Source of the DNA: Minisyncoccota bacterium
Lineage (GTDB): Bacteria > Patescibacteriota > Minisyncoccia > Phycocordibacterales > JABMNX01
NCBI GenBank assembly: GCA_026195275.1
Contig: JAPHQU010000003.1
Location: 71,852-135,851 of the forward strand
Length of the DNA: 64,000 nucleotides
Direction: 5' to 3'
The notes below the pieces were generated by a model. That model saw only the letters and a program-made list of their open reading frames with translations. It was not told the DNA's origin and did not search any database. How positions within the stretch are numbered: position 1 is the first letter of the stretch; the number at the start of each line of letters is the position of its first letter. This document shows, in pieces, positions 1-64,000 of the stretch. Made by a program: the position numbers and the translations under genes.

Positions 1-1041
1 AATGCACTCACTAAGCGCTCAGTGCCGGCGGAGAATTTCCCTTTTTGCACCATCGACCCGTCGGTTGGTGTTGTCGCGGTGCCTGACCAGCGCCTTAATC
101 GTCTTACCGAACTCTCACACTCAAAAAAGACCATTCCAACCGCGATTGAATTTGTCGATATTGCAGGTCTTGTGAGGGGGGCCGCTGCCGGTGAGGGGCT
201 TGGCAATAAGTTCCTCTCGAATATCCGCGAAGTGGACGCGATTGCGCATGTCGTGCGTCTCTTTGAAGACGCCGATATTACCCACGTGCACGGCGGTATC
301 GAGCCGGTTGACGATATTGAGGTCATTAACCTTGAGCTTATCCTTGCTGATATGCAGACAGTCGGGAAACGACTGGAGTCTGTTGAGCGTGAATCGAAGC
401 GCGGCGAGAAGAGCGCGCTCTTTGAGCAAGGGACACTTAGAAAGATTGCACAAACACTCGAGGCGGGAGAGTTGGCACGACAGGCTGAGCTTGATGAAAA
501 AGAAGCTGAGGTAGTGAAGGGGCTTCACTTACTCACCATGAAGCCGATACTCTATGTTCTCAACAAAAAAGCGAACGCGCTTAATATTGATGAGGAAAAT
601 AATGAAAGATGGCGGTGTCTGGTGGACTTTGTCGAGCGCTCGGGTGCGCAATATGTTGTGGTGGACGCTGGTATCGAGCAAGAGCTCAAGGATGTCTCAG
701 AGGATGATCGGGCTGAGTTCTTGCGAGAGTTTGGTGTGGTTGAGGATGGTATCTCGAACTTTATTCGTGCGAGCTACACACTACTTGACCTTGTCACGTT
801 CTTCACCACCGGCGAAGACGAAACGCGAGCCTGGACAGTGAAGCGTGACAGCTCAGCACCGGAGGCGGGTGCGGCTATTCACACCGATTTTCGCGATAAG
901 TTCATTCGTGCTGATGTGGTGGCATACAACAAACTTATAGAAGCCGGATCCTATGCGTCAGCTCGTGAGAAAGGCTGGGTAGGTACTGAAGGGAAGCAGT
1001 ATATTGTCGAGGATGGCGATGTGATTGAGTTTCGCATTTAA
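1..1041 (+). CDS. ychF: Ribosome-binding ATPase YchF (Obg-like ATPase), 5' end cut by window start
   Basis: The frame is open from nt 1. The ...NALTKRSVPAENFPFCTIDP...EFVDIAGLV...GEGLGNKFL motifs align to the YchF G-domain, and the C-terminal region is TGS-like. Confidence 0.9.
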   Translation, partial: NALTKRSVPAENFPFCTIDPSVGVVAVPDQRLNRLTELSHSKKTIPTAIEFVDIAGLVRGAAAGEGLGNKFLSNIREVDAIAHVVRLFEDADITHVHGGIEPVDDIEVINLELILADMQTVGKRLESVERESKRGEKSALFEQGTLRKIAQTLEAGELARQAELDEKEAEVVKGLHLLTMKPILYVLNKKANALNIDEENNERWRCLVDFVERSGAQYVVVDAGIEQELKDVSEDDRAEFLREFGVVEDGISNFIRASYTLLDLVTFFTTGEDETRAWTVKRDSSAPEAGAAIHTDFRDKFIRADVVAYNKLIEAGSYASAREKGWVGTEGKQYIVEDGDVIEFRI

Positions 1042-1158
1042 CAGTCTCTTCAGAATATGGATATTCTTTCTCTTCATCTGTTCGGAGAGTGATTTACGGA
1101 GTGGTGTTTTTGTTGTACGATTGGGAATATCTTTACCGGATAATAATATTTGATCATC

Positions 1159-2112
1159 ATGAATGAGACACAAGCCAAAGTGACGCCAAAAGATTTCTTT
1201 CTCTGGGTGGGAGCTATCGTCACGCTTTATATAAGTGCGGTGAGTTTACTCACGCTCATCTTCCAGTATATCGATAGGTTATTTGAGGATAAGCTTGATA
1301 CCTATGTTGATCCGTACTCTGGCGTCATTCGCTTTGCGATTGCATCTCTTATTATCATCTTTCCGCTTTACCTCTACTTCACACGGACCCTCAACAACGA
1401 CATGCGCAAAAACCCCGAGAAAAAGGAACTCTGGGTGCGTAGATGGTTGCTCTACTTCACGCTCTTTGTGGCCGGGGCGACGATTGTTGTCGACCTTATT
1501 GTGCTCATCAATACCTATCTCGGTGGTGAAGAGCTAACGATAGGATTCCTTCTTAAAATACTTTCAATCATTGTGGTGATTGGCGGTACTTTCCTCTACT
1601 ACTGGAATGACCTCAAGGGAGTGTGGGAGCACAATGAAAGTCTCTCAAAAAACGTTGGGGCTTTTGTATCGCTCTGTGTGCTCGGAGTAATTGTTTCTGG
1701 ATTCTTTATCATGGGCTCACCACAGACACAGCGTCTTATGCGCTTTGATCAGGAGCGTGTAAGGGACCTCAATTCGGTCCAGTGGCAGATCGTGAATTTC
1801 TATCAGCAAAAAGAACGTTTGCCTGAGTCTCTAAGTGAACTTGAGGATCCACTTACCGGTTTTGTCATTCCGACTGACCCGGAGACCAAGGATGCGTATG
1901 GATATATACCCGGTGACGAACTCACTTTCTCGCTCTGTGCAAACTTCAAGACTGAGAGTAGAGATTATGTTGAGTCGTCTGAGTATTCAGTGGTTCATAT
2001 TGGTCTTATGTACGATCGAGGTGACGAGTATTGGAAGCACGGAATTGGTGAGGAGTGCTTTATGCGCACCATTGATCCAGACAAATTTCCTCTTATTAAA
2101 GAGTTGCGCTAG
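1159..2112 (+). CDS. Hypothetical multi-pass membrane protein (DUF5671-like N-terminus)
   Basis: Long ORF with TTG at 1150 or ATG at 1159. It has several hydrophobic helices followed by a soluble C-terminal region with no motif I recognise. Confidence 0.55.
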   Translation: MNETQAKVTPKDFFLWVGAIVTLYISAVSLLTLIFQYIDRLFEDKLDTYVDPYSGVIRFAIASLIIIFPLYLYFTRTLNNDMRKNPEKKELWVRRWLLYFTLFVAGATIVVDLIVLINTYLGGEELTIGFLLKILSIIVVIGGTFLYYWNDLKGVWEHNESLSKNVGAFVSLCVLGVIVSGFFIMGSPQTQRLMRFDQERVRDLNSVQWQIVNFYQQKERLPESLSELEDPLTGFVIPTDPETKDAYGYIPGDELTFSLCANFKTESRDYVESSEYSVVHIGLMYDRGDEYWKHGIGEECFMRTIDPDKFPLIKELR

Positions 2113-2121
2113 CGTTAACCC

Positions 2122-4956
2122 ATGAGAGAGTACGACCATACAGGGATAGAGAAGAAGTGGCAGAAGAAGTGGGCTGAAGACGGTCTGTATCACACCGGAG
2201 AAGATTCAAAGAAAGAGAAATGCTACGTTCTTGATATGTTCCCATACCCGTCGGGGGAAGGACTTCATGTTGGTCATCCAAAAGGATATATCGCAACTGA
2301 CGTGTACTCTCGTTTTAAGCGTATGTCCGGATGCAACACGCTTCACCCAATGGGGTGGGACGCGTTTGGTTTGCCTGCCGAGCAGTATGCTCTGAAGAAC
2401 AGAGTCCACCCTCGTGTTGCGGTAGAGAAGAACGTGGCGCGCTTTAGAGAGCAGCTCAGCAATATTGGATTCAATTATGATTGGGATAGAGAAATCAATA
2501 CCACTGACCCCGACTATTACAAATGGACACAGTGGATCTTCTTAAAATTACATGAGAAGGGTCTCGCATATGAATCGTACGAACCGATCAACTGGTGCCC
2601 TTCGTGTTTGACAGGTCTCGCGAACGAAGATCTTGAAGACGGAGCGTGCGAGCGTTGTGGGAGCGAGATTGAGAAAAAGCCGATTAGGCAGTGGGTGCTT
2701 AAGATAACTGATTATGCCGATCGTATGCTCGATGACCTCGAGCTGCTTCCCGAGTGGTCGGAGTCGGTTAAGGAGCTTCAGCGCAATTGGATCGGGCGGA
2801 GTCGGGGCGCACGGATTACTTTTAGTATTAGCGGAGGAGAGTCTGTAGATGTTTTTACAACACGCCCTGACACACTCTTTGGTGCAACATATGTGGTACT
2901 TGCGCCGGAACACGCTCTTGTTGCGAAACTTCTCGAGGACAAGGGCTCAGGAATAAAAAACCAGGAAGAGATACTTCGATATGTCGAAGTATCCGGTAAG
3001 AAGTCTGAACTTGATCGACTCGACGCAACAAAGGAGAAGACCGGGGTCAAACTGGAGGGTATTGTGGCGACCAATCCGGCAAACGGTGAAGAGGTGCCTG
3101 TTTTTATAGCCGATTACGTACTTGCCGGATATGGTACAGGTGCGATCATGGCGGTTCCTTCGCACGATGAACGTGACTTTGAATTCGCGAAGAAGTTTCG
3201 TTTGCCGATACGAGAGGTGGTCATACCAAACATCATTGACCACAGAAATCCGCCCGTTAACGGGAAGGAATCAAAGGAGCGTCAAAATGTGCATGCAATC
3301 GTGTATTACCCAAAAGAAGAGAAGTACCTTGCGTTGAAATGGAAGAAGTTTGATTGGATCACTTTCCCGATGGGCGGGGTTGAGGAGGGAGAGAGTGTTG
3401 AGGATGCTGCGCGGCGCGAGGTTGCCGAGGAGACCGGGTTCACGAACCTCAAGCTTGTAAAGGTGCTTCCAAATCGCGCGCGCGCGGAGTATTTTGCGGC
3501 CCATAAAGACGAGAATCGAATTGCATACACTTCTGCGGTCGTGTTTGAACTTATGAGCGAAGATCGCGTTCCCATAGATGAGACCGAGCAAGAACAACAC
3601 GAAATAATATGGCTCAACGAATCGATGCTCAACTACGAGAACATGACACATGCAGAGATTGGTGAATGGCAGCGGCAACTTGCCGGGGTTGAGATGTACT
3701 CCGGTCATGGTGTGCTTGTTGATTCAGGTGATTTTTCTGGCATGAACTCAGAGGAGGCAAAAGAAGCAATCACCAAAAAGGTTGGTGGTGAGATGACGGT
3801 TACGTATCGACTTCAAGACTGGGTCTTCTCGCGACAGCGATACTGGGGGGAGCCGATCCCGATTATTCATTGTGAGACGTGTGGTGCGGTCCCGGTTCCT
3901 GAAGAAGATCTTCCGGTGCTTCTTCCCGATGTTGAGCACTATGAGCCAACCGGCACAGGGGAGTCGCCACTTGCAAATATTGAAGGGTGGGTGAATACAA
4001 CCTGTCCATCGTGTGGTGGCGCGGGAACGCGCGAGACCAACACAATGCCGCAGTGGGCGGGGTCCTCTTGGTATTACTTGAGGTTTATGGACCCGCACAA
4101 TGACCATGCACTCGTAGAGAAAGGCGTGGAGAAGTACTGGGGGCAGGTCGATGTCTATGTTGGAGGGGTTGAACATGCAACACGGCACCTTATTTATGCT
4201 CGCTTTTGGCACAAGTTTCTCTACGACATTGGAGTTGTCTCAACCAAAGAGCCATTCAAGCGTCTCTACACTGTCGGTCTGATCCAGGCCGAAGATGGGA
4301 GGAAGATGAGCAAGCGATGGGGGAATGTGATCAACCCGGACGACATCGTCGAGAGAGTTGGTGCTGACACGCTTCGTGTATATGAGATGTTTATGGGGCC
4401 GTTTGGCAACTCGATCGCGTGGAGTACCGACAACACGATCGGCTCACGTCGGTTCATTGAACGCATATGGAAGCTCAAGGAAAAGATCGGTACCGGATCA
4501 GTTCCTGAGACTGTCTTCCATAAGACGATCCAGAAGGTGGGGTCTGATATTGCCACATTTAATTTCAATACTGCAATTTCGCAGATGATGATTTGTGCGA
4601 ACTGTGCTGAAGAAGAAGGACTTACTGAAGATCAATACAAGACACTTCTCGTACTCTTTGCGCCGTTTGCACCCCATGTTACTGAAGAGCTCTGGCATCA
4701 ACTTGGTGAGAAAGACTCAATACATCTCGAATCTTGGCCGCAGTATGACCAGGAGAAACTGGTCTCTGATATAGCTTCAGTGGTGGTACAGATAAACGGG
4801 AAGACACGTGGAGTGGCTGAAGTCGCTACTGGAGCTCTTGAAGCAGATGTTCTCAATCAGGTGCGAGCAGACAAAGCGTTCGCACGCTGGCTTGGGGAGG
4901 GAGAATTAAAGAAGGTCGTCTATGTCAAAGATAAGTTGATAAACTTAGTTATTTGA
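2122..4956 (+). CDS. leuS: Leucyl-tRNA synthetase carrying an internal Nudix-hydrolase-like insertion
   Basis: 944-aa ORF. It has the HVGHPKGY (HIGH) motif, the TTRPDT editing (CP1) motif, AVPSHDERDFEFA, YRLQDWVFSRQRYWGEPIP and KMSKRWGN (KMSKS). It ends with TGA. Confidence 0.95.
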   Translation: MREYDHTGIEKKWQKKWAEDGLYHTGEDSKKEKCYVLDMFPYPSGEGLHVGHPKGYIATDVYSRFKRMSGCNTLHPMGWDAFGLPAEQYALKNRVHPRVAVEKNVARFREQLSNIGFNYDWDREINTTDPDYYKWTQWIFLKLHEKGLAYESYEPINWCPSCLTGLANEDLEDGACERCGSEIEKKPIRQWVLKITDYADRMLDDLELLPEWSESVKELQRNWIGRSRGARITFSISGGESVDVFTTRPDTLFGATYVVLAPEHALVAKLLEDKGSGIKNQEEILRYVEVSGKKSELDRLDATKEKTGVKLEGIVATNPANGEEVPVFIADYVLAGYGTGAIMAVPSHDERDFEFAKKFRLPIREVVIPNIIDHRNPPVNGKESKERQNVHAIVYYPKEEKYLALKWKKFDWITFPMGGVEEGESVEDAARREVAEETGFTNLKLVKVLPNRARAEYFAAHKDENRIAYTSAVVFELMSEDRVPIDETEQEQHEIIWLNESMLNYENMTHAEIGEWQRQLAGVEMYSGHGVLVDSGDFSGMNSEEAKEAITKKVGGEMTVTYRLQDWVFSRQRYWGEPIPIIHCETCGAVPVPEEDLPVLLPDVEHYEPTGTGESPLANIEGWVNTTCPSCGGAGTRETNTMPQWAGSSWYYLRFMDPHNDHALVEKGVEKYWGQVDVYVGGVEHATRHLIYARFWHKFLYDIGVVSTKEPFKRLYTVGLIQAEDGRKMSKRWGNVINPDDIVERVGADTLRVYEMFMGPFGNSIAWSTDNTIGSRRFIERIWKLKEKIGTGSVPETVFHKTIQKVGSDIATFNFNTAISQMMICANCAEEEGLTEDQYKTLLVLFAPFAPHVTEELWHQLGEKDSIHLESWPQYDQEKLVSDIASVVVQINGKTRGVAEVATGALEADVLNQVRADKAFARWLGEGELKKVVYVKDKLINLVI
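3229..3700 (+). other. Nudix-fold domain inserted in-frame inside LeuS
   Basis: About 150 extra residues sit between the HDERD region and the GVLVDSGDF segment, which are separated by about 20 aa in typical LeuS. The insertion contains a perfect Nudix box GGVEEGESVEDAARREVAEETGF (GX5EX7REUXEEXGU) at nt 3373-3441. Confidence 0.7.
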
Positions 4957-4962
4957 GGACTC

Positions 4963-4991
4963 TTGACGCAAGACTAGACAAATGATAAAAA
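4963..4991 (+). promoter_or_regulatory. Putative sigma-70-like promoter (TTGACG-N17-TAAAAA)
   Basis: Hexamers lie in the leuS-downstream intergenic region, about 50 nt upstream of the ATG at 5044. Confidence 0.3.
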
Positions 4992-5043
4992 TTAGGATAC
5001 ACTATTCCTCACATAGCAATATCAGTAATACACGGGTGGATAT

Positions 5044-6072
5044 ATGGCAAAAATCACATTTAAGCCAAAACAGGTAACACAAAAACTACTCGCGACGCTT
5101 CCTGAGCGCGCGAGGGATATTTTGATACGTCGATACGGTCTTGGAAAGAGCACGAAGAAGATGACACTCGAATCAATCGGTGAGCAGTACGGTATCACTC
5201 GAGAGCGCGTTCGCCAGATCGAGAATCACGCGCTCCAGAATATTCAAAGGTCAGATGTGTTTGAAAAATCAGAATCAGCATTCAAAGAACTTGAAATGTT
5301 GATTGATGCACTTGGTGGTGTCGTTGCGGAGGATGAACTTCTTGCGCAGATCTCAAAAGAAAAAGCTACTCAAAACCATCTCCACTTTCTCCTTGTGATT
5401 GGGACCACATTCAATAATAAAAAGGAAGATGCGGAGTTCGCACCTCGTTGGTTTGTTGATAAAGATCTGGCTGACCAGGTACACACAGCACTTAAGGATC
5501 TCTACACCAATATTTCAGACGATGATCTCATTCCCGAATCTCAGCTTATCGCGAATTTCTTGGAAAAACTTAAAGGCCTTAACGAGCAATACCGACAAGA
5601 AGAAATTCTCAAACGTTGGCTCTCACTCTCGAAGACTATCGCAAAGAATCCACTTGGTGAGTGGGGTCTTGCATCTTCGCCGAATGTCCGCGCAAAGGGT
5701 GTTCGTGATTTTGCGTATCTTGCCATCAAACATCATGGTTCACCGATGCACTTCACTGAGGTTGCTGAGGCTATCTCAGAACTCTTTAACAAAAAGGCAC
5801 ACGTAGCAACCTGCCACAATGAACTCATCAAGGACAAGCGGTTCGTGCTTGTTGGTCGCGGTCTTTATGTGCTCTCTGAGTGGGGCTACACTAGTGGTGT
5901 AGTAAAAGACGTGCTTCGCGCAATCCTCGAGAAGGATGGACCACTCACCAAAGAAGATATCCTTGACCGTATCCGCAAAGAGCGATACGTAAAAGACAAT
6001 ACCGTCTTGGTAAATCTCCAGGATTCCTCAATATTTACGAAGGATGAGGATGGGCGATATGCACTTGTCTAA
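5044..6072 (+). CDS. Sigma-70 region-4 (HTH) domain-containing protein, otherwise uncharacterised
   Basis: The N-terminal ERARDILIRRYGLGKSTKKMTLESIGEQYGITRERVRQIENHALQNI is a classic sigma-70 region 4. There is no region 2, and about 270 aa of unknown function follow. Confidence 0.7.
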   Translation: MAKITFKPKQVTQKLLATLPERARDILIRRYGLGKSTKKMTLESIGEQYGITRERVRQIENHALQNIQRSDVFEKSESAFKELEMLIDALGGVVAEDELLAQISKEKATQNHLHFLLVIGTTFNNKKEDAEFAPRWFVDKDLADQVHTALKDLYTNISDDDLIPESQLIANFLEKLKGLNEQYRQEEILKRWLSLSKTIAKNPLGEWGLASSPNVRAKGVRDFAYLAIKHHGSPMHFTEVAEAISELFNKKAHVATCHNELIKDKRFVLVGRGLYVLSEWGYTSGVVKDVLRAILEKDGPLTKEDILDRIRKERYVKDNTVLVNLQDSSIFTKDEDGRYALV

Positions 6073-6101
6073 GTGTGTTCAAATAATCCCTCGAAACCCA
6101 C

Positions 6102-6130
6102 AAAGAGCTGTTCTCTAGGCAGCTCTTTTG
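6102..6130 (+). terminator. Hairpin terminator candidate
   Basis: Stem aaagagctg/cagctcttt with a 9-nt loop, followed by a partial T-run. Confidence 0.4.
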
Positions 6131-6147
6131 CGGTATGATTTACAGTA

Positions 6148-7476
6148 ATGAGTTTCAATCCTTTTAAGATACTCGAGGATTTTGGTATCCCAACAATCGG
6201 TCTGGTGATCGCCTCTTTTTTTGTCTTACTTGGTATTGTCTACTACTGGACCCCCGCAGAGATGACCTTCACTCCTGCGGCTCGCTTGCTTCTTCTCTCT
6301 GCGCCGATCTGGGTGCCGATTATACTCAGTGTTACATTTTGGAAGATTTGGCTTGAATATATTCGTGCTAAGTTTATTAGCTCCCAGAAGCACGTGCTTC
6401 TTGAGATCAAATTGCCACGTGAAGTGGTGCGTTCTCCTCAAGCAATGGAGACCTTGCTCACCAACCTTCATATTGGGATGGGTGAGGGTACATTCATCAA
6501 CCGCTACATTGAGGGTAGGGTGCGCCCCTGGTATTCGCTTGAGATCGCCTCACTTGGTGGACGAATCCACTTCTTTATTTGGACACGTGCATTTCTCAGA
6601 GATGTAGTTGAGGCGCAGATCTACGGACAATATCCAATGGTTGAGGTACACGAAGTTGAGGATTACGCACAAAAACTTGGTTATCATCCTGATCGGTATG
6701 GTCTATGGGGGTGTGATTTCAAACTTACCGGCAAGGACGCGTATCCGATCAAGACGTACATTGATTACGGTCTTGATAAGGATCCAAAGGAGGAATATAA
6801 GATCGATCCGATGGCAGGATTCTTCGAGTTCTTGAGTCATATCGGGCCGGATGAGCAGATTTGGTTTCAGCTCATGATACGAATGAATAAAGACAAACTC
6901 CGTGAAGACCGAAAATATAAGAAAGGTGTGTTTTTTGTTGAGACCACGAGCTGGAAAGATGAGGCTAAAGAAGAAATAGAAAAGATTCGAGAGGAATCGC
7001 GCCCTGAAACCTCCGGAGATTTCCCCGGATTCCCCAACCCAACACCGGGGCAGACTGACAAGATCAAGGCGCTTGAACGGAGTGTTTCAAAACTGGGGTT
7101 TGATGCGGGTATGCGGGGTATCTACATCGCAAAGAAGGACGCGTTCAACCCATCGAACATCGCAGCTCTGACATCATCACTTAAACAACTGAACGCGAGT
7201 GATCGAAACGGTATTGCACCAACACGTTGGTTCACTGAGTTTGGCTACCCGTGGCAGGATATTTTTGGGAAGAAGCAGGAGAATTACCGCAAATGGATTA
7301 TTGATGCGTACCGTCGACGCTCGTGGTTCCATGAGCCATATAAGACACCCTGGTTTGTATTTAATACTGAGGAAATTGCAACGATCTTCCATTTCCCCGG
7401 TTCAGTTGTTCAGGCTCCGACCCTTGAGCGAATCTCATCCACGAAAGGAGAGGCGCCACCAAATCTTCCCGGTTAG
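6148..7476 (+). CDS. Hypothetical membrane-anchored protein (2 N-terminal TM helices, large soluble domain)
   Basis: 442-aa ORF. It has hydrophobic N-terminal helices and no motifs I recognise. Confidence 0.55.
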   Translation: MSFNPFKILEDFGIPTIGLVIASFFVLLGIVYYWTPAEMTFTPAARLLLLSAPIWVPIILSVTFWKIWLEYIRAKFISSQKHVLLEIKLPREVVRSPQAMETLLTNLHIGMGEGTFINRYIEGRVRPWYSLEIASLGGRIHFFIWTRAFLRDVVEAQIYGQYPMVEVHEVEDYAQKLGYHPDRYGLWGCDFKLTGKDAYPIKTYIDYGLDKDPKEEYKIDPMAGFFEFLSHIGPDEQIWFQLMIRMNKDKLREDRKYKKGVFFVETTSWKDEAKEEIEKIREESRPETSGDFPGFPNPTPGQTDKIKALERSVSKLGFDAGMRGIYIAKKDAFNPSNIAALTSSLKQLNASDRNGIAPTRWFTEFGYPWQDIFGKKQENYRKWIIDAYRRRSWFHEPYKTPWFVFNTEEIATIFHFPGSVVQAPTLERISSTKGEAPPNLPG

Positions 7477-7478
7477 AC

Positions 7479-8492
7479 ATGCGTGCATTTTCACAATTTC
7501 AAAGATCTTCTCTCAACGTCATCTCTTGGTGTGGTGGTTTCTTGTTTGGGACATCTGCTCGGCGCACAGCAACATCCTTGGTCCTTCTTTGTGTGTTGAT
7601 TGTCTATGTAGGGCTGATTACTGCGCCACGCAATTTTCCTTCGGGACACATTGTGACCATTGAGCGCGGTACAACCCTTGAAGGGATCGCACAGCAGTTA
7701 AAAGAGCGTGATGTCATACGTTCTCCACTCCTCTTTAGGAGTACGGTGATTCTGCTTGGTGGCGAAAAACGAGCGCATGCCGGAGACTATTTTTTCGAGA
7801 GGCCTGAAGGAGTCTTTCGGGTTGCGTACCGAATTGCACTCGGGCAGTTCGGCCTTGAACCGATTGTCGTCCGCATACCCGAAGGAGCGTCGGCAACCTT
7901 GGTTGCCGAACAACTTAGCGGGTCTCTTGACACCTTCGACGCAGATCTGTTTCTCGCATACGCACAGGCTGACGAGGGGTATCTCTTCCCCGACACGTAT
8001 CACTTCTTGCCGAACATTAGTGAGCAAGATGTATATCGCACAATGAGAGAGAATTTCAATCGGCGTATTGCCATCCTTACTGAGGAGATAGAGATGTTTG
8101 GCAAACCACTGGATGAGGTAGTTACCATGGCATCAATCATCGAGCTTGAGGGGGATGACCTTGAGACAAAGCGAAAGATCGCGAGCGCTCTCTGGAACCG
8201 TATTAAAATCGGGATGGCACTGCAAGTTGACGCTTCATTTGTCTACCTATTAGGAAAGGGGACAGCCGAGCTCTCTCTCTCGGACCTTGCGATTGACTCA
8301 CCATACAACACTTACACGAACACAGGGTTCCCACCGACACCAATTGCAAACCCGGGGCTTGATTCACTTCGCGCAGCAGTAACTCCAGCAGAGACTAATT
8401 ACCTCTACTACCTTGCCGATGAAGACGGAACAACTCATTTTAGTGAGACTTTTGAAGAACATAAATCCAAGAAAGAGCGTTACTTACCGTAG
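7479..8492 (+). CDS. mltG: Endolytic murein transglycosylase MltG (YceG family)
   Basis: An N-terminal TM anchor is present. The C-terminal YNTYTNTGFPPTPIANPG motif is characteristic of the YceG/MltG family. Confidence 0.85.
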   Translation: MRAFSQFQRSSLNVISWCGGFLFGTSARRTATSLVLLCVLIVYVGLITAPRNFPSGHIVTIERGTTLEGIAQQLKERDVIRSPLLFRSTVILLGGEKRAHAGDYFFERPEGVFRVAYRIALGQFGLEPIVVRIPEGASATLVAEQLSGSLDTFDADLFLAYAQADEGYLFPDTYHFLPNISEQDVYRTMRENFNRRIAILTEEIEMFGKPLDEVVTMASIIELEGDDLETKRKIASALWNRIKIGMALQVDASFVYLLGKGTAELSLSDLAIDSPYNTYTNTGFPPTPIANPGLDSLRAAVTPAETNYLYYLADEDGTTHFSETFEEHKSKKERYLP

Positions 8493-8516
8493 AGGTATCT
8501 GTGATAGAGTAGGGGC

Positions 8517-9575
8517 ATGAAGAAAGGAAAAGGGCGAGTATTTGTCGGTGTCTCTGGGGGTGTAGACTCTTCGGTGTCTGCTGCCCTTCTCAAGAAAGCC
8601 GGATATGATGTGGTTGGTGTGTTCATTAAGGTATGGCACCCAGATTTCTTACCGTGCAATTGGGAGCGTGAGCGAATGGACGCGATGCGGGTGTGCGTAC
8701 GGCTTGGTATACCTTTCTGTACCTTCGACGCGGAAGCTGAATACAAAGAATTTGTTGCTGAGTATTTAATTCAAGAATACCGCAGAGGACGGACACCAAA
8801 CCCGGACGTGATGTGTAATAAACACGTGAAGTTTGGGAGTTTTCTTAATTTTGCGCGAGAAAGAGGAGCTGACTTTATCGCAACCGGACACTATGCGCGT
8901 GTCGATGAACGGGGTGGCTCCTATCGACTCCTTCAGGGAGTCGATAAAGAGAAAGATCAATCGTATTTCCTCTGGACACTCTCACAAGACGAACTCAAAC
9001 ACGTACGTTTTCCTATTGGTGAATATACAAAACCGGAAGTACGCAAACTTGCAAAGAAGTTCGGACTCTCGACTGCTGAGAAGAAAGATAGTCAAGGCAT
9101 TTGTTTCCTTGGCCCAGTCGATATGGAGGAATTTCTCTCACATTATATCGATACAAAACCTGGTGAGGTGATTACACAGGACGGCACGGTTGTGGGTAGA
9201 CATCATGGTGCGTTGATTTATACCATTGGGCAACGACACGGCTTCGAGATAACGGAAGCAGATACTGAGCGTAAGCCGTACTATGTGGTTGAAAAGCGTA
9301 TCCTCGACAATATACTCGTGGTCTCGCACAATCCAAACGACCCACAATTTAATAAAAAGGATGTAGTGCTTGAGAATAGTCATTGGGTCGCCGGTGCGCC
9401 GGAGGCAGGAAGGGAATACACAGCACGCTTCAGGCATCGCGGAGAGTTATACCCATGCACGGTGAAAGGAGACACCGTGAATTTCAGGGAACCGCAGAAC
9501 GGACTTGCGCGTGGTCAGTCGCTTGTCATATACGACAAGGAAGAGTGTGTTGGTGGTGGTGTGATCTCTTGGTAG
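8517..9575 (+). CDS. mnmA: tRNA-specific 2-thiouridylase MnmA
   Basis: VGVSGGVDSSV PP-loop, followed by CNKHVKFG and ATGHYAR motifs. Confidence 0.9.
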   Translation: MKKGKGRVFVGVSGGVDSSVSAALLKKAGYDVVGVFIKVWHPDFLPCNWERERMDAMRVCVRLGIPFCTFDAEAEYKEFVAEYLIQEYRRGRTPNPDVMCNKHVKFGSFLNFARERGADFIATGHYARVDERGGSYRLLQGVDKEKDQSYFLWTLSQDELKHVRFPIGEYTKPEVRKLAKKFGLSTAEKKDSQGICFLGPVDMEEFLSHYIDTKPGEVITQDGTVVGRHHGALIYTIGQRHGFEITEADTERKPYYVVEKRILDNILVVSHNPNDPQFNKKDVVLENSHWVAGAPEAGREYTARFRHRGELYPCTVKGDTVNFREPQNGLARGQSLVIYDKEECVGGGVISW

Positions 9576-9585
9576 ACTAAAAACA

Positions 9586-10437
9586 ATGGAGAAAGAAGTA
9601 CTCATCAAGAAGACTGACGGGAGCATGGAGCCGTTTCAGAGCGGCAAGCTTCGGCGCTCGCTTCGGCGCGCCGGCGCGAGTGACGAGCATGTTGAGGAGA
9701 TCGTCGCTGAGGTGCTCGGTATGCTTGAGTCGAGGATGAGCACGACACAGATTTACAAGAAAGCTCATTCTTTGCTCCGTAAAAAAGAGGCGTGCACAGT
9801 AACGGCGAGGTATTCGTTGAAAAGAGCAGTCTTCGCACTCGGGCCAAGTGGTTTCCCATTTGAGGCATTCATCGGTGAGTTGTATCAAGCAGAAGGATAT
9901 CGTGTGAGTAACAACGATATTCTTGAAGGTCGCTGTGTATCACACGAGACTGATATGCTTGCCACTTCAGACAACAAGACCATTGCCGCGGAAATAAAAT
10001 TTCACAATCGCCTGGGGATTAAGACCGACCTTAAAGCTGCTCTTTACGTAAAAGCGCGATTCGATGACCTTGTTGGTGTCTACGATAAGAAGCTGGATGT
10101 GACGATTAGTGAAGGGGTGCTTATCACCAATACGAAGTTTACAAGTAACGCCGAGCGTTACGGAACATGTGCCGGACTCTCGATGATATCATGGAGTTAT
10201 CCGCATAAAGATGGCAATCTGCACGCGAGGATCATTGGTGCCGGTCTCCATCCGGTAACTTGCCTCCCGTCTATCTCAAGCAGGGAGAAGCGAATCTTGC
10301 TTGAGCACAACCTTGTCTTGTGTCGTGACATAAAAGAACACTCGGGCGAGTTGGTCAGATACGGTATCTCAGAGAAAAAAATACCCGTACTCCTTGAGGA
10401 GGCGTCAACCTTGTGTCAGTCCTGCGAGAAAGTGTAG
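9586..10437 (+). CDS. ATP-cone domain fused to a PD-(D/E)xK (Mrr-type restriction-endonuclease-like) domain
   Basis: The N-terminal LIKKTDGSMEPFQSGKLRRSL is ATP-cone-like, as in NrdR. The downstream FEAFIGELYQAEGYRV...HETDML...AAEIKFH fits a D-x(n)-E-x-K nuclease core. Confidence 0.6.
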   Translation: MEKEVLIKKTDGSMEPFQSGKLRRSLRRAGASDEHVEEIVAEVLGMLESRMSTTQIYKKAHSLLRKKEACTVTARYSLKRAVFALGPSGFPFEAFIGELYQAEGYRVSNNDILEGRCVSHETDMLATSDNKTIAAEIKFHNRLGIKTDLKAALYVKARFDDLVGVYDKKLDVTISEGVLITNTKFTSNAERYGTCAGLSMISWSYPHKDGNLHARIIGAGLHPVTCLPSISSREKRILLEHNLVLCRDIKEHSGELVRYGISEKKIPVLLEEASTLCQSCEKV

Positions 10438-10438
10438 A

Positions 10439-10987
10439 ATGGAACATATAAGTAGATATCTGCGTATGCAATTCTTACCATCAAAAGAGAACCAGAAGCT
10501 CGTCTTTACATTCATTGCAGGGGCGTTTGTCGGTGTCTTTGTGTCATGGATGTGGGTGGCGACTCAAGAGGCTCTTGCTCCAACTACATCAATGGTTGAC
10601 GTTGAGGGAGAACAAGCTCTCGATGATCTAGACACACCTCCAGAGAACATCTTCTCTGGCGCGAATATTGATAATAAAGCGATAGTGGTTCCAGACCAAC
10701 GCCCCGGCACACAGGTGTTCATTGATACAGCGATACTTTCGGAAGATGGGTGGGTGGTGATTCATGAAGGAACCGCGAGCGAGATCGGTAATGCGCTTGG
10801 TGCTGCCCGGTTTGATGCTGGTGAACACAGTGGAGTTGTTGATCTTTTGCGTGCGACAGAGCCGGGGACTCTGTATCGTGCAGTACTCTATCGAGACAAC
10901 GGCGACCGCGAGTTTAACCTTGATGAGGATTTTCCATTCCTTCAGGACGGGAACCAACCAGTTCTCAGTACTTTTATTGTTCAGTAA
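10439..10987 (+). CDS. Hypothetical membrane-anchored or secreted protein
   Basis: The ATG at 10439 lies directly after the upstream stop, and the longer ORF from 10394 overlaps the previous gene. One TM/signal-anchor helix is present. Confidence 0.5.
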   Translation: MEHISRYLRMQFLPSKENQKLVFTFIAGAFVGVFVSWMWVATQEALAPTTSMVDVEGEQALDDLDTPPENIFSGANIDNKAIVVPDQRPGTQVFIDTAILSEDGWVVIHEGTASEIGNALGAARFDAGEHSGVVDLLRATEPGTLYRAVLYRDNGDREFNLDEDFPFLQDGNQPVLSTFIVQ

Positions 10988-10997
10988 TATCTGACAC

Positions 10998-11507
10998 ATG
11001 GAGCCGATATTCTTTAGCTCAACCTTTATCATCTTCGGGAAGATCCTTCTTGCGGTCGTTCTTGGTGTGCTTTTAGGGACTGAGCGCTCAGTCTTTGCGA
11101 ACAAACGTGCAGGTATGCGCACGTACGCGCTTGTTTCGCTCGCAGCATGTCTCTTTGCAGTTATCTCAGTCCAGGTAACTTCGCAGTATCTTGGGCTCGT
11201 TACTTTCGACCCAATGCGTGTTGCTGCGGGGATCATCACTGGTATCGGTTTCCTTGGCACCGGACTTATCATTTTCCATGACAACAAGCTCCAAGGGCTT
11301 ACCACGGCCGCCGGGCTCTGGGTCGCGGCGGGTATCGGTCTTGCGGTCGCCTATGAGCTCTATGCGGTTGCGATCTTCACGACAATCATCACTGTTCTCA
11401 TCTTCTCGCTCCTCTGGAATCTTGAGGAGTGGTTTGGTCGTATCGCTGATACGCACCGACGTGTACGCCTTGAGCGCGAGCAACAAAAAGGAGAACCACG
11501 AGTTTAG
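10998..11507 (+). CDS. MgtC/SapB family membrane protein
   Basis: LGTERSVFANKRAGMRTYALVSL...DPMRVAAGIITGIGFLGTGLI...GLTTAAGLWVAAGIGLAVA is typical of the MgtC family. Confidence 0.85.
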   Translation: MEPIFFSSTFIIFGKILLAVVLGVLLGTERSVFANKRAGMRTYALVSLAACLFAVISVQVTSQYLGLVTFDPMRVAAGIITGIGFLGTGLIIFHDNKLQGLTTAAGLWVAAGIGLAVAYELYAVAIFTTIITVLIFSLLWNLEEWFGRIADTHRRVRLEREQQKGEPRV

Positions 11508-11516
11508 ACACCAAAA

Positions 11517-11550
11517 GGGCTCGTCAATTCTGACGAGCCCTTTTTTCTTT
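11517..11550 (+). terminator. Rho-independent terminator
   Basis: Stem gggctcgtca/tgacgagccc with loop attc, followed by ttttttcttt. Confidence 0.8.
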
Positions 11551-11570
11551 GTGCTATACTAAGAGCAACT

Positions 11571-12431
11571 ATGGGAGCATTTTATAATCCGGACCGAGGA
11601 GCTGACTGGAATTACGGCGGTAGGAAGTGGCGTCTTTCTCGCTCGAAGATAGACCTCTTTATGGAGTGTCCTCGCTGCTTTTGGCTTGATAACAAGCTTG
11701 GTACGAAGCGTCCACCCGGATACCCACTCAACCTCAACATCGCAGTCGACACACTCTTAAAGAAAGAGTTTGATATTCACCGCAAGAACAAGACCCCACA
11801 CCCATTCATGGAAGAGTACGGGATTGACGCAGTGCCATTCCAGCACAAAGACATCGATCTTTGGCGCGACAACTTCAAAGGCGCTGAGTTTCTCCACGAG
11901 CCAACCGGACTTACAGTTTCTGGAGCAATTGATGACGTGTGGGTCTCGCCAGACGGAGAACTTATCATTGTCGACTACAAAGCAACGAGCAAGAATGGTG
12001 ACGTGAATCTCGATGCAGAATGGCAGGATGGTTACAAACGGCAGATGGAAGTGTATCAGTGGCTTTTCAGGCAAAATGGTTTCAAAGTCTCCGACACCGG
12101 CTATTTTGTCTACGTGAACGGACGCACCGACGTCGATCAATTTGACGGGAAGCTCGAGTTTGAGATCAAGCTCCTTCCATACACCGGCAAGGACACGTGG
12201 ATTGAGCCGGTACTCCGCGAGATTAAGGCGTGTCTTGAGAGCAATACAATTCCCGCAATCGGAAAAGAATGTGATTACTGCCCATACCGCGAAGTTGCCG
12301 GTAAAAAGCTCTTGAAAGTGCACACGGGGCAGGTTGGCGCAAAGAAGACTGAAGAAAAGCCTATTACAGTAAGAAAGGCAAAGGAGCCCAATGACACGAG
12401 CGAAGACGTCAAAACCGATTCACTGTTTTAG
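11571..12431 (+). CDS. PD-(D/E)xK nuclease superfamily protein, Cas4/RecB-like with 4-Cys cluster
   Basis: IIVDYKATSK (D..K) core with QxxxY. Cysteines sit in an N-terminal CPRC pair and a C-terminal CDYC pair, as in Cas4-type Fe-S nucleases. No CRISPR array or cas genes are nearby. Confidence 0.6.
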   Translation: MGAFYNPDRGADWNYGGRKWRLSRSKIDLFMECPRCFWLDNKLGTKRPPGYPLNLNIAVDTLLKKEFDIHRKNKTPHPFMEEYGIDAVPFQHKDIDLWRDNFKGAEFLHEPTGLTVSGAIDDVWVSPDGELIIVDYKATSKNGDVNLDAEWQDGYKRQMEVYQWLFRQNGFKVSDTGYFVYVNGRTDVDQFDGKLEFEIKLLPYTGKDTWIEPVLREIKACLESNTIPAIGKECDYCPYREVAGKKLLKVHTGQVGAKKTEEKPITVRKAKEPNDTSEDVKTDSLF

Positions 12432-12437
12432 AAAGTT

Positions 12438-12683
12438 ATGTTTACAAAGAGAGTACTAGACATCGTTCGAAATATTCCAAAAGGGGAGACGCTCTCGTAC
12501 AAAGAAGTCGCTTTCCGTGCCGGCTCACCCCGCGCGTATCGCAAGGTGGGGAGTATTATGAAGGCAAACTATGACCCTAACATTCCCTGTCATCGTGTTA
12601 TCAAGTCAGATGGCTCAGTGGGCGAATACAACCGCGGCAAGGAACAGAAATATGAAAAACTGAAAGCAGAAAAAGCCATTTAA
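12438..12683 (+). CDS. MGMT-family (methylated-DNA-protein-cysteine methyltransferase DNA-binding domain) protein
   Basis: 81 aa with an IPCHRV active-site-like motif. It is a stand-alone Ogt C-terminal-like domain. Confidence 0.7.
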   Translation: MFTKRVLDIVRNIPKGETLSYKEVAFRAGSPRAYRKVGSIMKANYDPNIPCHRVIKSDGSVGEYNRGKEQKYEKLKAEKAI

Positions 12684-12686
12684 GAG

Positions 12687-13367
12687 TTACGAGCACCAGT
12701 CGATTTTGCCGCGGCCGTACTTCTTTAAGTATTCGTTGGAGAGGGTAAAGTGGTTGTTGCCAAAGAATCCACGGTGTGCGGAGAGGGGGGAGGGGTGTGG
12801 CGAGGTGAGGACGAGATGCTTCGTGCCATCGATAAGCCACTGCTTTTGCCCGGCAAATGCACCCCAGAGCAAGAAGACAATGTGCTCGTAGTTCTCAGAG
12901 AGTGCCGAGATAACCGCGTCGGTAAATGTATGCCAGCCGTACTCTGCGTGTGAGTTTGCCTCGCCACTGCGTACAGAGAGCGACGCATTGAGGAGTAGTA
13001 CTCCTTGTTTCTCCCAGCGGGTGAGATTCGGGTCTTTGTTGCAGTCTTTGTGGTATTCAGACTCGATTTCTTTAAATATATTTTGAAGCGAGGGTGGCAC
13101 TCGGTTCTCAGAGTGAGTCGAGAACGCGAGGCCGTCGGCAACGCCCGGTGTGTGGTATGGGTCTTGCCCGAGGATAACGACGCGGACATCTTGCGGTTCG
13201 CAGAGCTCAAACGCGCGAAAGACTTGCTGAGGAGGAGGGAAGACCGAGCGCGCAAGATACTCCTCGCGCACCTTCTCGGCAAGCTCTGTAAAATATGGCT
13301 TATCAAACTCGTGAGCAATAAGCCTTTTCCACTCGTCTGGCACATGCACGTTTTCAGACCCTGTCAT
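12687..13367 (-). CDS. ung: Uracil-DNA glycosylase (family 1)
   Basis: GQDPYH, LLLNASLSV and HPSPLSA motifs. Confidence 0.9.
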   Translation of the reverse strand: MTGSENVHVPDEWKRLIAHEFDKPYFTELAEKVREEYLARSVFPPPQQVFRAFELCEPQDVRVVILGQDPYHTPGVADGLAFSTHSENRVPPSLQNIFKEIESEYHKDCNKDPNLTRWEKQGVLLLNASLSVRSGEANSHAEYGWHTFTDAVISALSENYEHIVFLLWGAFAGQKQWLIDGTKHLVLTSPHPSPLSAHRGFFGNNHFTLSNEYLKKYGRGKIDWCS

Positions 13368-13407
13368 ATTATCTCAAGTGTAGCAGTGGTGTATAATGAA
13401 ATCTACT

Positions 13408-13830
13408 ATGTGGGCTATTTACGCATTTATCTCGGCTATTACCGCGGCACTTGTCGCAATCTTTGCAAAGATGGGGCTTAAGGACATTGATTCGACGCTC
13501 GCAACAACCGTGCGCGCGATCATCATGGCGGGGTTCCTTATCATTGTGAGTTTCTTTTTAAAAAAATTCGACGGATTCTCACTCACAAGCTTTGGTGGAA
13601 AAGAATGGCTCTTAATATTCCTCGCAGGTATTGCGGGTGCGCTTTCGTGGCTCTTTTACTTTCTCGCACTTAAGACAGGGACGGCAAGCGGCGTCGTAGC
13701 AATCGACCGTATGAGCATTGTCTTCGTGGTGATCCTTGCTGCACTTTTCCTCGGTGAAGGATTCGGCTGGAAGGCGGTCATTGGCGCACTCCTTATGACA
13801 GGTGGCGCAATATTGATAACACTCCGATAG
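13408..13830 (+). CDS. EamA-like (DMT superfamily) small membrane transporter
   Basis: 4-TM protein. An alternative start at 13396 overlaps a TATAAT box at 13392-13397, which would make the transcript nearly leaderless. Confidence 0.7.
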   Translation: MWAIYAFISAITAALVAIFAKMGLKDIDSTLATTVRAIIMAGFLIIVSFFLKKFDGFSLTSFGGKEWLLIFLAGIAGALSWLFYFLALKTGTASGVVAIDRMSIVFVVILAALFLGEGFGWKAVIGALLMTGGAILITLR

Positions 13831-13838
13831 GAGGGTGG

Positions 13839-15110
13839 TTACGAGAGTATTTCGCGGAGCTTTTCTTCGTCAATCCTTGGACCGATTCCGGCAAAGTGGT
13901 AATGCTCCGGCTTGAGGAGTTCCTTCGCAAGCATATGAACATCTTCAGTGGTAACCGCCGCCACGCTCTCTTTTAATTGCTCAAACGAACCGTCTTCTTT
14001 GTCGAGAAGTCTCTTTTGTGCAAAATGGAGCGCAACTTCCTCGGTATCTTCTGTTTTGAGGTCAAGTTTCCCGTTTATGTATGACCGGGCTTTCTTCAGC
14101 TCAGCGGTACTTATGCCGTCTTTGGCAATACGATTATACTCTTCACGAATGGCACGAGCAGCAGGAAGCACTTGGTCAAGACGCACACCGGCGCGCGTGG
14201 TAAGAAGTCCGGTGTCGGTGAACCCCTCGGCCTGGGTGTGTATTGAGTAGCAAAGACCTTTCTCTTCACGGATTGTCTGGAACATACGCGATGACATATT
14301 GCCACCAAGGATTGTGGCGAGCACCTTAAGGGTCGGGAACCGCTCATCGCCTCTGGGGACCGCACGGACGCCAAAGTTTATATGATACTGCTCGGTTTGT
14401 TTTTCTCGGATGGCGTATTTTTCTGTTGCGAGTTCATGGTCAAAAGGGGGCTCGTGTTTTGTTTGTGTTGTGTCATTGAAATGGAAATATCTCTCTAATT
14501 CGTCGAGATCTTTTTGTGTAACTGCCCCAGCGAGTGTGATTACGATATTTTCAGGGACATAGAGTCCATTACGAAATGAAAGAAAGTCCTCCCGCTTCAC
14601 TGACGTGATCACCTCCCGGGTGCCAATCTCGTCACGGCCAAGCGGCTGATCACCAAAGAGAACTCGCTCAAAGTCCCAAGCGACTTGGTAGATTGGCATA
14701 TCGAGATACATCGCCATCTCTTCAAGGATAACCCCGCGTTCTTTCTCTATTTCTTCTTCTGGAAACCGCGCATTAAGAAGCATGTCACTTAAGACTGAGA
14801 GCGCGGTTTTTTGATGCTCCTTACTCGCCTTAACATAATACCCAGCGACTTCCTTTGCGGTAAACGCGTTGAATTCGCCACCAACCTCGTCAATCGCTTC
14901 GCTCACTTCCTTTGGGGTTTTATACTTTTCACCGCCTTTGAAAAACATATGCTCAAGAAAATGAGCGATCCCGGCATTCGAGAGGTCTTCATATCGTGAT
15001 CCGGCGCCAGCGAGAATAAGAGCAGTGACGACATTTGTTCCGGGCATTTCTACCACTTGTAGCGTCAGACCGTTATCTAGTTTTCTCGTATGTAGTCTCA
15101 TAACCATCAC
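13839..15110 (-). CDS. M16 family zinc peptidase (insulinase-like)
   Basis: An inverted zinc motif HFLEH lies near the N-terminus. The protein is 423 aa long. Confidence 0.85.
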   Translation of the reverse strand: MMVMRLHTRKLDNGLTLQVVEMPGTNVVTALILAGAGSRYEDLSNAGIAHFLEHMFFKGGEKYKTPKEVSEAIDEVGGEFNAFTAKEVAGYYVKASKEHQKTALSVLSDMLLNARFPEEEIEKERGVILEEMAMYLDMPIYQVAWDFERVLFGDQPLGRDEIGTREVITSVKREDFLSFRNGLYVPENIVITLAGAVTQKDLDELERYFHFNDTTQTKHEPPFDHELATEKYAIREKQTEQYHINFGVRAVPRGDERFPTLKVLATILGGNMSSRMFQTIREEKGLCYSIHTQAEGFTDTGLLTTRAGVRLDQVLPAARAIREEYNRIAKDGISTAELKKARSYINGKLDLKTEDTEEVALHFAQKRLLDKEDGSFEQLKESVAAVTTEDVHMLAKELLKPEHYHFAGIGPRIDEEKLREILS

Positions 15111-15189
15111 ATAGTATCACACCACCATCTGCTTACACACCTCGGGTCAGTTTAACGCTGAAATGTAGTGTGATATACTCGAAAGCAAT

Positions 15190-15405
15190 ATGAATCTACT
15201 TTTTTGGGGACTCACTATAGGAATTATCGGTAAAGTCATTCTCGGTTTTACGGTTATGAGTGTGCACTGGAAGATTGTGAAAGAACACAAGATAGACAAA
15301 GCGGTACTTACCGAGATGCGGCGGGAGCGCAACCTTGCTCTTCTCGGTATTATTTTTATGCTCGTAGGATACATTTTGGAGCTGCTATTCTATGAATTCA
15401 TCTGA
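15190..15405 (+). CDS. Small hypothetical membrane protein
   Basis: 71 aa with 2 hydrophobic helices. It overlaps the alaS start by 14 nt. Confidence 0.35.
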   Translation: MNLLFWGLTIGIIGKVILGFTVMSVHWKIVKEHKIDKAVLTEMRRERNLALLGIIFMLVGYILELLFYEFI

Positions 15406-17278
15406 GATACGACAAAAATACCTAGACTTCTTTAACGAGCGCGGGCACGCGGTTATCCCGTCTTCTTCACTGCGTCCGGAGAATGACCCCACCACCCTCT
15501 TTACCGGCTCAGGGATGCAGCCCTTGTTGCCATATTTTCTCGGAGAGGAACACTCAAAGGGCACACGAGTCGTTAACTCACAGAAATGTTTTCGTGCTGA
15601 GGATATCGAGGAAGTGGGCGACAATCGCCATACCACTTTCTTTGAGATGCTCGGCAACTGGTCTTTTGGTGACTATTTCAAAAAGGAGCAACTCCCGTGG
15701 GTGTTTGGTTTTCTCACCGACGTCGTTGGGCTTAACCCACAAAAGCTCTATGTAACCGCATTCCTCGGAGATGAGGTGCTTGGTATTCCGAAGGATACTG
15801 AATCGGCAGATATCTGGAAGGAGCTCTTCAAAGGAAAGGGAATTAACGCAAGAGATGCCGAGATTGGTTCGGAAGAAGATGGTGGTAAGCGCGGCATGAA
15901 GGAAGGCGAGCGCATTTTCTACTACGATTCTTCTAAAAACTGGTGGAGTAGAGCAGGGAAGCCAGAGAATATGCCCGCGGGTGAACCGGGTGGCCCAGAC
16001 TCGGAGGTCTTTTATGAATTCACTGACATCGAGCATGACTCCAGATTTGGTGAGCACTGTCACCCGAACTGTGACTGCGGGCGCTTTATGGAGATCGGCA
16101 ACTCGGTGTTTATGGAGTACCTCAAGAAAGAAGATGGTTCATTTGAACCGCTTGCGCAGAAGAACGTCGACTTCGGTGGGGGGCTTGAGCGTATTGCCGC
16201 GGCAGCAAATGATGACGCGGATATGTTTAAAATTGATTCACTGAGAGGTATCATCTCTGAGATTGAAAAGGTTTCCGGTAAGTCATATTCAGAAGAACAA
16301 TACCGGGAAGATTTTCGGGTTATAGCAGACCATATGCGCGCCGCAGTATTTATGATTGACGACGGAGTATTCCCTTCAAACACTGAACAAGGGTACTTTG
16401 TTCGGCGGCTTATACGACGCTCGGTAATGAAGGTGCGCTCACTTAACTTAGCAGAATCCTTTCCGCTCGGAACCGTCGCTCATATTGTTGCAGAGGTGTA
16501 CAAAGATTTCTATCCGGCACTCAAAGAGAAGGCTGACATCATTGATAAGACGATAACCGAAGAAGAAACGAGGTTTAATCTCACCCTTGAAAAAGGGATG
16601 AAAGAATTTGAGAAGTTGAGCAGCAGCGACATCTCCGGACATGATGCATTTGTGCTCTTTACCACGTATGGTTTCCCGCTGGAGCTTACTGAAGAGCTTG
16701 CGGTTGAGAAGGGAATCTCGGTTGAGAAGGCAGCGTTCGATGAAGAGATGGAAAGACATCAAGAACTTTCTCGAGCCGGTTCCGAGCAGAAATTCAAAGG
16801 CGGCCTCGCTGACCAGAGCCAAAAAACGGTTGAGTACCATACCGCCACACACCTCTTGCTTGCGGGGCTCCGCAAAGAACTTGGTGATAATGTGCATCAA
16901 GCTGGCTCAAACATCACCAGTGAGCGACTGCGTTTTGACTTCACGCACCCGGAGAAAGTCGACCGAGAGACACTCGATCGCATTGAAGGGTTTGTAAACA
17001 GCGCAATCAAAGCGGGCGCACACGTTGAAACCGAGACCATGAAGAAAGAAGACGCAGAGAGTGACCCGACTGTTGAAGGGAGCTTCTGGGAGAAGTATCC
17101 GGACGAGGTAAAAGTCTACACGATTAGAGACGACAACGGCATTGTCTATTCACGCGAGCTTTGTGGTGGCCCCCATGTGGAGAATACCGCCACGATTAGA
17201 GGAGTGTTTAAGATCGTCAAAGAGAGTTCATCATCAGCTGGCGTACGACGCATCAAAGCTGTTTTGGAAGAGGATTAA
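15392..17278 (+). CDS. alaS: Alanyl-tRNA synthetase, short form lacking the C-terminal C-Ala domain
   Basis: The N-terminal catalytic core (FTGSGMQP..., FEMLGNWSFGDYFK) and the editing-domain motifs HTATHLL and CGGPHV are present. It is 628 aa long against about 870 in typical bacteria. Confidence 0.9.
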   Translation: MNSSEIRQKYLDFFNERGHAVIPSSSLRPENDPTTLFTGSGMQPLLPYFLGEEHSKGTRVVNSQKCFRAEDIEEVGDNRHTTFFEMLGNWSFGDYFKKEQLPWVFGFLTDVVGLNPQKLYVTAFLGDEVLGIPKDTESADIWKELFKGKGINARDAEIGSEEDGGKRGMKEGERIFYYDSSKNWWSRAGKPENMPAGEPGGPDSEVFYEFTDIEHDSRFGEHCHPNCDCGRFMEIGNSVFMEYLKKEDGSFEPLAQKNVDFGGGLERIAAAANDDADMFKIDSLRGIISEIEKVSGKSYSEEQYREDFRVIADHMRAAVFMIDDGVFPSNTEQGYFVRRLIRRSVMKVRSLNLAESFPLGTVAHIVAEVYKDFYPALKEKADIIDKTITEEETRFNLTLEKGMKEFEKLSSSDISGHDAFVLFTTYGFPLELTEELAVEKGISVEKAAFDEEMERHQELSRAGSEQKFKGGLADQSQKTVEYHTATHLLLAGLRKELGDNVHQAGSNITSERLRFDFTHPEKVDRETLDRIEGFVNSAIKAGAHVETETMKKEDAESDPTVEGSFWEKYPDEVKVYTIRDDNGIVYSRELCGGPHVENTATIRGVFKIVKESSSSAGVRRIKAVLEED

Positions 17279-17364
17279 TTCTGCGTACTGGAAGGTTGAA
17301 AGGGAGGTTCTATTCGGTGTTTTTTCGTTGCTCTGGCTCTCTTCGCACACTATAATAAAAGACA

Positions 17365-18570
17365 ATGAAGTCTCTCAGTACACTTGCACGTTTGTTTAGA
17401 AGAAAGGCGGGTCACCGCACGGTTGTTATATTTGATATCGGGAGTTCCAGTGTGGGTGGTGCGGTGGCACAACTATCACATAACGCACCGTGTGTAACCT
17501 ACAGTGTCCGCCGGATGATCCCCCTCAGCAGTACACTTCACAAGGAGAGTTTCCCGGGGCAGCTTGCGGACGCTCTTGTGGAGGTGGCAAAAAATATTCA
17601 AAAAAACGGGCTCGTAGAACCGGGAGGGAAGAAATATATAATTCCACGCGAGATTGTTTGTGTTCTTGGCTCACCTTGGCATCAGACCCAGACGATCACC
17701 GCATCTGTTGAGCAGAAAGAGAGCTTCTTGGTGACTGACGCGGTTATGGATAATCTGCTCGCACAAATACAGGAAAAGAAAGAGAAAGACGAAAGAGAAG
17801 GGGCGGAGGAGATGGTGACCATTGAAGAGATGATTATCGAATCGTCGCTTAACGGGTACTCAACCCAGTCACCAATCGGGAAGACCGCACGATGCATTTC
17901 GGTTGCTTTTCTTGAAAGTTCAACATTCCAGGCCACGGAGAAACTGCTTCGAAAGGCTCTCTACGAAGTGTTTAGTCCATCCATTCCGCTTGCGTTTCGC
18001 TCATTTACTCTTGCATCGTTTTCGGTTGTACGAGACATCCTAAGTCCACACAATGATTTCTTGCTTATTGATGTGACCGGAGGGACGAGCAACATCTCAG
18101 TCGTGCACAATTCGATTCTATTAGATACCGCCAACATCCCTTATGGACGGAATACGCTGATTCAGAATATTACAAAGGCGACAGGGGCGATCCCTGAAGA
18201 ATCTCTATCACGCGTTAAACTCTTTTTTGCAGGAGGAGACGACCAAGAGCTTCAAGAGTTGATTGGTGCAGAGGAGGAAAGATGGCTTAAACATATTACA
18301 GAGGCTTGTAAAAGACTCTCTTTTGAAGCGGTGCCACTTCCGTCGAAGGTCTTCGTTATCTCAGATCCGGTATTTGGGTCTTGGTTTAAGACCGTCCTCG
18401 AATCTCCAGAACTCGCTCAATTCACCGTAACAAAGAAGCACTTCGAGGCAATATTAATCTCAGAGAAATCCCTCGAAGAGAAATGTTCTTTTGAGAGAAG
18501 TGTTCAAAAAGACGTCTTCCTTATGACCGACGCGCTGTTCTACAGTAGAGAATATGGGGCGCATCAGTAG
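17365..18570 (+). CDS. Actin-like ATPase (ASKHA fold; PilM/FtsA family)
   Basis: Phosphate-1-like VVIFDIGSSSVGGAV and phosphate-2-like LLIDVTGGTSNISVV motifs are present. The DIGSSS motif is most PilM-like. Confidence 0.6.
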   Translation: MKSLSTLARLFRRKAGHRTVVIFDIGSSSVGGAVAQLSHNAPCVTYSVRRMIPLSSTLHKESFPGQLADALVEVAKNIQKNGLVEPGGKKYIIPREIVCVLGSPWHQTQTITASVEQKESFLVTDAVMDNLLAQIQEKKEKDEREGAEEMVTIEEMIIESSLNGYSTQSPIGKTARCISVAFLESSTFQATEKLLRKALYEVFSPSIPLAFRSFTLASFSVVRDILSPHNDFLLIDVTGGTSNISVVHNSILLDTANIPYGRNTLIQNITKATGAIPEESLSRVKLFFAGGDDQELQELIGAEEERWLKHITEACKRLSFEAVPLPSKVFVISDPVFGSWFKTVLESPELAQFTVTKKHFEAILISEKSLEEKCSFERSVQKDVFLMTDALFYSREYGAHQ

Positions 18571-18626
18571 TCTATGCACAAGATGTATTTGGTAATAGAG
18601 GTAAGATTAAGGTAGACTAGGAGTAT

Positions 18627-19910
18627 ATGGAAAATGGCTTTGGAGATATTGTCCCACCGGAGCGTCGCTCAATCCGTAAGGTGAGCGTAGACAAAGGCGT
18701 GCGCCGGCGTGCGCCTCGTGAGAAGCGAGAAGTAGAAGAAACAACGCAACGACACCAAGCTCCACGAGGGAGGCGTGGCACATATCGTTGGGGTCTTTGG
18801 ATAATTGCGATTATCTCGATTCTCGTGCTCCTCTTTGCATTCTCATTTGCATTCTCAGGAGCAAAAGTTGTTGTCACTCCGAAACAGCGTTCGGTCTTGA
18901 TAGACGCGGAGTTTGAAGCCGCAAAAGTTCCAACCCTTGGCGGGATCGGGTATGAAATCATGACTATTGAGCGCGAAGGAAGCAGAGAGGTCGAGCCAAG
19001 CGGTGAAGCATATGTTGAAGAGAAAGCATCCGGCAACATTGTTGTCTACAACAACTACAACGAATCTAGTCAGCGGCTCATTAAGAACACCCGCTTTGAG
19101 ACCCCTGATGGTCTGATATACCGGATCAACGAATCGGTGGTTGTGCCGGGGCAGCGTATCGAGGAAGGCGTCATGGTCCCCGGAAGTATTGAGGTGACTG
19201 TTTATGCCGATGAGGCGGGAGACGATTATAATATTGGGCTTACCGATTTCACCATCCCCGGTTTTGAAGGCTCGCCTCGTTTTGAGAGCTTCTATGCTCG
19301 GTCAAAGACAGAAATGACCGGCGGCTTTGTTGGTAATAAGAAGACAGTCAGTCAAAGTGACGAAACGCAAGCGCGTGCGATGATCCAGGAGGAATTGACT
19401 GCACAACTTAAGAGTGAGGCGACCACACAAAAGCCCGAAGGATTTGAGCTCTACCCGGACGCACTCTTTATCGTCTTCTCGTCTCTTTCTGACGGGGAAC
19501 GTGGTACAAAAGCGGTAATCAGACAGAAAGCGACACTTTACGGTATTTTGTTTGATACGGATGATTTTGCTCAGCTTATTGCGGAGAATACCGTTGCCGG
19601 TTTTGACGGTGAACCGGTGGAGATCGTCAGTCCAGAGAAGCTCTCCTTCGTACTGGCTGAGAGTGACACTGAGCCGTGGGTTGGAGACGCTTTTCGTTTC
19701 ACTCTTAATGGAGAAGCGCACCTTGTATGGACTTTCGATACCGACCAGCTCAAGGAAGACCTTGCAGGAAAGTCGAAAGGGGCGCTAGAGACCGTGCTGA
19801 CCGGCTACTCAAGCATCGATGAGGCTCAGATCGTCCTCCGTCCATTTTGGCGGCAGACCTTCCCCGAGACAGTTAAAGATATCAAGATCGTTAAGGTGGT
19901 TGAAGAGTAG
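18627..19910 (+). CDS. Hypothetical bitopic membrane protein (basic cytoplasmic N-terminus, 1 TM, large extracytoplasmic domain)
   Basis: 427 aa. An Arg/Lys-rich N-terminal 55 aa is followed by one TM helix. Confidence 0.55.
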   Translation: MENGFGDIVPPERRSIRKVSVDKGVRRRAPREKREVEETTQRHQAPRGRRGTYRWGLWIIAIISILVLLFAFSFAFSGAKVVVTPKQRSVLIDAEFEAAKVPTLGGIGYEIMTIEREGSREVEPSGEAYVEEKASGNIVVYNNYNESSQRLIKNTRFETPDGLIYRINESVVVPGQRIEEGVMVPGSIEVTVYADEAGDDYNIGLTDFTIPGFEGSPRFESFYARSKTEMTGGFVGNKKTVSQSDETQARAMIQEELTAQLKSEATTQKPEGFELYPDALFIVFSSLSDGERGTKAVIRQKATLYGILFDTDDFAQLIAENTVAGFDGEPVEIVSPEKLSFVLAESDTEPWVGDAFRFTLNGEAHLVWTFDTDQLKEDLAGKSKGALETVLTGYSSIDEAQIVLRPFWRQTFPETVKDIKIVKVVEE

Positions 19911-19932
19911 GGACCACATCCACAGAGACCAC

Positions 19933-19962
19933 TTGACGTGTTGTGCCGGTCTCTGGTAGTAT
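19933..19962 (+). promoter_or_regulatory. Putative promoter TTGACG-N18-TAGTAT upstream of infA
   Basis: The hexamers overlap a hairpin (cagagacc...ggtctctg), and the ATG lies about 20 nt downstream. Confidence 0.35.
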
Positions 19963-19982
19963 GTGTCCACCTCGGTACGCAC

Positions 19983-20204
19983 ATGTCAGAGAATAAGACA
20001 AAACCTGAAGCGGTCACCGGAGTAGTGGACGAGGCCCTGCCAAACACACTTTTCCGGGTAACGCTTAATGAGAGCGGTGAGCAGATTCTCACCTACCTCT
20101 CGGGGAAGATGCGTATACACCGGATCAAGGTGCTTGTCGGCGACACGGTCGCTGTTGAGCTTGAACCGTACGGGGGGAAGGGACGGATCATTAAGCGACT
20201 GTAA
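19983..20204 (+). CDS. infA: Translation initiation factor IF-1
   Basis: The S1-like ...GVVDEALPNTLFRVTLNESGEQILTYLSGKMRIHRIKVLVGDTVAVELEPYGGKGRIIKRL aligns to IF-1. Confidence 0.9.
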   Translation: MSENKTKPEAVTGVVDEALPNTLFRVTLNESGEQILTYLSGKMRIHRIKVLVGDTVAVELEPYGGKGRIIKRL

Positions 20205-20323
20205 GGATACAGTGCGCTTGAGTGATCCATACTGCGCTATAGAGTGGAATCGATTGAGTAGTGGTTTTGAGATCCACACCATGGAAATGGAAAGCGCAAT
20301 TTTTTGTTGTCTTCAAAAAAACA

Positions 20324-20437
20324 ATGAAAGTAAAGGTTTCAGTAAAAAAGATCTGTGCAAAATGCCAAACCGTTCGCAGAAAGGGACGGCTCTATGTCAT
20401 TTGTTCTAACCCTCGCCACAAACAGCGACAGGGGTAA
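20324..20437 (+). CDS. rpmJ: 50S ribosomal protein L36
   Basis: Manual translation gives [37 protein letters not shown] (37 aa), which is below the ORF-track cutoff. It sits in the canonical infA-rpmJ-rpsM position. Confidence 0.9.
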
Positions 20438-20451
20438 TTTATATATACACT

Positions 20452-20832
20452 ATGCGAATCGCCGGAATCACCATCCCAGACAATAAGCGACTTGAGATCG
20501 GACTCACTGCCGTATACGGCGTTGGTCGTCCGCGTGCACTTGAGATCTTGGACGAGCTTAAAGTCGATTTCGGCAAGAAGCCGGGTGACCTCAAACCCGA
20601 GGAAGAGAGTGCAATTCGCGAGAAGATTGAATCATTCCTTATTGAAGGAGAACTTCGTCGAAGCATCTCAGGAAACATTAAGCGTCTTAAAGATATCAAT
20701 TCGTATCGAGGAAGCCGGCACGCAAAGAGTCTTCCGGCTCGCGGACAGCGGACCAAGACAAACTCACGAACAGTGCGCGGTAACAAACGAAAGACTATGG
20801 GATCCGGTCGTCGTACTGTAGAAAAGAAATAA
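20452..20832 (+). CDS. rpsM: 30S ribosomal protein S13
   Basis: MRIAGITIPDNKRLEIGLTAVYGVGRPRALEIL... Confidence 0.95.
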   Translation: MRIAGITIPDNKRLEIGLTAVYGVGRPRALEILDELKVDFGKKPGDLKPEEESAIREKIESFLIEGELRRSISGNIKRLKDINSYRGSRHAKSLPARGQRTKTNSRTVRGNKRKTMGSGRRTVEKK

Positions 20833-20836
20833 TCGT

Positions 20837-21271
20837 ATGGGAAAGAAACGCATTATCAAAAAGGCAGGTGGGGAAGCGAGCGCGGGACTCAAGTCGCGAT
20901 CTCTTTCTCGTATTCCGAAGAAGAAGCTTGATTCGGGGATCCTTCACGTGCAGGCAACCTTTAATAACACCAAGCTTCTTCTCACCGACAAGAACGGCAA
21001 CGCGGTCATGTCGTCTTCAAGTGGCGGACTTGGGTTCAAGGGCGCCAAAAAAGGCACACCTTTTGCCGCGGCAAAGGTGGGTGAACTTCTTGGAGAAAAG
21101 GCACAGATGATCGGCCTTAAAGAGGTTAACGTTGTTGTTAAAGGAGCTGGATCCGGGCGCGAGTCATCGCTCCGTGCGTTCTCAGCAAAAGGGATCGATA
21201 TAACCAGCATTAAAGACGTGACTCCGTTGCCACATAACGGACCGCGACCTAAGAAACCACGTAGGGTATAG
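20837..21271 (+). CDS. rpsK: 30S ribosomal protein S11
   Basis: ...GILHVQATFNNTKLLLTDKNGNAVMSSSSG... Confidence 0.95.
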   Translation: MGKKRIIKKAGGEASAGLKSRSLSRIPKKKLDSGILHVQATFNNTKLLLTDKNGNAVMSSSSGGLGFKGAKKGTPFAAAKVGELLGEKAQMIGLKEVNVVVKGAGSGRESSLRAFSAKGIDITSIKDVTPLPHNGPRPKKPRRV

Positions 21272-21275
21272 CATT

Positions 21276-21884
21276 ATGAAGATCGGACCAAAATACAAAA
21301 TAGCAAAACGACTCGGCGCAAGTGTTTTTGAGAAATGTCAGACACAGAAATTTGCGTTGTCTGAGTCGCGTCGCGCGAAGCGTCGTGGAAAACGACCCAA
21401 GCAGATTTCTGATTACGGGAAGCAGCTTCTTGAGAAGCAGAAGGTGCGCTTTACATACGGGGTTACTGAAAAACAGCTCTCTCGATATGTGAAGACGGGG
21501 ACTCAAGGCGCCCACGAACCGGCAAACAAGATCTACCAAGCGCTTGAATCGCGTCTTGATAACGTTGTCTATCGACTCGGTTTGGTCCCAACACGTCGTT
21601 TTGCGCGACAGATTGTCTCTCACGGACACATCACTGTAAACGGGAAACGGATGACCGTACCGTCATACACGGTGAGTGTCGGGGACGTGGTTACTGTTCG
21701 TGTAAACAGTAAAGAGAAGGGTCTCTTTACCGACCTCGAAGAGCGGTTAAAGAACTACACTGCGCCAAAGTGGCTTTCTTTTGACGAAAAGAAGCTTGAA
21801 GGCACAGTTGTCGCACTTCCTGAATTTTCTGGAGCGGATGCATCTATTGATATGGGACTGGTTCTGGAGTTTTATAGCCGATAG
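21276..21884 (+). CDS. rpsD: 30S ribosomal protein S4
   Basis: ...YRLGLVPTRRFARQIVSHGHITVNGKRMTVPSYTV... S4 domain. Confidence 0.95.
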   Translation: MKIGPKYKIAKRLGASVFEKCQTQKFALSESRRAKRRGKRPKQISDYGKQLLEKQKVRFTYGVTEKQLSRYVKTGTQGAHEPANKIYQALESRLDNVVYRLGLVPTRRFARQIVSHGHITVNGKRMTVPSYTVSVGDVVTVRVNSKEKGLFTDLEERLKNYTAPKWLSFDEKKLEGTVVALPEFSGADASIDMGLVLEFYSR

Positions 21885-21910
21885 TTTTATTCATCTTAAC
21901 TACATATATT

Positions 21911-22873
21911 ATGTCAGAGTACAACGTCGCACTTCCATCTAAACCACGCATCGTATCCGAAAAGGAGTTCGGGGGTGTCTATGAGATTGATGGTCTTTAT
22001 CCGGGATACGGGCACACGCTCGGCAACTCACTTCGCCGTATCATCCTTTCATCGCTTCCGGGAGCAGCTATCACTTCAGTGAAGATTGAGGGGGTTGATC
22101 ACGAGTTTTCAACCATTGAAGGAGTTCAGGAGGATGTGATCACCATCTTGCTCAACCTTAAGCGTGTGCGCATTCAAATGCTCTCAGATGAGCCACAACA
22201 GATGACCGTCAAAGTGAAGGGTCCAAAATCAATCACCGCGGCAGACATCGAGGCGCCGGGGCAAGTTGAGATCCTCAACCCAGAGCAGCCGATTGCTGAA
22301 GTTACCGGAAAAGGCGTTGACTTCTCAATTGAGATGACCGTAGAGCGTGGACTCGGTTATGTCGCAAAAGAAGCACTCAAGAAGGAGCGTGTCGAGGTTG
22401 GAGAAATCTCACTTGATGCGATCTTCACACCGATTCGCCGCGTGAACTACGAGGTAGAAAACATGCGCGTGGGAGACCGAACCGACTTTAACCGACTCCG
22501 TATTTTTATTGAGACTGACGGAACCATCACCGCAAAAGAGGGTCTCGAGAAGGCGATCGAGATCATGATTAACCAGCTACGCTCGATTGTTGGGTTCAAA
22601 GAAGAGGAACTTGCTCTCCCTGAAGAGGAAGCAATGGAAGAAGAGTCAAAAGAAGAAAAGAAAGAGGTTGATTCTGAGTTCCTCAAGACTCGCGTTGACG
22701 ACCTCGACCTCTCAGCACGAACCGCAAACGCACTTGATGGTGCAAATATCCGCACAGTCGGTGGGCTTGCGCGAAAGCGAGAAGAAGATATCCTCTCAAT
22801 CGAGGGTATCGGACAAAAAGGTCTCCAGGAGATCAAGCGGGCGCTTAGCAACTTTGGCGTCACCCTTAAGTAA
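21911..22873 (+). CDS. rpoA: DNA-directed RNA polymerase subunit alpha
   Basis: GYGHTLGNSLRRIILSSLPGAAITSVKIEGV... and a C-terminal alpha-CTD. Confidence 0.95.
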   Translation: MSEYNVALPSKPRIVSEKEFGGVYEIDGLYPGYGHTLGNSLRRIILSSLPGAAITSVKIEGVDHEFSTIEGVQEDVITILLNLKRVRIQMLSDEPQQMTVKVKGPKSITAADIEAPGQVEILNPEQPIAEVTGKGVDFSIEMTVERGLGYVAKEALKKERVEVGEISLDAIFTPIRRVNYEVENMRVGDRTDFNRLRIFIETDGTITAKEGLEKAIEIMINQLRSIVGFKEEELALPEEEAMEEESKEEKKEVDSEFLKTRVDDLDLSARTANALDGANIRTVGGLARKREEDILSIEGIGQKGLQEIKRALSNFGVTLK

Positions 22874-22879
22874 CACACC

Positions 22880-23236
22880 ATGAAGCATACAGCACACGGA
22901 AGAAAATTTGGACGCGTTCGAAAGGTACGAGTAGCACTCATCCGCTCACTTGCTCGTGCGCTTATTCTTCATGGGAAGATCGAAACAACCGAAGCGAAAG
23001 CTAAGGAGGTTCAGCGTTTTGTTGAGAAATTGATAACTCTCAACAAGAAGGGGGCTCTCGCTTCATATCGATTGACGATTGCTCGTTTAGGGTGCGACGA
23101 TCGCGTCGCAAAGAAGTTGAAGGAAGAGATTGCACCGAAGTACGCGGAGCGAGCAGGCGGGTACACTCGCATCACCAAACTTCATACGCAGTCAACGCAT
23201 GATGCGCGTAAAATGGCAGTAATTGAATTTGTATAG
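22880..23236 (+). CDS. rplQ: 50S ribosomal protein L17
   Basis: MKHTAHGRKFGRVRKVRVALIRSLARALILHGKIETTEAKAKE... Confidence 0.95.
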   Translation: MKHTAHGRKFGRVRKVRVALIRSLARALILHGKIETTEAKAKEVQRFVEKLITLNKKGALASYRLTIARLGCDDRVAKKLKEEIAPKYAERAGGYTRITKLHTQSTHDARKMAVIEFV

Positions 23237-23240
23237 GCTT

Positions 23241-23585
23241 ATGGAACACACTATCGACGCACAAGGAAAGAATCTCGGACGTGTAGCAAGCGAAGCGGCA
23301 CACCTTCTCATGGGCAAGGATACAACCTCGTTCCAGAAGAATGTCGTTGCAGACGTGACGGTTAAGATTGCGAACGCTGACAAGCTTGCGATTTCACCGG
23401 AGAAGGCGTCAAAGAAAGTCTACACACACTACACCGGACACCCGGGCGGCCTTCGCAAGCGCACACTTGAAGAAGTTGTCGAGAAGAAGGGTGTGGGAGA
23501 GGTGCTCCGCATGGCGGTTTATGGTATGCTTCCGGGGAATCGGTTGCGCGCCAAGCGAATGAAAAACCTGATCATCGAAGAATAG
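23241..23585 (+). CDS. rplM: 50S ribosomal protein L13 (short form)
   Basis: ...[21 protein letters not shown]...[12 protein letters not shown]... The ATG at 23241 follows the L17 stop. Confidence 0.9.
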
Positions 23586-23589
23586 TATT

Positions 23590-24000
23590 ATGGCAGACAT
23601 GAAACATAAAGAAGAATATATCGAGACTATCGGACGCCGAAAAACGGCAACCGCACGCGTGCGTATTTCTAAGACAAAAGATTCATCGATTGTGGTAAAC
23701 GAGAAAGATCTTGCAACACATTTTCCTACAACAGAACTCCAGAAAGTTGCTGAGTCGGCTCTCACACATGCTCCTGAAGGAGAAAATTTCAAAGTAACCG
23801 CGAAGATAGTAGGTGGTGGCATCCACGCACAGGCGGAAGCCCTCCGACACGGCGTTGCTCGCGCACTCACTAAGTACAATGAAGAGCTCCGTAAGGGACT
23901 CAAACAGGCAGGGTTCCTCAAGCGAGATCCACGAATGAAGGAGCGTAAGAAGTTCGGACTTAAGAAAGCGCGCAAGTCTCCACAGTGGAGCAAGCGATAG
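23590..24000 (+). CDS. rpsI: 30S ribosomal protein S9
   Basis: ...[12 protein letters not shown]...[19 protein letters not shown]...[12 protein letters not shown]. Confidence 0.95.
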
Positions 24001-24043
24001 TCGCACACACTTTTTTTGCGGCCGCACAGAGCCTTACGCAATT

Positions 24044-24081
24044 GGTATACACCATACATACTAGAACATTGGTGTATACCA
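24044..24081 (+). promoter_or_regulatory. Perfect 12-bp inverted repeat (TGGTATACACCA-N14-TGGTGTATACCA), putative repressor operator of the grpE-dnaK-dnaJ operon
   Basis: The repeat lies 17 nt upstream of the grpE ATG. It is neither CIRCE nor HAIR consensus. Confidence 0.55.
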
Positions 24082-24097
24082 TTATGTACGCAACAGT

Positions 24098-24673
24098 ATG
24101 CCAAAGAAGAAGATAGAAAAAATCGATACAGATACACAAGACATTGAATCAGTCGATGATGTTGTTCTTGAAGAAGAAGGTCTTGGGGTTCTTGATAAAC
24201 TCAAGAAAGTGCAAAAGAAGCTCAAAGAATGCGAAAAGGAGCGCGCTGAGTACCTCGATGGGTGGCAACGTGCTCGAGCAGACCTGGTAAACCGGGAGAA
24301 AGAGGCAGTAGTGGTGCGTACAGAATTAACTTCACGCGCACAAGAGGAAGTGTTTGAGCAGTTGTTTCCAATCCTCGATAGTTTTGACATGGCGTTCGCC
24401 AACAAGGATGTTTGGGAGTCAGTTGACAAGAACTGGCGTGTCGGTGTTGAGCACATCTACTCACAGGCACTTCAGGTCTTGAAAGATGCGGGAATTTCAG
24501 TTATTGATAATGCCGGGGAAGTAAACGACCCCGCCATACACGAAGCAGTCAAAACACAGGAAGTGGCAGAAGAAAAAGACGACGGGCGCGTACTCGCTGT
24601 CCTTCAGAAAGGGTACCGGAAGGGCGAGCGCGTATTGCGTCCCGCAAAGGTTATTATTGGAAAAAATAAATAA
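24098..24673 (+). CDS. grpE: Nucleotide exchange factor GrpE
   Basis: GrpE coiled-coil plus the C-terminal ...[26 protein letters not shown]. Confidence 0.9.
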
Positions 24674-24681
24674 ATAGTACT

Positions 24682-26589
24682 ATGGGAAAAATTTTAGGTA
24701 TAGACTTAGGAACAACCAACTCCGCAATGGCGTACGTTACCGGCGGAGAACCAACTATTGTTGAGAATGCCGAAGGAACACGCACCACGCCGTCAGTCGT
24801 TGCTGTTTCTAAGACGAACGAACGGCTTGTGGGCACACTCGCACGACGTCAGGCAGTCACGAACCCACAGAACACTATTTACGGTATTAAGCGATTCATT
24901 GGGCACCGTTTTGAAGATACTGCAGTACAGAAAGACAAAGAGACGGTTCCATACAACATCAAGAAGGGTGGCGACAATGGTGTGCTTGTTGAGCTTAATG
25001 GCAAAGACTACCGCCCAGAAGAGGTGTCAGCAATGATCCTCCAGAAGATGAAGCAGGACGCAGAAGCAAAGCTTGGTGAGAAGATCACTGAAGCGATTAT
25101 CACCGTTCCTGCATACTTCGACGATTCACAGCGCAAAGCAACAAAAGACGCCGGGAAGATTGCCGGACTTGAGGTGAAGCGCATCATCAACGAACCAACA
25201 GCGGCCGCGCTCGCATACGGATTTAATAAAAAGAAAGACGAGCAGATTGTAGTCTTCGACTTTGGTGGTGGAACCTTCGACGTCTCGGTTCTTGAGGTTG
25301 GTGATGAAGTTATTGAGGTAAAATCAACCGATGGTGACTCCCACATGGGCGGTCGCGACATCGACCAGGCGATTATTAAGTGGATTGTTGATGAGTTCAA
25401 GAAGGAAAGCGGTATCGACATCAGCAAAGACCCGCTCGCGCTCCAGCGACTTGATGAGGCAGCTGAGAAAGCGAAACTCGAACTCTCAACCGCAACTGAG
25501 TCAGAGATCAACATCCCGTTCATCACCTCAGATGCGACTGGTCCAAGACACCTCTTGCTCAAACTTACCCGCGCAACACTCGAAGAGCTCGCAAAAGAAT
25601 ACATCAATCGCTCAATTGAGATCACCAAGCGCGCGATCGAAGCGTCACCGTTTGAGATCAAAGATATCGACGAGGTGATCCTCGTTGGCGGGCAGACTCG
25701 TATGCCGAAGATTGTCGAGCGCGTAAAGGAACTCTTCGGTAAAGAGCCGAACAAGTCGATCAACCCGGACGAGGTGGTTGCGCTCGGTGCAGCAATTCAG
25801 GGCGGTATCATGCAAGGAGACGTAAAGGACGTACTTCTTCTTGATGTGATCCCGCTCTCGCTCGGTATCGAGACTCTCGGCGGTGTCGGAACCAAGCTTA
25901 TCGAACGCAACACGACCATTCCGACCTCAAAATCGCAAACATTCTCAACCGCAGCCGACAACCAGACCTCAGTTGAGGTGCACATTGTTCAGGGGGAGCG
26001 TTCGATGGCAGCTGACAACAAATCGCTCGGGCGATTCATTCTTGAGGGTATTCCACCGGCACCACGTGGCACACCACAGGTTGAGGTAACTTTTGACATC
26101 GACGCAAACGGCATCCTCAACGTGACCGCAAAAGACAACGCGTCAGGAAAGGAGCAGTCGATCCGCATAGAAGCACAATCAGGACTCTCAGATGAAGAAG
26201 TTGAGAAGATGAAGCAGGATGCTGAGGCGCACGCAGACGAAGACAAGAAAAAGAAAGAGCTTGTTGATGTCCGCAACACGTCTGAGCAACTCATTTACAC
26301 CGCAGAGAGCTCGGTTAAAGAGCACGGTGACAAGGTTGGTGAAGATGTAAAGAAAGAGATCGAGGAGAAGGTCGCGGCGCTTAAAGAGGTGAAAGACAAA
26401 GACGATCTCGACGCACTCAAAGCGGCATCTGAAGCACTCAGCACATCGCTCGCAAAAATCGGCGAAGCAATGCAACAGCAAGCACAATCTGAGACCCCTC
26501 CACAAGACGCAGAGCAGAAAGGAGAAAGCACCGGAGAAGAGAAACCGGGCGAAGAGCCAAACAACGACTCATCAGAAGAAAACAAATAA
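24682..26589 (+). CDS. dnaK: Chaperone DnaK (Hsp70)
   Basis: [12 protein letters not shown]..., [12 protein letters not shown] and the other Hsp70 signatures. Confidence 0.97.
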
Positions 26590-26602
26590 CCTAACATAAA
26601 TT

Positions 26603-26633
26603 AAAAATCTTGACGTCGGACGTCAAGATTTTT
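26603..26633 (+). terminator. Bidirectional rho-independent terminator (palindrome ATCTTGACGTC-G-GACGTCAAGAT)
   Basis: Perfect 11-bp stem flanked by an A-run and a T-run. An identical hairpin recurs at 59927-59949. Confidence 0.8.
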
Positions 26634-26677
26634 GGGATTGGCGTTGATTTTTAGCTAAAGATGCGTACAATAGCCAC

Positions 26678-27760
26678 ATGAGTAACGACTACTACAAGGT
26701 ACTTGGTGTCGCAAAGAACGCGAGTAAAGAGGAGATCAAGAAAGCGTTCCGCAAACTCGCTCACAAGTACCACCCGGACAAAAAGACGGGTGACGAGAAG
26801 AAGTTCAAAGAAGCAAGTGAGGCGTATAGCGTCCTCTCTGACGATAAAAAGCGCGCCGAGTACGATGCGTACGGCCGCGTATTCTCCGGCGCCGGCGGAG
26901 GACAACAAGGCACAGCAGGAGGCGGCTTTGGTGGTTTTGACTTCTCCGGATTTCAGCAAGGCGGCTTCCAGGGCGGTGTTGACCTTGGCGACATCTTCGG
27001 TGATATCTTTGGCGGCGGATTCGGCGGTGCTCGCCGAGCACGCGGACGTGATATCTCAATCGATCTTGAACTCTCATTTAAAGACGCTGTCTTTGGTGTA
27101 GAGCGACGAGTCCTTATCACCAAGACATCAGGTTGCGACACTTGTGGTGGATCAGGAGCCGAGAAAGACTCTGGTTCAGTGACCTGCTCAGCCTGCAATG
27201 GCAAAGGGCGTGTGCATGAGAACAAACAGTCGCCATTTGGCACGTTCACGAGCGTGCGATCTTGTCAGGAGTGTTTTGGCACCGGAAAGGTACCAAAAGA
27301 GAAGTGTAAGACCTGCAAGAGTGAGCGTGTCGTGCGTAAACAAGAGGAGATTGTGGTGCGCGTGCCGGCTGGCATCAACAACGGCGAGATGATCCGCCTT
27401 TCCGGTGGTGGCGAAGCGGTGCCCGGCGGCGACGCCGGAGATCTCTACGTGAAGATTCACGTGCACCCGGATCCAAACTTCCATAAAGAAGGCAACAACC
27501 TCATCACCACGCTCAATGTGAAGCTCTCTGATGCACTCACCGGCAGCGAATACTCTTTGAAGGCACTCGACGGAGATGTGGTAAAGGTAAAAGTGCCACA
27601 AGGGGTGGGTTTTGGCGAAGTAATTCGCGTAAAAGGGAAGGGGGTACCGTCAGGATTCTCACACGGCGATCTTCTGGTGAAGATCAATATCGATATGCCG
27701 AAGAAATTAGGCAGAAAAGCAAAAGAAGCGGTTGATATTCTACGGAAAGAGGGCATATAA
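26678..27760 (+). CDS. dnaJ: Chaperone DnaJ
   Basis: J-domain with HPD (KYHPDKK), a G/F-rich linker and four CxxCxGxG zinc-finger repeats. Confidence 0.95.
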
Positions 27761-27767
27761 TATATAG

Positions 27768-28265
27768 ATGCAAATCTTTGACACACTCTCAGGAGCGCTC
27801 ACGACAGACGTACTGATAATCGCGGCGGTCTTCGGGGCGCTCTTTTTCTTTGCCGCCAAACGCGGCAAGAGCAGAAGCATTGCGCTTATGCTCTCGATCT
27901 ACGTTGCTATTCTCTCATTTTTAAGCTTTCCGTTTCTTGATGAATTAACACTTCTCAAGAGCTCAGAAGTACAAGTGACCCTCTCACACATCGCCGTCTT
28001 TGCGCTCGGCACCTTCCTTGCGTACCTTATCATCAAGCGAAGTGTGTACGCCGAGTATCCGGGAGGTGCCGCACAAAAGTTCCTTCAAGCAGGGATACTT
28101 GCCGCCGGTTCAACCGCACTCCTCTTTGCGTTCGCATACCACACCCTCCCCGTTGCAACCCTCTACGACTTCAACCAGTCAATCGACAACCTTTTCTCAT
28201 CTGCCTACTTCTTCTACTGGCTCGTTGCTCCGCTTGGGGGATTGTATTTGGTGACGCGGCACTAA
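27768..28265 (+). CDS. Hypothetical multi-pass membrane protein
   Basis: 165 aa with 4-5 hydrophobic helices. Confidence 0.5.
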   Translation: MQIFDTLSGALTTDVLIIAAVFGALFFFAAKRGKSRSIALMLSIYVAILSFLSFPFLDELTLLKSSEVQVTLSHIAVFALGTFLAYLIIKRSVYAEYPGGAAQKFLQAGILAAGSTALLFAFAYHTLPVATLYDFNQSIDNLFSSAYFFYWLVAPLGGLYLVTRH

Positions 28266-28355
28266 TCGATATTCGACGTAGTCAGACCACATTGAGTGTA
28301 ATGGGTGTGGAGTAGGGTGTTCAGAAGCGCCGATTTCTGGTACAATTTCCCTCAT

Positions 28356-29300
28356 ATGACGGGTAAAAAGCGACTTCTTACGGGATTACAACCCTCAGGC
28401 ACACTCCACATCGGGAACTACTTTGGTGCGCTGAAGCCTTTTGTCGACCTCTACGGCGAGTACGAGAGTACACTCATGATCGCTGACCTCCACGCACTCA
28501 CCTCTATCAAAGACCCGGAAGCGCTCCGCACGAATATCCTTAACGTTATCAAAGACTACATTGCCGCCGGCGTTGACCCGGAGCAAGTGACTATCTTTAA
28601 GCAGTCTGACGTGCCGGAGCACACCGAGCTTGGTTGGGTCTTTAACTGTTTGGTAACCGTGCCGTTCCTTATGCAAGCGCACGCGTACAAAGACAAAGTT
28701 GCGAAGGGGCTTGAGGCAAACGCGGGGCTCTTCACGTACCCTATGCTCATGGCGGCAGACATCTTGCTCTACGACACCGACGTGGTGCCGGTGGGCGAAG
28801 ACCAGCGTCAGCACGTCGAGTACGCGCGCGAAGCAGCAGGGAAGTTCAACAGCACCTTTGGCGAGCTCTTCTCAACACCAAAGGAGATGATCCTCAAAGG
28901 GGTCGGCGTGGTGCCCGGCACTGACGGGCAGAAGATGAGCAAGAGCTACGGCAACACTATTCCACTGTTTGCTACCAAAGACGAGATCGCAAAAGCGGTG
29001 ATGAGTATTGTCACTGACTCATCGGGTGATCGCCCGGAGAATGTGTACGCGATCCATAGACTCTTTAAGAGCGAAGAAGAACTCGCGCCGCTCTACAAGG
29101 AGAACACGGGCAACTACAAAGCACTCAAGGAGGCACTCATCGAAGATATCGAGGCACACATTGCACCAATGCGTGAGAAGCGTGATGCGATTACTGACGG
29201 TGAGGTGAAGGCAATCCTTGAGAAAGGTGCTGAGAGAGCACGTGTTCGCGCGCAAGAGAAGCTGGCGGCAGTGCGAGCGAGCATTGGTGTAGCACTGTAA
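28356..29300 (+). CDS. trpS: Tryptophanyl-tRNA synthetase
   Basis: LTGLQPSGTLHIGNY (HIGH), KMSKS and GEDQRQH motifs. An extended -10 (TGGTACAAT) lies at 28338-28346. Confidence 0.92.
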   Translation: MTGKKRLLTGLQPSGTLHIGNYFGALKPFVDLYGEYESTLMIADLHALTSIKDPEALRTNILNVIKDYIAAGVDPEQVTIFKQSDVPEHTELGWVFNCLVTVPFLMQAHAYKDKVAKGLEANAGLFTYPMLMAADILLYDTDVVPVGEDQRQHVEYAREAAGKFNSTFGELFSTPKEMILKGVGVVPGTDGQKMSKSYGNTIPLFATKDEIAKAVMSIVTDSSGDRPENVYAIHRLFKSEEELAPLYKENTGNYKALKEALIEDIEAHIAPMREKRDAITDGEVKAILEKGAERARVRAQEKLAAVRASIGVAL

Positions 29301-29338
29301 TAGGTTGTAGGGATTAGGTTTTAGATACTAGAAAAAAC

Positions 29339-30676
29339 ATGGAAAGAATAGAAAGAACATTGATCGGCGACCTGCGAGAGCACATCGACGAAGAGGTAAC
29401 CATCTCTGGGTGGGTCGACACCGCACGCGACCAGGGCAAGATGGCATTTTTTGATTTCCGTGACCGCACAAGTATGGTACAAGGTGTCGTCTTTGGTAAG
29501 CCTGAGGTGCTCGAGGTCGCGAAGACACTCCGCCCCGAGTGGGTGGTCTCGGTCTCCGGCAAGGTGAACAAACGCCCCGAGAAGATGATCAATGAGAAGG
29601 TTATGAACGGCGATATTGAGCTTGAGATTACCGGTATTGAGGTCTTGAGTGCGGCACACGAGCTTCCGTTTGATATGGATGCCGAGCTCAACCTCGACAC
29701 CTACCTCGACAATATGCCGCTCACGCTCCGCACCGGGCGTAGCCGCGCAATATTCAAAGTACAAGCAGAGATCGTCCGTGCGTATCGCACAGCACTCACT
29801 GAGCTCGGCTTCACTGAGTTTCAAGCACCAAAGCTTGTCGGCGACGATGCTGAAGGGGGCGGCAACGTCTTTAAGGTGGACTATTTCTATGATAAGGACG
29901 CGTACCTCGCGACCTCGCCACAGCTCTACAAGCAGATCATGGTCGGCGTCTTTGAGCGCGTCTTTGCAACCGGCAACGTCTTCCGCGCAGAAAAACACAG
30001 CACAACCCGTCACCTCAACGAGTACACGTCGCTCGATGCCGAGATGGGCTTTGTGAAAGACCACACCGACGTAATGACCACGCTCAGCGAAGTCGTCCGT
30101 CGTGTCTTGAAGCACCTTGAGGAGACGTGCGAAGCGGAGTTTAAAGTCATTGGTGCAACCTTCCCTCAGATGCCTGAAGTAATCCCGGTGATGAAGCTTC
30201 GCGAGGCGCAAGAGATTATCAACAAAGAGACGGGTGAAGACTGCACAAAGGAGCCGGACCTCGAGCCCGCGCACGAGCGATGGCTCTCAGAGTACGCGCT
30301 CAAAGAGCACGGCTCAGACTTTATTTTCATTACCCACTATCCGGTCTCAAAGCGCCCGTTCTACACCTACGAAGACGAAGAAGACCAAGGATTCACCAAG
30401 AGCTTCGACCTGCTTTTCCGCGGTGTCGAGCTCTCAACCGGTGGACAGCGCGTAGACGACCATGACCAGCTCGTAGAGAAGATCAAAGATAAGGGGCTCA
30501 ACCCGGAGAGCTTCTCATACTACCTCCAGGCATTCAAGTACGGCCTACCACCACACGGCGGATGGGGGATGGGGCTTGAGCGTCTCACCGAGAAGATGCT
30601 CGGACTCGATAACGTAAAAGAAGCGACACTCTTCCCGCGAGAGATAAACCGCATCGACACACTCCTTTCAGAATAA
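29339..30676 (+). CDS. aspS: Aspartyl-tRNA synthetase, short archaeal/eukaryal-type (class IIb)
   Basis: N-terminal OB fold, with LATSPQLYKQ (AspRS QSPQ-type rather than AsnRS TVSGQL), FRAE and GGWGMGLERL. It is 445 aa long. Confidence 0.85.
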   Translation: MERIERTLIGDLREHIDEEVTISGWVDTARDQGKMAFFDFRDRTSMVQGVVFGKPEVLEVAKTLRPEWVVSVSGKVNKRPEKMINEKVMNGDIELEITGIEVLSAAHELPFDMDAELNLDTYLDNMPLTLRTGRSRAIFKVQAEIVRAYRTALTELGFTEFQAPKLVGDDAEGGGNVFKVDYFYDKDAYLATSPQLYKQIMVGVFERVFATGNVFRAEKHSTTRHLNEYTSLDAEMGFVKDHTDVMTTLSEVVRRVLKHLEETCEAEFKVIGATFPQMPEVIPVMKLREAQEIINKETGEDCTKEPDLEPAHERWLSEYALKEHGSDFIFITHYPVSKRPFYTYEDEEDQGFTKSFDLLFRGVELSTGGQRVDDHDQLVEKIKDKGLNPESFSYYLQAFKYGLPPHGGWGMGLERLTEKMLGLDNVKEATLFPREINRIDTLLSE

Positions 30677-30688
30677 CCACACATCAAC

Positions 30689-32092
30689 ATGAAGATCACA
30701 GTCACCGCAAAGAAAGCATCGACGCGCCCGAAGGGCGTTGTTCGTATTACGCTCTCTGAGAAAGGGCAGACTAAGTTCATCGAAGCAGACGGAGTGACCG
30801 AATTGCGCATTAAGGTTGGTGCGATCAAGAAAGACGAGCGACGAAAGTTCGTAAAAGCGGTGCGCCGTGTGGTGCGCACCGCACAGCAGTACCAGTGCGA
30901 GAAAGTTGCTATCGACCTCAATGAGTTCACCCGCTTCACTGACCTCTCCGGCAAAGAGCTCGGCTCGACCATCACTCAGAACCTCGTCATGGCCGCCTAT
31001 GAGTTCCGTAAATTCAAAACCAAACCTAAAGATGGATGGAAAGATATTAAGGAACTCTTCTTCGCTAGCGTCTCCGCGAAGACAGTGTCTGAAGGAGCCC
31101 AAGAGGGTATCGTGATTGGGGAGATGGTAGATGAGTGTCGCACGATTGCAAACACGCCGGGAGGAGATATGACTCCAACATCGCTTGCCGCAGAAGCAAA
31201 ACGACTGGCGAAGGGTACCGGGGCTTCTGTGCGTGTGCTTGGTAGACGCGATATGGAGCGTCTTTCCATGGGAGCAATTCTTGGTGTTGCAAAAGGTTCT
31301 GTCGAAGAGCCTAAGTTCATCATCATGGAATACAAAGGGGGGAAGAAGTCTGAACGTCCAGTGGTACTTGTTGGGAAGGGGGTCACCTATGACACCGGTG
31401 GCATCAACCTCAAACCCTCATCTGCGCTTCTTGGGATGCACTTTGATATGTCCGGAGGATCAGCGGTCATGGCAACAGTTGCGCTTGTGGCAAAGCTCAA
31501 GCTCAAGAAGAATGTCATCGGACTTATTCCGTCGGTTGAGAATATGGCGTCCGGAAGCGCGGTGCGCCCCGGAGACGTGCTTACCACTATGTCAGGAAAG
31601 ACGGTTGAGGTCCTCAACACTGACGCCGAGGGGCGTCTCATTCTCGCTGACGCGCTCACCTACGCGAAGCGTTATAACCCAAAGCACGTAATCGATGTCG
31701 CCACACTTACCGGGGCATCACTTGTCGCGCTCGGACAACATACCTCAGTGGTGATGTCTCGCGATGACGCGTTTGCCTCGAGGCTTATTGAGCTCGGCGA
31801 AAAATCAGGTGACTACCTCTGGCGACTGCCGCTCTGGGAAGAATATGAAGAAGAGGTGCGCGGCCAAGTTGCTGACATCGCAAACTTGAGCACTAAGAAC
31901 CCGCAGTATGGTGGTGCCATCAATGGCGGCATTTTCCTACTTCAGTTTGCAAAAGATTTCATAAAGGATTGCTCGTGGGCACACATCGACATCGCCCCGC
32001 GTATGACCACGATTCCGAGCGACAACCTTGCCACTGGTGCGGCGGGGGAGCCGGTGCGGCTCTTGACCCGCTTCATAGCTGACCTTACATAA
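30689..32092 (+). CDS. pepA: Leucyl aminopeptidase (M17 family)
   Basis: NTDAEGRLILADAL signature and a VGKGVTYDTGG motif. Confidence 0.9.
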   Translation: MKITVTAKKASTRPKGVVRITLSEKGQTKFIEADGVTELRIKVGAIKKDERRKFVKAVRRVVRTAQQYQCEKVAIDLNEFTRFTDLSGKELGSTITQNLVMAAYEFRKFKTKPKDGWKDIKELFFASVSAKTVSEGAQEGIVIGEMVDECRTIANTPGGDMTPTSLAAEAKRLAKGTGASVRVLGRRDMERLSMGAILGVAKGSVEEPKFIIMEYKGGKKSERPVVLVGKGVTYDTGGINLKPSSALLGMHFDMSGGSAVMATVALVAKLKLKKNVIGLIPSVENMASGSAVRPGDVLTTMSGKTVEVLNTDAEGRLILADALTYAKRYNPKHVIDVATLTGASLVALGQHTSVVMSRDDAFASRLIELGEKSGDYLWRLPLWEEYEEEVRGQVADIANLSTKNPQYGGAINGGIFLLQFAKDFIKDCSWAHIDIAPRMTTIPSDNLATGAAGEPVRLLTRFIADLT

Positions 32093-32094
32093 AA

Positions 32095-32838
32095 ATGGAC
32101 GAGGAGTTTAAGATAAAAATCGAAGGGTTTGAAGGTCCGCTGGACCTTTTGCTTTCCCTTATTGAAAAGCGCAAGCTCCCAATCAATGACGTATCGCTGG
32201 CAGCGGTGACCGACGAGTATATTCAGTTCATTGAGAGACAGAAAGACTTTCCACTCTCACAAGCATCACACTTTGTACTCATTGCCTCGACACTCCTCCT
32301 TATCAAATCAAAGTCGCTTCTCCCAACACTCAACCTTACCGAAGAAGAGGAAGAGGACATCGAGAAACTTGAAGAGCGCCTCAAGCTCTACAAGCGCACC
32401 AAGGAACTGTCCGTGCATATCTCGGAGCGTTTTGGGAAACGTGTATTGCTCAGTGCACAGGACAGTAAATCGTTTGAGCCGGTCTTCTCCCCACCTCAAG
32501 ATGCAACACTCGCCTCACTTGGCGAGGCTGTGGCACATGTCATCGCGGCGCTTCCTAAGGTAAAAGCGGTTCCCGAGGCAATCGTTAAGAAAGTCGTGAG
32601 CCTTGAAGAGATGATCGACAACCTCACCGATAGGGTCACAAAGAACCTCCGCATGAGCTTCTTTGACTTCTCGAAGGCCGGTAAATCCATCGACAAGGAA
32701 GAGAAGGTCGAGGTTATTGTGGGATTCTTGGCTCTGCTTGAGTTGGTAAAACAGGGTATAATAAATGCAACACAAGAGAATAAATTCTCAGATATAACCA
32801 TGGAGACCGACACTGTCGGTATTCCTAAGTATGAGTAA
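32095..32838 (+). CDS. scpA: Segregation and condensation protein A
   Basis: The N-terminus FEGPLDLLLSLIEKRKL... is typical of ScpA. Confidence 0.85.
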   Translation: MDEEFKIKIEGFEGPLDLLLSLIEKRKLPINDVSLAAVTDEYIQFIERQKDFPLSQASHFVLIASTLLLIKSKSLLPTLNLTEEEEEDIEKLEERLKLYKRTKELSVHISERFGKRVLLSAQDSKSFEPVFSPPQDATLASLGEAVAHVIAALPKVKAVPEAIVKKVVSLEEMIDNLTDRVTKNLRMSFFDFSKAGKSIDKEEKVEVIVGFLALLELVKQGIINATQENKFSDITMETDTVGIPKYE

Positions 32839-32840
32839 GT

Positions 32841-33398
32841 ATGAACGAAAGTCTCTCAGCACAACTCGAAGCAGTACTCTTCTTTAAGAATGAACCCTTG
32901 AAGAAGACTTGGCTCGCAAAAACCCTCGGCAAGACCGAAAGCGAGATTGACGCCGGAGTCGCAACGCTCAAAGAACAGCTTTCCGGTCGGGGTATCACCC
33001 TTATGGAGAAAGATGGGGAAATAGCGCTCCGTACCGCACCCGCGTACAGTGAGTCGCTTATGGATATCCGTAAAGACGAACTTGCGCGTGACCTCGGTAA
33101 GGCTGGCCTTGAGACACTCTCGATCATCCTCTATCGCGGTCCGGTAACCCGCGCAGACATCGACTACATCCGCGGTGTGAACTCCACTTTTATCCTGCGA
33201 AGCATGCTCATCCGCGGACTTGTAGAGAAGGTCACCAACCCGAAAGACGCCCGTGCGTACTTGTACCAGCCGACCTTTGAGCTTCTCTCATACCTGGGAG
33301 TATCTTCCGTGGAAGAGTTGCCCGAGTATCAGGAGGTGCGTGCAGAGATTACTGTATTTGAGACGCAGAAAGAAGAAAAGGAAGAGCAAGCAGCATAA
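32841..33398 (+). CDS. scpB: Segregation and condensation protein B
   Basis: LEAVLFF...ITLMEKDGEIALRTAP... It is adjacent to scpA. Confidence 0.85.
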   Translation: MNESLSAQLEAVLFFKNEPLKKTWLAKTLGKTESEIDAGVATLKEQLSGRGITLMEKDGEIALRTAPAYSESLMDIRKDELARDLGKAGLETLSIILYRGPVTRADIDYIRGVNSTFILRSMLIRGLVEKVTNPKDARAYLYQPTFELLSYLGVSSVEELPEYQEVRAEITVFETQKEEKEEQAA

Positions 33399-33400
33399 CC

Positions 33401-34426
33401 ATGGAAGACCTACAGACACAAAACAATATCCCGGAAGACAATACCCCAGAAGCACCGCAGGAGCGCGCATCTGAGGAGACGATTATCGACCCACAGACAC
33501 TGCTTCGCGTAGGCTTGCTCGGAATCGTGCTCGTTATCATCGTGTACACCTTTGGTGAGCGAGCGCTTCCGCGCTTCTTTTCAACGGCAGCGGTTGTAGT
33601 GTCTGATACGCAGATAGAGGAAGCGATCGACCCTTTTACTCTCATCAACATCGAAGCCTCTGCCGCATATGTATATGACTTCTCAAATGACGAAGTGCTC
33701 TTCGCGAAAAATGAGTCTGCACAGCTCCCGCTCGCGTCTCTTACCAAGGTCATGACCGCGCTCGTAGCTTCTGAGAAAGTCTCAGCAGATACCGCGATCG
33801 TACTAAGTGATAAATCAATCGCAGTTGACGGTGATAGCGGTCTTAAGGCAGGGGAGGTGTGGAACTTTAAAGATCTCCTCGACTATACACTCGTCGTCTC
33901 TTCCAACGATGGCGCACACGCGATTGCCGGTGTGGCAGGCTCGTTTGAACGATCCACACAAGCCAATGAGAAAGACTCACATGCGGCTTTCGTCGAGCTT
34001 ATGAATGCAACAGCTCAAGAACTTGGGTTATTGCAGACCTACTTTATTAATGAAAGCGGACTTGATACGAATACCGAGGTGAGTGGGGGCTATGGCTCCG
34101 CGCAAGATATGGCGACGTTGCTTTCGTTTGTTGTGAGTGAGCGACCACATCTTCTCGAGGCAACCTCTTTTAATACTCTTCAGTTTGCTTCAGAGGACGG
34201 GTTCATCTACAATGCGACAAATACAAATGCCGCGATTGGTGTCATCCCGGGAATCATCGCCTCAAAGACCGGATATACCGAACTTGCTGGCGGTAACCTC
34301 ATGGTTGCATTTGATGCGGGAATCAATCGACCTATTGTTGCGATTGTCCTCGGGTCGAGCTTTGACGGGCGGTTTAGCGATATGGAGCAACTCGTGAACG
34401 CGACACTTACTAAAATAATCCAGTAA
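33401..34426 (+). CDS. D-alanyl-D-alanine carboxypeptidase (serine-type, PBP5/S11-like)
   Basis: SLTK (SxxK), SSND (SxN) and KTGYT (KTG) motifs, with an N-terminal TM anchor. Confidence 0.85.
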   Translation: MEDLQTQNNIPEDNTPEAPQERASEETIIDPQTLLRVGLLGIVLVIIVYTFGERALPRFFSTAAVVVSDTQIEEAIDPFTLINIEASAAYVYDFSNDEVLFAKNESAQLPLASLTKVMTALVASEKVSADTAIVLSDKSIAVDGDSGLKAGEVWNFKDLLDYTLVVSSNDGAHAIAGVAGSFERSTQANEKDSHAAFVELMNATAQELGLLQTYFINESGLDTNTEVSGGYGSAQDMATLLSFVVSERPHLLEATSFNTLQFASEDGFIYNATNTNAAIGVIPGIIASKTGYTELAGGNLMVAFDAGINRPIVAIVLGSSFDGRFSDMEQLVNATLTKIIQ

Positions 34427-34428
34427 TC

Positions 34429-35517
34429 ATGGGAACCATAGTAATCATCGACATTGTACGCGTCATTGTGCCGGCGGCGCTGGCATTCTTTATTGGAATT
34501 ACGATTACGCCGGTTATTGCGCATTATCTCTACAAATACAAAGCGTGGAAGAAGAAAGCAGGGAAGGGTGTTGGCTACGGCGGAGGGGCTACCCCGATTT
34601 TTGATGAACTTCATAAAGGGAAAGATACCGGGACTCCGCGCATGGGCGGAATCGTCATCTGGGCGAGTGTGTGTATCACAATTATCGGCATTTGGTTCCT
34701 TAACGTGATCGGCCCGAACCCAATCCTTGAGAGCTTCAACTTCCTCAGTCGAAGCCAGACGTGGCTACCGTTCTTGGCACTCATGGTCGGTGCTATTGTT
34801 GGACTCGTCGACGACGTTCTCGTCGTGCGTGGCACCGGGAAGCACTTTGCTGGTGGTCTCCCGCTCTCACAACGACTCCTTACCGTGGGGTCTGTCGCGC
34901 TCTTCGCCGCATGGTGGTTCTACGACAAACTTGAAATCAGTAGTATCAATATCCCATTCGACGGCTCACTTGAACTCGGTGTGTTCTTCATTCCATTTTT
35001 CGTACTCGTCGCACTCGCAATTTACGCAAGTGGCGTCATTGACGGTATCGACGGTCTCTCTGGGGGCGTGTTTGCAACCATCTTCGCGGCATATGCCGGT
35101 ATCGCGTTCTACCAACAGCAGTACGACATCGCAGCACTCTGCGCGACTCTCGTTGGCGGTATTCTGGCATTTCTTTGGTTTAATATCCCACCGGCGCGTT
35201 TCTACATGACCGAGACTGGCATCATGGGGCTCACCATGGCGCTCACCGTGGTCGCATTTATGACCGACGTGCTCGGCGAGGGGAACGGCGTCTTCGCGCT
35301 TCCTATCGTCGGACTCCTTCTCGTCTTTACCGTACTCTCTGTGGTGATCCAGGTTACTTCAAAGAAGCTTCGGGGAGGGAAGAAGGTTTTCAAGGTTGCA
35401 CCGCTCCACCACCACTTTGAAGCGATTGGTTGGCCGGGCTACAAGGTCGCCATGCGCTACTGGGTCATCAGCATCATCTGCGCCGTATTGGGCATCATCG
35501 TCGCCCTAGCAGGGTAG
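34429..35517 (+). CDS. mraY: Phospho-N-acetylmuramoyl-pentapeptide transferase
   Basis: A polytopic MraY/WecA family protein with a D-D-x-x motif region (VGLVDDVLVV). Confidence 0.9.
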   Translation: MGTIVIIDIVRVIVPAALAFFIGITITPVIAHYLYKYKAWKKKAGKGVGYGGGATPIFDELHKGKDTGTPRMGGIVIWASVCITIIGIWFLNVIGPNPILESFNFLSRSQTWLPFLALMVGAIVGLVDDVLVVRGTGKHFAGGLPLSQRLLTVGSVALFAAWWFYDKLEISSINIPFDGSLELGVFFIPFFVLVALAIYASGVIDGIDGLSGGVFATIFAAYAGIAFYQQQYDIAALCATLVGGILAFLWFNIPPARFYMTETGIMGLTMALTVVAFMTDVLGEGNGVFALPIVGLLLVFTVLSVVIQVTSKKLRGGKKVFKVAPLHHHFEAIGWPGYKVAMRYWVISIICAVLGIIVALAG

Positions 35518-35547
35518 AGTTCGAATCCCAGACAGCCAGTAAGTCAA

Positions 35548-35577
35548 ACACCTCACTCATGTGAGGTGTTTCTTCCG
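35548..35577 (+). terminator. Hairpin (acacctcac/gtgaggtgt, loop tcat) followed by ttcttcc, a terminator candidate after mraY
   Basis: 9-bp perfect stem with a weak T-tract. Confidence 0.5.
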
Positions 35578-35601
35578 GCTATTATGAGCTCTGTTTGGGT
35601 A

Positions 35602-35625
35602 AACGCCTCATACGTATGAGGCGTT
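35602..35625 (+). repeat. Perfect 24-nt palindrome AACGCCTCATACGTATGAGGCGTT
   Basis: The element is fully self-complementary. It sits 21 nt upstream of the ftsW ATG, between mraY and ftsW. Confidence 0.6.
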
Positions 35626-35645
35626 GATTTGGTATACTGATACAC

Positions 35646-36737
35646 ATGAAGACTATGGATCGGCCGCTTTTGCTTATCACTGTGATACTCGCGGTGGTCG
35701 GTTTCTTTATTTTTACCTCGGCTTCGCTCGGGCTCCTCGCGCGTGAAGGGCCACGCTTTTCTTCTATAGCGTTCAACCAGATATTCTTTGGTATGATATT
35801 GGGCACCGCGGCGCTCCTCCTCACTTCAAAGATACGTTTTCGCATGTGGAAGATGTACGCACCGTATATATTCGGTCTCTCGATACTTGCGACCCTCCTT
35901 GTGTTTATACCCGGGCTCGGGCTTGAGCTCCATGGCGCAAAGCGCTGGGTTGAAGTATTCAAGTTTTCATTCCAACCCGCTGAGATCCTCAAACTCGGAT
36001 TTGTTATCTACCTCGCCGCATACCTCGCCGGAGCACGACAAAGGCTTCATGAGTACCGCCACGGGCTCATTCCGTTTGCGCTCATTCTCGGCGTGCCGAG
36101 TCTGATCTTACTCCTGCAACCGGACACCGGGACAGTGCTGGTAATCGCGTCAGCCGCCACGGCGATGTACATCGTCGCAGGAGGAAAGATTCGTGATCTC
36201 CTTATTCTTTTTGTTATAGCAGTACTCGCGCTCGGAGCGCTTGTGTATCAGCGTCCATACCTACGCGACCGTGTTGAGTCATACATCAGTCCTGAAAAGC
36301 ACCTACAAGAGTCGGGCTACCAGCTCAATCAGTCACTCATTGCAATTGGCTCCGGTGGCATCTTCGGGCGCGGCTTCGGACAAAGCATCCAAAAGTTCAA
36401 CTATCTTCCTGAGCCGATAGGGGACTCAATCTTCGCGGTAGCGGCGGAAGAATTCGGCTTCCTCGGGGCGCTGGTGCTTATATTCCTCTTCCTTGCATTT
36501 TGCTTCCGGGGACTCAAGATTGCTTCCCGAGCACCAGACTATTTCAGTGGACTCTTGGTTGTGGGTATTGTTATACTGATTGTATCGCAGTCTTTTATCA
36601 ATATCGGTTCCATGCTTGGCGTTTTCCCGCTGACCGGTTTGCCACTGCTCTTTATCAGTCATGGTGGCACTGCGCTTCTATTCGCTCTTGCATCGGTCGG
36701 TATTGTCTTGAATATCTCTAAGTATCAAAAACATTAA
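35646..36737 (+). CDS. ftsW: SEDS-family peptidoglycan glycosyltransferase FtsW/RodA
   Basis: 10-TM SEDS protein with a conserved C-terminal ...GLPLLFISHGGTALL. Confidence 0.88.
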   Translation: MKTMDRPLLLITVILAVVGFFIFTSASLGLLAREGPRFSSIAFNQIFFGMILGTAALLLTSKIRFRMWKMYAPYIFGLSILATLLVFIPGLGLELHGAKRWVEVFKFSFQPAEILKLGFVIYLAAYLAGARQRLHEYRHGLIPFALILGVPSLILLLQPDTGTVLVIASAATAMYIVAGGKIRDLLILFVIAVLALGALVYQRPYLRDRVESYISPEKHLQESGYQLNQSLIAIGSGGIFGRGFGQSIQKFNYLPEPIGDSIFAVAAEEFGFLGALVLIFLFLAFCFRGLKIASRAPDYFSGLLVVGIVILIVSQSFINIGSMLGVFPLTGLPLLFISHGGTALLFALASVGIVLNISKYQKH

Positions 36738-36740
36738 TCT

Positions 36741-37871
36741 ATGCGTATTGTCTTTACAGGAGGAGGAACCGGCGGACATTTCTACCCAATCATCGCAGTG
36801 GCTGAGAAGGTGCGCTCGATCGCAGCTGAGCAGAAACTCTTGCCCCCAAAGATGTACTACTTCGGACCAGAACCGTTTGACGCACGAGCGCTTTTTGAAC
36901 TCGACATCGAACACCGCTACAGTAGCGCCGGCAAGATGCGCACATACCCGTCGATCTGGAATTATATCGATATGGCAAAGACGCTCTGGGGTGCCTTTCT
37001 CGCGCTTATACAGCTTTTTGTTATCTATCCGGATGTCGTCTTCAGCAAGGGAGGGTATGCGAGTTTCCCAACGGTATTTGCGGCACGCCTCCTGCGCATC
37101 CCGGTGGTGGTACACGAGTCAGACGCAGTGATGGGGCGGGCAAATGCCTGGGCGGCAAAATTCGCAGACAGTATCGCCATCTCATACCCCGGTGTCGCAA
37201 AAGAGTTCGGCGACGAGCGCGTGGCGCTCACCGGTAACCCAATCAGAGAGGATCTTTTCCGCCCAGAGAAGGAGGGTGCCTTTGAGTATCTTAATCTCGA
37301 ACCAAGTGTTCCGGTTATTCTCATTCTCGGTGGCTCGCAAGGTGCACAAGCGATAAATGACACGGTCATCGACGCGCTCGCCGAGCTTCTGCCGCGCTTC
37401 CAAGTAATCCATCAGACCGGTGAGAAGAATCTTGAGAGTGTGGAGCGTCGTGCATCGGTGCTCCTAGCTGACCCTCAACAGAAGAGGCGCTACCACACCT
37501 TTGGTCTCTTAAACACGCTCGCGCTCCGCATGGCCTACGGCGCTGCAGACCTTGTTATATCTCGCGCCGGTTCAGGTGGAATTTTCGAAACCGCAGCAGC
37601 GCACAAACCAAGTATCATTATCCCGATACCACGAGACATCTCACGTGACCAAAGCACGAACGCGTTCTCATATGCGCGCTCCGGTGCCGCCATCGTGATT
37701 GAGCAAAACAATCTCACGCCACATCTGCTCTCAAGCGAGATAATCCGACTCTTCGATAATCCTGATGAAATGGAGAAGATGGGGAAGGCTGCTGAAGGAT
37801 TCGCGCGATCAGACGCCGCCAATGTTATCGCGAAGAAGTTGGTCAACATCGGTATTGAGCACGAAAACTAG
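36741..37871 (+). CDS. murG: UDP-GlcNAc:undecaprenyl-PP-MurNAc-pentapeptide GlcNAc transferase
   Basis: The N-terminus RIVFTGGGTGGHFYPIIAV is diagnostic of MurG. Confidence 0.92.
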   Translation: MRIVFTGGGTGGHFYPIIAVAEKVRSIAAEQKLLPPKMYYFGPEPFDARALFELDIEHRYSSAGKMRTYPSIWNYIDMAKTLWGAFLALIQLFVIYPDVVFSKGGYASFPTVFAARLLRIPVVVHESDAVMGRANAWAAKFADSIAISYPGVAKEFGDERVALTGNPIREDLFRPEKEGAFEYLNLEPSVPVILILGGSQGAQAINDTVIDALAELLPRFQVIHQTGEKNLESVERRASVLLADPQQKRRYHTFGLLNTLALRMAYGAADLVISRAGSGGIFETAAAHKPSIIIPIPRDISRDQSTNAFSYARSGAAIVIEQNNLTPHLLSSEIIRLFDNPDEMEKMGKAAEGFARSDAANVIAKKLVNIGIEHEN

Positions 37872-37914
37872 AACTGTTATGTTTTTTCTAAAGAAACTAT
37901 TTTCATCTAAAAAA

Positions 37915-39243
37915 ATGGTCACGCGCATCGCACCAAGTCCGACTGGGCTTTTCCATGTGGGAACGGCACGCTCAGCACTCTTTAATTATCTTGTTGCTAA
38001 AAAATATGGAGGTGAGTTTATCGTGCGCATTGAAGACACTGACCGAGAACGCAGTAAGCCCGAATACGAGAAAGATATCCTTGATGGCATGGAATGGCTC
38101 GGACTTTCATGGGACGCGCTCTATCGCCAGTCTGAACGGACCGATATTTACACGAAATATCTTAAAAAACTCATCAGGAGTGGTCATGCGTATATCTCTA
38201 AAGAAGAAAGTAAAACAAAGCCGGGGGAGACAGTCGAAGTGGTGCGGCTCAAGAACCCCGGTGAAGACGTTACTTTTACCGACCAGATCCGCGGGGAGAT
38301 AACGTTCAATACTGCCGAGCTAGGGGATTTTGTCATTGCGAAGTCACTCACCGAGCCGCTCTATCATCTTGCGGTTGTTGTTGACGACTTTGAAATGGGA
38401 GTGACCGACGTGATCCGCGGAGAAGACCATGTCTCAAACACCCCACGACAGATCCTTATCCAGCGCGCTCTGGGCATCAAGCAACCAAAATATGCCCATA
38501 TTCCACTCATTTTGGCCTCAGATCGCTCAAAACTCTCTAAACGGAAGGGAGCAACCTCTATCACCGAATACCGCAAATTAGGCTACCTCCCCGAAGCGCT
38601 TGTGAACTACCTTGCGCTCCTTGGCTGGAATCCGGGAACCGAGAAAGAGGTCTACACGCTCGACGAGCTTGTGTGTGACTTCTCACTTGAACAGGTGCAG
38701 AAAGGTGGTGCTATATTTGATACCCAAAAACTTAACTGGTTCAACAAAGAACACGTCAGGGGGTTGCCGCACGAAAAACTTCTCTCGCTAATCGAGAGCG
38801 CTCTCCCGAAGCGTGTGAAGGAACTGCCACAATACTCAAAAGAACGCTTAGATAAAGCGAGCAAGGTGTTCATTGAACGTGTTGAGTCTCTCAGTGAACT
38901 CACCGAGCTCGCTGAAGCAGGGGAGTTTGATTACTTTTTTGACACCCCCAAGATGGAAGCAAAACTCTCTTGGAAAGATGACCCAATAGAGAAGAGTACT
39001 GGGAACCTCAGCGGTGTGCTTGAGCGTATTGATGTGGTTCCAGAAAACACATTCACCGCTAGCTCAGTAAAGGAAGCTGTTTGGGATTTTGCGGGAGAGC
39101 AGGGGAGGGGGTCAGTGCTCTGGCCGATGCGTGTCGCGCTCTCAGGAAAAGATAAATCTCCCGACCCATTTGAGCTCTCTGAGATACTCGGGAAGGATGA
39201 GACAAGTAAGCGCTTGCGAGACGCGTATGAAAATAGACTTTAA
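37915..39243 (+). CDS. gltX: Glutamyl-tRNA synthetase
   Basis: TRIAPSPTGLFHVGTARSA (HIGH-type) and KLSKRKG (KMSKS). An alternative ATG at 37879 would add 12 aa. Confidence 0.92.
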   Translation: MVTRIAPSPTGLFHVGTARSALFNYLVAKKYGGEFIVRIEDTDRERSKPEYEKDILDGMEWLGLSWDALYRQSERTDIYTKYLKKLIRSGHAYISKEESKTKPGETVEVVRLKNPGEDVTFTDQIRGEITFNTAELGDFVIAKSLTEPLYHLAVVVDDFEMGVTDVIRGEDHVSNTPRQILIQRALGIKQPKYAHIPLILASDRSKLSKRKGATSITEYRKLGYLPEALVNYLALLGWNPGTEKEVYTLDELVCDFSLEQVQKGGAIFDTQKLNWFNKEHVRGLPHEKLLSLIESALPKRVKELPQYSKERLDKASKVFIERVESLSELTELAEAGEFDYFFDTPKMEAKLSWKDDPIEKSTGNLSGVLERIDVVPENTFTASSVKEAVWDFAGEQGRGSVLWPMRVALSGKDKSPDPFELSEILGKDETSKRLRDAYENRL

Positions 39244-40570
39244 TATTACACAAACCCTGCTTGCGATACTCATGCTGGCATCCTTTGGTGTTGGTGCTTC
39301 GTTCGTGTCCGCACAAAGTGTGGATGAGCTTAAGGGGCAAATCACTGATTACAACACGAAGATCGCTGAGCTTGAAGCCGAGATCGCCAAGTATGAAGCA
39401 CAGCTTTCCGAGATTGGCGGAGAGAAACAAACACTTCAAAAAGCTGTTGATGAACTCCGCGTGTCCCGCAAGAAGCTTCTCACCAATATACAGATCACGC
39501 AGAACCGCATCTACTCAACCACACTCCAGATCGAGGAGTTGGGAGGCGAGATTGTCGACAAACACAGCAGAATCGAGAACGGGGCAGAGGCGGTCGCGCG
39601 TTCTCTTCGTCACATCAATGAACTTGAGTCACAGTCGATGATTGAAGCGGTACTCGGACACGATACTCTTAACGAATTCTGGGATGATCTTGAGACCATC
39701 CAACAGTTCCAAACCAGGATCGCTGCCGAGGTGCGGGAACTCATTAGGCTTAAGACGGAGCTTGAGACAACGAAGAAAGCGTCTGAGCGAAAAAAGGCTG
39801 AGCTGACGAATTACAATACCGAACTCTCAGGACAAAGAGTGGTACTCGAAGGCACGCTCTCTGAGACAAGCGTAAAGTTTAAGAGAACCGCACAAAAAGA
39901 GTCCGAGTACCAAGCGCTTCTCAATGAGAAAATAGAAGCTCGCGAGAAATTTGAGAGCGAACTCCGCGATATCGAGTCACAGCTGCGCGTCATTATCGAC
40001 CCGAGTAGCATCCCACCAATCGGCGCTGGGGTGCTTCGCTGGCCGTTTAGTGAATCATATATGTCAAAGTGTCCTTCGTATGAAGGTTACCTTGGCAATA
40101 TCTATTGTATTACCCAGTACTTTGGCAACACGCCATTTGCATCAAAGAACCCACAAGTCTACAACGGAGGAGGACACAGCGGTGTCGACTTCCGCGCCTC
40201 AACCGGAACCAAGGTACAAGCAGCACTCGCCGGTACTGTCGTTGAAACCGGAGACACCGACCTACAACGCGGTTGTTATTCATATGGAAAATGGGTCCTT
40301 ATTAAACACAACAACGGACTCTCGACACTCTACGCACACCTCTCACACATCTCCGTGCGTGCGGGAAAAGGAGTCGGAACTGGAGAAGTGATTGGCTTTA
40401 GCGGAAACACCGGTTACTCAACCGGCCCACACCTCCACTTTAGTGTCTTTGCGAGTCAGGGTGTCCAAGTAGTACGCCTCGGAGACGTGAAGAAAATCAC
40501 CAACTGTAGTGATGCACGCATACCAGTTGCGCCACATGACGCGTATCTTAATCCGCTTTCATATCTCTAG
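39227..40570 (+). CDS. M23 family peptidoglycan metalloendopeptidase with N-terminal coiled-coil (EnvC-like)
   Basis: Signal peptide and a long coiled-coil, then HSGVDF...YAHLSHISV...GNTGYSTGPHLHF, the LytM/M23 HxxxD...HxH motifs. It overlaps the gltX end by 17 nt. Confidence 0.85.
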   Translation: MKIDFNITQTLLAILMLASFGVGASFVSAQSVDELKGQITDYNTKIAELEAEIAKYEAQLSEIGGEKQTLQKAVDELRVSRKKLLTNIQITQNRIYSTTLQIEELGGEIVDKHSRIENGAEAVARSLRHINELESQSMIEAVLGHDTLNEFWDDLETIQQFQTRIAAEVRELIRLKTELETTKKASERKKAELTNYNTELSGQRVVLEGTLSETSVKFKRTAQKESEYQALLNEKIEAREKFESELRDIESQLRVIIDPSSIPPIGAGVLRWPFSESYMSKCPSYEGYLGNIYCITQYFGNTPFASKNPQVYNGGGHSGVDFRASTGTKVQAALAGTVVETGDTDLQRGCYSYGKWVLIKHNNGLSTLYAHLSHISVRAGKGVGTGEVIGFSGNTGYSTGPHLHFSVFASQGVQVVRLGDVKKITNCSDARIPVAPHDAYLNPLSYL

Positions 40571-40668
40571 GGTTTGACCTGTGGAATACTTTGTTGTGCT
40601 TCAACACCCTGGATGGGAGAATTAGTATAGGTCGTATTTATACGTTTCTACAAAGTACATATAGCTAT

Positions 40669-40893
40669 ATGGATATGCTCAATAAAGCTGCGTGGCTTCT
40701 CGTCGTCATTGGCGCACTCAACTGGCTCCTCTTCGCTCTTACCGGAGCTGATGTTGGATCATGGGTTGGTGGCATGGACGGAACCATTGCAAAAGTCATC
40801 TACATCCTCGTAGGACTCTCAGGAGTATGGATGATCGTCTCAAAATTCATGGGAGGCGGATCAGACATGAATACGGGTGGTCAGCAGATGTAA
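40669..40893 (+). CDS. DUF378-like small membrane protein
   Basis: ...AAWLLVVIGALNWLLFALTG...VIYILVGLSGVWMIV pattern. The start is ambiguous between 40669 and 40675. Confidence 0.5.
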   Translation: MDMLNKAAWLLVVIGALNWLLFALTGADVGSWVGGMDGTIAKVIYILVGLSGVWMIVSKFMGGGSDMNTGGQQM

Positions 40894-40912
40894 TCTCCAC
40901 TACCATTCACTC

Positions 40913-40944
40913 AAAACACCCCGCATCAGCGGGGTGTTTTGTTT
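40913..40944 (+). terminator. Rho-independent terminator
   Basis: Stem aacaccccgc/gcggggtgtt with loop atca, followed by ttttgttt. Confidence 0.8.
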
Positions 40945-41006
40945 GTAAAAAGAAAACCCACCCACAGAATTACTGGGGTGGGGTAGAGAGAGGTCATCTC
41001 TTTTGT

Positions 41007-41309
41007 TTAGTTACCATCCATGAACACAGGACTGGGGAAGTGAAAAGTCCGCGGCTCAGTCTTCTCTTCTTCTGAGAGCGGAGTCACCGTAAAGCTGGTC
41101 AACACTCTTACATCAGGGAGCTTTACGGACGCATCAGAGTCTGTCAGATCCGCATAGAATTGCGAGGCGGGAATGAATTTATAGTGCCGCTCCACCAGAG
41201 CCTCTTCCTTCATATCGCCCTCCAAGGCAGCAAGCATCTGGAGAAGAAGCCACGTTGGGTCTATGGGTTGTTCTTCCGTGACACTCGATATTTTCTCTTT
41301 TTCAGCCAT
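41007..41309 (-). CDS. Hypothetical small acidic protein
   Basis: About 100 aa from MAEKEK. A hairpin (cccaccc/gggtggg) and a T-run lie downstream on the minus strand. No homology was recognised. Confidence 0.35.
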   Translation of the reverse strand: MAEKEKISSVTEEQPIDPTWLLLQMLAALEGDMKEEALVERHYKFIPASQFYADLTDSDASVKLPDVRVLTSFTVTPLSEEEKTEPRTFHFPSPVFMDGN

Positions 41310-41692
41310 AACACCGGCCTCCTCTAGGTCAAAAGCACTTCTAGAACAACTAAACACTAATGGGACAGGGGAGTCAACAGGTAGAAAGAAAAATCCCACA
41401 ACAGGTGTGAATCGAGAATGCAATCTTCAGGAAGCAAATCGCGGATGTAAGGAAAGTCAATAAAAAGAAAAATCCTATATAAACCTATATAAAGCTGTAA
41501 GGACTCTGTTGATGCGGAGTTTTTTCTTATTCCTTATCAGATGTACTTTTATAGTAGTTTATTAGAGCGCAAAAGATATATTGTGCGACACTTAGGTAAT
41601 TTAAATATATCCACAGATAAAGGATCTCTGCTCTTCTCCCCTTGTAATAAATTGCCTACACTAAAGATATTACCCCCCTATTAATAAATGGC

Positions 41693-42082
41693 ATGAAAGT
41701 ATTAACTACACTAGTCCCTTGGGCACCACTTGTTGCACGTGTACTCGTCGGCGGTATGTTTGTTATGTCTGGAATGGACAAAGTTACGAACTTTACTGCA
41801 GTAGTCGCCTTTGCCGGTTCAGCCGGTCTCCCCTCACCCGGCGTGGCTGTTGCCATTGCAATTGCGGTTGAGGTCCTCGCCGGACTCTCGGTGCTCCTCG
41901 GGTATCGGATTTTCTGGGGCGCAGTGGCGCTTGCCGTGTTTACCGTAATTGTCTCATTCGTCTTTCATGGAGACTTCACCGACCAGATGCAGCAGATCAT
42001 CTTCACCAAGAATATGGGTATTGTCGCGACGCTCCTTTATATGATGCGCTTTGGCTCCGGCAAACTCTCAATTGAGAAGTAA
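41693..42082 (+). CDS. DoxX family membrane protein
   Basis: The 129-aa ...LVARVLVGGMFVMSGMDKV... 3-4 TM pattern is DoxX-like. Confidence 0.65.
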   Translation: MKVLTTLVPWAPLVARVLVGGMFVMSGMDKVTNFTAVVAFAGSAGLPSPGVAVAIAIAVEVLAGLSVLLGYRIFWGAVALAVFTVIVSFVFHGDFTDQMQQIIFTKNMGIVATLLYMMRFGSGKLSIEK

Positions 42083-42105
42083 TCCCCTTTCCACAAGACA
42101 AATAC

Positions 42106-42140
42106 AAAACCGCCCCTCTCGGGGCGGTTTTGTATTTCTT
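42106..42140 (+). terminator. Bidirectional rho-independent terminator
   Basis: Stem aaaaccgcccc/ggggcggtttt with loop tctc. A flanking T-run is present, and the A-tract and T-tract fall within the stem arms (aaaa-ccgcccc / ggggcgg-tttt). Confidence 0.8.
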
Positions 42141-42141
42141 T

Positions 42142-42561
42142 TTATCGGGCGAGTGCGAGCGTCTGAGTGCCCCAACATTTCTTTGAGTACTTCCAAGGCT
42201 TAAGCCCCATGGTCTCATAAAGGTGTCGTGCATATTCAAGATTACCCTCCAGTGTGTAGAGGTCAATGCCCATCTCGAGCGCATCATGTAGATGGTACTG
42301 CTCGTTGATTTGCATCACCCCGACATCGCGCCGGTTTTCCTCACCGCGGAGAGTGTTCCCGTCTTCGTCATACTGACGAAAACGAGACTCACATTGCGCA
42401 ACTTCCGCCATCTCCGGAATATCTGAGAAGTATACGCGAACGTACTGCTCAACATATGCTGAAGACTTCTTAAGTGACGCTATCTCCCCTGCCTGAACCG
42501 CTTCCGCAGAGGAAGGGCTTGTGACTGCGGTGATCATAATTGCCAAAAGTGTAATAATCAT
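42142..42561 (-). CDS. Secreted lytic-transglycosylase-like (SLT domain) protein
   Basis: Signal peptide, then AQCESRF...GVMQINEQYH, which resemble the catalytic Glu (ES) and GxMQI motifs of SLT-type transglycosylases. Confidence 0.65.
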   Translation of the reverse strand: MIITLLAIMITAVTSPSSAEAVQAGEIASLKKSSAYVEQYVRVYFSDIPEMAEVAQCESRFRQYDEDGNTLRGEENRRDVGVMQINEQYHLHDALEMGIDLYTLEGNLEYARHLYETMGLKPWKYSKKCWGTQTLALAR

Positions 42562-42643
42562 AGATTTTTTTGGTCTGGTAACTTGTCTTACACGACAAAG
42601 GCGTCATATAAAACAAAAAACTCGGCGGTGCCGAATTTCTTAA

Positions 42644-42671
42644 ATTCTAACATATTTATACCTTTTGTCAA
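42644..42671 (-). promoter_or_regulatory. Putative promoter TTGACA-N16-TAGAAT (minus strand) driving the SLT-domain gene
   Basis: Reverse complement of tgtcaa (42666-42671) and attcta (42644-42649). The hexamers lie about 95 nt upstream of the 42561 start. Confidence 0.4.
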
Positions 42672-42877
42672 TACTCCACAATAGATCGGGGTTCGCGTCA
42701 ACCACTGACCACCGCGTGGCTTATATAAGCCCTCTTATGAAGTTCATGAGCGTTATCGCCGTACTGGCGACACCAGAAATTAGTGCCAACGATTGTTTAT
42801 CTTGATACCACTTTTTTGCTCGAGAAGACATGTTGTATGCTCAATTATATCTACGACCCTATAAGGTGTCTCTTCTG

Positions 42878-43588
42878 TTATACACACACCTTGTCCATGA
42901 TAGCCTCATACGCCTCATCCACCGAATCAACAATGGTAAAGAGGTTCATGTCACCCGGAGATATGGTCTGGTGTTTCTCCAAGAGCTCTTCCTTAAGCAA
43001 AGTCACTAATGGCGTCCAATACTCTTTACCAAAGAGAATAATCGGGATCGGCTCGATCTTTCGTGTCTGCACCAATGTGACGATCTCAAAGAATTCATCA
43101 AGTGTACCAAAACCACCGGGAAAATAGATGTATATTTCTGACGCAAATGTAAGCATTACTTTTCGTGAAAAGAAATAATGGAAATCCTTTGCTTCAGTGG
43201 TGTAGTGGTTTGCTGACTGTTCCTGCGGGAGAGAGATATTCATACCAACCGAGTGCCCGCCTGCGTCATAAGCCCCTTTGTTGGCAGCTTCCATGATGCC
43301 GGCTGCGCCACCGGTGATGATTGCGAACCCCGAACGTGAAAGCCGACCGGAAAGTTCTGTCGCTAACTGGTACTCTTCACTGTCTGGTAGGCTACGAGAA
43401 GACCCGAAGAAAGTTGCTGCTAGGTCATACTTTTCAAGTATCTTTAGTCCTTCAGTGAATTCGATAGCGATCCTTCCGACTCGCTCAGCGATAGACTCTT
43501 CTTCTCCGTTGCGCGGGTATTTCAGTCGATTGATTGCGCAGATCTTTAGCTCCTCTTCCCCTTCTCGTTTTATCTTTTTTCCATCCAT
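42878..43588 (-). CDS. LOG family protein (cytokinin riboside 5'-monophosphate phosphoribohydrolase-like, TIGR00730)
   Basis: GGAAGIMEAANKGA and FPGGFGTLDEFFE (PGGxGTxxE) motifs. Confidence 0.85.
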   Translation of the reverse strand: MDGKKIKREGEEELKICAINRLKYPRNGEEESIAERVGRIAIEFTEGLKILEKYDLAATFFGSSRSLPDSEEYQLATELSGRLSRSGFAIITGGAAGIMEAANKGAYDAGGHSVGMNISLPQEQSANHYTTEAKDFHYFFSRKVMLTFASEIYIYFPGGFGTLDEFFEIVTLVQTRKIEPIPIILFGKEYWTPLVTLLKEELLEKHQTISPGDMNLFTIVDSVDEAYEAIMDKVCV

Positions 43589-43636
43589 AGTTCTTATGCT
43601 AATTTCATCCTATTGTACCTCATATTCTACTGTGTA

Positions 43637-44230
43637 TCACCCGTTGAGCCACGGAATATCGAAACTCTCAAACTGTGGGAGGAGCTTCTTGTCGTAAAGC
43701 AGACGTGAGGCGACCTCCGCATGCAAAAGTGCATCCTCGAGGGCGTTATGTGCCCCAGCCCGCCCAGGGACCCCGACATACTGTGCAATCGTATCAAGAT
43801 CGAGTGCCGAGCGATGCTTCTCCGTTGGCGGGGTAAGCCCGCGGCGCACCATGTGCATATAACAGAGTGTGTGCGTGTCGAGTGTACGGTACGCGAGCGG
43901 CCAATCGAGCTTCGCGCGCTCAGCTCCCGCCTTAATGAAGTCGCGGTCAAATGACGGGTTCTGCCCCGCGAGTGTCCGATCGTCAGTGTCCCCCACCCAC
44001 GCGAGGAACGCTCGTACAATCTCAGCTTCGGTCTTCTTGCTCGAATCGGTGACTTCCGCTTCACTGAAACCACTAACCTCAAGGGCTCCATCCATGATGT
44101 GCGCACCATCCCAGATACGACACTCGTCATAGAACTGGTTGGTGGGATTATTGAAATCGAGTGCTCCGATTGAGATAATCGAATGTTTGTGATACTCAGT
44201 TCCTGACGCTTCAATATCGAGAATGATCAT
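43637..44230 (-). CDS. 3'-5' exonuclease, DnaQ-like (DEDDh)
   Basis: MIILDIEASG (Exo I), ...GQNPSFDRDF (Exo II) and HNALEDA (Exo III) motifs. Confidence 0.8.
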   Translation of the reverse strand: MIILDIEASGTEYHKHSIISIGALDFNNPTNQFYDECRIWDGAHIMDGALEVSGFSEAEVTDSSKKTEAEIVRAFLAWVGDTDDRTLAGQNPSFDRDFIKAGAERAKLDWPLAYRTLDTHTLCYMHMVRRGLTPPTEKHRSALDLDTIAQYVGVPGRAGAHNALEDALLHAEVASRLLYDKKLLPQFESFDIPWLNG

Positions 44231-44246
44231 AGAGATAGTTTATCAT

Positions 44247-44657
44247 CTATTCCAACCCTTCACAGTTAGACGCGGGAATATACCCTGCGGCCCGAGCAGC
44301 AGCGGCCGAGGGAAAAGTGACCTTATTCACCTCAGCAATGCGCTGCGCACCGGAACACCACGGAAAGTGGTACTTATCGCTGTTTTTTGACCCAACCACC
44401 GCCTCAGACCCGGTGATTAGGACACTTTTCGCCTCCCCCACCCCATCAGTAACTGAAGCACTCTGTATTTCAGGATCCACTATAAAAACCGGGACTTTCT
44501 CGACCTCAAGTGCTGAGAGTCGCCCAAGTCCAAAGCCGGCTGAGCCTACAAGGATCACAATAGCCACGATTACCAGATCTGCCGGTGGAAACATGAAGAA
44601 ACCCTTGATTTTTACGAGCATTTCTCGTATACTCTCCATACTAAATAAGTATAGCAA
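44247..44657 (-). CDS. Hypothetical membrane-anchored protein with degenerate Ada-Zn-like C-terminal motif
   Basis: One TM helix. The C-terminal KYHFPWC...VNKVTF...[10 protein letters not shown] resembles the YHxPxC...AGYRPCxxC pattern but keeps only 2 Cys. The start is ambiguous (44657, 44639 or 44621). Confidence 0.45.
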
Positions 44658-44667
44658 GCAAAGAAGT

Positions 44668-44940
44668 ATGGCACATAGAAAAGCGGGTGGTACAGCAAAA
44701 AACCTGCGCGACTCAAATCCAAAATATCTTGGAACAAAACTCTACGATGGCGCGATGGCAAAGATCGGCTCTGTTATCGTGCGCCAGCGCGGCACCAAGA
44801 TCCTTCCCGGCAAGAATGTCGGACTCGGCAAGGATCACACTCTCTTTGCACTCAAAGAGGGTGTGGTGAAGTTCCGCAATCAACGCAAAATCCGCTTCGA
44901 CGGAAAGAAGCTTGTGAAAAAGGCAGTTGATGTCGTGTAA
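44668..44940 (+). CDS. rpmA: 50S ribosomal protein L27
   Basis: [61 protein letters not shown]... Confidence 0.93.
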
Positions 44941-44960
44941 ATAAATCTCATCTCAAAATA

Positions 44961-44996
44961 AAACCACCCGATACATATCGGGTGGTTTTTGTTTTT
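44961..44996 (+). terminator. Bidirectional rho-independent terminator (serves rpmA and the convergent rplI)
   Basis: Stem ccacccgat/atcgggtgg with loop acat, between an A-run and tttttgttttt. Confidence 0.8.
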
Positions 44997-45008
44997 CTTC
45001 CAGAAGAT

Positions 45009-45455
45009 CTATTCTACTGCAGTGACGACAAGTTTGAATTTTGCTGATTGGTTGCCGATAGATACGCTGATGACATGCTTCCCCGCTTCCTTGATTGGTC
45101 GATTAAGGTCGATTGACCCCTCTGGCAGCGTAATGTTTGTCTGCTTCTCTAGTTCTTTAAGTATGTCTTTCTCGGTTAAGCCTTTGAAAAGATATCCCTT
45201 TTCATTTGCCTTAACAGGAATCTCAAGCTCAAGCGACTTGAGTTCCTTAAGCTCCTTCTCAAGGAGGTCCGCCTGAATCTGCTCTTCTGCAGACTCATCT
45301 TTCTTCTGTTGCTCAATCTCCTTTATACGTTGTGGTGTTGCACGCTCTGCAAGTTGATTAGGAATTAAGAAGTTCATTGCATACCCGTCAGAAGCCTCTT
45401 TCACCTCATACTTCTTTCCGGTCCCTTTCACATCTCTGAGTAAGATAATTTTCAT
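45009..45455 (-). CDS. rplI: 50S ribosomal protein L9
   Basis: MKIILLRDVKGTGKKYEVKEASDGYAMNFLIPNQLA... (149 aa). The start is placed at the MKIILL Met within a longer ORF. Confidence 0.9.
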   Translation of the reverse strand: MKIILLRDVKGTGKKYEVKEASDGYAMNFLIPNQLAERATPQRIKEIEQQKKDESAEEQIQADLLEKELKELKSLELEIPVKANEKGYLFKGLTEKDILKELEKQTNITLPEGSIDLNRPIKEAGKHVISVSIGNQSAKFKLVVTAVE

Positions 45456-45471
45456 AATATTTGATATACGT

Positions 45472-46719
45472 TTATAGAGAGAGTAAGAATTCAGCAGCCT
45501 CTTCAGTCTGTCGGTCCACACCGGATTCAACGTCCTTTGCGGTGAGCTCAACCACAAGGTCCGGCTCAAGACCCTCATCAGAGATCGAATTGCCATTCGG
45601 TGTAAGCCAACGCGCAACCGTGACCTTAAGAGTGGTGTCGTCAGTGATACTCACCAATTCCTGAACTGAACCTTTGCCGAACGTCTGCTCGCCAATCAGT
45701 GTCGCGACACCGTGTTCCCGAAGGGCACCAGCGAGGATTTCGGACGCCGATGCTGAACCTCCGTTAACGAGGATAACCATCTTTAGGTTGTCGTTGAATA
45801 CATCGTATCCGCGCGAGCGGTAAACGGTTGGTTTCTCATTCGGTCCGAAATTCTCCTCAACCACTACTTTGCCCACCGGCAAAAACCAGCTCGCCATATC
45901 TACCGCTATTTCAAGATAACCACCCGGGTTGCCACGCAGATCAAGCACCAGCTTGTCCGAACCAGAGAGAATAAATTCCCGAAGTGCGTCACGGAAAAGA
46001 TATTGTGACACCGCCGAGAAGTTGTAAAGCTGTATCACGAAGACTCCATCGTCGCGAAGCCCCGCACCGTCTCCTGGGTCAGTGCTGATAGTGGGGATCT
46101 GTATCACATCACGGACAACCGGTATAAAGAGAGGTCCAGGCTCTCCGTCTCGCGCTATGGTGAAGACCACCTCAGTTCCGCGTTCACCACGGATAAGCTT
46201 TACTGCCTGCTCCACAGAAAGTGCGTGCGTGTCTTTGCCATCTATCTCAATGATCCGATCTTCACTTTTGATGCCTGCGCGATATGCTGGTGTATTTTTA
46301 AGTGGCGCAACAACAGTAAGCACACCATCGCGCACCGCAATCTCCATACCCACCCCCTCGAAGTTGCCACTGATGTCTGCCTCAAATATCTCCGCGTCAG
46401 CCGGTGGGAAAAAGACTGTGTGGGGATCACCGAGTGAACTTGCGAGCCCCTGAATCATACCCCATACTCGGTCTTGGTCGCTCGCCATGTCAGTGCTCGA
46501 TGCTGAAACATACTTCTCTTCAAGAACATTCCAGGCACGCCACACCGGAGTAAAATCAACATCAGCAGGCTGTTCCGCGGATCCTGGTGAGACAACAGAG
46601 GCGACACCGGATCGCCACAGATCTTCACCAACGTACACACCAAAACCAAAGGCGCCGACAACAAGGAAAAGCGTTGAGGAGATGAGGGTGGTGCGGTTGT
46701 ATCCTTGGATAGATTTCAT
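45472..46719 (-). CDS. ctpA: Carboxyl-terminal processing protease (S41 family)
   Basis: PDZ region plus GGSASASE and TFGKGSVQ S41 motifs, with an N-terminal TM anchor. Confidence 0.88.
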   Translation of the reverse strand: MKSIQGYNRTTLISSTLFLVVGAFGFGVYVGEDLWRSGVASVVSPGSAEQPADVDFTPVWRAWNVLEEKYVSASSTDMASDQDRVWGMIQGLASSLGDPHTVFFPPADAEIFEADISGNFEGVGMEIAVRDGVLTVVAPLKNTPAYRAGIKSEDRIIEIDGKDTHALSVEQAVKLIRGERGTEVVFTIARDGEPGPLFIPVVRDVIQIPTISTDPGDGAGLRDDGVFVIQLYNFSAVSQYLFRDALREFILSGSDKLVLDLRGNPGGYLEIAVDMASWFLPVGKVVVEENFGPNEKPTVYRSRGYDVFNDNLKMVILVNGGSASASEILAGALREHGVATLIGEQTFGKGSVQELVSITDDTTLKVTVARWLTPNGNSISDEGLEPDLVVELTAKDVESGVDRQTEEAAEFLLSL

Positions 46720-46757
46720 AGCAGTACAAGTTGGATTATTAGCAACGCAGAGTGAGC

Positions 46758-46786
46758 GAAATGAGAAAGCTTTGCTTTCTCATTTC
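46758..46786 (+). other. 13-bp perfect stem hairpin (gaaatgagaaagc-ttt-gctttctcatttc) in divergent ctpA/corA intergenic region
   Basis: Seen directly. No adjoining U-tract is present, so it is not a classic terminator. Confidence 0.5.
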
Positions 46787-46967
46787 CGAGCCGAGGCACT
46801 AATATAAGATGTAGTGCTCTCATTATCGCAAAATCATCCCCCAAAATCAATCACAGGGTCTCTCGCCTCCTCGTGACCTCCTCCATCACAGGAGTGTCGC
46901 GTGTCCGGTGCATTGTCTGTGTATGGTGTCGTTGTAAGAACACGCATGAGTGGTATACAATACATAC

Positions 46968-47882
46968 ATGATATCAGTCTATAAGCACAAACATCTCACC
47001 TGGGTCGACGTTGAGTCCCCTACTTCAGATGAGGTGCGCGAACTCATGGAAACCTACAAGGTAGATCCACTGATTGCCGAAGAGCTTCTCCTCCCAACAC
47101 TCAAACCGCGAGTCGAGGTATATCCCAATTTTATCTACCTCATCCTCCACTTCCCTGCCTTTCGCCATACACACACCGGCGACCCCAACCAAGAGGTCGA
47201 TTTTATCATTGGAAAAGATTTCATCATCACCACACGCTATGACAGCATTGACCCACTACACAAATTCTCAAAGGTCTTTGAGGTAAATTCAGTCCTTGAT
47301 CGAAGCGATATTGGAGAGCACGCCGGCTACCTCTTCTTTTATATGCTCCGTAAACTCTATAAGTCTATCGAGCATGAACTTGAGTACATTACGGACTCGC
47401 TTGAAATCATCGAGGAGGATATCTTTGAAGGGAAAGAAAAAGAAATGGTGGTCGCACTTTCAAACGTGAGTCGTGACCTGCTTAACCTTAAGCAAGCGCT
47501 CAATCCGCACCATGAAGTTCTCAGTTCATTCTCTGATGCGGGGAAAGTATTCTTCGGAGAATCCTTCGGCAAGCACATCAACTCAATCATGGGTGAATAT
47601 TACCGCATAAAGAATCAAGTCTCGGTAAACCTTGATACCTTACACGAGCTCCGAGAGACAAACAATTCACTTCTCTCCACGAAACAAAACGAGGTTATGA
47701 AGGTTCTCACGATTATGGCATTCGTCACCTTCCCGCTCTCGCTCATTGCATCTATTTTTGGTATGAATACTGCGTACATCCCCATAGTTGGAGGACCGCA
47801 CGACTTCTGGATAGTGCTCAGCATCATGGGCGTTGCCACTTTCTTCATGTTTGTATTCTTTAAACGAAACCGTTGGCTGTAA
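46968..47882 (+). CDS. corA: Magnesium/cobalt transporter CorA
   Basis: C-terminal 2 TM helices with the GMN motif (IFGMNTAY). An alternative GTG start lies at 46950. Confidence 0.88.
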   Translation: MISVYKHKHLTWVDVESPTSDEVRELMETYKVDPLIAEELLLPTLKPRVEVYPNFIYLILHFPAFRHTHTGDPNQEVDFIIGKDFIITTRYDSIDPLHKFSKVFEVNSVLDRSDIGEHAGYLFFYMLRKLYKSIEHELEYITDSLEIIEEDIFEGKEKEMVVALSNVSRDLLNLKQALNPHHEVLSSFSDAGKVFFGESFGKHINSIMGEYYRIKNQVSVNLDTLHELRETNNSLLSTKQNEVMKVLTIMAFVTFPLSLIASIFGMNTAYIPIVGGPHDFWIVLSIMGVATFFMFVFFKRNRWL

Positions 47883-47890
47883 ATCCCAGT

Positions 47891-49411
47891 ATGTCTTTTT
47901 CACTTTTCTCATTTCTCAACTTCAAGAAAGATACACACGCCGACACGCCGAAAAAAAAGTCTGCGCCACTTTTTCTTTATAACACTCTCTCAAAAGAAAA
48001 AGAGGTCTTCAAGCCGATCCGCCCTCACGAGGTCGGGATGTATAGCTGTGGGCCAACTGTCTACGACTACGCACACATTGGCAATTTACGCACGTACGTG
48101 TTCTCAGACGTACTGCGAAGGGTGCTTGAGTACAACGACTACAAAGTGAAGCATGTTATCAATATTACCGACGTTGGACATCTTACTTCAGACGAAGACG
48201 CGGGCGACGATAAGATGATGCTTGCCCTCGCGCGTGAAGATCTTCCGGCGACGCTCACCAACATGAAAAAAGTTGGGAGCATCTACATGCGCGCGTTCAA
48301 GGATGACCTTAAAGAACTCAACATAAAAACACCATCTGCTTATCCTCGCGCAAGTGAGCATGTGGAGGGACAGATCGCCTTTATCAAGACTCTCGAAGAG
48401 AAAGGCTACACATATACCCTTAAGGATGGCGTATATTTCGATACAGAAAAATTTGCTGCGTACGGCGCACTTGGCGGCATTAGCAAAGAAGAGAGCGAGA
48501 CAATTTCTCGCATCGGTAAAAAAGAAGGTAAGCACCGCCAACAGGACTTCGCGCTTTGGAAGTTCGGGAAGGACACCACCCCCTCTGGGAAACCCCTAGG
48601 ATGGGAGTCGCCGTGGGGCGTAGGCTTCCCGGGCTGGCACATTGAATGTTCCGCCATGTCGACTCAGTACCTCGGCAAACACTTCGATATCCACACAGGC
48701 GGCATCGACCACATCGCGATCCACCACAACAACGAGATTGCGCAGACCGAAGCGATTACCGGCAAGAGATTCGTGAACTATTGGCTCCACTCGGCATTCC
48801 TCACCGTCGATGGTAAAAAGATCTCTAAATCACTCGGCAACACCTACTACCTCCGCCACGTCATTGATCGTGGATTCGCACCTTTTGCGTTTCGCTACTG
48901 GCTTTTGACCGCGCACTACCGTTCAGAGATGAATTTCACCTGGGATGCGATTGAGGGTGCGTACACCGCCCTTGTGAAGCTCCATAAGCAATTCCTTGAT
49001 CTCGGTGCGCGAAACGGCACCATTAACCAAAAATATAGCGCGCGCTTTCGTGAAGCAATCAATGATGACCTCAATACCCCAAAAGCGATTGCGATCCTTT
49101 GGGAGCTCGTGGATGATGACACTGTAGATAAAAAAGACAAACGCATAACCATGCTTGATATGAACCGTGTCTTGGGTATTGGTCTCATTGAATCGTACAA
49201 ACAAATGAAGAATATGCTCGCTGGCGAAACCAAGAAGATAGAGGTCAAGAAAGCGCCCGAAGAAGTTCAAGAGCTGATAAAGGAACGCGAAGAAGCCCGC
49301 GAGAAGAAAGACTGGAGCGCTGCAGATACACTCCGTAAAGAGATCGCAGAGAAAGGATACGATGTCTCCGACACGGAAAAAGGACCTGAGCTGACAAAAC
49401 GTTCTGCATAG
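47891..49411 (+). CDS. cysS: Cysteinyl-tRNA synthetase (with about 30-aa N-terminal extension)
   Basis: CGPTVYDYAHIGN (HIGH), KISKSLGN (KMSKS) and zinc-binding Cys/His residues. Confidence 0.92.
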   Translation: MSFSLFSFLNFKKDTHADTPKKKSAPLFLYNTLSKEKEVFKPIRPHEVGMYSCGPTVYDYAHIGNLRTYVFSDVLRRVLEYNDYKVKHVINITDVGHLTSDEDAGDDKMMLALAREDLPATLTNMKKVGSIYMRAFKDDLKELNIKTPSAYPRASEHVEGQIAFIKTLEEKGYTYTLKDGVYFDTEKFAAYGALGGISKEESETISRIGKKEGKHRQQDFALWKFGKDTTPSGKPLGWESPWGVGFPGWHIECSAMSTQYLGKHFDIHTGGIDHIAIHHNNEIAQTEAITGKRFVNYWLHSAFLTVDGKKISKSLGNTYYLRHVIDRGFAPFAFRYWLLTAHYRSEMNFTWDAIEGAYTALVKLHKQFLDLGARNGTINQKYSARFREAINDDLNTPKAIAILWELVDDDTVDKKDKRITMLDMNRVLGIGLIESYKQMKNMLAGETKKIEVKKAPEEVQELIKEREEAREKKDWSAADTLRKEIAEKGYDVSDTEKGPELTKRSA

Positions 49412-49455
49412 GTTACTATCTTCCCAGACCCATTGGAGGATTAAAGGAGGATGCA

Positions 49456-49851
49456 ATGTCCTTAAGAACTGACAGGTTAAAAACTGACAGGCTCCACGCC
49501 TTAGCTTGGACCCTTATTATATTGGTCATGTCGGTCGGATTGGGGTTGACCACCTCTCTCATTGTTCCGGCACTTAACGTGTGGGGACATATCTTCTTTA
49601 CGCTAGTCTTTTTTGGAATCCCGGCCCATCTGATGAGGCACCGTTACTATGGGCGTGTCGTCGTCTATGCGGGCATGGAAAGCGGCCCGCTAATCGCACT
49701 GGGGATACCTTTCCTGATATGGCCCTTTGCCTATCTCTTCCTCGGACAGTTGATCTGGTGGGGGGGGGTTCTGGTGGCGATTCTGTTCATTATGCTGGGT
49801 ATTTTCTTCGTATACAAAGGTCTCTTGGAGGGGCCTATCTACGGATGGTAG
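49456..49851 (+). CDS. Hypothetical polytopic membrane protein
   Basis: 131 aa with about 4 TM helices. An AAGGAGG RBS lies 6 nt upstream. Confidence 0.55.
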   Translation: MSLRTDRLKTDRLHALAWTLIILVMSVGLGLTTSLIVPALNVWGHIFFTLVFFGIPAHLMRHRYYGRVVVYAGMESGPLIALGIPFLIWPFAYLFLGQLIWWGGVLVAILFIMLGIFFVYKGLLEGPIYGW

Positions 49852-49880
49852 AACACAATCCCCAGGTAAGTCACATAAAG

Positions 49881-49909
49881 CGCAGGATAGCAATATCCTG
49901 CGTTTTTTT
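49881..49909 (+). terminator. Rho-independent terminator
   Basis: Stem cgcaggata/tatcctgcg with loop gcaa, followed by ttttttt. Confidence 0.8.
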
Positions 49910-49930
49910 GTGTGTGATAAGATAATCCTA

Positions 49931-51304
49931 ATGGCAAAAGAACTCAGACTCCCCCCACAAGACATTGATGCTGAAAAGGCACTCCTTGGATCAATCATGC
50001 TGAAGCCTGAGGCGATGCATGAGATCGTAGATTTGGTACGCCCGGAAGCATTTTACAGTGAGAAGCACCGCATCATCTACACAAACATGAATGAGCTTCT
50101 CGAGAAGAATGAGCCAATCGACATCCTCTCTCTCTCAAGTAAATTAAAAGAAAAGAAACAGCTCGATTCAGTTGGCGGTGGCTCCTACCTCAGTGAGCTG
50201 GTCAATTTCGTGCCGTCTGCAGCAAACATCAAACACTATGCGGACATAGTGCAGAAGAAGGCAATGATGCGTAACCTTATTGGCGCAGCAGACCATATTA
50301 GCGAACTTGGCTATGAAGAAAGTAACGATATTGAATACGTACTCGATAGCGCACAATCAAAGATCCTTGAGGTAACTAACTCCCCCACACTCCAGAAATT
50401 CGTCGAGATCAAGGATACCCTTGCCGAAGCATGGGAGCGCCTTGAACACCTCCACCGGTCGAAAGATGAGATACGAGGTGTCAGGAGTGGTTTCCGAGCG
50501 CTCGATGATCTTCTCGCCGGATTCCAGAAATCAGACCTCGTCATCCTCGCCGCGCGTCCGTCAATGGGGAAAACCTCACTCGCTCTTGATATCGCCCGAC
50601 AAGCGGCGGTCCACCACAAGGTGCCGGTGGGTATCTTCTCACTTGAGATGAGCTCACAGCAGCTCGTTGACCGCATGCTCGCGGCTGAGTCACACGTCAA
50701 TGCCTGGAAGCTCCGCACCGGAAAACTCTCCACTGATGAAGAGTTCGACAAGATCCAAGAAGCACTCGGCACCCTCTCGCAGGCGCCGATTTATATCGAT
50801 GATAAGTCTTCAAGCAACGTTCTTCAGATGCGCGCAATCGCACGCCGCCTCAAGCATGAAAAAGGGCTCGGGCTCGTCATTATCGACTATCTCCAGCTCA
50901 TTATGCCGACCAACTCGCGCAACTCAGACTCTATGGTTCAGCAAGTAACCGAAATCTCACGCGCACTTAAAGGAATGGCACGCGAGCTTGATGTGCCGGT
51001 TATTGCACTCTCTCAGCTCTCGCGTGCAGTTGAACAACGCCGTGGTAAGCCTCGTCTCTCCGATCTCCGCGACTCCGGGTCGATTGAGCAGGACGCCGAC
51101 GTGGTCATGTTCATCCACCGCGATGACCGGATGAATGAGAATTCAGACCGCCCAAACATTGCCGAGATCCTTGTTGAGAAGCATCGAAATGGTCCTGTCG
51201 GCAGTGTTGAGCTCTACTTCGATGACAGACGATCGACTTTCCTCTCAATCGATAAGAGCGACTTCCATGGTGCAGAATCATCAACAAACACGGACGATTT
51301 CTAG
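49931..51304 (+). CDS. dnaB: Replicative DNA helicase DnaB
   Basis: An N-terminal DnaB domain (DAEKALLGSIM). Walker A ARPSMGKTS, then LVIIDYLQLI and RecA-fold motifs. Confidence 0.93.
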   Translation: MAKELRLPPQDIDAEKALLGSIMLKPEAMHEIVDLVRPEAFYSEKHRIIYTNMNELLEKNEPIDILSLSSKLKEKKQLDSVGGGSYLSELVNFVPSAANIKHYADIVQKKAMMRNLIGAADHISELGYEESNDIEYVLDSAQSKILEVTNSPTLQKFVEIKDTLAEAWERLEHLHRSKDEIRGVRSGFRALDDLLAGFQKSDLVILAARPSMGKTSLALDIARQAAVHHKVPVGIFSLEMSSQQLVDRMLAAESHVNAWKLRTGKLSTDEEFDKIQEALGTLSQAPIYIDDKSSSNVLQMRAIARRLKHEKGLGLVIIDYLQLIMPTNSRNSDSMVQQVTEISRALKGMARELDVPVIALSQLSRAVEQRRGKPRLSDLRDSGSIEQDADVVMFIHRDDRMNENSDRPNIAEILVEKHRNGPVGSVELYFDDRRSTFLSIDKSDFHGAESSTNTDDF

Positions 51305-51315
51305 ACGCAGTCTCT

Positions 51316-51924
51316 ATGAATACTATTCACAAACTAACCCAGCTTTTTACACGCTTTCCGGGGATTGGTCCGCGCCAGGCCGGCCGTTTTGTCTATTTTC
51401 TACTCGCCTCCCCGCAGAGTTATCGCAATGAGCTCGTTGAATTAATACGAACACTCAAAGAAGAAACGAAAGTCTGCCCCTCGTGTATGCGTTTTCACTC
51501 GGGTCAGGGCGAATTATGCACGGTGTGTGCCGACTCAAGTCGCGATGCATCATCCCTCATGCTCGTTGAGAAGGATGTTGACCTCGACAATATAGAACGA
51601 ACCGGCAGCTACACCGGCCGCTACTTTGTAATTGGTGGCACCGTCCCGATACTCGACAAGACACCTGAGCGCTCAATTCGAGAGAAGGAACTCCTTGAGG
51701 TGGTGAAGGAACGCACCGGAGAGGGACTTAAAGAGATTATTCTCGCGTTCTCAGTAAATGCCGAAGGAGAGAACACCGTGAATCACGTGCGGAGACTGCT
51801 CACTCCCCTGCTTCAGCAGCACAAGATAAGACTCTCGACTCTTGGACGCGGCCTCTCCACCGGTTCTGAGCTTGAATACTCAGATAGCGAGACCATCAAA
51901 AGCGCACTCAAGAATCGTGCTTAG
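51316..51924 (+). CDS. recR: Recombination protein RecR
   Basis: FPGIGPRQAGRF HhH motif, a C4 zinc finger (CPSC...CTVC) and a Toprim domain. Confidence 0.92.
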   Translation: MNTIHKLTQLFTRFPGIGPRQAGRFVYFLLASPQSYRNELVELIRTLKEETKVCPSCMRFHSGQGELCTVCADSSRDASSLMLVEKDVDLDNIERTGSYTGRYFVIGGTVPILDKTPERSIREKELLEVVKERTGEGLKEIILAFSVNAEGENTVNHVRRLLTPLLQQHKIRLSTLGRGLSTGSELEYSDSETIKSALKNRA

Positions 51925-51972
51925 AAAAACATTGAAGCCTCCTGCTCTATGTTATAGTAAAATCAATTACAA

Positions 51973-52422
51973 ATGAATGAACTATTAATAATTCAGACAA
52001 TCCTAGTTGCTGCGGCCATTATATCTGCCGTGGTGGCCGTAGCTGCTTGGCTTCAAAACAGACAAGTTATTCGCCTGGCAAATACCCCGATATTAATCCC
52101 AACTTTCAGGAGGGAGAGGAATGGAGAAAATGAAAATGTAAGAGTTAGAATAAACAACAATCATGACAGGGGTATAGCCCAGCATGTTAGTGTTAGGATT
52201 TTTGGTGGCAAGCTTACTCGAGAAGAATCAAAGACTGATGAGTTTCTTGCTCCAGGCTATGGAACCGACATTTATATACTAGCGGGTAATCCAGACGGTT
52301 GCCGATTTGAAGTGAAATACCAAAACATCTTTAAGCAAGAAGTACAAGTTTGTGGATCCGTCCATGAGGTGACAAGAGGACATTTTGACCTTCAGAGTAT
52401 CAATTTCCTGATAGATTTCTAA
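51973..52422 (+). CDS. Hypothetical protein with N-terminal TM helix; compositionally AT-rich
   Basis: 149 aa. The local GC is visibly lower than the flanks, with many AGA, ATA and TTA codons. No homology was recognised. Confidence 0.45.
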   Translation: MNELLIIQTILVAAAIISAVVAVAAWLQNRQVIRLANTPILIPTFRRERNGENENVRVRINNNHDRGIAQHVSVRIFGGKLTREESKTDEFLAPGYGTDIYILAGNPDGCRFEVKYQNIFKQEVQVCGSVHEVTRGHFDLQSINFLIDF

Positions 52423-52441
52423 ACAATTACTCCTTATTATT

Positions 52442-52475
52442 AAAAAACCGCCCCTCGGGGCGGTTTTTTCTTTCT
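52442..52475 (+). terminator. Bidirectional rho-independent terminator
   Basis: aaaaaaccgcccc-tc-ggggcggtttttt. It is a near-copy of the terminator at 42106. Confidence 0.8.
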
Positions 52476-52478
52476 CTA

Positions 52479-52919
52479 TTACTTAAGCGCGTCAATGCGT
52501 ACTTTTGCGTATGGTTGACGGTGTCCGTACTTTCTCATGTATCGGCTCTTTGATTTGAACTTGATGACGTTGATCTTCTTTGCTTTCCCCTCTTCAACAA
52601 ATGACGCGGTAACCTTCGCCCCATCGATATAAGGAGTACCGACAGTCGTCATGTCTTTACCATTGTCTACCAAGAGCACGTTCTCAAATACAATCTTGTC
52701 CCCTTCTTTGTGCTCTGCGGGAAGCTTTTCAATAGTGAGAACATCACCAACAGAGACCACATACTGCTTGCCGCCGGTCTCAATCACCGCGAATTCCCCA
52801 GTATCTGGAGTGTTTTTCACGGGCGCCTGCTTGGCTGGAGCTGCTTTCTTTTCAGCCTCCTTTGCGTCCTTCTTTGGCGCTCGCTTTGTCTCTTTTTCTG
52901 TTACTTTCTCAGCTGTCAT
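52479..52919 (-). CDS. rplU: 50S ribosomal protein L21 with Lys/Ala/Glu-rich N-terminal extension
   Basis: ...FAVIETGGKQYVVSVGDVLTIEKL... is the L21 core. The start is chosen at MTAEK inside a longer ORF. Confidence 0.88.
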   Translation of the reverse strand: MTAEKVTEKETKRAPKKDAKEAEKKAAPAKQAPVKNTPDTGEFAVIETGGKQYVVSVGDVLTIEKLPAEHKEGDKIVFENVLLVDNGKDMTTVGTPYIDGAKVTASFVEEGKAKKINVIKFKSKSRYMRKYGHRQPYAKVRIDALK

Positions 52920-53083
52920 AGTGGTGGCTATAATACCCAAAAACCGCCAAAAAAGCAACACTTCCCGATACCACCGGAGCCCTTTGCACCACCAATCTGC
53001 ATCTCAAATCTTAACGTCGACGTCAAAAACAAAAACGCCAGGCACACCTGGCGTTTCTCTGAATGTGGCGCTCCTCAGCCATA

Positions 53084-53115
53084 AAAAACGCCAACCTGAG
53101 GTTGGCGTTTTTTGT
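53084..53115 (+). terminator. Bidirectional terminator hairpin downstream of rmuC
   Basis: aaaaaacgccaacc-tga-ggttggcgtttttt. A second hairpin lies at 53035-53056. Confidence 0.7.
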
Positions 53116-53149
53116 AGGTGCCAAAGGGGCCAAGAGTGCGTAGTGGAGA

Positions 53150-54244
53150 CTAATCCTCCTTCTCCGGCCTCCCTACCCCAAGCGCTTCGATGCCAACATC
53201 CGAGCCGGTGATGCGGAGTACGTCCTTGTCGATCTTACCCAGCTCCTTCTGTGCGCTGTTGTAGTGGTTCACGGTTGTCCCCAGTGAATTGCCAAGCTTC
53301 TTGAAGTACTCATCATACGCCTTGAGGTGTCGTGAGAGGTCTTCCACCTGCTTACCAATCTGTTTTGCGGACTCCTCTACCTTGAACGCACGGAAACCGT
53401 AAAGTACCGACTGGAGGTACGCCGCAAATGTTGTCGGCGAGACGATGATTACGTTCTTGTCTTTGTATGCATAGTCGATGAGCGAGCGGGTATTTACCTT
53501 AACTGAACCGACCTCGTTAACCAAAAGATCGTAGTAGATTGCCTCAGCAGGTATGTACATGAACGCAAACGGGAGTGTGCCGTCTTTAGGGCGAATATAT
53601 TTCGCAGTCTCGTCAATTCGCTTCTTAAGATCATTCTTAAATTCTCTCTCAAGCACCTCACGTTGCACATCATCAGTCTCATCCGCAAGCCGGCGATAAT
53701 TGTCGAGTGAGAACTTCGCATCAATCGGAATAAGTCCATCTTTCGTCTCAATGACCGCATCCACGGTCTCCCCTCCCGGGAATTGGTACTGTGTCTTATA
53801 CGCGGTTGCAGGCAGAATATTCTCAAGCGCGAGCTGAAGCGATGCTTCGCCGAGGTTGCCGCGCTGTTTCTGGTTTTTGAGCACCTTCTCGAGGTTCTGA
53901 AGTTGCTCGGCAACAGTGAAGACTTGTTTGGAGGATTCTGAGACCTCAGTCACTCCTTTCACAACACTCATAAGCCGCTCACTGACTTCTTTATTGATAT
54001 CGCGCATCAACCGCTGACTCTCGGTGAATTGGGTCTTCACCGACTCACGCATGGTCTCGGTGCCTTCACCGAGCTTGCGGTCCATAGTATTGCGAAGCTC
54101 CTGGAGCTCGCGTTGCATAAGGAGGATACCCTCGCGCTCGCCCGCCCCGTCATTTTTTTTACCTTTTAAAATGAACCACAAGATAAAGGCATTGAATATT
54201 ACAACGATGAAAATGAGAAATGCGAGAGCGGTGAAGTCGATCAT
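53150..54244 (-). CDS. rmuC: DNA recombination protein RmuC
   Basis: N-terminal TM helix, a long coiled-coil and the RmuC C-terminal domain (...FAFMYIPAEAIYYDLL...). Confidence 0.8.
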   Translation of the reverse strand: MIDFTALAFLIFIVVIFNAFILWFILKGKKNDGAGEREGILLMQRELQELRNTMDRKLGEGTETMRESVKTQFTESQRLMRDINKEVSERLMSVVKGVTEVSESSKQVFTVAEQLQNLEKVLKNQKQRGNLGEASLQLALENILPATAYKTQYQFPGGETVDAVIETKDGLIPIDAKFSLDNYRRLADETDDVQREVLEREFKNDLKKRIDETAKYIRPKDGTLPFAFMYIPAEAIYYDLLVNEVGSVKVNTRSLIDYAYKDKNVIIVSPTTFAAYLQSVLYGFRAFKVEESAKQIGKQVEDLSRHLKAYDEYFKKLGNSLGTTVNHYNSAQKELGKIDKDVLRITGSDVGIEALGVGRPEKED

Positions 54245-54256
54245 GTGCTCATTCTA

Positions 54257-56944
54257 TCACCCTCTCTTGCGCCGCTCAAACAAGAAATATTTGGTGGTTT
54301 CAATAACAAGAAGGTTGAACAGGCCGACTCCCACAAGAGCTATCCACTCAAAAAGTGATAGCGGAACGAGCGAGAGGAGCTTCTGAAGCGGTGGCAGCGT
54401 TGCCGCACCAACGAGGAGTACGGTACTTACGATAAGCGCACGAAAGAGGTACGTATTGCTAAAGAGACGTATCTTCCAGATCGGATAATGCAGGTTCTTG
54501 AACGAGAAGGCAAAGAATATCGAATCAAGTGACAATGCAATAAACATGAAGGTGCGCACCTCATCAATAGGAAGGTTAAGCGAGAGCAAGAAGAAGTAGA
54601 GCGCGACCAAGAAGACACTGGTAACAACTGCAATGATGGCGATCAACTCTTTTACCCGAGTGGTAAGGATTCGTTTCGAAAGATTATCGCGTGGATCGCG
54701 ACGCATAACACCTCGCTCAGCACCCTCAAACGCAAACGCAAAACTCATGAAGCCTTCCTCGACAATATTTGCCCAAAGGATCTGCCCTGGCAAAAATGGA
54801 AGCGGTGCACCAACAGCGAGCGCACTTCCGATTACAATAATCTCACTAAACCCGGTTGAGAGCAGGTATGAAACGATCTTCTTAAGATTATCAATAATCC
54901 GCCGCCCTTCTTTGATCGCACCCGTAATAATCGAAAAACTATTATTGATCAATACAATGTCACTCGCTGCCTTTGCCACCTCAGTGCCACTTCCAACCGC
55001 AATGCCGATATCCGCGCTCATAAGCGCTGGTGCGTCATTTACCCCATCACCGGTCATCGCAACCACCTCACCGTGGTCCTTGAGGACGCGGGTGATATGC
55101 AGCTTGTGTTCAGGGAGTACGCGCGCGAAGATCGGCGTATGCATAACCGCATCGTACAATTCTTCGTCAGAAAGCCGTTCAATGTCACTGCCGGTAAGTA
55201 CCCCGCTCTCCTCGTCGGCTATCCCGGTCTCAAGCGCAATTTGCCGCGCGGTCTTTGCGTTGTCTCCCGTTACCATAACCACCCGCACACCAGCACTACG
55301 CACTTCGCGGATTGACTCGGCAACGTCGGCACGTACCGGGTCGGAAAAAGCGATCAGACCAATAAACACAAGACCCTGTAAGACCGCTTCATCCGGATCA
55401 TTGGTCGGAATCACATCAAACCCAACATCTCGCTTAGCAAGCGCAATAAATCGATACCCGTCAGCACTCATTGATTGCTGCCAGCGCATAAACCGCTCTC
55501 TTGACTCAGGAGTGAGGCGACGCGACTTCCCTTCATAGAGCAGGTGTGTTGACCGCTCCAAGAGCGGCTCCGGTGCGCCACTTACATACAAGACGTTCGA
55601 CGTCTTCCCTTCTCCGCTATGAAGAGACGCCGCAAAACGCCGCCGTGACTCAAACTGCAAAAAATCAAGTCGCGGCGATTCTCGGAAAATACCCTCTTGC
55701 AAGATGCCCACATCTACTCCGGCAGACACGAGCGCTTTCTCTACAGGTCGACCGTGGATGATAATCTGCTCTTCCTCCTCTTCCCCGGCAGACCCTTCAC
55801 GTCGCTCGATAAATGCATCAGATGCCAATATGGCTGACCTAAGGAGGGTGTAATTATCTCCAATCGAATCTGTGTTCTTGTGGTCCATCCCCTCAAGAGT
55901 ATAGAGACCACTCACACTCATCTTCGCCTCAGTGAGCGTCCCTGTCTTGTCGGTAAGAATGATCGTTGTTGAACCCAATGTCTCGGCAGCAAGGAGATTA
56001 CGCACCAGACCACCCCGCTTCAAGATTGATTCCATACCGACCGCAAGCACAACAGTAACCGCTGCCGGCAACCCCTCAGGCATTGAGGCGATCGCAATCG
56101 CGACTGTGATCAGGAGCATGTCGACAATCGTCTCTCCGTGGAATACCCCAAGGAGAAAGATGAGCGCTGTCGCGCCAAGGATCACATACAAGAGGAAACG
56201 AGCGATGTACCGGACATTCTGCTGTAGCGGCGTACGACGAACCTCAACCAACTGGAGTCCTGAGGCAATACCACCAACTTCGGTCTCGTCTCCAGTCTTG
56301 ACCACAACCCCCGTTCCATAACCGGAAGCGACGAGTGTTCCCATCCACACCATATTGTCCCGCTCAGCAAGAGGTGTCGCTTCCTTGTGGATTTGACCGG
56401 CATCCTTTCGCACAGAAACCCATTCCCCCGTAAGCGCCGCCTCGTTCATATACATGTCCCGGTCATGTATCAGGCGCATGTCAGCGGGAGCGGACATGCC
56501 ACCTTCCAGAATCACCACGTCCCCAGGAACAATACTGATTGCGGGGACGACCATGCGCCGTCCGTCACGCAACACGGTTGCTTCTTTGCTTTGTGATGCG
56601 TTGAGCTTGTTGAATGCCTGCGACGCACGACGCTCCTGAAGAGTTCCCACGGCAACATTTATGAAAAGCGCCACCACGATGACGAGCGCATCAAGATACT
56701 CTCGCAAAAAGAGCGTGAGGAGCCCCGCCACAAGCAAGATAAAGACCAACGGGTTCCCAAACTGATTCAACATCAAGCCAAAGACTCCACGCACTTTCTC
56801 CTGGGTCAGTTTGTTCTCCCCGTAGGAGATAGTGCGAGAAGAAACTGTTCCCGCCGAAAGGCCCTGGTTGCGATCAGTTTGGAGTATCTGTAGGACCTCT
56901 TCTTCAGAGAGTGTGTGCCACTGGTGTGACGAGTTGTTTTTCAT
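54257..56944 (-). CDS. P-type II cation-transporting ATPase (Ca2+-ATPase-like)
   Basis: Cation_ATPase_N-like N-terminus, then the DKTGTLT phosphorylation site, MVTGDNAKTA, GDGVNDAPAL and 10 TM helices. It is 895 aa long. Confidence 0.88.
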   Translation of the reverse strand: MKNNSSHQWHTLSEEEVLQILQTDRNQGLSAGTVSSRTISYGENKLTQEKVRGVFGLMLNQFGNPLVFILLVAGLLTLFLREYLDALVIVVALFINVAVGTLQERRASQAFNKLNASQSKEATVLRDGRRMVVPAISIVPGDVVILEGGMSAPADMRLIHDRDMYMNEAALTGEWVSVRKDAGQIHKEATPLAERDNMVWMGTLVASGYGTGVVVKTGDETEVGGIASGLQLVEVRRTPLQQNVRYIARFLLYVILGATALIFLLGVFHGETIVDMLLITVAIAIASMPEGLPAAVTVVLAVGMESILKRGGLVRNLLAAETLGSTTIILTDKTGTLTEAKMSVSGLYTLEGMDHKNTDSIGDNYTLLRSAILASDAFIERREGSAGEEEEEQIIIHGRPVEKALVSAGVDVGILQEGIFRESPRLDFLQFESRRRFAASLHSGEGKTSNVLYVSGAPEPLLERSTHLLYEGKSRRLTPESRERFMRWQQSMSADGYRFIALAKRDVGFDVIPTNDPDEAVLQGLVFIGLIAFSDPVRADVAESIREVRSAGVRVVMVTGDNAKTARQIALETGIADEESGVLTGSDIERLSDEELYDAVMHTPIFARVLPEHKLHITRVLKDHGEVVAMTGDGVNDAPALMSADIGIAVGSGTEVAKAASDIVLINNSFSIITGAIKEGRRIIDNLKKIVSYLLSTGFSEIIVIGSALAVGAPLPFLPGQILWANIVEEGFMSFAFAFEGAERGVMRRDPRDNLSKRILTTRVKELIAIIAVVTSVFLVALYFFLLSLNLPIDEVRTFMFIALSLDSIFFAFSFKNLHYPIWKIRLFSNTYLFRALIVSTVLLVGAATLPPLQKLLSLVPLSLFEWIALVGVGLFNLLVIETTKYFLFERRKRG

Positions 56945-57007
56945 TGCCTCTTCAGTATATCAAAACTATCATTGAATATGCGGCACAAACTGTTAAAATA
57001 GAATCAT

Positions 57008-57460
57008 ATGTTATCTCAAGATATCCGAAGTGAATTGACTGTAGCAATGAAAGCGCGCGATGAGGTCCGTCTGCGAGTTCTTCGTGGACTTCTTGCAGCG
57101 TTCACCAACGAGCTTGTCGCAAAAAAACAGAAGCCGGACGCGCAGATCTCTGACGACGACGCACTCGCGGTTATTAAGCGCGCAGTAAAGCAGCGACAAG
57201 ATTCTATCGAGCAATTTGAAAAAGGCGGTCGTGCTGATCTTGCGGATGTTGAGCGTGCTGAGCTCGAGATACTTGAAGCCTACCTCCCTGAGACAATGAG
57301 CAAAGACGCAATCGAGGAAGTCGCCCGCGCTAAGAAAGAAGAACTTGGGGTCAGCGATAAATCAAAGATGGGTATCCTTATGGGGGCGGTCATGGCAGAG
57401 CTCAAGGGCAAAGTAGACGGCAAAGACGTCAAAGATGTCGTGGAAAGCATTCTCGCGTAG
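57008..57460 (+). CDS. GatB/YqeY domain protein
   Basis: The 150-aa ...RLRVLRGLLAAF...EQFEKGGRADLADVERAELEILEAYLP... is typical of the YqeY family. Confidence 0.8.
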   Translation: MLSQDIRSELTVAMKARDEVRLRVLRGLLAAFTNELVAKKQKPDAQISDDDALAVIKRAVKQRQDSIEQFEKGGRADLADVERAELEILEAYLPETMSKDAIEEVARAKKEELGVSDKSKMGILMGAVMAELKGKVDGKDVKDVVESILA

Positions 57461-57461
57461 G

Positions 57462-57491
57462 TTGACAAAACTTATTTTTGTGTAGTATAAT
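57462..57491 (+). promoter_or_regulatory. Near-consensus sigma-70 promoter TTGACA-N18-TATAAT
   Basis: -35 at 57462-57467 and -10 at 57486-57491, about 32 nt upstream of the ATG at 57523. Confidence 0.55.
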
Positions 57492-57522
57492 TATAGTAGA
57501 TTAACATTGTGGGAGACCGACA

Positions 57523-57741
57523 ATGGACGAACACATTCTAGAAGAGGCATGTAAGCTCATCGAAACCATGGGCTACACACCGGAGGACGCTGCGAAGAAG
57601 GTGGTAGATACGGACCTTCCCGAATCCGCACGGGAGATACTGATGAGGGAGGTCGTAGAACACCCGAACACACAGCGGGCTCACAGAAAACTTGAAGAGG
57701 CTCGGGAAGCATATAAATCTCTTTCGCGTCGCTTCGGATAA
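57523..57741 (+). CDS. Hypothetical small protein (72 aa)
   Basis: A consensus promoter lies upstream, with a GGGAG RBS-like motif and a long hairpin plus T-run terminator downstream (57743-57805). Confidence 0.5.
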   Translation: MDEHILEEACKLIETMGYTPEDAAKKVVDTDLPESAREILMREVVEHPNTQRAHRKLEEAREAYKSLSRRFG

Positions 57742-57849
57742 GCAAGCAGTTTCTGAGCAACACCATGTGGTGTCAGCAGAGACTGCTTTTCTTTTTTGTT
57801 TGTTGTGTATAGAATCAAAGACAGACACAACTGAAACACGGAGGTCTCA

Positions 57850-58200
57850 ATGGGCTTTACTAACGATGAGGTGGTTAAGGCTCGCAAAGCGGTGGAGAAA
57901 GAGACAGGACTCACGCTGAGTCATGAGCTTCTCTACTCACTCGTGAGGAAGGTTGAAGAGAACAAAACTCAGATGTCCTTCCCTGAAGCACTTCGTTTTG
58001 CGCTTAACACACTCAACATCCACGAGGAGGAGACCCGGAGCGTATACAAAAAAGCAGTCGGTAAACTCTTCGGAAGTCATGGTGGTAGAAAAGCAGCACG
58101 AAACCGAAGATCCGGACCCCCTCCCCAAAAACGCCCTCGTCCAACTGTGGTAGGAACGATTGTGGAAGAAAAAGGGGGACAATTCTCTTTCAAAGTATAG
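57850..58200 (+). CDS. Hypothetical small basic protein (116 aa)
   Basis: A GGAGG RBS lies 7 nt upstream and a strong terminator lies immediately downstream. Confidence 0.5.
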   Translation: MGFTNDEVVKARKAVEKETGLTLSHELLYSLVRKVEENKTQMSFPEALRFALNTLNIHEEETRSVYKKAVGKLFGSHGGRKAARNRRSGPPPQKRPRPTVVGTIVEEKGGQFSFKV

Positions 58201-58201
58201 A

Positions 58202-58233
58202 AGCGACCTGCGGAAGCAGGTCGCTTATTTTTT
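58202..58233 (+). terminator. Rho-independent terminator
   Basis: Stem agcgacctgc/gcaggtcgct with loop ggaa, followed by tattttttg. Confidence 0.8.
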
Positions 58234-58240
58234 GAGACAT

Positions 58241-58888
58241 TCACTCGAGGCGCTCAGCATCCTCGACATTAAACTCGCCAACTTTCGTACGGCGCAGGTC
58301 GTTGATAGTCGCGGGGTATCCGAGCTTACGACCAAGCTCTTCGGCAAGCGAGCGGATGTAGACACCACTTGCCACGTCAAACAGGATGCGCAAAGTCGCC
58401 CTTCCCGCACTCACCTCGATTTTCTCTAACTCGGCGCAATACACCTCCATGTCACGAAGCGGCGGGGTAACCTCTCTACCTGCGCGCGCCTCCTTGTAGA
58501 GACGCTTCCCACCCATCTTTACCGCTGAGTAAACAGGAACTGGAAGCCGCAACACACCAACCATACTTCTTAGAGCATTTTGCACATCTTCTTCTTTTAG
58601 ATATTCAACCGTCTTGCTCTCGATCACCTCCCCTTCCCTGTCTCCTGTGCTTCGCCGCTCCCCAACAAGCACGTCAGCAACATAAGTTTTAGGAAGCCCG
58701 ATCAGATCGTTGAGCTTCTTTGTCGCCTCCCCAACCCCAATCAGCATCAGACCACTTGCGAGCGGGTCGAGTGTCCCTGCATGCCCCATCTTCTTCACGC
58801 CGAGCCGCCTTCTGAGTCGTCTGATAACGTCAAATGAGGAGATGCCTCTTGGTTTATCAATAAGAAGGATGTTGTTTGTCTCTTCCAT
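58241..58888 (-). CDS. truB: tRNA pseudouridine(55) synthase
   Basis: LLIDKPRGISSFDV...GHAGTLDPLASGLML catalytic Asp motif. Confidence 0.92.
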   Translation of the reverse strand: MEETNNILLIDKPRGISSFDVIRRLRRRLGVKKMGHAGTLDPLASGLMLIGVGEATKKLNDLIGLPKTYVADVLVGERRSTGDREGEVIESKTVEYLKEEDVQNALRSMVGVLRLPVPVYSAVKMGGKRLYKEARAGREVTPPLRDMEVYCAELEKIEVSAGRATLRILFDVASGVYIRSLAEELGRKLGYPATINDLRRTKVGEFNVEDAERLE

Positions 58889-58889
58889 A

Positions 58890-59840
58890 CTATATATTCA
58901 TCATAATAAGAAAGAGGTATACAAAATAACTCAATACAAGAAGGATTCCTTCTCTGCGAGAAAGCACGCCGCGCTCGCCAGTGAAGAGCGCGAGAACTGC
59001 GACAACAACCGCAACGATGACAGCAATGATGATATCGAGCGCGATGTGTTCAATGACCGCAATTGGTTTAATGAGCCCTGTGATACCCAAGATACCAAGA
59101 AATCCGAATATATTTGAACCGATAATATTACCAACCGCGATTCCTTTCTGTCGTTTCATTAGTGCAACAAGCGAGACCGTCAACTCCGGAAGAGAGGTGC
59201 CGACACCGACCACAGTAAGCCCAATGATAACCGGCGACACCGAGAGAAAATGAGCTATCGCCTCAGCTCCAGAGACGACCCACTGACCACCAACGAAAAC
59301 TCCAATCATCCCCACAAAGAGCATCACTACTGAGGCAAATGTTGCAAACACCTGATAGTCTCCCTCGTCACCCTCAATTGCTTTGCGTTTAAGCATAAAG
59401 ACGAACCAGATCACGAATATTACAGAGAGCAGCACACCCTCGAGACGTGTGATCCCCACAAAATCTTGGTCACCCAGGATCGGCAACAGCACAACTAGCG
59501 AGGACGCAAAGACCGCACCAATATTAATGAAGATATCTTTATACCACTCCCGCCGTATAAAGATGGGAGAGAAGGCCGCTACCAATCCCAGAATGACGAG
59601 CAGATTGAAGGTGTTCCCGCCAATGATCGCCCCAATGCCGATATTGTTCCCCGCAAATGAAGATGAGATACTTACCGCAAGTTCAGGAATCGAAGTGCCA
59701 AGACCAACAATTACGATTCCAATGACCCATGAAGAGATCTTGAGGATGCGCGCAATCGAGACAGCACCACTAACGAGGATGCGCGCACTCGTGATAAGGA
59801 TCGCAAAACCAACAATAAAAAGTAGAAGTTCGAATGCCAT
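58890..59840 (-). CDS. Na+/Ca2+ exchanger family (CaCA) membrane protein
   Basis: Two alpha-repeat signatures, GTSIPEL and GTSLPEL, and about 10 TM helices. The start is chosen at MAFELL. Confidence 0.85.
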   Translation of the reverse strand: MAFELLLFIVGFAILITSARILVSGAVSIARILKISSWVIGIVIVGLGTSIPELAVSISSSFAGNNIGIGAIIGGNTFNLLVILGLVAAFSPIFIRREWYKDIFINIGAVFASSLVVLLPILGDQDFVGITRLEGVLLSVIFVIWFVFMLKRKAIEGDEGDYQVFATFASVVMLFVGMIGVFVGGQWVVSGAEAIAHFLSVSPVIIGLTVVGVGTSLPELTVSLVALMKRQKGIAVGNIIGSNIFGFLGILGITGLIKPIAVIEHIALDIIIAVIVAVVVAVLALFTGERGVLSRREGILLVLSYFVYLFLIMMNI

Positions 59841-59926
59841 ATGCACCAAGTATAAAGTTAAAAGTTGGAAGTTGCTAGGCGGAGCCTGGTCCGATTTCAC
59901 CGAAAAAGTTGAAGCTGAAACAAAAA

Positions 59927-59960
59927 ATCTTGACGTCCGACGTCAAGATTTAATGAGAGC
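59927..59960 (-). terminator. Rho-independent terminator for mpg; same 23-nt palindrome as the dnaK terminator
   Basis: The hairpin ATCTTGACGTC-C-GACGTCAAGAT (59927-59949) is followed on the minus strand by ttttttgtttc. Confidence 0.75.
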
Positions 59961-59979
59961 ACGCCCAGGGAGACAGTGT

Positions 59980-60498
59980 TTAGTCTTTAACAACAAAGCG
60001 ATACGGTTTCTCCGTCCACTCCTCAGCAGAGCGGATACCGATACGTGGAGTACGTACGATATCATCTTTCTTGATCTTTACCCCCCGGTCTTCGACCCAC
60101 AGACCCGCGTCTTTACCCAACTGCTTCCTATTGAGTGTACGAGTGATACTCAGTTTTTTGGTAAGCCGCCCTGGTCCATTGATCTCTGAGACACCTCGAA
60201 TGAGGACCGCGGCCGGATACTCCAACGGCCCCGTAACAATATTGAGCATATAGTGCATGCCATACGTGAGGTACACATAAATAGTCCCCGCCTCACGGAA
60301 CATCACCTCGTTGCGCGCCGTCTTCCCACGATGAGCGTGCGACGCTTTATCCTCAAAACCATCGTACGCCTCGACTTCAGTGATCAGGTGCCTATATTCT
60401 TTCCCGCAGATCCTCCGCACCAAGATCTTTCCAAGGAGCTCCTCCGCCACAGTAGGTGTCGGACGTGCGAAGAATGTTGGTGTCAGTTCTTTATTCAT
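59980..60498 (-). CDS. DNA-3-methyladenine glycosylase (Mpg/AAG family)
   Basis: ...HLITEVEAYDGFEDKASHAHRGKTARNEVMF...TIYVYLTYGMHYMLNIV... is the AAG-family fold. Confidence 0.85.
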   Translation of the reverse strand: MNKELTPTFFARPTPTVAEELLGKILVRRICGKEYRHLITEVEAYDGFEDKASHAHRGKTARNEVMFREAGTIYVYLTYGMHYMLNIVTGPLEYPAAVLIRGVSEINGPGRLTKKLSITRTLNRKQLGKDAGLWVEDRGVKIKKDDIVRTPRIGIRSAEEWTEKPYRFVVKD

Positions 60499-60505
60499 GT
60501 GGATA

Positions 60506-60556
60506 GTATACACAGTATACACGCATTGACACCATACGGTATCGTGTTACTATACT
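60506..60556 (+). promoter_or_regulatory. Direct repeat GTATACAC-A-GTATACAC followed by TTGACA-N17-ACTATA promoter-like hexamers
   Basis: Repeats at 60506-60513 and 60515-60522, with TTGACA at 60526-60531. The arrangement lies in the divergent mpg / hypothetical-gene intergenic region. Confidence 0.4.
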
Positions 60557-60620
60557 TTAGTCACACGATAGGTGACATCCGCTACGGCGGTTTTTTGTTC
60601 TTTATGGAAAGGAGTTCGCA

Positions 60621-61295
60621 GTGAACGATCAAAATAGCATGCAGGGCGGCATCGGCGAGACAAAGCCGTTCCAACAGGTCATTCTTGACATGTTGGATCC
60701 AAAAAACAAGAACGAATATGCGGTCTCAACCGCACAAGGACTATTCCTTGCTCGCGCCGCGTTCGCGGCACTCACCACACACGTCTTTGCGACCGAGATA
60801 TCGGGTACTGAAGATCTGGAGAAGATACTCGCCTACCAAAGGATGGCGGCAGAAAATCTCCAGATCACCAGTGAGACACTCGATGCGGTGCTCGACATCA
60901 TCGAGTTCCGATCAAAAAGCAATGAGATCAACCTCAGCCTCCACCCGGCGCACCAGACTCTTGTGAAGATCCTGATGACGCTCGGTACCAAGGAGTGTCT
61001 GGTATCAGCAACCGCGCCAATCGTGGTGATGGGTGACGATGCGAAGAAAGGGGTGTTCAACACCCTTTGCGATCTCGTCACCAAAATGGACATACCCGGA
61101 TACGCGCAGCAAAGTCTTCTGGACGCACTCAACGAAAATGGTTGGCGTCTCGGCTTCAACCTGGACAACACACACTTGGTTTCTGCGACCGATTCGCTCA
61201 AACGGCGAATGGGCATCAACACGGAAGACACTGCTTCGGCCGACTTTGACGTCGTCTCGAGACAGCCGGATGCGGACAATATCGCGGCTCAATAA
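60621..61295 (+). CDS. Hypothetical protein (224 aa)
   Basis: A GTG start sits 7 nt after a strong AAAGGAG RBS, and a terminator lies downstream. No homology was recognised. Confidence 0.55.
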   Translation: MNDQNSMQGGIGETKPFQQVILDMLDPKNKNEYAVSTAQGLFLARAAFAALTTHVFATEISGTEDLEKILAYQRMAAENLQITSETLDAVLDIIEFRSKSNEINLSLHPAHQTLVKILMTLGTKECLVSATAPIVVMGDDAKKGVFNTLCDLVTKMDIPGYAQQSLLDALNENGWRLGFNLDNTHLVSATDSLKRRMGINTEDTASADFDVVSRQPDADNIAAQ

Positions 61296-61334
61296 AAACT
61301 CCTTTCATTCACCCTCTTTCACAGAAGGTACACC

Positions 61335-61373
61335 CCGCCCACCGAGGTATTCTCGGTGGGCGGTTTCTTTTTT
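61335..61373 (+). terminator. Rho-independent terminator
   Basis: 12-bp stem ccgcccaccgag/ctcggtgggcgg with loop gtatt, followed by tttctttttt. Confidence 0.8.
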
Positions 61374-61394
61374 GATAGCATCTTTTGTATTATG

Positions 61395-61557
61395 TAGATG
61401 AGTCGCCACCTCAATGAAGTCTCTTCATTGAGTGCTGGCGTCCTCGGAGGGGGCGGACTCGATCTGCTTGTGCATGCAACGTGCACACCCCGTAGCGACC
61501 GTTCTGCCCCCTCCACCCCACCCTTCCCGGCGTCCACACGCCGGGTTTTTTATTTTT
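61395..61557 (+). ncRNA. Candidate small structured RNA (unclassified)
   Basis: A GC-rich segment of about 160 nt lies between two terminators. Upstream are a TG-TATTAT extended -10-like box (61386-61393) and TTGATA. It holds internal hairpins (tcaatgaag/cttcattga, gtgca...tgcac) and ends in a cccggcg/cgccggg hairpin plus T-run at 61526-61557. Confidence 0.3.
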
Positions 61558-61563
61558 AACTGG

Positions 61564-61578
61564 TGACCCTACGGGGAA
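61564..61578 (-). repeat. 15-nt exact copy of the tRNA-Glu 3' end (TTCCCCGTAGGGTCA) followed by CCA
   Basis: Identical to 61767-61781. It reads ...TTCCCCGTAGGGTCACCA on the minus strand. Confidence 0.7.
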
Positions 61579-61697
61579 GGCGTCAGGTTTCTAAGCTCTC
61601 GCCACACCCCATAGGGTGTGGCAATCACTAAGAACCTCCTGCCCGGACTCGGCGACAAGCCTCCGCCTGCGGCGGATCTTGTATACCGCCTCCGTCT

Positions 61698-61786
61698 TTC
61701 GATTCCCCGTAGGTAACCCTGCAGACACTAAAAAGCCGATGCTTTGCATCGGTCTTTTAGTGTCTGTGACCCTACGGGGAATCGAA
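61698..61786 (-). repeat. ~89-nt imperfect inverted repeat that includes the tRNA-Glu T-arm and 3' acceptor strand
   Basis: The outer 16-bp arms (61698-61713 with 61771-61786) are perfect. The inner 21-bp arms (61722-61742 with 61746-61766) have one bulge and an internal loop. Confidence 0.7.
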
Positions 61787-61838
61787 CCCCGGTTTCATCC
61801 GTGAGAGGGATGTGTCCTAGCCGCTAGACGATAGGGCC
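61767..61838 (-). tRNA. tRNA-Glu (anticodon CUC)
   Basis: Manual fold of GGCCCTATCGTCTAGCGGCTAGGACACATCCCTCTCACGGATGAAACCGGGGTTCGATTCCCCGTAGGGTCA. It has a 7-bp acceptor stem, a D-arm, an anticodon loop CTCTCAC and the T-loop TTCGATT. CCA is not encoded. Confidence 0.8.
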
Positions 61839-62001
61839 TAATAGTACTGCTTTTATTCTGAGTGTCCAATGAGAGTTTGTGCATCTCACCCAGGACACAT
61901 CCCTCTACGAGGGCTTGCCCTATCGTCTCGTAAACATCGACGATTTCCTCGCGGTTGCGAGGAACCGGATGAAAAGCAAAGCAGTTTGCTTTTCATTCCA
62001 A

Positions 62002-62022
62002 TAGCCGCTAGACGATAGGGCC
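62002..62022 (-). repeat. 21-nt exact copy of the tRNA-Glu 5' end (GGCCCTATCGTCTAGCGGCTA)
   Basis: Identical to 61818-61838. It lies 184 nt upstream of the tRNA in the tRNA's orientation. Confidence 0.7.
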
Positions 62023-62092
62023 AAATTTCAATGCCCCACATGTGTGAGGCATTGATAGAATACTACATTTTTTTGGTCTTGGCAAAATAACC

Positions 62093-63373
62093 TTACCGCT
62101 TGAGCCATTCTGCCTCTTGTCGCACCAAGAGCTCTGGAGCCTGTTTGGGGTCTGCGAGAGCGGCTTTTACCGCTTTCTCAAGACGGATAGACTGCGACCC
62201 TTTTATGAACGCGACATCGCCCTTTTCAAGGACTCGCGCAAGCTCCTCCCCCGCCTGTGTCGCATTATCAAAGTGTAGTGCATTCTGTTCATTAAAACCA
62301 TGCTCAATGGCGCTCTTCATAATATCGCGCGCTCGGATACCGACAGTGATTAGTCGGTCGGCGCACTCAGGTATCATCTCACCGATCTTACGATGCTCTT
62401 TTACGGAATACGAACCGAGCTCGAGCATGTCACCAAGTACCGCAAATTTCCTTCCTGAGACAGAGAGTTTTCGTAAGACAGTGAGCCCCTCACTAAGAGC
62501 TGCTGGAGAAGAATTGTAACTATCATCGATAATGACTGACTTGCGGACTCCCTCAAGAACCTTCATGCGTCCTGCCGGGGTCTTGTGCTTCCCTGCCGCA
62601 TCCGCCATGGTCGCCATATCAAGCCCAAAAGAGGAACCCACCGCAAACGCGGCGAGGATCGGATAGATATGCTGCCTCCCAAGCGCGTCGTGAGTTACTA
62701 CCGGCACACTACTCCCCCGACTATCAACACGAAATGTCATCAATCGCTCATGGAGACGATATGTCTCGTGCGAAGCAAGAAATGTCGCGCCTGCTTCAAA
62801 ACCAAAAGTAGTGGTTGCGTGCCGGTGTTTTTCTCTGAACGCCATGACACGAGGGTCATCTCCGTTCAAAATTAGTGTGCCCTCAGGCTTGAGCGCATCA
62901 ACAAGATATTCTTTTTCGCGAACAACCTCCTCCGGAGAATCAAAATATTCAACATGCACCGGCACCTCCGGAAGTGCCGTTACCACCACCGCGTCTGGCT
63001 TAAGCCACTCGGTAATCTTCTGTATGTCGCCCGGTCGATCAGCGCCGACCTCGAGTACCAACCATTTCGGATAATGGTTTTTAAGTGCAATGAGCAGGAA
63101 TCCTTCGACGATATTCTTTGTCCAGAGAAGCGGATTATTCCACGCGTTACTACATCCGAGGATAGTAAGGGGTACGCCAATGTCACTATTAAAACTCTTC
63201 TCGCTCTTGCGCACAAAATGCTTCGCGCTCATTATCGAAAAAATCGCGTCTTTTGTTGACGTCTTCCCTACACTGCCCGTAACAGCGATGATCTTTGGTC
63301 GATACTTCTTCAGGACCAGTGTCGCCTCAAGACGCAAAATGACAACGATGATTTTTTTAAAGAATGATTTCAT
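62093..63373 (-). CDS. murF: UDP-N-acetylmuramoyl-tripeptide--D-alanyl-D-alanine ligase
   Basis: Mur ligase P-loop IAVTGSVGKTSTK, with central and C-terminal Mur ligase domains. The start is chosen at MKSFF. Confidence 0.88.
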   Translation of the reverse strand: MKSFFKKIIVVILRLEATLVLKKYRPKIIAVTGSVGKTSTKDAIFSIMSAKHFVRKSEKSFNSDIGVPLTILGCSNAWNNPLLWTKNIVEGFLLIALKNHYPKWLVLEVGADRPGDIQKITEWLKPDAVVVTALPEVPVHVEYFDSPEEVVREKEYLVDALKPEGTLILNGDDPRVMAFREKHRHATTTFGFEAGATFLASHETYRLHERLMTFRVDSRGSSVPVVTHDALGRQHIYPILAAFAVGSSFGLDMATMADAAGKHKTPAGRMKVLEGVRKSVIIDDSYNSSPAALSEGLTVLRKLSVSGRKFAVLGDMLELGSYSVKEHRKIGEMIPECADRLITVGIRARDIMKSAIEHGFNEQNALHFDNATQAGEELARVLEKGDVAFIKGSQSIRLEKAVKAALADPKQAPELLVRQEAEWLKR

Positions 63374-63392
63374 GTAGATATATTCATCCGCG

Positions 63393-64000
63393 CTACCGGT
63401 CCGGTGGGATATCATAATAATTGATCAGGAAATTCACCGTATCCATAAAGGGGTGTGTGAGTGTGTTCGACGCATAACGCACCTCCTTCGGCTCGATAGT
63501 AAATAGGAAGACTAGGAAACGGGCGTCATACGCCGGGAAATAGCCAAAAAATGAGTGGAGGTACCTATCACCATAGTACCCTCCCTCCTCAGGGTTCGCA
63601 ATTTGCGCAGTACCGGTCTTCGCGGCGACACTATAGTTGTCTAGGGCAACTGTCCCGCCAAGAAGTGCCTCGTCAACAACCCGAACGAGCATGCGAGTGA
63701 TCTCTTCGGATGTACTATTTTTTATGACATAGGTATCGTCGACGTGACTCACTTTCTTAGAGAGTCCGGTCCGATAACGTACCTCCTTGACCAGATGCGG
63801 GGTCGCTAATCTCCCCCCATTTGCAAGCGTCCCTAATGCGCGCACAGTCGCGATGGGAGTCATTGCAATTCCTTGCCCAAACGACGCAGTTGCATACTCG
63901 ATGGTGCGAGGGCTCTTAAGGTTTCCTATCAACCCGACCCCCTCGCCCGGAAGATCGATCCCTGTCTCTTCACCAATTCCATAGCCGAGGAAATACTCGC
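63393..64000 (-). CDS. Penicillin-binding protein transpeptidase domain (FtsI/PBP2-like), C-terminal part; N-terminus beyond window end
   Basis: The KTGTAQ (KTG) motif is present. The frame stays open to nt 64000 and the stop is at 63393. Confidence 0.8.
   Translation of the reverse strand, partial: EYFLGYGIGEETGIDLPGEGVGLIGNLKSPRTIEYATASFGQGIAMTPIATVRALGTLANGGRLATPHLVKEVRYRTGLSKKVSHVDDTYVIKNSTSEEITRMLVRVVDEALLGGTVALDNYSVAAKTGTAQIANPEEGGYYGDRYLHSFFGYFPAYDARFLVFLFTIEPKEVRYASNTLTHPFMDTVNFLINYYDIPPDR

Follow-up and report, generated by a model that had tools for sequence, protein, structure and literature searches.

A Nudix hydrolase domain nested in the CP1 editing domain of a patescibacterial leucyl-tRNA synthetase

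The leuS gene lies on the forward strand of the window, i.e., the whole 64,000-nucleotide stretch of DNA analyzed here, and encodes a leucyl-tRNA synthetase (LeuRS or LeuS) whose CP1 editing domain is split by a Nudix domain. The features of the locus are the following.

2122..4956, + strand: coding sequence of leuS (944 aa and a stop codon); a single unbroken ORF for LeuRS together with the Nudix domain nested in it
2266..2277, + strand: HIGH signature of the class I core, here HVGH (residues 49-52); a motif with H49 and G51 invariant in alignment A1
2782..3222, + strand: CP1 editing domain, N-terminal portion (residues 221-367), from PF13603 and motifs
3229..3690, + strand: nested Nudix domain (residues 370-523), in place of a short CP1 surface loop
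3373..3441, + strand: Nudix box GGVEEGESVEDAARREVAEETGF (residues 418-440), which includes the metal-binding glutamates E433, E436, and E437; conserved in 122 orthologues and 204 same-site copies
3502..3519, + strand: subfamily signature HKDENR (residues 461-466) in the beta-hairpin turn past the specificity "X-loop"; from conservation
3691..3819, + strand: rest of CP1 on the C-terminal side, with the linker that leads back to the catalytic core (residues 524-566, ...GVLVDSGDF...YRLQDW); in the alignment it corresponds to T. thermophilus from 376 on
4303..4317, + strand: KMSKS signature KMSKR (residues 728-732); K728, M729, S730, K731, and R732 invariant or nearly so

The leuS product scores 981.7 bits against the NCBIfam profile TIGR00396 (leuS_bact; cutoff, 548.4) in two stretches with the Nudix insert between them, and it shares family and fold with the solved LeuRS of T. 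thermophilus (1H3N, 2BYT, 2BTE; E 5e-213 for 1h3n) and E. coli (4AQ7, 4ARC). When the model of the whole protein is superimposed on solved LeuRS structures from bacteria, the target-normalised TM is 0.80-0.83. The HIGH, KMSKS, TTRPDT, GTG, and HDxRD motifs of bacterial LeuRS were all found; those of CP1 lie at residues 246-251 (TTRPDT), 338-343 (GTGAIM), and 348-352 (HDERD), and T246, T247, R248, T251, H348, D349, R351, and D352 are invariant in 101 aligned sequences. The LeuRS editing domain profile PF13603 matches residues 221-371 with 199 bits (profile positions 1-144 of 185) and is interrupted there, at residue 371. A leucine-specific insertion before KMSKS is typical of the E. coli and T. 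thermophilus enzymes, though not universal; in our alignment T. thermophilus ~580-636 has no counterpart in the window LeuS, which jumps from residue 723 to 728. Judged by its motifs and profile matches, the protein is a complete bacterial-type LeuRS with its synthetic and editing sites intact.

HDERD and RLQDW..SRQR lie 215 residues apart in the window LeuS versus 65-75 in canonical bacterial LeuS, and the insert is therefore sized at ~145-150 aa. In the alignment, window residues 368-524 stand in for T. thermophilus LeuRS 363-375, i.e., a Nudix domain of ~150 aa occupies the position of a 13-residue CP1 loop. The first-pass annotation had placed an intact Nudix domain at 3229-3700 (residues 370-526) within a continuous LeuS frame, and both the frame and the coordinates proved accurate: the ORF is single, and Pfam NUDIX (PF00293) matches residues 388-506 of the whole protein with 53.6 bits, above the gathering score of 21.1 (the insert by itself scores 57.8 bits). 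In the domain, a lead-in (IDxxNPPxxGK..R) precedes the Nudix fold, and a helix follows it on the C-terminal side. Its box, which had been read as carrying all the catalytic glutamates and the REU-EE core, indeed conforms to GX5EX7REUXEEXGU, its last hydrophobic position being F. The insert has the alpha/beta/alpha arrangement of the Nudix fold and, on a point that the first-pass annotation had proposed to check, is in our models an independently folding Nudix domain. The linkers between CP1 and the Nudix domain are predicted with confidence to be ordered, and the C-terminal helix is confident in the full-length model only, not in that of the insert alone; the ordered linkers and the context-dependent helix suggest a fixed interface with CP1, not a loose tether. 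The insert is apparently a complete and active Nudix hydrolase seated in a CP1 surface loop.

More than 200 LeuS proteins, the majority from assemblies of Patescibacteria, have a Nudix domain in the same loop, and the identical architecture recurs in 31 independent genome assemblies and in ~116 of the 120 nearest protein clusters. The first-pass annotation was aware of no description of this architecture and had proposed to look for it in related LeuS proteins. Such relatives are there, and our full-text literature search found no description of a Nudix-nested LeuRS; the design itself, on the other hand, is common, not rare, in Patescibacteria (CPR), and public databases already contain Nudix-bearing LeuS under the bare name "leucine--tRNA ligase", their PF00293 match computed in advance. 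The box is also conserved, as the earlier reading required: among 122 orthologues E433 is retained in 100%, E436 in 98%, and E437 in 100%. The ExxEE triad is complete in 198 of 204 same-site copies, in all copies at the other LeuS slots (22/22 and 14/14), and in 140 of 147 free-standing proteins. R387, K462, N465, R466, E489, and W497 are retained at ~88-100% in all four groups (same-site, two other slots, and free-standing), with K462, N465, and R466 at ~94-100% in embedded and free-standing members alike. As judged from these alignments, the Nudix active site is under purifying selection. Variants with Q424/A432 were considered as decayed domains, a reading that we rejected; their other conserved residues are all kept, and they match the A2 subtype.

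The Nudix subfamily occurs in LeuS at three distinct slots (A1, A2, and B), with no other synthetase among the top matches, and same-loop copies are also found in Firmicutes-like LeuS backbones; some carriers are labelled DPANN. Larger LeuS variants contain up to three Nudix copies together with Ser_hydrolase, HAD, or Ham1 inserts. The nearest LeuS relative, P0001 (80% identity), cleanly lacks the insert, its loop reading SNKGTEEVFT, and another LeuS (P0056) lacks it in the same way. The CP1 loop varies in length among canonical LeuS (HD-to-RLxDW gap of 39-90 residues), and one LeuS (L051) has a different, non-Nudix insert in it. When embedded and free-standing copies were placed in one neighbour-joining tree, they grouped mostly by site, and no clean history of gain and loss emerged.

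The same Nudix subfamily, which is typical of Patescibacteria, is abundant there as separate proteins of about 170 aa (range, ~160-185 aa; P0271-P0386), annotated as "NUDIX hydrolase" or "MutT" and at times mis-named "leuS". With the insert as the sole query, a word-indexed search of proteins returned nothing; the relatives come from an exhaustive search and an alignment query. In alignment A3 the free-standing members share 25-40% identity with the window insert, and one from the exhaustive search (P0136) reaches 50%. Both forms have in common the N-terminal lead-in, R387, E433, E436, E437, K462, N465, R466, E489, and W497, whereas the free-standing proteins are of a D424/K432/F457 subtype and most LeuS inserts of an E424/R432/Y457 subtype. 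In contrast to the copy nested in LeuS, the free-standing members are separate genes in variable contexts: the neighborhoods of six sampled members revealed no recurrent partner and no leuS linkage, an RRM_1 RNA-binding protein gene adjoining one of the six (L081), and no free-standing copy was found <=6 kb from any insert-less leuS examined. Together these proteins form a large and so far uncharacterised subfamily of Nudix domains, recognisable by the pattern R...GGxExGE...RExxEExG...(Y/F)F..HK..NR...E...W.

All characterised Nudix enzymes are distant from the insert, at 16-25% identity. The LeuS-insert profile best matched an Ap4A hydrolase (1f3y, E 1.6e-9), 2azw (4e-9), and AvrM14-A (5e-9); single-sequence searches returned the Ap6A hydrolase Ndx1, Ap4A hydrolase, and RppH; and the family profile matched best AvrM14 (decapping), NUDT12, Dcp2, and NudC (deNADding), the NUDT12/NudC match being restricted to the Nudix-box half of the insert. 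In Foldseek, many E. coli RppH structures came directly behind 2azw. The NudH-type Ap4A hydrolase (lupin 1F3Y/1JKN), RppH, and T. thermophilus Ndx1 are the best characterised sequence relatives and also rank high structurally, with similarity that is mostly confined to the Nudix-box half; the "R-x-N-V" of insert beta1 aligns with "R8-P-N-V" of RppH. RppH is the best NCBIfam Nudix match, yet with 34.9-38.2 bits versus a cutoff of 118 and over profile positions 4-81 of 155, and in the profile search the insert falls outside the RppH equivalog (NF001936 and its relatives). The best structural match, 2AZW, is a free-standing MutT/Nudix protein of Enterococcus faecalis, 16-18% identical to the insert, with its function listed as undetermined (PMC5389931). 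The K and R of HKDENR in the insert align with AvrM14-A, and AvrM14 is an mRNA-decapping Nudix enzyme (bioRxiv 10.1101/2023.11.14.566975). AvrM14-A/B of flax rust (PDB 8DP8/8DP9) differs from the insert as a eukaryotic secreted effector that is free-standing and takes the m7G cap as substrate. Such caps are absent from bacteria.

Individual residues were then compared with the marks of known Nudix subgroups. According to Dunn et al. (1999), as relayed in PMC5389931, an X-loop Tyr ~17 residues past the Nudix box marks ApnA hydrolases. The window insert has Y457 at +17; this position is Y in 66% and F in 34% of the 122 inserts, and F in 96% of the free-standing members, and with such Y/F exchange it is not diagnostic as an ApnA marker. 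The X-loop Pro of ADP-ribose diphosphatases was not found at positions 455-458 (A, E, Y/F, F), the only Pro nearby, P450, being present in 8% of orthologues, and the SQPWPFPxS array of NADH diphosphatases (NudC/NUDT12) is missing from the insert sequence. A phosphate-binding role of R387 by analogy with RppH Arg8 was considered and dropped: Arg8 is reported to be not proximal to substrate or product (PMC5526541) and, making no substrate contact, offers no role to transfer to R387. The acidic E489, ~49 residues past the Nudix box, is conserved and could be an additional metal ligand.

We consider it somewhat better than an even chance that the protein is a bifunctional LeuRS that carries an autonomous and active passenger pyrophosphohydrolase for polyphosphate-bridged nucleotides, one that is probably dispensable for leucylation. 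The Nudix domain would then be, most likely, an autonomous Mg2+-dependent hydrolase, probably catalytically active to judge from its conserved residues, and held by short ordered connections in a hypervariable CP1 surface loop (T. thermophilus 363-375). Its most probable substrates would be dinucleoside polyphosphates of the ApnA/Ap4A type, or RNA 5'-triphosphates or cap equivalents. We infer autonomy from LeuRS chemistry because free-standing homologues are abundant and show no leuS linkage, and because P0001 and P0056 do without the insert; leucylation probably has no need of it. The site seems permissive since the loop varies in length, L051 fills it with a non-Nudix insert, and Ser_hydrolase, HAD, and Ham1 domains are hosted by the same scaffold. 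In a reduced genome, the passenger may gain from being made together with, and placed at, a translation enzyme that is both essential and abundant. A pure passenger model, however, does not explain the LeuS host specificity of the subfamily; its occurrence in LeuS and no other synthetase among the top matches, the three slots, and the Firmicutes-like backbones hint at a functional tie to LeuRS.

Such a tie could take the form of clean-up in cis, i.e., the Nudix domain hydrolyses Ap4A/ApnA or an adenylate by-product of the synthetic site of its own LeuRS. Aminoacyl-tRNA synthetases form Ap4A from aminoacyl-adenylate and ATP, an Ap4A hydrolase (1f3y) is the nearest characterised relative of the insert profile (modest support), Ndx1 is the best single-sequence match, and the confinement to LeuS among the top matches, at up to three slots, as well as the ordered CP1 connections of the models point the same way. 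We nevertheless hold this unlikely: free-standing members keep the same conserved residues away from leuS, an 80%-identical LeuS lives without the insert, unrelated hydrolases sit on the same scaffold, and the insert belongs to the editing domain, not sequence-adjacent to the synthetic site. To our knowledge, LeuRS is also not among the strong Ap4A producers, and an aminoacyl-AMP, with no pyrophosphate bond, would be an atypical Nudix substrate. An RNA-directed role, in which the domain acts like RppH on RNA 5' ends (5'-ppp, Np4A, or NAD caps), possibly of tRNA-Leu precursors or of transcripts that LeuRS brings close, strikes us as rather improbable. The Foldseek rank of E. coli RppH just behind 2azw, the family-profile matches to AvrM14, NUDT12, Dcp2, and NudC, the NCBIfam match to RppH, and the RNA-binding nature of the host are consistent with it; the scores, however, stay well under the RppH family cutoff, only one of the six sampled free-standing genes adjoins an RNA-binding protein gene, and the substrate class overlaps with that of the passenger reading.

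Nudix folds without catalysis do exist (NrtR-type and MRP-L46-type are examples), and the insert might in principle be a structural, tRNA-binding, or nucleotide-sensing regulatory module of LeuRS. We think this quite improbable with the ExxEE triad intact in 97% of copies and with even the Q424/A432 variants keeping the triad plus K462, N465, R466, and W497; the insert-less P0001 moreover is also without the leucine-specific domain, by length and alignment. Because the window is probably metagenome-assembled, we also considered an assembly or annotation artefact in which a Nudix gene had become part of leuS through a chimeric join or a frameshift; such a join or frameshift had been named by the first-pass annotation as a possible refutation. 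The frame is continuous, the GC content and codon usage of the insert match those of the rest of leuS and of neighboring genes, no flanking repeats or compositional breaks, the expected traces of a chimera or a recent insertion, were found around the insert, CP1 is back in register past it, and the architecture returns in the 31 independent assemblies and in >100 protein clusters (NCBI, JGI, ENA, Logan). The artefact reading is effectively refuted, and we give it a negligible probability.

Neither additional catalytic domains on synthetases nor fusions of Nudix domains are new in kind. An IleRS with an N-acetyltransferase domain (NCBIfam NF040702) is likewise a class I synthetase with an additional catalytic domain; it differs in host and passenger and, by its NCBIfam description, is simply a domain-containing IleRS, whereas the passenger here is nested inside CP1, itself an insertion into the Rossmann fold, and can reach three copies in LeuS. 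Our structure comparison found no Nudix domain in any solved LeuRS. What is unusual is that a complete, apparently active enzyme is nested in CP1. The arrangement is conserved in hundreds of Patescibacteria lineages, is multiplied to up to three copies, and is combined with other hydrolases.

We give a small chance, and only a small one, to a broader view in which LeuRS in Patescibacteria and some other small-genome lineages is more than a permissive scaffold, namely a dedicated platform on which the hydrolysis of polyphosphate-bridged nucleotides is physically tied to the charging and editing of tRNA-Leu. If that were true, the platform could destroy Ap4A/Np4N alarmones made by the synthetase or strip 5'-triphosphate/Np4A caps off RNAs, and the Nudix modules (up to three, specialised) with the esterase, HAD, and ITPase modules would form a "tool-belt" that responds to or regulates aminoacylation. 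This LeuRS family, with a natural insert-free close relative as a ready-made control, offers a system for asking whether Ap4A made by synthetases is dealt with where it arises and how bacteria with reduced genomes organise their "house-cleaning" nucleotide metabolism.

The leuS gene of the window is one uninterrupted frame in which a leucyl-tRNA synthetase (LeuRS) carries a Nudix domain nested in the loop of its CP1 editing domain (residues 370-523, hereafter the insert; residue numbers are those of the window LeuS):

2122..4956, + strand, leuS ORF, 944 aa, single frame
3373-3441, + strand, Nudix box GGVEEGESVEDAARREVAEETGF, residues 418-440, a sequence motif

The protein matches the bacterial leuS equivalog TIGR00396 in two stretches (981.7 bits, cutoff 548.4), and Pfam recognizes the class I catalytic core, the editing domain PF13603, the anticodon-binding domain and NUDIX PF00293. 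The PF13603 match (residues 221-371) breaks at position 144 of 185 of the profile; PF00293 lies at residues 388-506 and scores 53.6 bits in the whole protein (gathering score 21.1) and 57.8 bits in a scan of the insert on its own. From HDERD to RLQDW..SRQR there are 215 residues, versus 65-75 in canonical bacterial LeuS, and window residues 368-524 align in place of residues 363-375 of Thermus thermophilus LeuRS. Because the ORF, profile, motif-spacing and alignment results agree, the first-pass annotation of a LeuS with an intact Nudix domain at 3229-3700 is accurate in coordinates and description.

A chimeric join or frameshift, which that annotation had raised as a possible source of the architecture, is not what we found. 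The frame is continuous, in GC, GC3 and codon usage the insert matches the remaining leuS and the adjoining housekeeping genes (its correlation to the reference codon vector is 0.74; pieces of equal size from the remaining leuS give 0.68 ± 0.05), and no flanking repeats were found around it. When one genome per species was scanned, 31 related genomic loci (L001-L031) proved to carry an equally large insert in the same place, in most cases with a Nudix box. Of the 120 nearest protein clusters (57-66% identical, 937-1003 aa; drawn from NCBI, JGI, ENA and Logan), about 116 also have PF00293 precomputed. The Nudix-in-LeuS architecture is thus not an artefact. The sequences are already public and their Pfam domain is precomputed, under no public names other than "leucine--tRNA ligase" or "class I tRNA ligase family protein". 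No account of a Nudix domain in LeuRS, or in any synthetase, turned up in our full-text literature searches, in keeping with the first-pass remark that the architecture was not known as described, and the 2017 Nudix-clan review makes no mention of tRNA synthetase or tRNA ligase (PMC5389931).

The host enzyme is intact. Its motifs HVGH (49-52), TTRPDT (246-251), GTGAIM (338-343), HDERD (348-352) and KMSKR (728-732) are invariant across 101 relatives, and AlphaFold2 models the full-length protein confidently (mean pLDDT 91.2, pTM 0.82). The model can be superimposed on solved structures of bacterial LeuRS at a target-normalized TM of 0.80-0.83; in this superposition the Nudix domain is absent from all solved LeuRS. 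T. thermophilus and E. coli LeuRS have a leucine-specific domain before KMSKS, whereas the window LeuS has no counterpart:

4290-4303 (residues 723-728), gap at the leucine-specific domain, opposite residues 580-636 of T. thermophilus LeuRS

Judged by length, the insert-less close relatives apparently also do without this domain. The leuS gene is surrounded by housekeeping genes of the ordinary CPR kind (YchF, a DUF5671 membrane protein, a sigma-70 region 4/HARE-HTH protein, MltG/YceG, MnmA, a short AlaRS, DnaK and CysRS), together with one tRNA-Glu:

1150-2112, DUF5671 membrane protein, upstream neighbor
6148-7476, + strand, 442-aa ORF directly downstream of the leuS neighborhood, no Pfam match at E ≤ 1e-4
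15392-17278, + strand, short alanyl-tRNA synthetase of 628 aa; Pfam matches the tRNA-synt_2c catalytic domain and tRNA_SAD, and no C-terminal domain

The module comes and goes between close relatives. The closest LeuS relative, protein cluster P0001 (789 aa, 80% identical over shared parts), and P0056 (802 aa, 72%) have the short canonical loop and are cleanly without the Nudix domain, so the module was gained or lost between them and the window enzyme. The loop is variable in length in canonical LeuS as well (motif-to-motif gap 39-90 residues), and in L051 it is occupied by another insert, about 115 aa long, without a Nudix box and not detected by the Nudix subfamily profile. Larger LeuS proteins carry the same Nudix subfamily at up to three slots, i.e., two tandem copies at the catalytic-core/CP1 junction and the window's CP1 loop, and further hydrolase domains also occur:

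P0002, P0016, P0019, P0021, P0024, P0037, P0057, P0064, P0109: larger Patescibacteria LeuS, 1290-1558 aa
L023, L026, L028, L030, L031: loci of larger LeuS
L023, L026, L028, L030, L031, P0037, P0149: Ser_hydrolase (alpha/beta-hydrolase, PF06821) in LeuS
P0024, and P0109 by precomputed Pfam: HAD in LeuS
P0133: Ham1/ITPase in LeuS
P0009: DUF559 in LeuS, by precomputed Pfam
L048 (Parcubacteria), 3589-4722 and 4671 onward: LeuS split into ORFs of 378 aa (ending with the Nudix domain) and 670 aa

LeuS appears to be a preferred site for the nesting of hydrolase domains. The break in L048 follows directly on the Nudix domain; a frameshift or a sequencing error may explain it, or the gene may really be split. 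Some insert-bearing LeuS come from bins that carry a non-CPR label, namely L014, L018 and L029 ("uncultured Bacilli", gut MAGs) and L027 ("Pacearchaeota"); L051 is labeled "Aenigmarchaeum". Once their inserts are taken out, L014 and L018 resemble LeuS of Clostridia and Anaerococcus (56-58%) more than the window's LeuS (49.5%). L027 is closest to L051. Such carriers could reflect lateral spread or mis-binning.

The same subfamily also exists as free-standing proteins. An exhaustive HMMER search with the insert returned 715 cluster representatives (193 at E ≤ 1e-10), which are LeuS proteins, LeuS fragments and Met-initiated proteins of about 155-185 aa. A profile search gave 247 proteins at E ≤ 1e-5; of the best 120, all except one are PF00293-only proteins about 150-190 aa long that are named "NUDIX hydrolase" or "MutT", with a few called "leuS" by similarity. 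Free-standing P0273, P0307 and P0337 (160-192 aa) are recorded publicly as "leucyl-tRNA synthetase" or "leuS", evidently a propagating annotation error arising from similarity to the LeuS insert. R387, E433, E436, E437, K462, N465, R466, E489 and W497 are kept at 94-100% in the free-standing proteins, and the ExxEE triad is kept in 198/204 sequences at the window's loop and in 22/22 and 14/14 at the other LeuS slots. A minority subtype has Gln at the first Nudix-box Glu (E424) and is missing the Arg of "RE" (R432); it is found in L002, L016, L019, L023, P0049, P0099, P0119 and the second tandem copies of multi-copy LeuS. We considered these as degenerate copies and rejected the idea: since the triad, K462, N465, R466 and W497 are retained and the variant is common to the second tandem copy, it is a distinct subtype. 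The 64-kb window holds no second copy of the subfamily, and six sampled genomic contexts of free-standing genes showed neither leuS linkage nor a recurrent neighbor. A small DUF1653 gene lies nearby in two of the six, probably by coincidence:

L087:3354-3587, DUF1653, immediately upstream of the free-standing Nudix gene
L081:1014-1337, DUF1653, about 4.7 kb upstream of the Nudix gene, between ribonucleotide reductase subunits

Similarity of the insert to characterized Nudix enzymes is weak. The best solved matches of the single sequence are Ndx1 Ap6A hydrolase (E 9e-5), lupin Ap4A hydrolase (2e-4) and RppH (1e-3). A profile of 26 LeuS inserts matches lupin Ap4A hydrolase at 1.6e-9 in the Nudix-box half only, and at full length matches Enterococcus faecalis MutT/Nudix 2azw (4e-9), whose function is listed as undetermined (PMC5389931), and the flax-rust effector AvrM14-A (5e-9), an mRNA-decapping Nudix enzyme (bioRxiv 10.1101/2023.11.14.566975). 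The profile dominated by free-standing members finds AvrM14-A (3e-7), then NUDT12, Dcp2 and NudC. RppH equivalog models reach 35-38 bits, below their cutoff of 118. Nudix specificity motifs sit in the X-loop, about 17 residues past the Nudix box (PMC5389931); the ADP-ribose Pro is absent from the X-loop of the insert, as is the NADH SQPWPFPxS array from the insert. The window has the ApnA-associated Tyr (Y457), but only 66% of inserts have Y at this position and 34% have F, which 96% of the free-standing members have as well. R387 aligns with RppH Arg8, from which no role can be transferred because Arg8 is reported without substrate contact (PMC5526541). On these matches and motifs, the family lies closest to the Nudix enzymes that cleave a polyphosphate bridge joining nucleosides (ApnA hydrolases, RppH, decapping enzymes), but it does not belong to any characterized subfamily.

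We lean toward a bifunctional protein, with an ordinary LeuRS and an autonomous, Mg2+-dependent Nudix pyrophosphohydrolase hosted by the permissive CP1 loop. The analysis shows the architecture, its conservation, the fold, the free-standing homologs and the module's presence or absence among relatives; hydrolase activity, the class of substrate and independence of LeuRS chemistry are inferred. A mere passenger leaves the host specificity unexplained: LeuS houses the subfamily in three slots, among the top matches no other synthetase does, and the Nudix in this same loop is also present in LeuS backbones that resemble Firmicutes enzymes more closely than they do the window's. In the models, moreover, the Nudix-CP1 connections are ordered and the C-terminal Nudix helix is confident only in full-length context. 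These observations keep alive a coupling of the Nudix domain in cis to LeuRS chemistry, the first-pass proposal of local Ap4A or aminoacyl-adenylate degradation, which we nevertheless consider unlikely, and also a role directed at RNA or tRNA, which seems quite unlikely. A non-catalytic role is disfavored by the invariant catalytic residues and is the least probable of these readings.

If the bifunctional reading is right, the Nudix module would act independently of LeuRS chemistry on dinucleoside polyphosphates, or on equivalent polyphosphate or cap structures at RNA 5' ends, and, in a reduced genome, fusion to an essential enzyme of translation would secure its co-expression and co-localization with that enzyme.

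Follow-up and report, generated by a model that had tools for sequence, protein, structure and literature searches.

The grpE-dnaK genes of an uncultured ultra-small CPR bacterium, which is Kaiserbacteria-like, are preceded by a conserved perfect 12-bp inverted repeat, and the best reading of this repeat, to which we give a probability of roughly 0.38, is that it folds into a stem-loop of RNA within a read-through transcript, in the spacer that separates rpsI from grpE. The window, by which is meant the whole stretch of DNA that was analysed, is 64 kb long. Relatives of the host GrpE in species-representative genomes come from Candidatus Kaiserbacteria and from other Paceibacteria/Parcubacteria MAGs. 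Searches of 5.8 billion proteins with GrpE and S9 produced a sole close relative, L033 (Logan SRR29408775), which has the same gene order and shares 90.6% identity with the window in DnaK, 89.7% in S9, 85.8% in DnaJ and 71% in GrpE; the remaining relatives are more distant, with DnaK at no more than ~87% over comparable lengths. The genes and signals that surround the repeat are as follows.

23590..24000, + strand: rpsI, ribosomal protein S9 (Pfam Ribosomal_S9, E = 5e-39), the last gene of the upstream ribosomal-protein cluster
24098..24673, + strand: grpE (Pfam GrpE, E = 1e-32), with an N-terminus, MPKK, that is common to relatives
24682..26589, + strand: dnaK (Pfam HSP70, E = 9e-248)
26603..26633, no strand: canonical terminator-like hairpin AAAAATCTTGACGTC-g-GACGTCAAGATTTTT, which closes the grpE-dnaK unit
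26644..26671, + strand: dnaJ promoter TTGATT-N16-TACAAT, 6 nt before the dnaJ ATG and kept near base-for-base in L033
26678..27760, + strand: dnaJ (Pfam DnaJ, DnaJ_C and DnaJ_CXXCXGXG)

The ribosomal genes upstream of grpE were identified by Pfam as L17, L13 and S9. Neither the window nor the relatives' loci examined encode GroEL, GroES or ClpB, and lon is likewise absent from the window. The repeat itself and the elements next to it lie between rpsI and the first codons of grpE.

24039..24058, + strand: conserved left block CAATTGGTATACACCATACA, the left arm with 4 nt on each side, identical to L033 at 19 of 20 nt
24043..24054, no strand: left arm TGGTATACACCA, a near-palindrome (TGGT-ATAC-ACCA) whose first 8 nt are TGGTATAC, with the final T of the -10 hexamer absent
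24055..24069, no strand: spacer or loop TACATACTAGAACAT, 15 nt, its 5' end TACA kept in L033
24070..24081, no strand: right arm TGGTGTATACCA, the exact reverse complement of the left arm
24083..24090, + strand: conserved block TATGTACG, in L033 TAAGTACG, located between right arm and ATG and able to pair with the 5' half of the right arm
24096..24104, + strand: start-codon segment GTATGCCAA, complementary over 9 bp, including one G-U, to TTGGTATAC of the left arm in both the window and L033

The original prediction was of a perfect 12-bp inverted repeat immediately upstream of grpE-dnaK-dnaJ. A repeat finder returned the two arms as 12/12 complementary and Pfam confirmed all three genes, so this description stands, as does the extension of the pairing to 13/14 once the flanks are included (24041:24083 pairs, 24042:24082 is a T:T mismatch). 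The spacer of 14 nt and the start at 24044 were each off by one; there are 15 nt between the arms and the left one begins at 24043. The order across 24039-24100 is CAAT-TGGTATACACCA-TACATACTAGAACAT-TGGTGTATACCA-TTATGTACGCAACAGT-ATG, with the right arm stopping 16 nt short of the grpE ATG at 24098. TTATGT follows directly after the right arm, and 5 of the 12 stem pairs are G-C. In 20 block-shuffled windows, perfect repeats with arms of at least 12 nt and loops of 6-40 nt numbered 0 or 1 per copy, with a mean of ~0.1, and it is unlikely that the repeat arose by chance. A second GGTATACNC-N8-30-GNGTATACC at up to 3 mismatches was not found anywhere in the 64-kb window, making the repeat single copy there, and further copies were equally lacking from the 11.5 kb of L033 and from the other relatives' loci examined. 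The observations that had been named in advance as counting against the repeat, namely copies scattered at random and lack of conservation upstream of grpE in relatives, were not made, since it is kept upstream of grpE in L033 and has no other copy in 64 kb.

Comparison with known heat-shock control elements bore out the claim that the repeat is neither CIRCE nor HAIR. CIRCE, TTAGCACTC-N9-GAGTGCTAA, was not matched once in the window with as many as 3 mismatches allowed. The CIRCE/HrcA system is similar in that an inverted repeat lies just upstream of a grpE/dnaK operon, a few tens of nucleotides from the start codon, but its 9-N9-9 architecture differs from the 12-bp arms and 15-nt spacer found here, there is no sequence similarity, and CIRCE is conserved across phyla whereas the grpE repeat is confined to two genomes. 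CIRCE is also active when transcribed, as an mRNA element. The hrcA gene is frequently found directly upstream of grpE; here the upstream gene is rpsI, and no HrcA domain was detected among the ~64 ORFs of the window. HAIR (CTTGAGT-N7-ACTCAAG), likewise an inverted repeat ahead of a dnaK operon in the HspR system, gave 5 matches at 3 mismatches where 3.1 were expected, which is chance level, and none of them in 23900-24200. As the dnaK operon often ends with hspR, an hspR-like regulator after dnaJ was considered and rejected: the ORF there (27768-28265) encodes a hydrophobic membrane protein of 165 aa without a MerR match. The CtsR box RGTCAAA-NAN-RGTCAAA was matched 8 times at 3 mismatches against 6.6 expected, with none upstream of grpE. 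Rfam returned nothing at gathering thresholds and spurious microRNA hairpins alone at E up to 10.

Transcription in the window was characterised by inspecting every gene start and by a search for the pattern TGnTAnnnT. This extended -10 was found 3-14 nt (mostly 6-10) before the ATG of a long ORF in 16 cases, examples being ftsW (TGGTATACT, 7 nt, ATG), trpS, dnaB, a P-type ATPase gene and RmuC; because the distance is mostly 6-10 nt, leaderless or very-short-leader transcripts appear to be the norm here. Between genes there is usually a terminator with a GC-rich stem, a short loop and a T run, and after it the extended -10. The rpsI-grpE spacer has neither. The consensus scan and the pattern search found no TGnTAnnnT or TTGnnn-N16-18-TAnnnT promoter in 24001-24097, and a by-eye comparison of the window with L033 found no conserved sigma-32, sigma-B, ECF or sigma-54 promoter. 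A terminator scan of 23500-24700 returned nothing apart from two sites inside grpE, with none after rpsI, and no significant hairpin appeared when the 3' end of rpsI was folded. In other Paceibacteria (L003, L029-L031, L064-L066) just 4-14 nt separate rpsI from grpE, a closeness that suggests co-transcription as the common state. Given the missing rpsI terminator, the missing standard grpE promoter and this adjacency in relatives, transcription of the 97-nt spacer from upstream is likely, and with it the ability of the repeat to fold as RNA. Two coding possibilities, an upstream ORF of 10 codons at 24084 and an N-terminal, in-frame extension of grpE, were considered as well and rejected, neither being conserved and an in-frame TAG being present at 24062 in the window.

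The rpsI-grpE spacer of L033 is CAATTGGTATACGCCATACAAAAGATACGCGCGTATACCTAAGTACGAGTGTAGTATG, and a register-by-register comparison showed that stem pairs 2-10 are kept there and that pairs 1, 11 and 12 are lost. The sole change within the resulting 9-bp core is at pair 9, where A24051 has become G and T24073 has become C, a compensatory replacement of A:T by G:C; the compensatory evidence is one pair in two sequences, with nine pairs kept and three lost. Between the 9-bp cores there are 19 nt in the window and 16 nt in L033, with arm centres 27 bp and 24 bp apart respectively, and the right arm stands 16-17 nt from the ATG in both. Conservation of the right arm (8 of 12 positions) is lower than that of the left block, and the 38 nt from the rpsI stop to the left block cannot be aligned between the two genomes. 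RNAalifold run on the MAFFT alignment puts the right arm in the wrong place. The dnaK-dnaJ spacer provides a useful standard, as its terminator and promoter are conserved as islands in a similar way, the terminator hairpin being kept in L033 through compensatory changes; conserved islands would thus mark functional elements, and by that standard the repeat region is one. The repeat is absent from the more distant Kaiserbacteria L001, L034, L035, L036 and L038-L043 and is lineage-specific, with two known genomes.

Inverted repeats unrelated to this one end 13-17 nt before the grpE ATG in L001, L039, L043, L006 and L005. The L001 repeat, TTACGTTAC-N5-GTAACGTAA, is of a type common to L039 and L043, and in the alignment of these three sequences 92% of cells are paired, with one U:A to C:G double change, a spacing shift of 1 nt and two one-sided changes that both give U-G on the sense strand. 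These changes point toward an RNA role, although with three sequences the pairing is not significant (156 of 500 shuffles equal it). The repeat in L006 consists of two 19-nt arms, 30 bp apart and ending 16 nt before the grpE ATG, that are perfect 8-N3-8 palindromes (p ~1.5e-5), and appears to be an insertion, since relatives with 80-86% identical GrpE have spacers of 6-32 nt without it. A structural role explains the recurrence of differing sequences at one position more easily than would a distinct repressor in every lineage. Wider pattern searches were also made. A metagenome scan for GGTATACRCCATACN{4,16}GYGTATACC found a single contig, unrelated and ORF-poor, and a loose version of the pattern had 20 matches in viral contigs, the majority of them unremarkable long hairpins or stretches of coding sequence. 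In two phage families, GGTATACAC arrays were seen in which GTATACAC is repeated 7-8 times, in places every 21 bp, and which are flanked by a helicase/primase-like gene on one side and an SNF2 helicase gene on the other. These arrays are likely origin iterons, and the 9-mer that they have in common with the grpE repeat was judged to be a coincidence.

According to the favoured reading, a read-through mRNA would run from the ribosomal-protein genes, via rpsI, into grpE-dnaK, and the repeat carried on it would fold into a stem-loop with its base 16 nt before the grpE AUG. The stem-loop would then set the amount of grpE-dnaK message produced or surviving in proportion to the ribosomal-protein portion, whether by governing processing or stability, by partly blocking transcription or by organising an initiation region that has no SD. 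Transcription of the spacer, formation of the hairpin in vivo and a role for it are what we infer. The isolated hairpin has a favourable folding energy in both genomes (-17.8 kcal/mol, z = -4.2 in the window; -12.6 kcal/mol, z = -3.3 in L033), and L033 has preserved the pairing, through the compensatory pair, but not the spacing. The spacer has neither the terminator nor the extended -10 that this genome uses and the unit closes at the terminator after dnaK, which together with the near-contiguity of rpsI and grpE in other Paceibacteria fits a single transcript. Unrelated repeats at the same position elsewhere argue for a role that depends on structure and not on sequence, and in the sequence searched there was no second copy of the repeat and no regulator gene. 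Among known elements the closest likeness is to intercistronic stem-loops of the REP-like or stabiliser kind, which are stable, lie between cistrons of a probable single transcript, have no terminator features and vary in sequence between lineages while their position is fixed. The grpE repeat differs from the dispersed REP-like families in being single copy, in its 15-nt loop and in a 5' arm that is much better conserved than the 3' arm.

That asymmetry is one of several observations that sit poorly with a stem-loop. A plain hairpin should constrain both arms equally, yet the left block is conserved at 19/20 and the right arm at 8/12. The self-palindromy of the arms (each pairs with itself at 5 of 6 positions, p ~0.005) is odd for an RNA stem and typical of protein-binding boxes. 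The arms also hold the promoter word TGGTATAC, and a transcript starting just past the left arm would preclude the hairpin. Three of the 12 pairs are lost in L033, the minimum-energy fold of which omits the hairpin, and the covariation amounts to one pair, seen across two sequences. In both the window and L033 the antisense strand has the better fold, and a comparison of sense and antisense folding over 22 rpsI-grpE spacers gave no consistent bias. An unstructured loop of 15 nt is large for a functional RNA hairpin, and there is no match to an Rfam family.

The nearest competitor of the stem-loop is a DNA operator, a possible but doubtful explanation in which the two arms are two 12-bp near-palindromic boxes, TGGTnTAnACCA, each binding a dimer of a putative repressor, possibly a winged-helix protein of the GntR/HutC kind. 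The boxes would block a weak promoter overlapping the left box, or act as a roadblock to polymerase arriving from rpsI, and grpE-dnaK expression would go up once stress frees the boxes; the roadblock variant, placed between rpsI and grpE, would be workable without a separate promoter. Chaperone operons are classically under inverted-repeat operators (CIRCE, HAIR), which counts for such an arrangement. The near-palindromic character of each arm agrees with it, as does a 15-nt direct-repeat alignment of the two arms, ATTGGTATACACCAT / ATTGGTGTATACCAT, in which flanks are shared in direct orientation. The box pattern is fitted at 10/10 by each arm of the window and at 9/10 by the left box of L033. 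With its flanks the left box is conserved at 19/20 and overlaps the extended -10 word of the ftsW and corA promoters, and as the left arm starts with this word an operator overlapping a promoter-like element is plausible. The two perfect 8-N3-8 palindromes that L006 has 16 nt before its grpE ATG also suit protein boxes. The arms presumably resemble the dre boxes of GntR/HutC regulators, a likeness that was checked in part: within TGGT-N4-ACCA of the arms, GG and CC stand six nucleotides apart, as do the NagR contact positions, and two boxes near a promoter are a common layout. The GG-N6-CC arrangement matches the NagR/DasR dre palindrome, on an idealised form of which, GTGGTCTAGACCAC, co-crystallised NagR makes base-specific contacts with G-7, G-5 and G-4, and in native dre sites one half-site is often without G-5 (PMC4333415). 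The right box of L033 has likewise lost the equivalent of G-5 and keeps one full half-site and G-4. Unlike the NagR/DasR dre sites, those described here would serve a chaperone operon and not amino-sugar genes.

The operator is weakened by the comparison with L033, where the right box fits the pattern at 6/10 only and the centre spacing is 24 bp instead of 27 bp, so that helical phase is not kept; that the sole core substitution should be compensatory has a chance of ~0.1 under an operator model. A cognate regulator was not found either. No GntR or other helix-turn-helix regulator was found among the ~64 ORFs of the window, where the closest to regulators by Pfam are a sigma70_r4/HARE-HTH protein (5044-6072) and an ATP-cone protein (9586-10437) and nothing else. 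A Pfam search of the window and of the L033 locus of 11.5 kb (E up to 1 for unannotated ORFs) detected no GntR/HutC domain, and tblastn with approximate queries (a NagR sequence and an ad hoc GntR-like consensus) matched no GntR protein in the same sequences. At up to 1 mismatch the box pattern occurs 4 times in 64 kb against 1.05 expected; the two occurrences beyond the arms are both in coding sequence, and the window holds no additional box beyond chance. There is no standard promoter at this place to repress. At least 4 other lineages have different repeats there, and the close relatives of L006 are without its repeat; with repeats that are lineage-specific, an operator would need a different repressor in each lineage, in organisms that have very few regulators. 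The more specific proposal, that the arms are the box pair of a putative new CPR stress repressor, maybe GntR/HutC-like, which gates grpE-dnaK at a weak promoter or by blocking read-through and replaces HrcA/CIRCE and HspR/HAIR, is a little more doubtful again. Of the original prediction of an operator for a different repressor, the non-random, conserved and non-CIRCE, non-HAIR nature of the repeat holds, and its role as a protein operator is a possible one. The sequence by itself is compatible with both a folded RNA signal and a docking site for a repressor.

Other explanations dispense with both a hairpin and a repressor, or give the hairpin another task. That the left arm, read as TGGTATACA, simply serves grpE-dnaK as a weak extended -10, with transcription starting near 24058, is unlikely; no protein but RNA polymerase would then take part, by way of promoter competition, pausing or temperature-dependent melting, and the right arm would be a decoy-like inverted copy. 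The word TGGTATAC is strongly enriched (0.74 occurrences expected and 5 observed in the window, those at the ftsW and corA promoters among them) and marks real promoters, the left block with its downstream CCATACA is conserved in the manner of a -10, discriminator and start region, and the dnaJ promoter is similarly conserved. But the -10-like hexamer of the left arm, TATACA in the window and TATACG in L033, is without the -7 T, an absence seen equally in TGGTATACA and in its L033 equivalent TGGTATACG, whereas all 16 promoter-like sites have this T, by construction of TGnTAnnnT. The consensus promoter scan found nothing, a 40-nt leader would be unusual in the window, and the exact 12-bp inverted copy and the compensatory change would be left unexplained. 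A second -10-like hexamer, CATACT at 24057-24062 inside the spacer, is not kept in L033. It is also improbable that the repeat has no function and is a palindrome produced by template switching or inverted duplication around GTATAC and carried neutrally. Insertion-like, lineage-specific repeats do occur at this spot, that of L006 being absent from relatives with 80-86% GrpE identity, and internal palindromy is compatible with a mutational origin, yet L033 retains the repeat together with a compensatory change though the remaining spacer cannot be aligned, and other functional intergenic elements are conserved in the same pattern.

Very improbable is a thermometer or translational switch, in which the AUG would be free when the left arm pairs with the right arm and hidden when the left arm pairs with GTATGCCAA instead. 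RNA thermometers such as ROSE and FourU are likewise 5'-proximal structures of heat-shock genes, and the 9-bp complementarity between left arm and AUG region is present in both the window and L033, in a heat-shock operon. Constrained folding favours the arm-arm fold by 6.5 kcal/mol in the window but the AUG-sequestering fold by 4 kcal/mol in L033, and these opposite preferences do not support a switch; the AUG segment is in any case fixed by coding (MPK). Differing from ROSE and FourU, the grpE stem is perfect and very stable, with the 12 bp predicted to be still folded at 55 C, it covers neither the AUG nor any SD, and no match to ROSE, FourU or other thermometers in Rfam was obtained. An intrinsic terminator of the ribosomal-protein operon is scarcely credible. 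The repeat is the only strong hairpin after rpsI, but its 15-nt loop, its AT-rich stem and the want of a T run set it apart from the window's own terminators, which have loops of 1-5 nt, GC-rich stems and T runs, and it was not called by the terminator scan. Full termination there would silence grpE-dnaK, as there is no promoter in the remaining 16 nt.

Almost nothing is known of stress-gene regulation in the ultra-small uncultured CPR bacteria, not even whether it is present. The repeat occurs in two known genomes, which for now limits its general importance. The genome represented by the window mainly uses promoters of the extended -10 kind, 6-10 nt upstream of the start codon, and grpE-dnaK departs from this rule: where a standard promoter would stand there is a conserved inverted repeat, which none of the known heat-shock control elements matches. 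Should the arms be an operator, they would represent a new pair of repressor and box in a lineage with very few regulators. If the repeat is instead an RNA stem-loop, as favoured here, the chaperone genes would be tuned within a ribosomal-protein transcript, and this would fit the recurrence of hairpins of unrelated sequence at the same spot in sister lineages.

A 9-mer identical to the arms of the inverted repeat upstream of grpE also occurs in viral DNA: in two families of IMG/VR phage contigs, recovered in a loose-pattern scan, GTATACAC (GGTATACAC) is repeated 7-8 times per array, spaced in part at 21 bp. The arrays are flanked by a primase/helicase-like gene and a SNF2 helicase gene, and are probably origin iterons. 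They were located as follows:

L046, 400-580: array of GTATACAC in a viral contig
L049, 820-1100: array of GTATACAC in a viral contig
L053, L054 and L059: further viral contigs with GTATACAC arrays

Other lineages carry elements of their own upstream of grpE. In a distant Parcubacteria relative (L006), positions 2079-2127 of the locus hold two boxes of 19 nt, each a perfect palindrome (ATCAAGGG-N3-CCCTTGAT); they lie in inverted orientation 30 bp apart and end 16 nt ahead of the grpE ATG. This two-box element is a recent insertion, because it was not found in relatives with 80-86% identical GrpE. In another Paceibacteria subgroup (loci L010, L012, L013, L015 and L019) the grpE promoter, TTGnnA-N16-17-TATAnT, lies inside a hairpin that has A/T flanks and holds the -35 hexamer in its loop, and the same DNA appears to serve as both terminator and promoter.

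Within the window a second palindrome, AAATCTTGACGTC-n-GACGTCAAGATTT, is present twice:

26603-26633: copy 1, in the dnaK-dnaJ spacer
59925-59951: copy 2, in the interval separating the Na/Ca exchanger gene from the methylpurine glycosylase gene

The dnaK-dnaJ copy is retained with compensatory changes, as GGGGGACGTCgGACGTCCCCC, in the sole close relative (L033), and the twin palindrome looks like a bidirectional terminator. Immediately 5' of the extended -10 of ftsW there is a perfect 24-bp palindrome, AACGCCTCATAC|GTATGAGGCGTT (35602-35625), preceded by a separate canonical terminator at 35546-35571.

Genes lie on the plus strand up to about 42 kb and are joined beyond that point by minus-strand genes, at 42-47 kb and 52-57 kb; the sign of the GC skew reverses near 32-40 kb. 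The skew switch and strand layout at about 30000-42000 are the pattern expected of a replication terminus.

Two proteins encoded in the window stand out by their domains. The 944-aa leucyl-tRNA synthetase (2122-4956) carries a NUDIX hydrolase domain directly C-terminal to its editing domain (Pfam PF00293, residues 388-506, E = 3e-14), which is an unusual insertion or fusion. A 342-aa protein (5044-6072) combines an N-terminal sigma-70 region 4 with a HARE-HTH domain; no other clear DNA-binding protein was found in the window.

Across the window an extended -10 of the form TGnTAnnnT sits just 6-10 nt ahead of the ATG in at least 14 genes, for example at:

35630, 28338, 49915 and 56991: extended -10 close to ATG
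56962 and 54259, minus strand: extended -10 close to ATG

The GTG at 46950 that was mechanically called as the corA start (region 46950-46971) is probably not the true one: an ATG at 46969 lies 6-8 nt after TTGTAA-N16/18-TGGTATACAAT, an arrangement that fits the promoter-to-start rule of the genome. Transcripts in this CPR genome seem as a rule to have no leader or almost none, whereas a GGAGG Shine-Dalgarno sequence is used by some internal genes.

Follow-up and report, generated by a model that had tools for sequence, protein, structure and literature searches.

Fragments of tRNA genes derived from the integration of elements are common in prokaryotes (PMC9897764). In Nanoarchaeota and red algae tRNA genes may be split or permuted (PMC3978253), and in Patescibacteria they are rich in introns (PMC13011429). 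Where genes are split or permuted no other source of the tRNA exists, and an archaeal or eukaryal endonuclease acts at a bulge-helix-bulge motif to join the pieces. The patescibacterial group I introns lie in the anticodon loop (e.g. at 35/36), are recognised and self-splicing, and the gene that they interrupt is functional. MITEs, REP/BIME sequences and palindromic elements derived from IS200/IS605 are small non-autonomous repeats of bacteria. Quasi-palindrome correction, i.e. template switching during replication, creates or extends hairpins.

We have analysed the locus of the only tRNA gene that ARAGORN detects in the window, i.e. the whole 64 kb stretch of DNA, which comes from a genome of the Patescibacteria (CPR). 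This is tRNA-Glu(CUC), at 61766-61838 on the minus strand. It is surrounded by direct and inverted copies of parts of itself and by two putative modules, U on its 5′ side and D on its 3′ side; U contains a structured non-coding core, module M.

The locus shares several properties with attL/attR fragments and CIMEs. The 3′ segment of the tRNA is directly repeated from the T-loop to the end of the gene (16 nt in the window, 21 nt in the relative L011), units occur in tandem, and an intact gene appears to be rebuilt from an element-borne copy with the displaced original end outermost. It differs in that the inserts are only 137-200 bp in all relatives, with no ORF, no integrase nearby and no element genes between the repeats. 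Moreover a mirror-image module seems to replace the 5′ part of the gene and its promoter, there are inverted tRNA fragments and the structured core M, and viral contigs yielded nothing for M.

The patescibacterial group I introns are found in the same phylum, are structured non-coding inserts at fixed positions of tRNA genes, and the interrupted genes escape annotation tools. By contrast, M has 85 nt, gives no intron signal and no ribozyme core in Rfam, and lies in the D-loop of a crippled copy with an intact copy alongside wherever the contig permitted a check. Removal of the insert does not restore a tRNA, the outer copies in the window and at Gln and Leu loci being incomplete. Like split and permuted genes the locus has tRNA pieces that are separated in the genome, with complementary sequences adjoining them, but the host is a bacterium with a complete gene (ARAGORN, Rfam).

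Like MITEs and REP/BIME sequences, the modules lack ORFs, are rich in hairpins, span ~100-200 bp and are intergenic with fixed orientation. Unlike these, M is present at low copy (one in the 64 kb window, one per metagenome contig), has neither terminal inverted repeats nor a short, fixed target duplication, and is linked to genes for tRNAs or small RNAs, where long repeats of target origin accompany it. Quasi-palindrome correction would explain the inverted fragments and the long palindrome described below. It would be consistent with perfect sense-loop-antisense sequences beside existing hairpins (the anticodon arm and terminator), with stems that are almost purely Watson-Crick, and with microhomology at a junction (TTCCT in L047); it fails for the direct repeats and for an 85-nt module found at several types of tRNA. 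There is no Rfam hit to a T-box, and the element is upstream of a tRNA gene. Neither ARAGORN nor Rfam finds a tmRNA, and the predicted pairing of the ends is not conserved in relatives.

Organization of the locus

The features of the locus are as follows, in the order of transcription of the tRNA gene.

62057-62085, minus strand: outer promoter-like site TTGCCA-17-TATTCT, upstream of the 5′ copy (promoter scan)
62028-62055, minus strand: leader hairpin between the outer promoter-like site and the 5′ copy (inverted repeat; forms in the predicted fold)
62002-62022, minus strand: 5′ copy, a perfect 21-nt copy of tRNA positions 1-21 (repeat search)
61917-62001, minus strand: module M, ~85 nt, with hairpins H1 (61967-61999), H2 (61945-61964) and H3 (61922-61944), then AGGGC (covariance model R1, covariation)
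61917-61928: inverted 12-nt fragment, antisense to positions 2-13, equal to the 3′ strand of H3 plus AGGGC
61892-61916, minus strand: putative anticodon-arm remnant of an older copy, hairpin CCCTC-GTA-GAGGG plus ATGTGTCCT (repeat search, predicted fold)
61892-61906: inverted 15-nt fragment, antisense to positions 21-35, contained in the preceding remnant (repeat search)
61841-61868, minus strand: inner promoter-like site TGGACA-16-TACTAT, its end 2 nt short of the tRNA (promoter scan)
61766-61838, minus strand: complete tRNA-Glu(CUC) gene with no encoded CCA (ARAGORN; Rfam RF00005, 59.9 bits)
61722-61766, minus strand: long hairpin with an intrinsic terminator, core 61736-61752 (inverted repeat, terminator scan)
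61698-61713, minus strand: perfect inverted 16-nt copy of positions 53-68 (repeat search)
61579-61697, minus strand: body of module D, two hairpin domains (side-by-side reading, predicted fold)
61561-61578, minus strand: 3′ copy, the final 16 nt of the gene repeated perfectly, then CA (...GGGTCA-CCA; repeat search)

An earlier note on this DNA had described a complete tRNA lacking an encoded CCA and a perfect copy of its 5′ end 184 nt upstream, and both descriptions are borne out. The 184 nt separate the two starts, and 163 nt lie between the 5′ repeats; gene and 5′ copy have in common a D-loop variant specific to the window, AGCGGCTA. The 3′ copy is indeed 203 nt from the gene and followed by CCA, but its match is 16 nt in length (positions 58-73 plus C74, at 61563-61578) rather than the 15 nt given. 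The 3′ repeats are 187 nt apart. CCA is encoded at the outer copy (TCAC-CA), where the gene itself reads TCAC-AG. The two inverted fragments reported at 61889-61933 are real, although the second matches over 12 nt (GCCCTATCGTCT), and a third, the 16 nt at 61698-61713, had been missed. This third fragment is the outer end of an imperfect palindrome, with arms of ~45 nt, that is centred on the terminator loop.

All five tRNA matches (two direct and three inverted) have 100% identity. The two 300-nt flanks were shuffled 2000 times with preservation of dinucleotides. The longest tRNA match in the shuffled flanks, on either strand, was 12 nt, which arose once in the 2000, and any match of 10 nt or more was seen in 107. 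A chance origin is thus ruled out; the repeats are real and far beyond chance, in agreement with their earlier reading as footprints of DNA rearrangement at a tRNA gene. ARAGORN and Rfam find a single tRNA, excluding the possibility that ordinary adjacent tRNA genes had been mis-parsed.

In our reading the 5′ and 3′ copies once terminated an older copy of the gene and have since been displaced; positions 36-57 of that older copy are entirely missing in the window. We discarded the idea of an inverted, decayed tRNA pseudogene upstream of the gene, since such a gene would have the two upstream inverted fragments in the opposite order, and since the 12-nt fragment belongs to H3 of M, whose ATCG(T/C)C stem also occurs at Leu as well as non-tRNA loci. 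The fourth antisense match, of 9 nt (positions 38-46, in H1), is a coincidence, as H1 is kept where the tRNA mismatches.

The neighbouring genes encode MurF, a penicillin-binding protein (PBP), a 3-methyladenine glycosylase, a Na/Ca exchanger and TruB (Pfam, NCBIfam), i.e. housekeeping functions in conserved synteny. No integrase, as the earlier note had it, and no element gene was found within 5 kb of the locus by Pfam and NCBIfam searches of the neighbours, and between the repeats no ORF has a family match.

Related genomes

A search of reference genomes by MurF homology gave only four distant loci, and closer relatives were obtained through the protein database and contig look-ups. The same layout is present in relatives with MurF identities of 45-79%. 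The copies match the tRNA of their own genome, e.g. a CTCTG T stem in L007, GACCC in L008, and the anticodon-stem variants of L008, L007 and L014. This comparison had been proposed as a check, and its outcome favours the original observation. The anticodon-remnant segment likewise follows its own anticodon stem in L008, L007, L014, L052, L068, L077 and L123.

U and D are present or absent independently of each other. D is found without M in L009, L006 and L001, and M without D in L014. Units may also be in tandem: U is present twice in L123, and D twice in L011, L007 and L104. The repeats comprise 16-70 nt of target sequence, to a variable extent. In L047, L068 and L077 the direct repeat reaches up to 38 nt upstream of position 1, including the promoter region, which points to duplication of DNA and not copying of a mature tRNA.

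Outer copies at other tRNA loci are informative. At Gln loci they are nearly whole (1-19 and 32-72), but in most of them the anticodon stem is without its 5′ strand and mismatches are frequent, so that they look like pseudogenes. Positions 34-39 are missing from the Leu outer copies. Wherever the contig permitted the check, the outer copy had an intact copy of that tRNA beside it. Because the Gln outer copies are near-complete but crippled, we interpret the flanking copies as ends of an older gene that have been displaced. In these Gln loci the apical loop of H3 holds the functional tRNA on a stalk of 13-15 bp, an arrangement that leaves no space for a separate promoter.

Module M

M is matched in the window by covariance model R1 with 73 bits (E 2e-14). 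In an alignment of 24 sequences (A1), 95.8% of cells are paired and 18 of 29 base pairs exhibit changes on both sides, a level of covariation that none of 500 shuffles equalled. The helices are almost purely Watson-Crick, with nine G.U pairs in 670 cells. In 26 of 32 cases the sense strand gives a better fold than its antisense counterpart.

M recurs beside tRNA genes across Patescibacteria and matches no Rfam family. Searches of Rfam 15 with M and the body of D (E up to 5 or 10 for the window region and L085, gathering score for 10 loci) returned only tRNA hits and chance-level matches, so that known RNA families, ribozymes, T-boxes, tmRNA and introns found no support. In metagenomes there is one M per contig across 45 loci. 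A complete tRNA lies near 40 of 60 hits to the hairpin-type pattern, always on the strand of M and mostly at a distance of 30-165 nt downstream from H1; these are tRNAs for Glu, Gln, Leu, Ser and Thr. When M precedes a tRNA, the sequence directly before M is usually a 5′ piece of that tRNA (positions 1-18/22 for Glu, 1-19 for Gln and 1-33 for Leu), and M also adjoins one other small-RNA gene. In the outer copies of Glu, Gln, Thr and Ser tRNAs the site of M is in the D-loop after G18/G19.

Three pattern scans of IMG/VR with a covariance-model check found no M in viral contigs, and give no support to a phage origin of M. The literature yielded nothing describing the module, only the patescibacterial group I tRNA introns and integration-derived tRNA fragments. 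When M was removed in silico and the joined sequences submitted to ARAGORN, most joins merely reused the inner gene.

Module D, promoters and predicted folds

Side-by-side reading of the window with L005, L006, L007, L009, L008 and L001 reveals that the body of D begins with a motif GAATCGAAA(A)G..GAGGC and ends with CTTAGTGA..hairpin..TTAGAAAC(C/T)TGAC. Fragments equivalent to the inverted T-arm copy are found in L008, L011, L001, L005, L125 (Gln) and L104 (Leu), their extent varying between genomes. The 3′ repeat of L011 has 21 nt, from the start of the T-loop (position 53) through the 3′ end, and that of L008 likewise begins at position 53. The 3′ copy is absent in L014, ends before the acceptor strand in L008, and is mutated or truncated in L007. 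CCA is encoded after the outermost copy in L005 and L011 also, and after the intact genes of L003, L052 and L068.

Only two promoter-like sites were found in the 900-nt region, where shuffled sequences gave a mean of 0.9. At the position of the outer site L008, L011, L014 and L009 share a ATAAATAtTGTATTAT motif followed by a hairpin, and a hairpin corresponding to the leader hairpin is present in relatives that include L009, which lacks M. A terminator hairpin directly follows the tRNA in every relative; that in the window is terminator-like on the plus strand too.

The predicted folds are considerably more stable than those of shuffled sequences, with z = -7.5 for the leader and -10.3 for the trailer. 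In the predicted leader fold each antisense segment pairs with a local sense mimic, and the 5′ copy closes a 12-bp helix around H1 and H2. When the tRNA is folded together with the trailer, the minimum free energy structure has the 3′ copy paired to the 5′ strands of both the acceptor and T stems, and ACCA is left free.

A probable nested gene

Any explanation has to accommodate the anatomy of the locus and its recurrence, the covariation of M, the variation in presence and tandem number of the modules, and the crippled outer copies. On balance we favour a nested gene generated by two independent ORF-less insertion modules, with the displaced older ends left as repeats, and hold this with confidence a little above even. 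A functional tRNA-Glu(CUC), with its own promoter-like site and terminator, would lie inside the wreck of an older copy, whose two ends would be the 21-nt 5′ copy and the 16-nt 3′ copy with its CCA. On the 5′ side U would comprise M, at the D-loop site of the older copy, the remnant of the older anticodon arm, a promoter and replacement positions 1-21. On the 3′ side D, in the T-loop, would supply a replacement 3′ end lacking CCA, the terminator, the inverted T-arm copy and the body of ~120 nt. Each module would thereby restore the part of the gene that it displaces, such that the gene stays functional and the displaced original end remains as a direct repeat. The inverted fragments would be by-products, i.e. 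the 3′ strand of H3, the 3′ strand of the older anticodon stem, and the far arm of the terminator palindrome. The modules would have arrived by insertion or recombination within short tRNA segments, possibly by homologous recombination or template switching, and the outer pieces probably have no tRNA function.

The two promoter-like sites and the terminator stand where the nested-gene reading expects them. The flanks assigned to the older copy look ancestral, because the promoter and hairpin are shared with L009, and the outermost 3′ copy keeps the encoded CCA of the relatives. Of the three readings offered in the earlier note, a decayed tandem tRNA array comes closest, in that the flanking copies act like the termini of an older tRNA-Glu gene copy.

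Some observations sit less easily with insertion. The modules are not associated with any recombinase, transposase or reverse transcriptase, and there is no vector, because M was not found in viral contigs. At the Glu locus the inheritance of M looks vertical across deep divergence. Yet the copies and the antisense segment still match the gene; for this match to persist, gene conversion or selection must be continuing, and conversion between segments of 13-21 nt is not expected to be efficient. The stalk in the H3 loop at Gln loci is poorly explained by simple insertion, and resembles a design for RNA processing. Lastly, conservation of the outer promoter suggests that an M-containing RNA is made.

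Alternative explanations

Among the alternatives is an RNA-level device, which we regard as unlikely. The leader (5′ copy, M and the antisense segment) and trailer (inverted T-arm copy, D body and 3′ copy) would then be functional parts of a pre-tRNA, or separate small RNAs. The antisense segments would pair with the D/anticodon region and the T arm, and the sense copies would act as decoys that sequester them, providing a switch on the folding, processing or availability of tRNA-Glu(CUC). The antisense segments do track the lineage-specific tRNA across deep divergence, and mismatches in the duplexes are three G.U against one A.C (counted by eye). The covariation and strand preference of M, the stable folds in which antisense meets sense mimic, the conserved outer promoter, and the Gln tRNA borne on a leader-trailer stalk inside M are all consistent with such a role. 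Against this, the modules are dispensable, close relatives lacking U or D. A strong terminator separates the tRNA from the inverted T-arm copy, whose extent differs among genomes; the direct repeats can take in promoter DNA upstream of position 1; units are amplified in tandem; and the paucity of G.U pairs in M is unusual for a selected RNA fold.

Classical att scars are, we think, improbable. Here one or more kb-sized elements (a prophage or ICE) would have entered by means of a tyrosine integrase and later been deleted, leaving attL/attR and a few hundred base pairs. The form of the 3′ repeat is classical, starting at position 53 in L011 and L008, with an ancestral CCA-bearing copy outermost in L011, the tandem units resemble tandem accretion, and integration-derived tRNA fragments are common in prokaryotes, as noted above. 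The absence of an integrase or element gene within 5 kb, and the syntenic housekeeping neighbours, argue against it, as does the failure of the IMG/VR scans to find M in viral contigs. The inserts keep to their narrow size range in all relatives and do not look like variable deletion remnants. The traffic of integrative elements suggested in the earlier note also fits poorly with the window, where the inserts measure only ~160-200 bp, lack an ORF, and in one case take the place of the 5′ part of the gene. The 5′ side is duplicated too, and carries a conserved, structured non-coding core common to five types of tRNA.

The earlier note had also raised a single long transcript with a second acceptor-like stem. 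In this reading, which we judge very improbable, a tRNA-like RNA of ~460 nt (cf. tmRNA) would close an outer acceptor stem between 5′ GGCCCUA and 3′ UAGGGUC-ACCA, and its D, variable and T loops would have been enlarged by the inner tRNA and the modules. Within the window the fold is indeed predicted, with acceptor and T-stem 5′ strands paired to the 3′ copy and ACCA free; the outer copy encodes CCA, and the 5′ copy closes the helix around H1 and H2. The pairing does not survive in the relatives, given the state of the 3′ copy in L014, L008 and L007. Moreover the strong terminator would be inside the proposed RNA, and neither tmRNA (ARAGORN, Rfam) nor another long RNA family (Rfam) was detected.

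That M genuinely interrupts an outer tRNA which still functions, being spliced or else cut out without ligation, is scarcely credible: its single defined site after G18/G19 in Glu, Gln, Thr and Ser copies and the intron richness of patescibacterial tRNA genes (PMC13011429) speak for it, but it is excluded for the window by the loss of positions 36-57, and disfavoured by the gaps in Gln and Leu outer copies, by the intact copies alongside and by the lack of any group I or group II intron signal in Rfam.

Implications for tRNA genes in Patescibacteria

Two broader proposals can be made, each tentatively and at less than even confidence. Either M and the 3′ module form the core of an undescribed class of ORF-less elements in the D- and T-loops of patescibacterial tRNA and small-RNA genes, or M is a new leader RNA of pre-tRNA that pairs with the tRNA behind it and offers this tRNA on a stalk for processing; in both cases the architecture of the tRNA gene would be new. 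An element that colonises genes in this way would survive by bringing its own promoter or terminator and replacing the part of the gene that it displaces. If so, some of the most reduced bacterial genomes would contain genes nested like Russian dolls. Insertion with restoration of the displaced part would amount to a protein-free colonisation of essential single-copy genes, and would show that tRNA genes can be rebuilt in place. A leader RNA of this kind would raise the question of whether tRNA supply in these bacteria is under cis-antisense control.

There is also a consequence for annotation. tRNA finders report only the innermost gene and miss both M and the outer pieces, with the result that counts of genes, calls of pseudogenes and predictions of integration sites in Patescibacteria may be systematically off. 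M is a conserved non-coding structure found with at least five types of tRNA and one other small-RNA gene in strongly reduced genomes. That it persists under genome reduction points to a role in tRNA biogenesis or else to an efficient selfish strategy.

The tRNA-Glu gene is flanked by copies of its own ends

The locus lies among genes for MurF, a penicillin-binding protein, 3-methyladenine glycosylase, a Na/Ca exchanger, TruB, YqeY and a P-type ATPase. A 'Candidatus Pacebacteria' MAG encodes a MurF with 100% identity to the one here, and the window is chromosomal DNA of a Patescibacteria (CPR) bacterium. On examination of these neighbours no integrase, in agreement with the earlier note, and no other mobile-element gene was found within 5 kb. 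ARAGORN, a check that it had proposed, finds a single tRNA in the window, scoring 59.9 bits with the Rfam tRNA model. The copies surrounding it were located by comparison of the window with itself.

The tRNA-Glu gene and its copies in the window
61766-61838, minus strand: complete tRNA-Glu(CUC)
62002-62022: perfect 21-nt copy of tRNA positions 1-21
61563-61578: perfect 16-nt copy of the tRNA 3′ end
61917-61928: perfect inverted fragment, antisense to tRNA 2-13
61892-61906: perfect inverted fragment, antisense to tRNA 21-35
61698-61713: perfect inverted fragment, antisense to tRNA 53-68

The 3′-end copy runs on as CCA, and the gene itself as CAG. The longest tRNA match in shuffled flanks was 12 nt, reached once in 2000 dinucleotide-preserving shuffles, so the direct and inverted copies are real. 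Every repeat listed in the earlier note was recovered, but the inverted fragment at 61698-61713 was missing from its list, and the 12-nt inverted fragment at 61917-61928, while present, is the 3′ strand of a module hairpin (H3, below) plus AGGGC.

Recurrence in murF relatives

The tRNA-Glu(CUC) gene is found near murF in relatives with MurF identities of 45-79%. The flanking copies recur there and track each genome's own tRNA sequence, which answers the comparison with related genomes that had been suggested. At L008 there is a copy of 1-18 at -175 and a segment antisense to 23-35 at -63, with a segment antisense to 53-63 at +121 and a copy of 53-65 at +189. At L007 a CTCTG T-stem variant is common to the gene and its 3′ copies, and at L001 (MurF identity 45%) the 3′ arrangement is made from its own GTGGGATCAC end.

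The 5′ and 3′ modules are independent of each other; the 3′ module occurs without the 5′ module in L009, L006 and L001, and the 5′ without the 3′ in L014. The 3′ unit is tandemly duplicated in L011, L007 and L104, and the 5′ unit is present twice in L123. The L011 3′ unit is 137 nt long and begins with tRNA positions 53-73; CCA follows the last copy only.

In most relatives (L005, L007, L008, L009, L011 and L014, compared with the window and L006) the entire tRNA unit lies the other way round with respect to murF, and the small ORFs separating murF from the tRNA differ among these same loci. The flanking order mraZ-rsmH-PBP-murF ... Na/Ca exchanger-truB is conserved, yet the murF-tRNA intergenic region is often rearranged.

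A three-hairpin module

Three hairpins following the 5′ copy are common to the window, L007, L008, L011 and L014. They make up the core of the 5′ module, termed M.

Organization of M (~85 nt)
H1: GGAAUGAAA...UUUCAUCC, then linker GRUU
H2: sequence variable, then linker AAAU
H3: 6-bp stem, UGU/ACA and a GCGAAGC-type mini-hairpin, in that order, then AUAGGG

Scanning metagenome contigs with the H1 hairpin pattern gave 120 loci, with a hairpin-like H1 in 60 matches. A complete tRNA lies near 40 of these 60, always on the strand of M and mostly 30-165 nt downstream of H1. The tRNAs found with M are Glu(CUC, UUC), Gln(CUG, UUG), Leu(UAG), Ser(GCU) and Thr(CGU). When a tRNA does follow, the hairpins are usually immediately preceded by a 5′ piece of it (positions 1-18/22 in Glu, 1-19 in Gln and 1-32/33 in Leu). 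In an alignment of 24 M sequences 95.8% of cells are paired, with changes on both sides in 18 of 29 pairs; none of 500 shuffles reaches the observed values, and the signal is lost when partners are slid. By covariance model the window has exactly one M (61917-62001, 73 bits), and 45 metagenome loci have one per contig, the other tRNA genes of those contigs having none. M matched no Rfam family, and none was found on viral contigs. A similar H3 stem, ATCG(T/C)C, also occurs at Leu and non-tRNA loci.

At L018, L037, L061, L092, L057 and L025 M precedes a ~75-nt hairpin RNA gene, matching nothing in Rfam, instead of a tRNA; its first 14 nt (GGCACAATGTGGAG) are copied upstream of M, with a partly antisense stretch after M. 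No tRNA could be detected with M at L032, L085, L108, L133, L028/L060/L135 and L016, where GTTTCCCCGTGG, resembling a tRNA-Glu 3′ fragment, comes after M together with 3′-module motifs (GCGAAGCGACACTGAGG); L016 has a 3′-module-like stretch immediately upstream of M in the opposite orientation. Such loci may have decayed completely, or they may represent the two modules in contiguous form. L002 has M-like features at 7293-7373 and 8754-8836, with a weak match (24 bits) at the end of murF and a degenerate 5′ copy plus H1-like hairpin 83 nt upstream of tRNA-Glu, so the M family may be broader than the search pattern used.

The outer copies as probable remains of an older gene

The tRNA-Gln loci provide the clearest case. 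They read tRNA 1-19, M, AUAGG, then the same tRNA type from the anticodon loop to the 3′ end, with a complete tRNA-Gln in the H3 apical loop on a 13-15-bp stalk. The outer copy usually lacks the anticodon-stem 5′ strand and is often mismatched; from its sequence it looks like a disabled older copy, the inner gene being the working one.

The window can be read in the same way. M is followed by an anticodon-arm remnant, CCCTC-GTA-GAGGGATGTGTCC, the 3′ strand of which is the 15-nt 'antisense' fragment; the gene comes next, preceded by a promoter-like site and followed by a terminator. Beyond this an inverted T-arm copy completes a long imperfect palindrome around the terminator, followed by a ~120-nt body and the old 3′ end with CCA. 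Three features argue that the outer pieces are ancestral ends: L009, which lacks M, shares the promoter and hairpin that lie ahead of the 5′ piece; the outermost 3′ copy in the window, L005 and L011 encodes CCA, as do the intact genes of L003, L052 and L068; and promoter-like sites precede both the 5′ piece and the gene (the latter by 2 nt), with a terminator directly following the gene.

Probable origin of the locus

We infer that two ORF-less modules entered the gene, on the D-loop and T-loop sides. Each would bring a copy to replace the part of the gene that it displaced, with a promoter (5′ module) or terminator (3′ module), so that the gene would stay intact and the displaced end be left as a direct repeat. 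Such repeats would then permit tandem amplification and loss, giving the variation among relatives. The 5′ repeat of L047, L068 and L077 reaches beyond position 1 on the upstream side by up to 38 nt, promoter sequence included, which points to duplication at the DNA level and not copying of mature tRNA. The sense-loop-antisense layout and near-pure Watson-Crick stems are compatible with template switching or structures acting as single-stranded DNA; the apical C-GNA-G loops presumably resemble very stable DNA mini-hairpins.

The main alternative is a functional device at the RNA level. The antisense segments keep complementarity to the lineage-specific tRNA over deep divergence, the outer promoter is conserved, for 26 of 32 cases the sense strand of M gives the better fold of the two strands, and the Gln stalk resembles a processing platform. 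The predicted folds of leader (z -7.5) and tRNA plus trailer (z -10.3) are far better than shuffles; in the former every antisense segment has a local sense mimic as its partner, and in the latter the distal 3′ copy pairs with the 5′ strands of the acceptor and T stems while ACCA stays unpaired. However, close relatives can do without the modules, a terminator lies between gene and trailer, the extents of repeats and antisense segments vary, and G.U pairs are rare (633 Watson-Crick, 9 G.U and 4 A.C among 670 cells in M stems). We consider such a device unlikely. Classical integrase scars agree with the form of the 3′ repeat but with nothing else, and are less probable still. A single long tRNA-like transcript, also raised in the earlier note, is not conserved and seems very improbable. 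That M is a true intron is the least credible reading, excluded in the window by an outer copy lacking positions 36-57.

Fragments of tRNA genes arising from integration of kb-sized elements (PMC9897764) and group I introns in Patescibacteria tRNA genes (PMC13011429) are well known; the combination of an 85-nt D-loop module and a regenerated gene is described in neither paper nor in any Rfam family. We file the locus under the known 'insertion footprint at a tRNA gene', as a variant not described before. M and its partner may represent a genuinely new type of element or leader RNA, which we suggest tentatively.

Additional features

At L039 (~3760-4240) and L021 (upstream of M, ~10180-10400) tRNA-Ser and tRNA-Leu genes are enclosed by a split second copy of their own tRNA type and have inverted repeats of 7-14 nt on either side; the M of L039 is on the 3′ side, between an antisense T-arm copy and a 3′-end copy. 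Short GC-rich palindromes (..CTGCCGGCAG.., CCCGCCTGC...GCGGGCAG; 20-46 nt) occur inside displaced tRNA pieces or M, namely between tRNA positions 10 and 11 of the 5′ copy (L007, L052), at the H3 apex (L068, L129) and in the outer anticodon loop (L125). Possibly these palindromes constitute another insertion element, smaller still.

A candidate small RNA lies at 61398-61556 (plus strand), between the terminator of the upstream plus-strand gene (61335-61363) and a second plus-strand terminator (61526-61545), with an extended -10-like motif (TGTATTAT) immediately upstream. It has no Rfam match; its predicted fold is -81 kcal/mol (z -8.25), and it includes CACACCCCGTAG, a further short inverted piece of the tRNA 3′ region.
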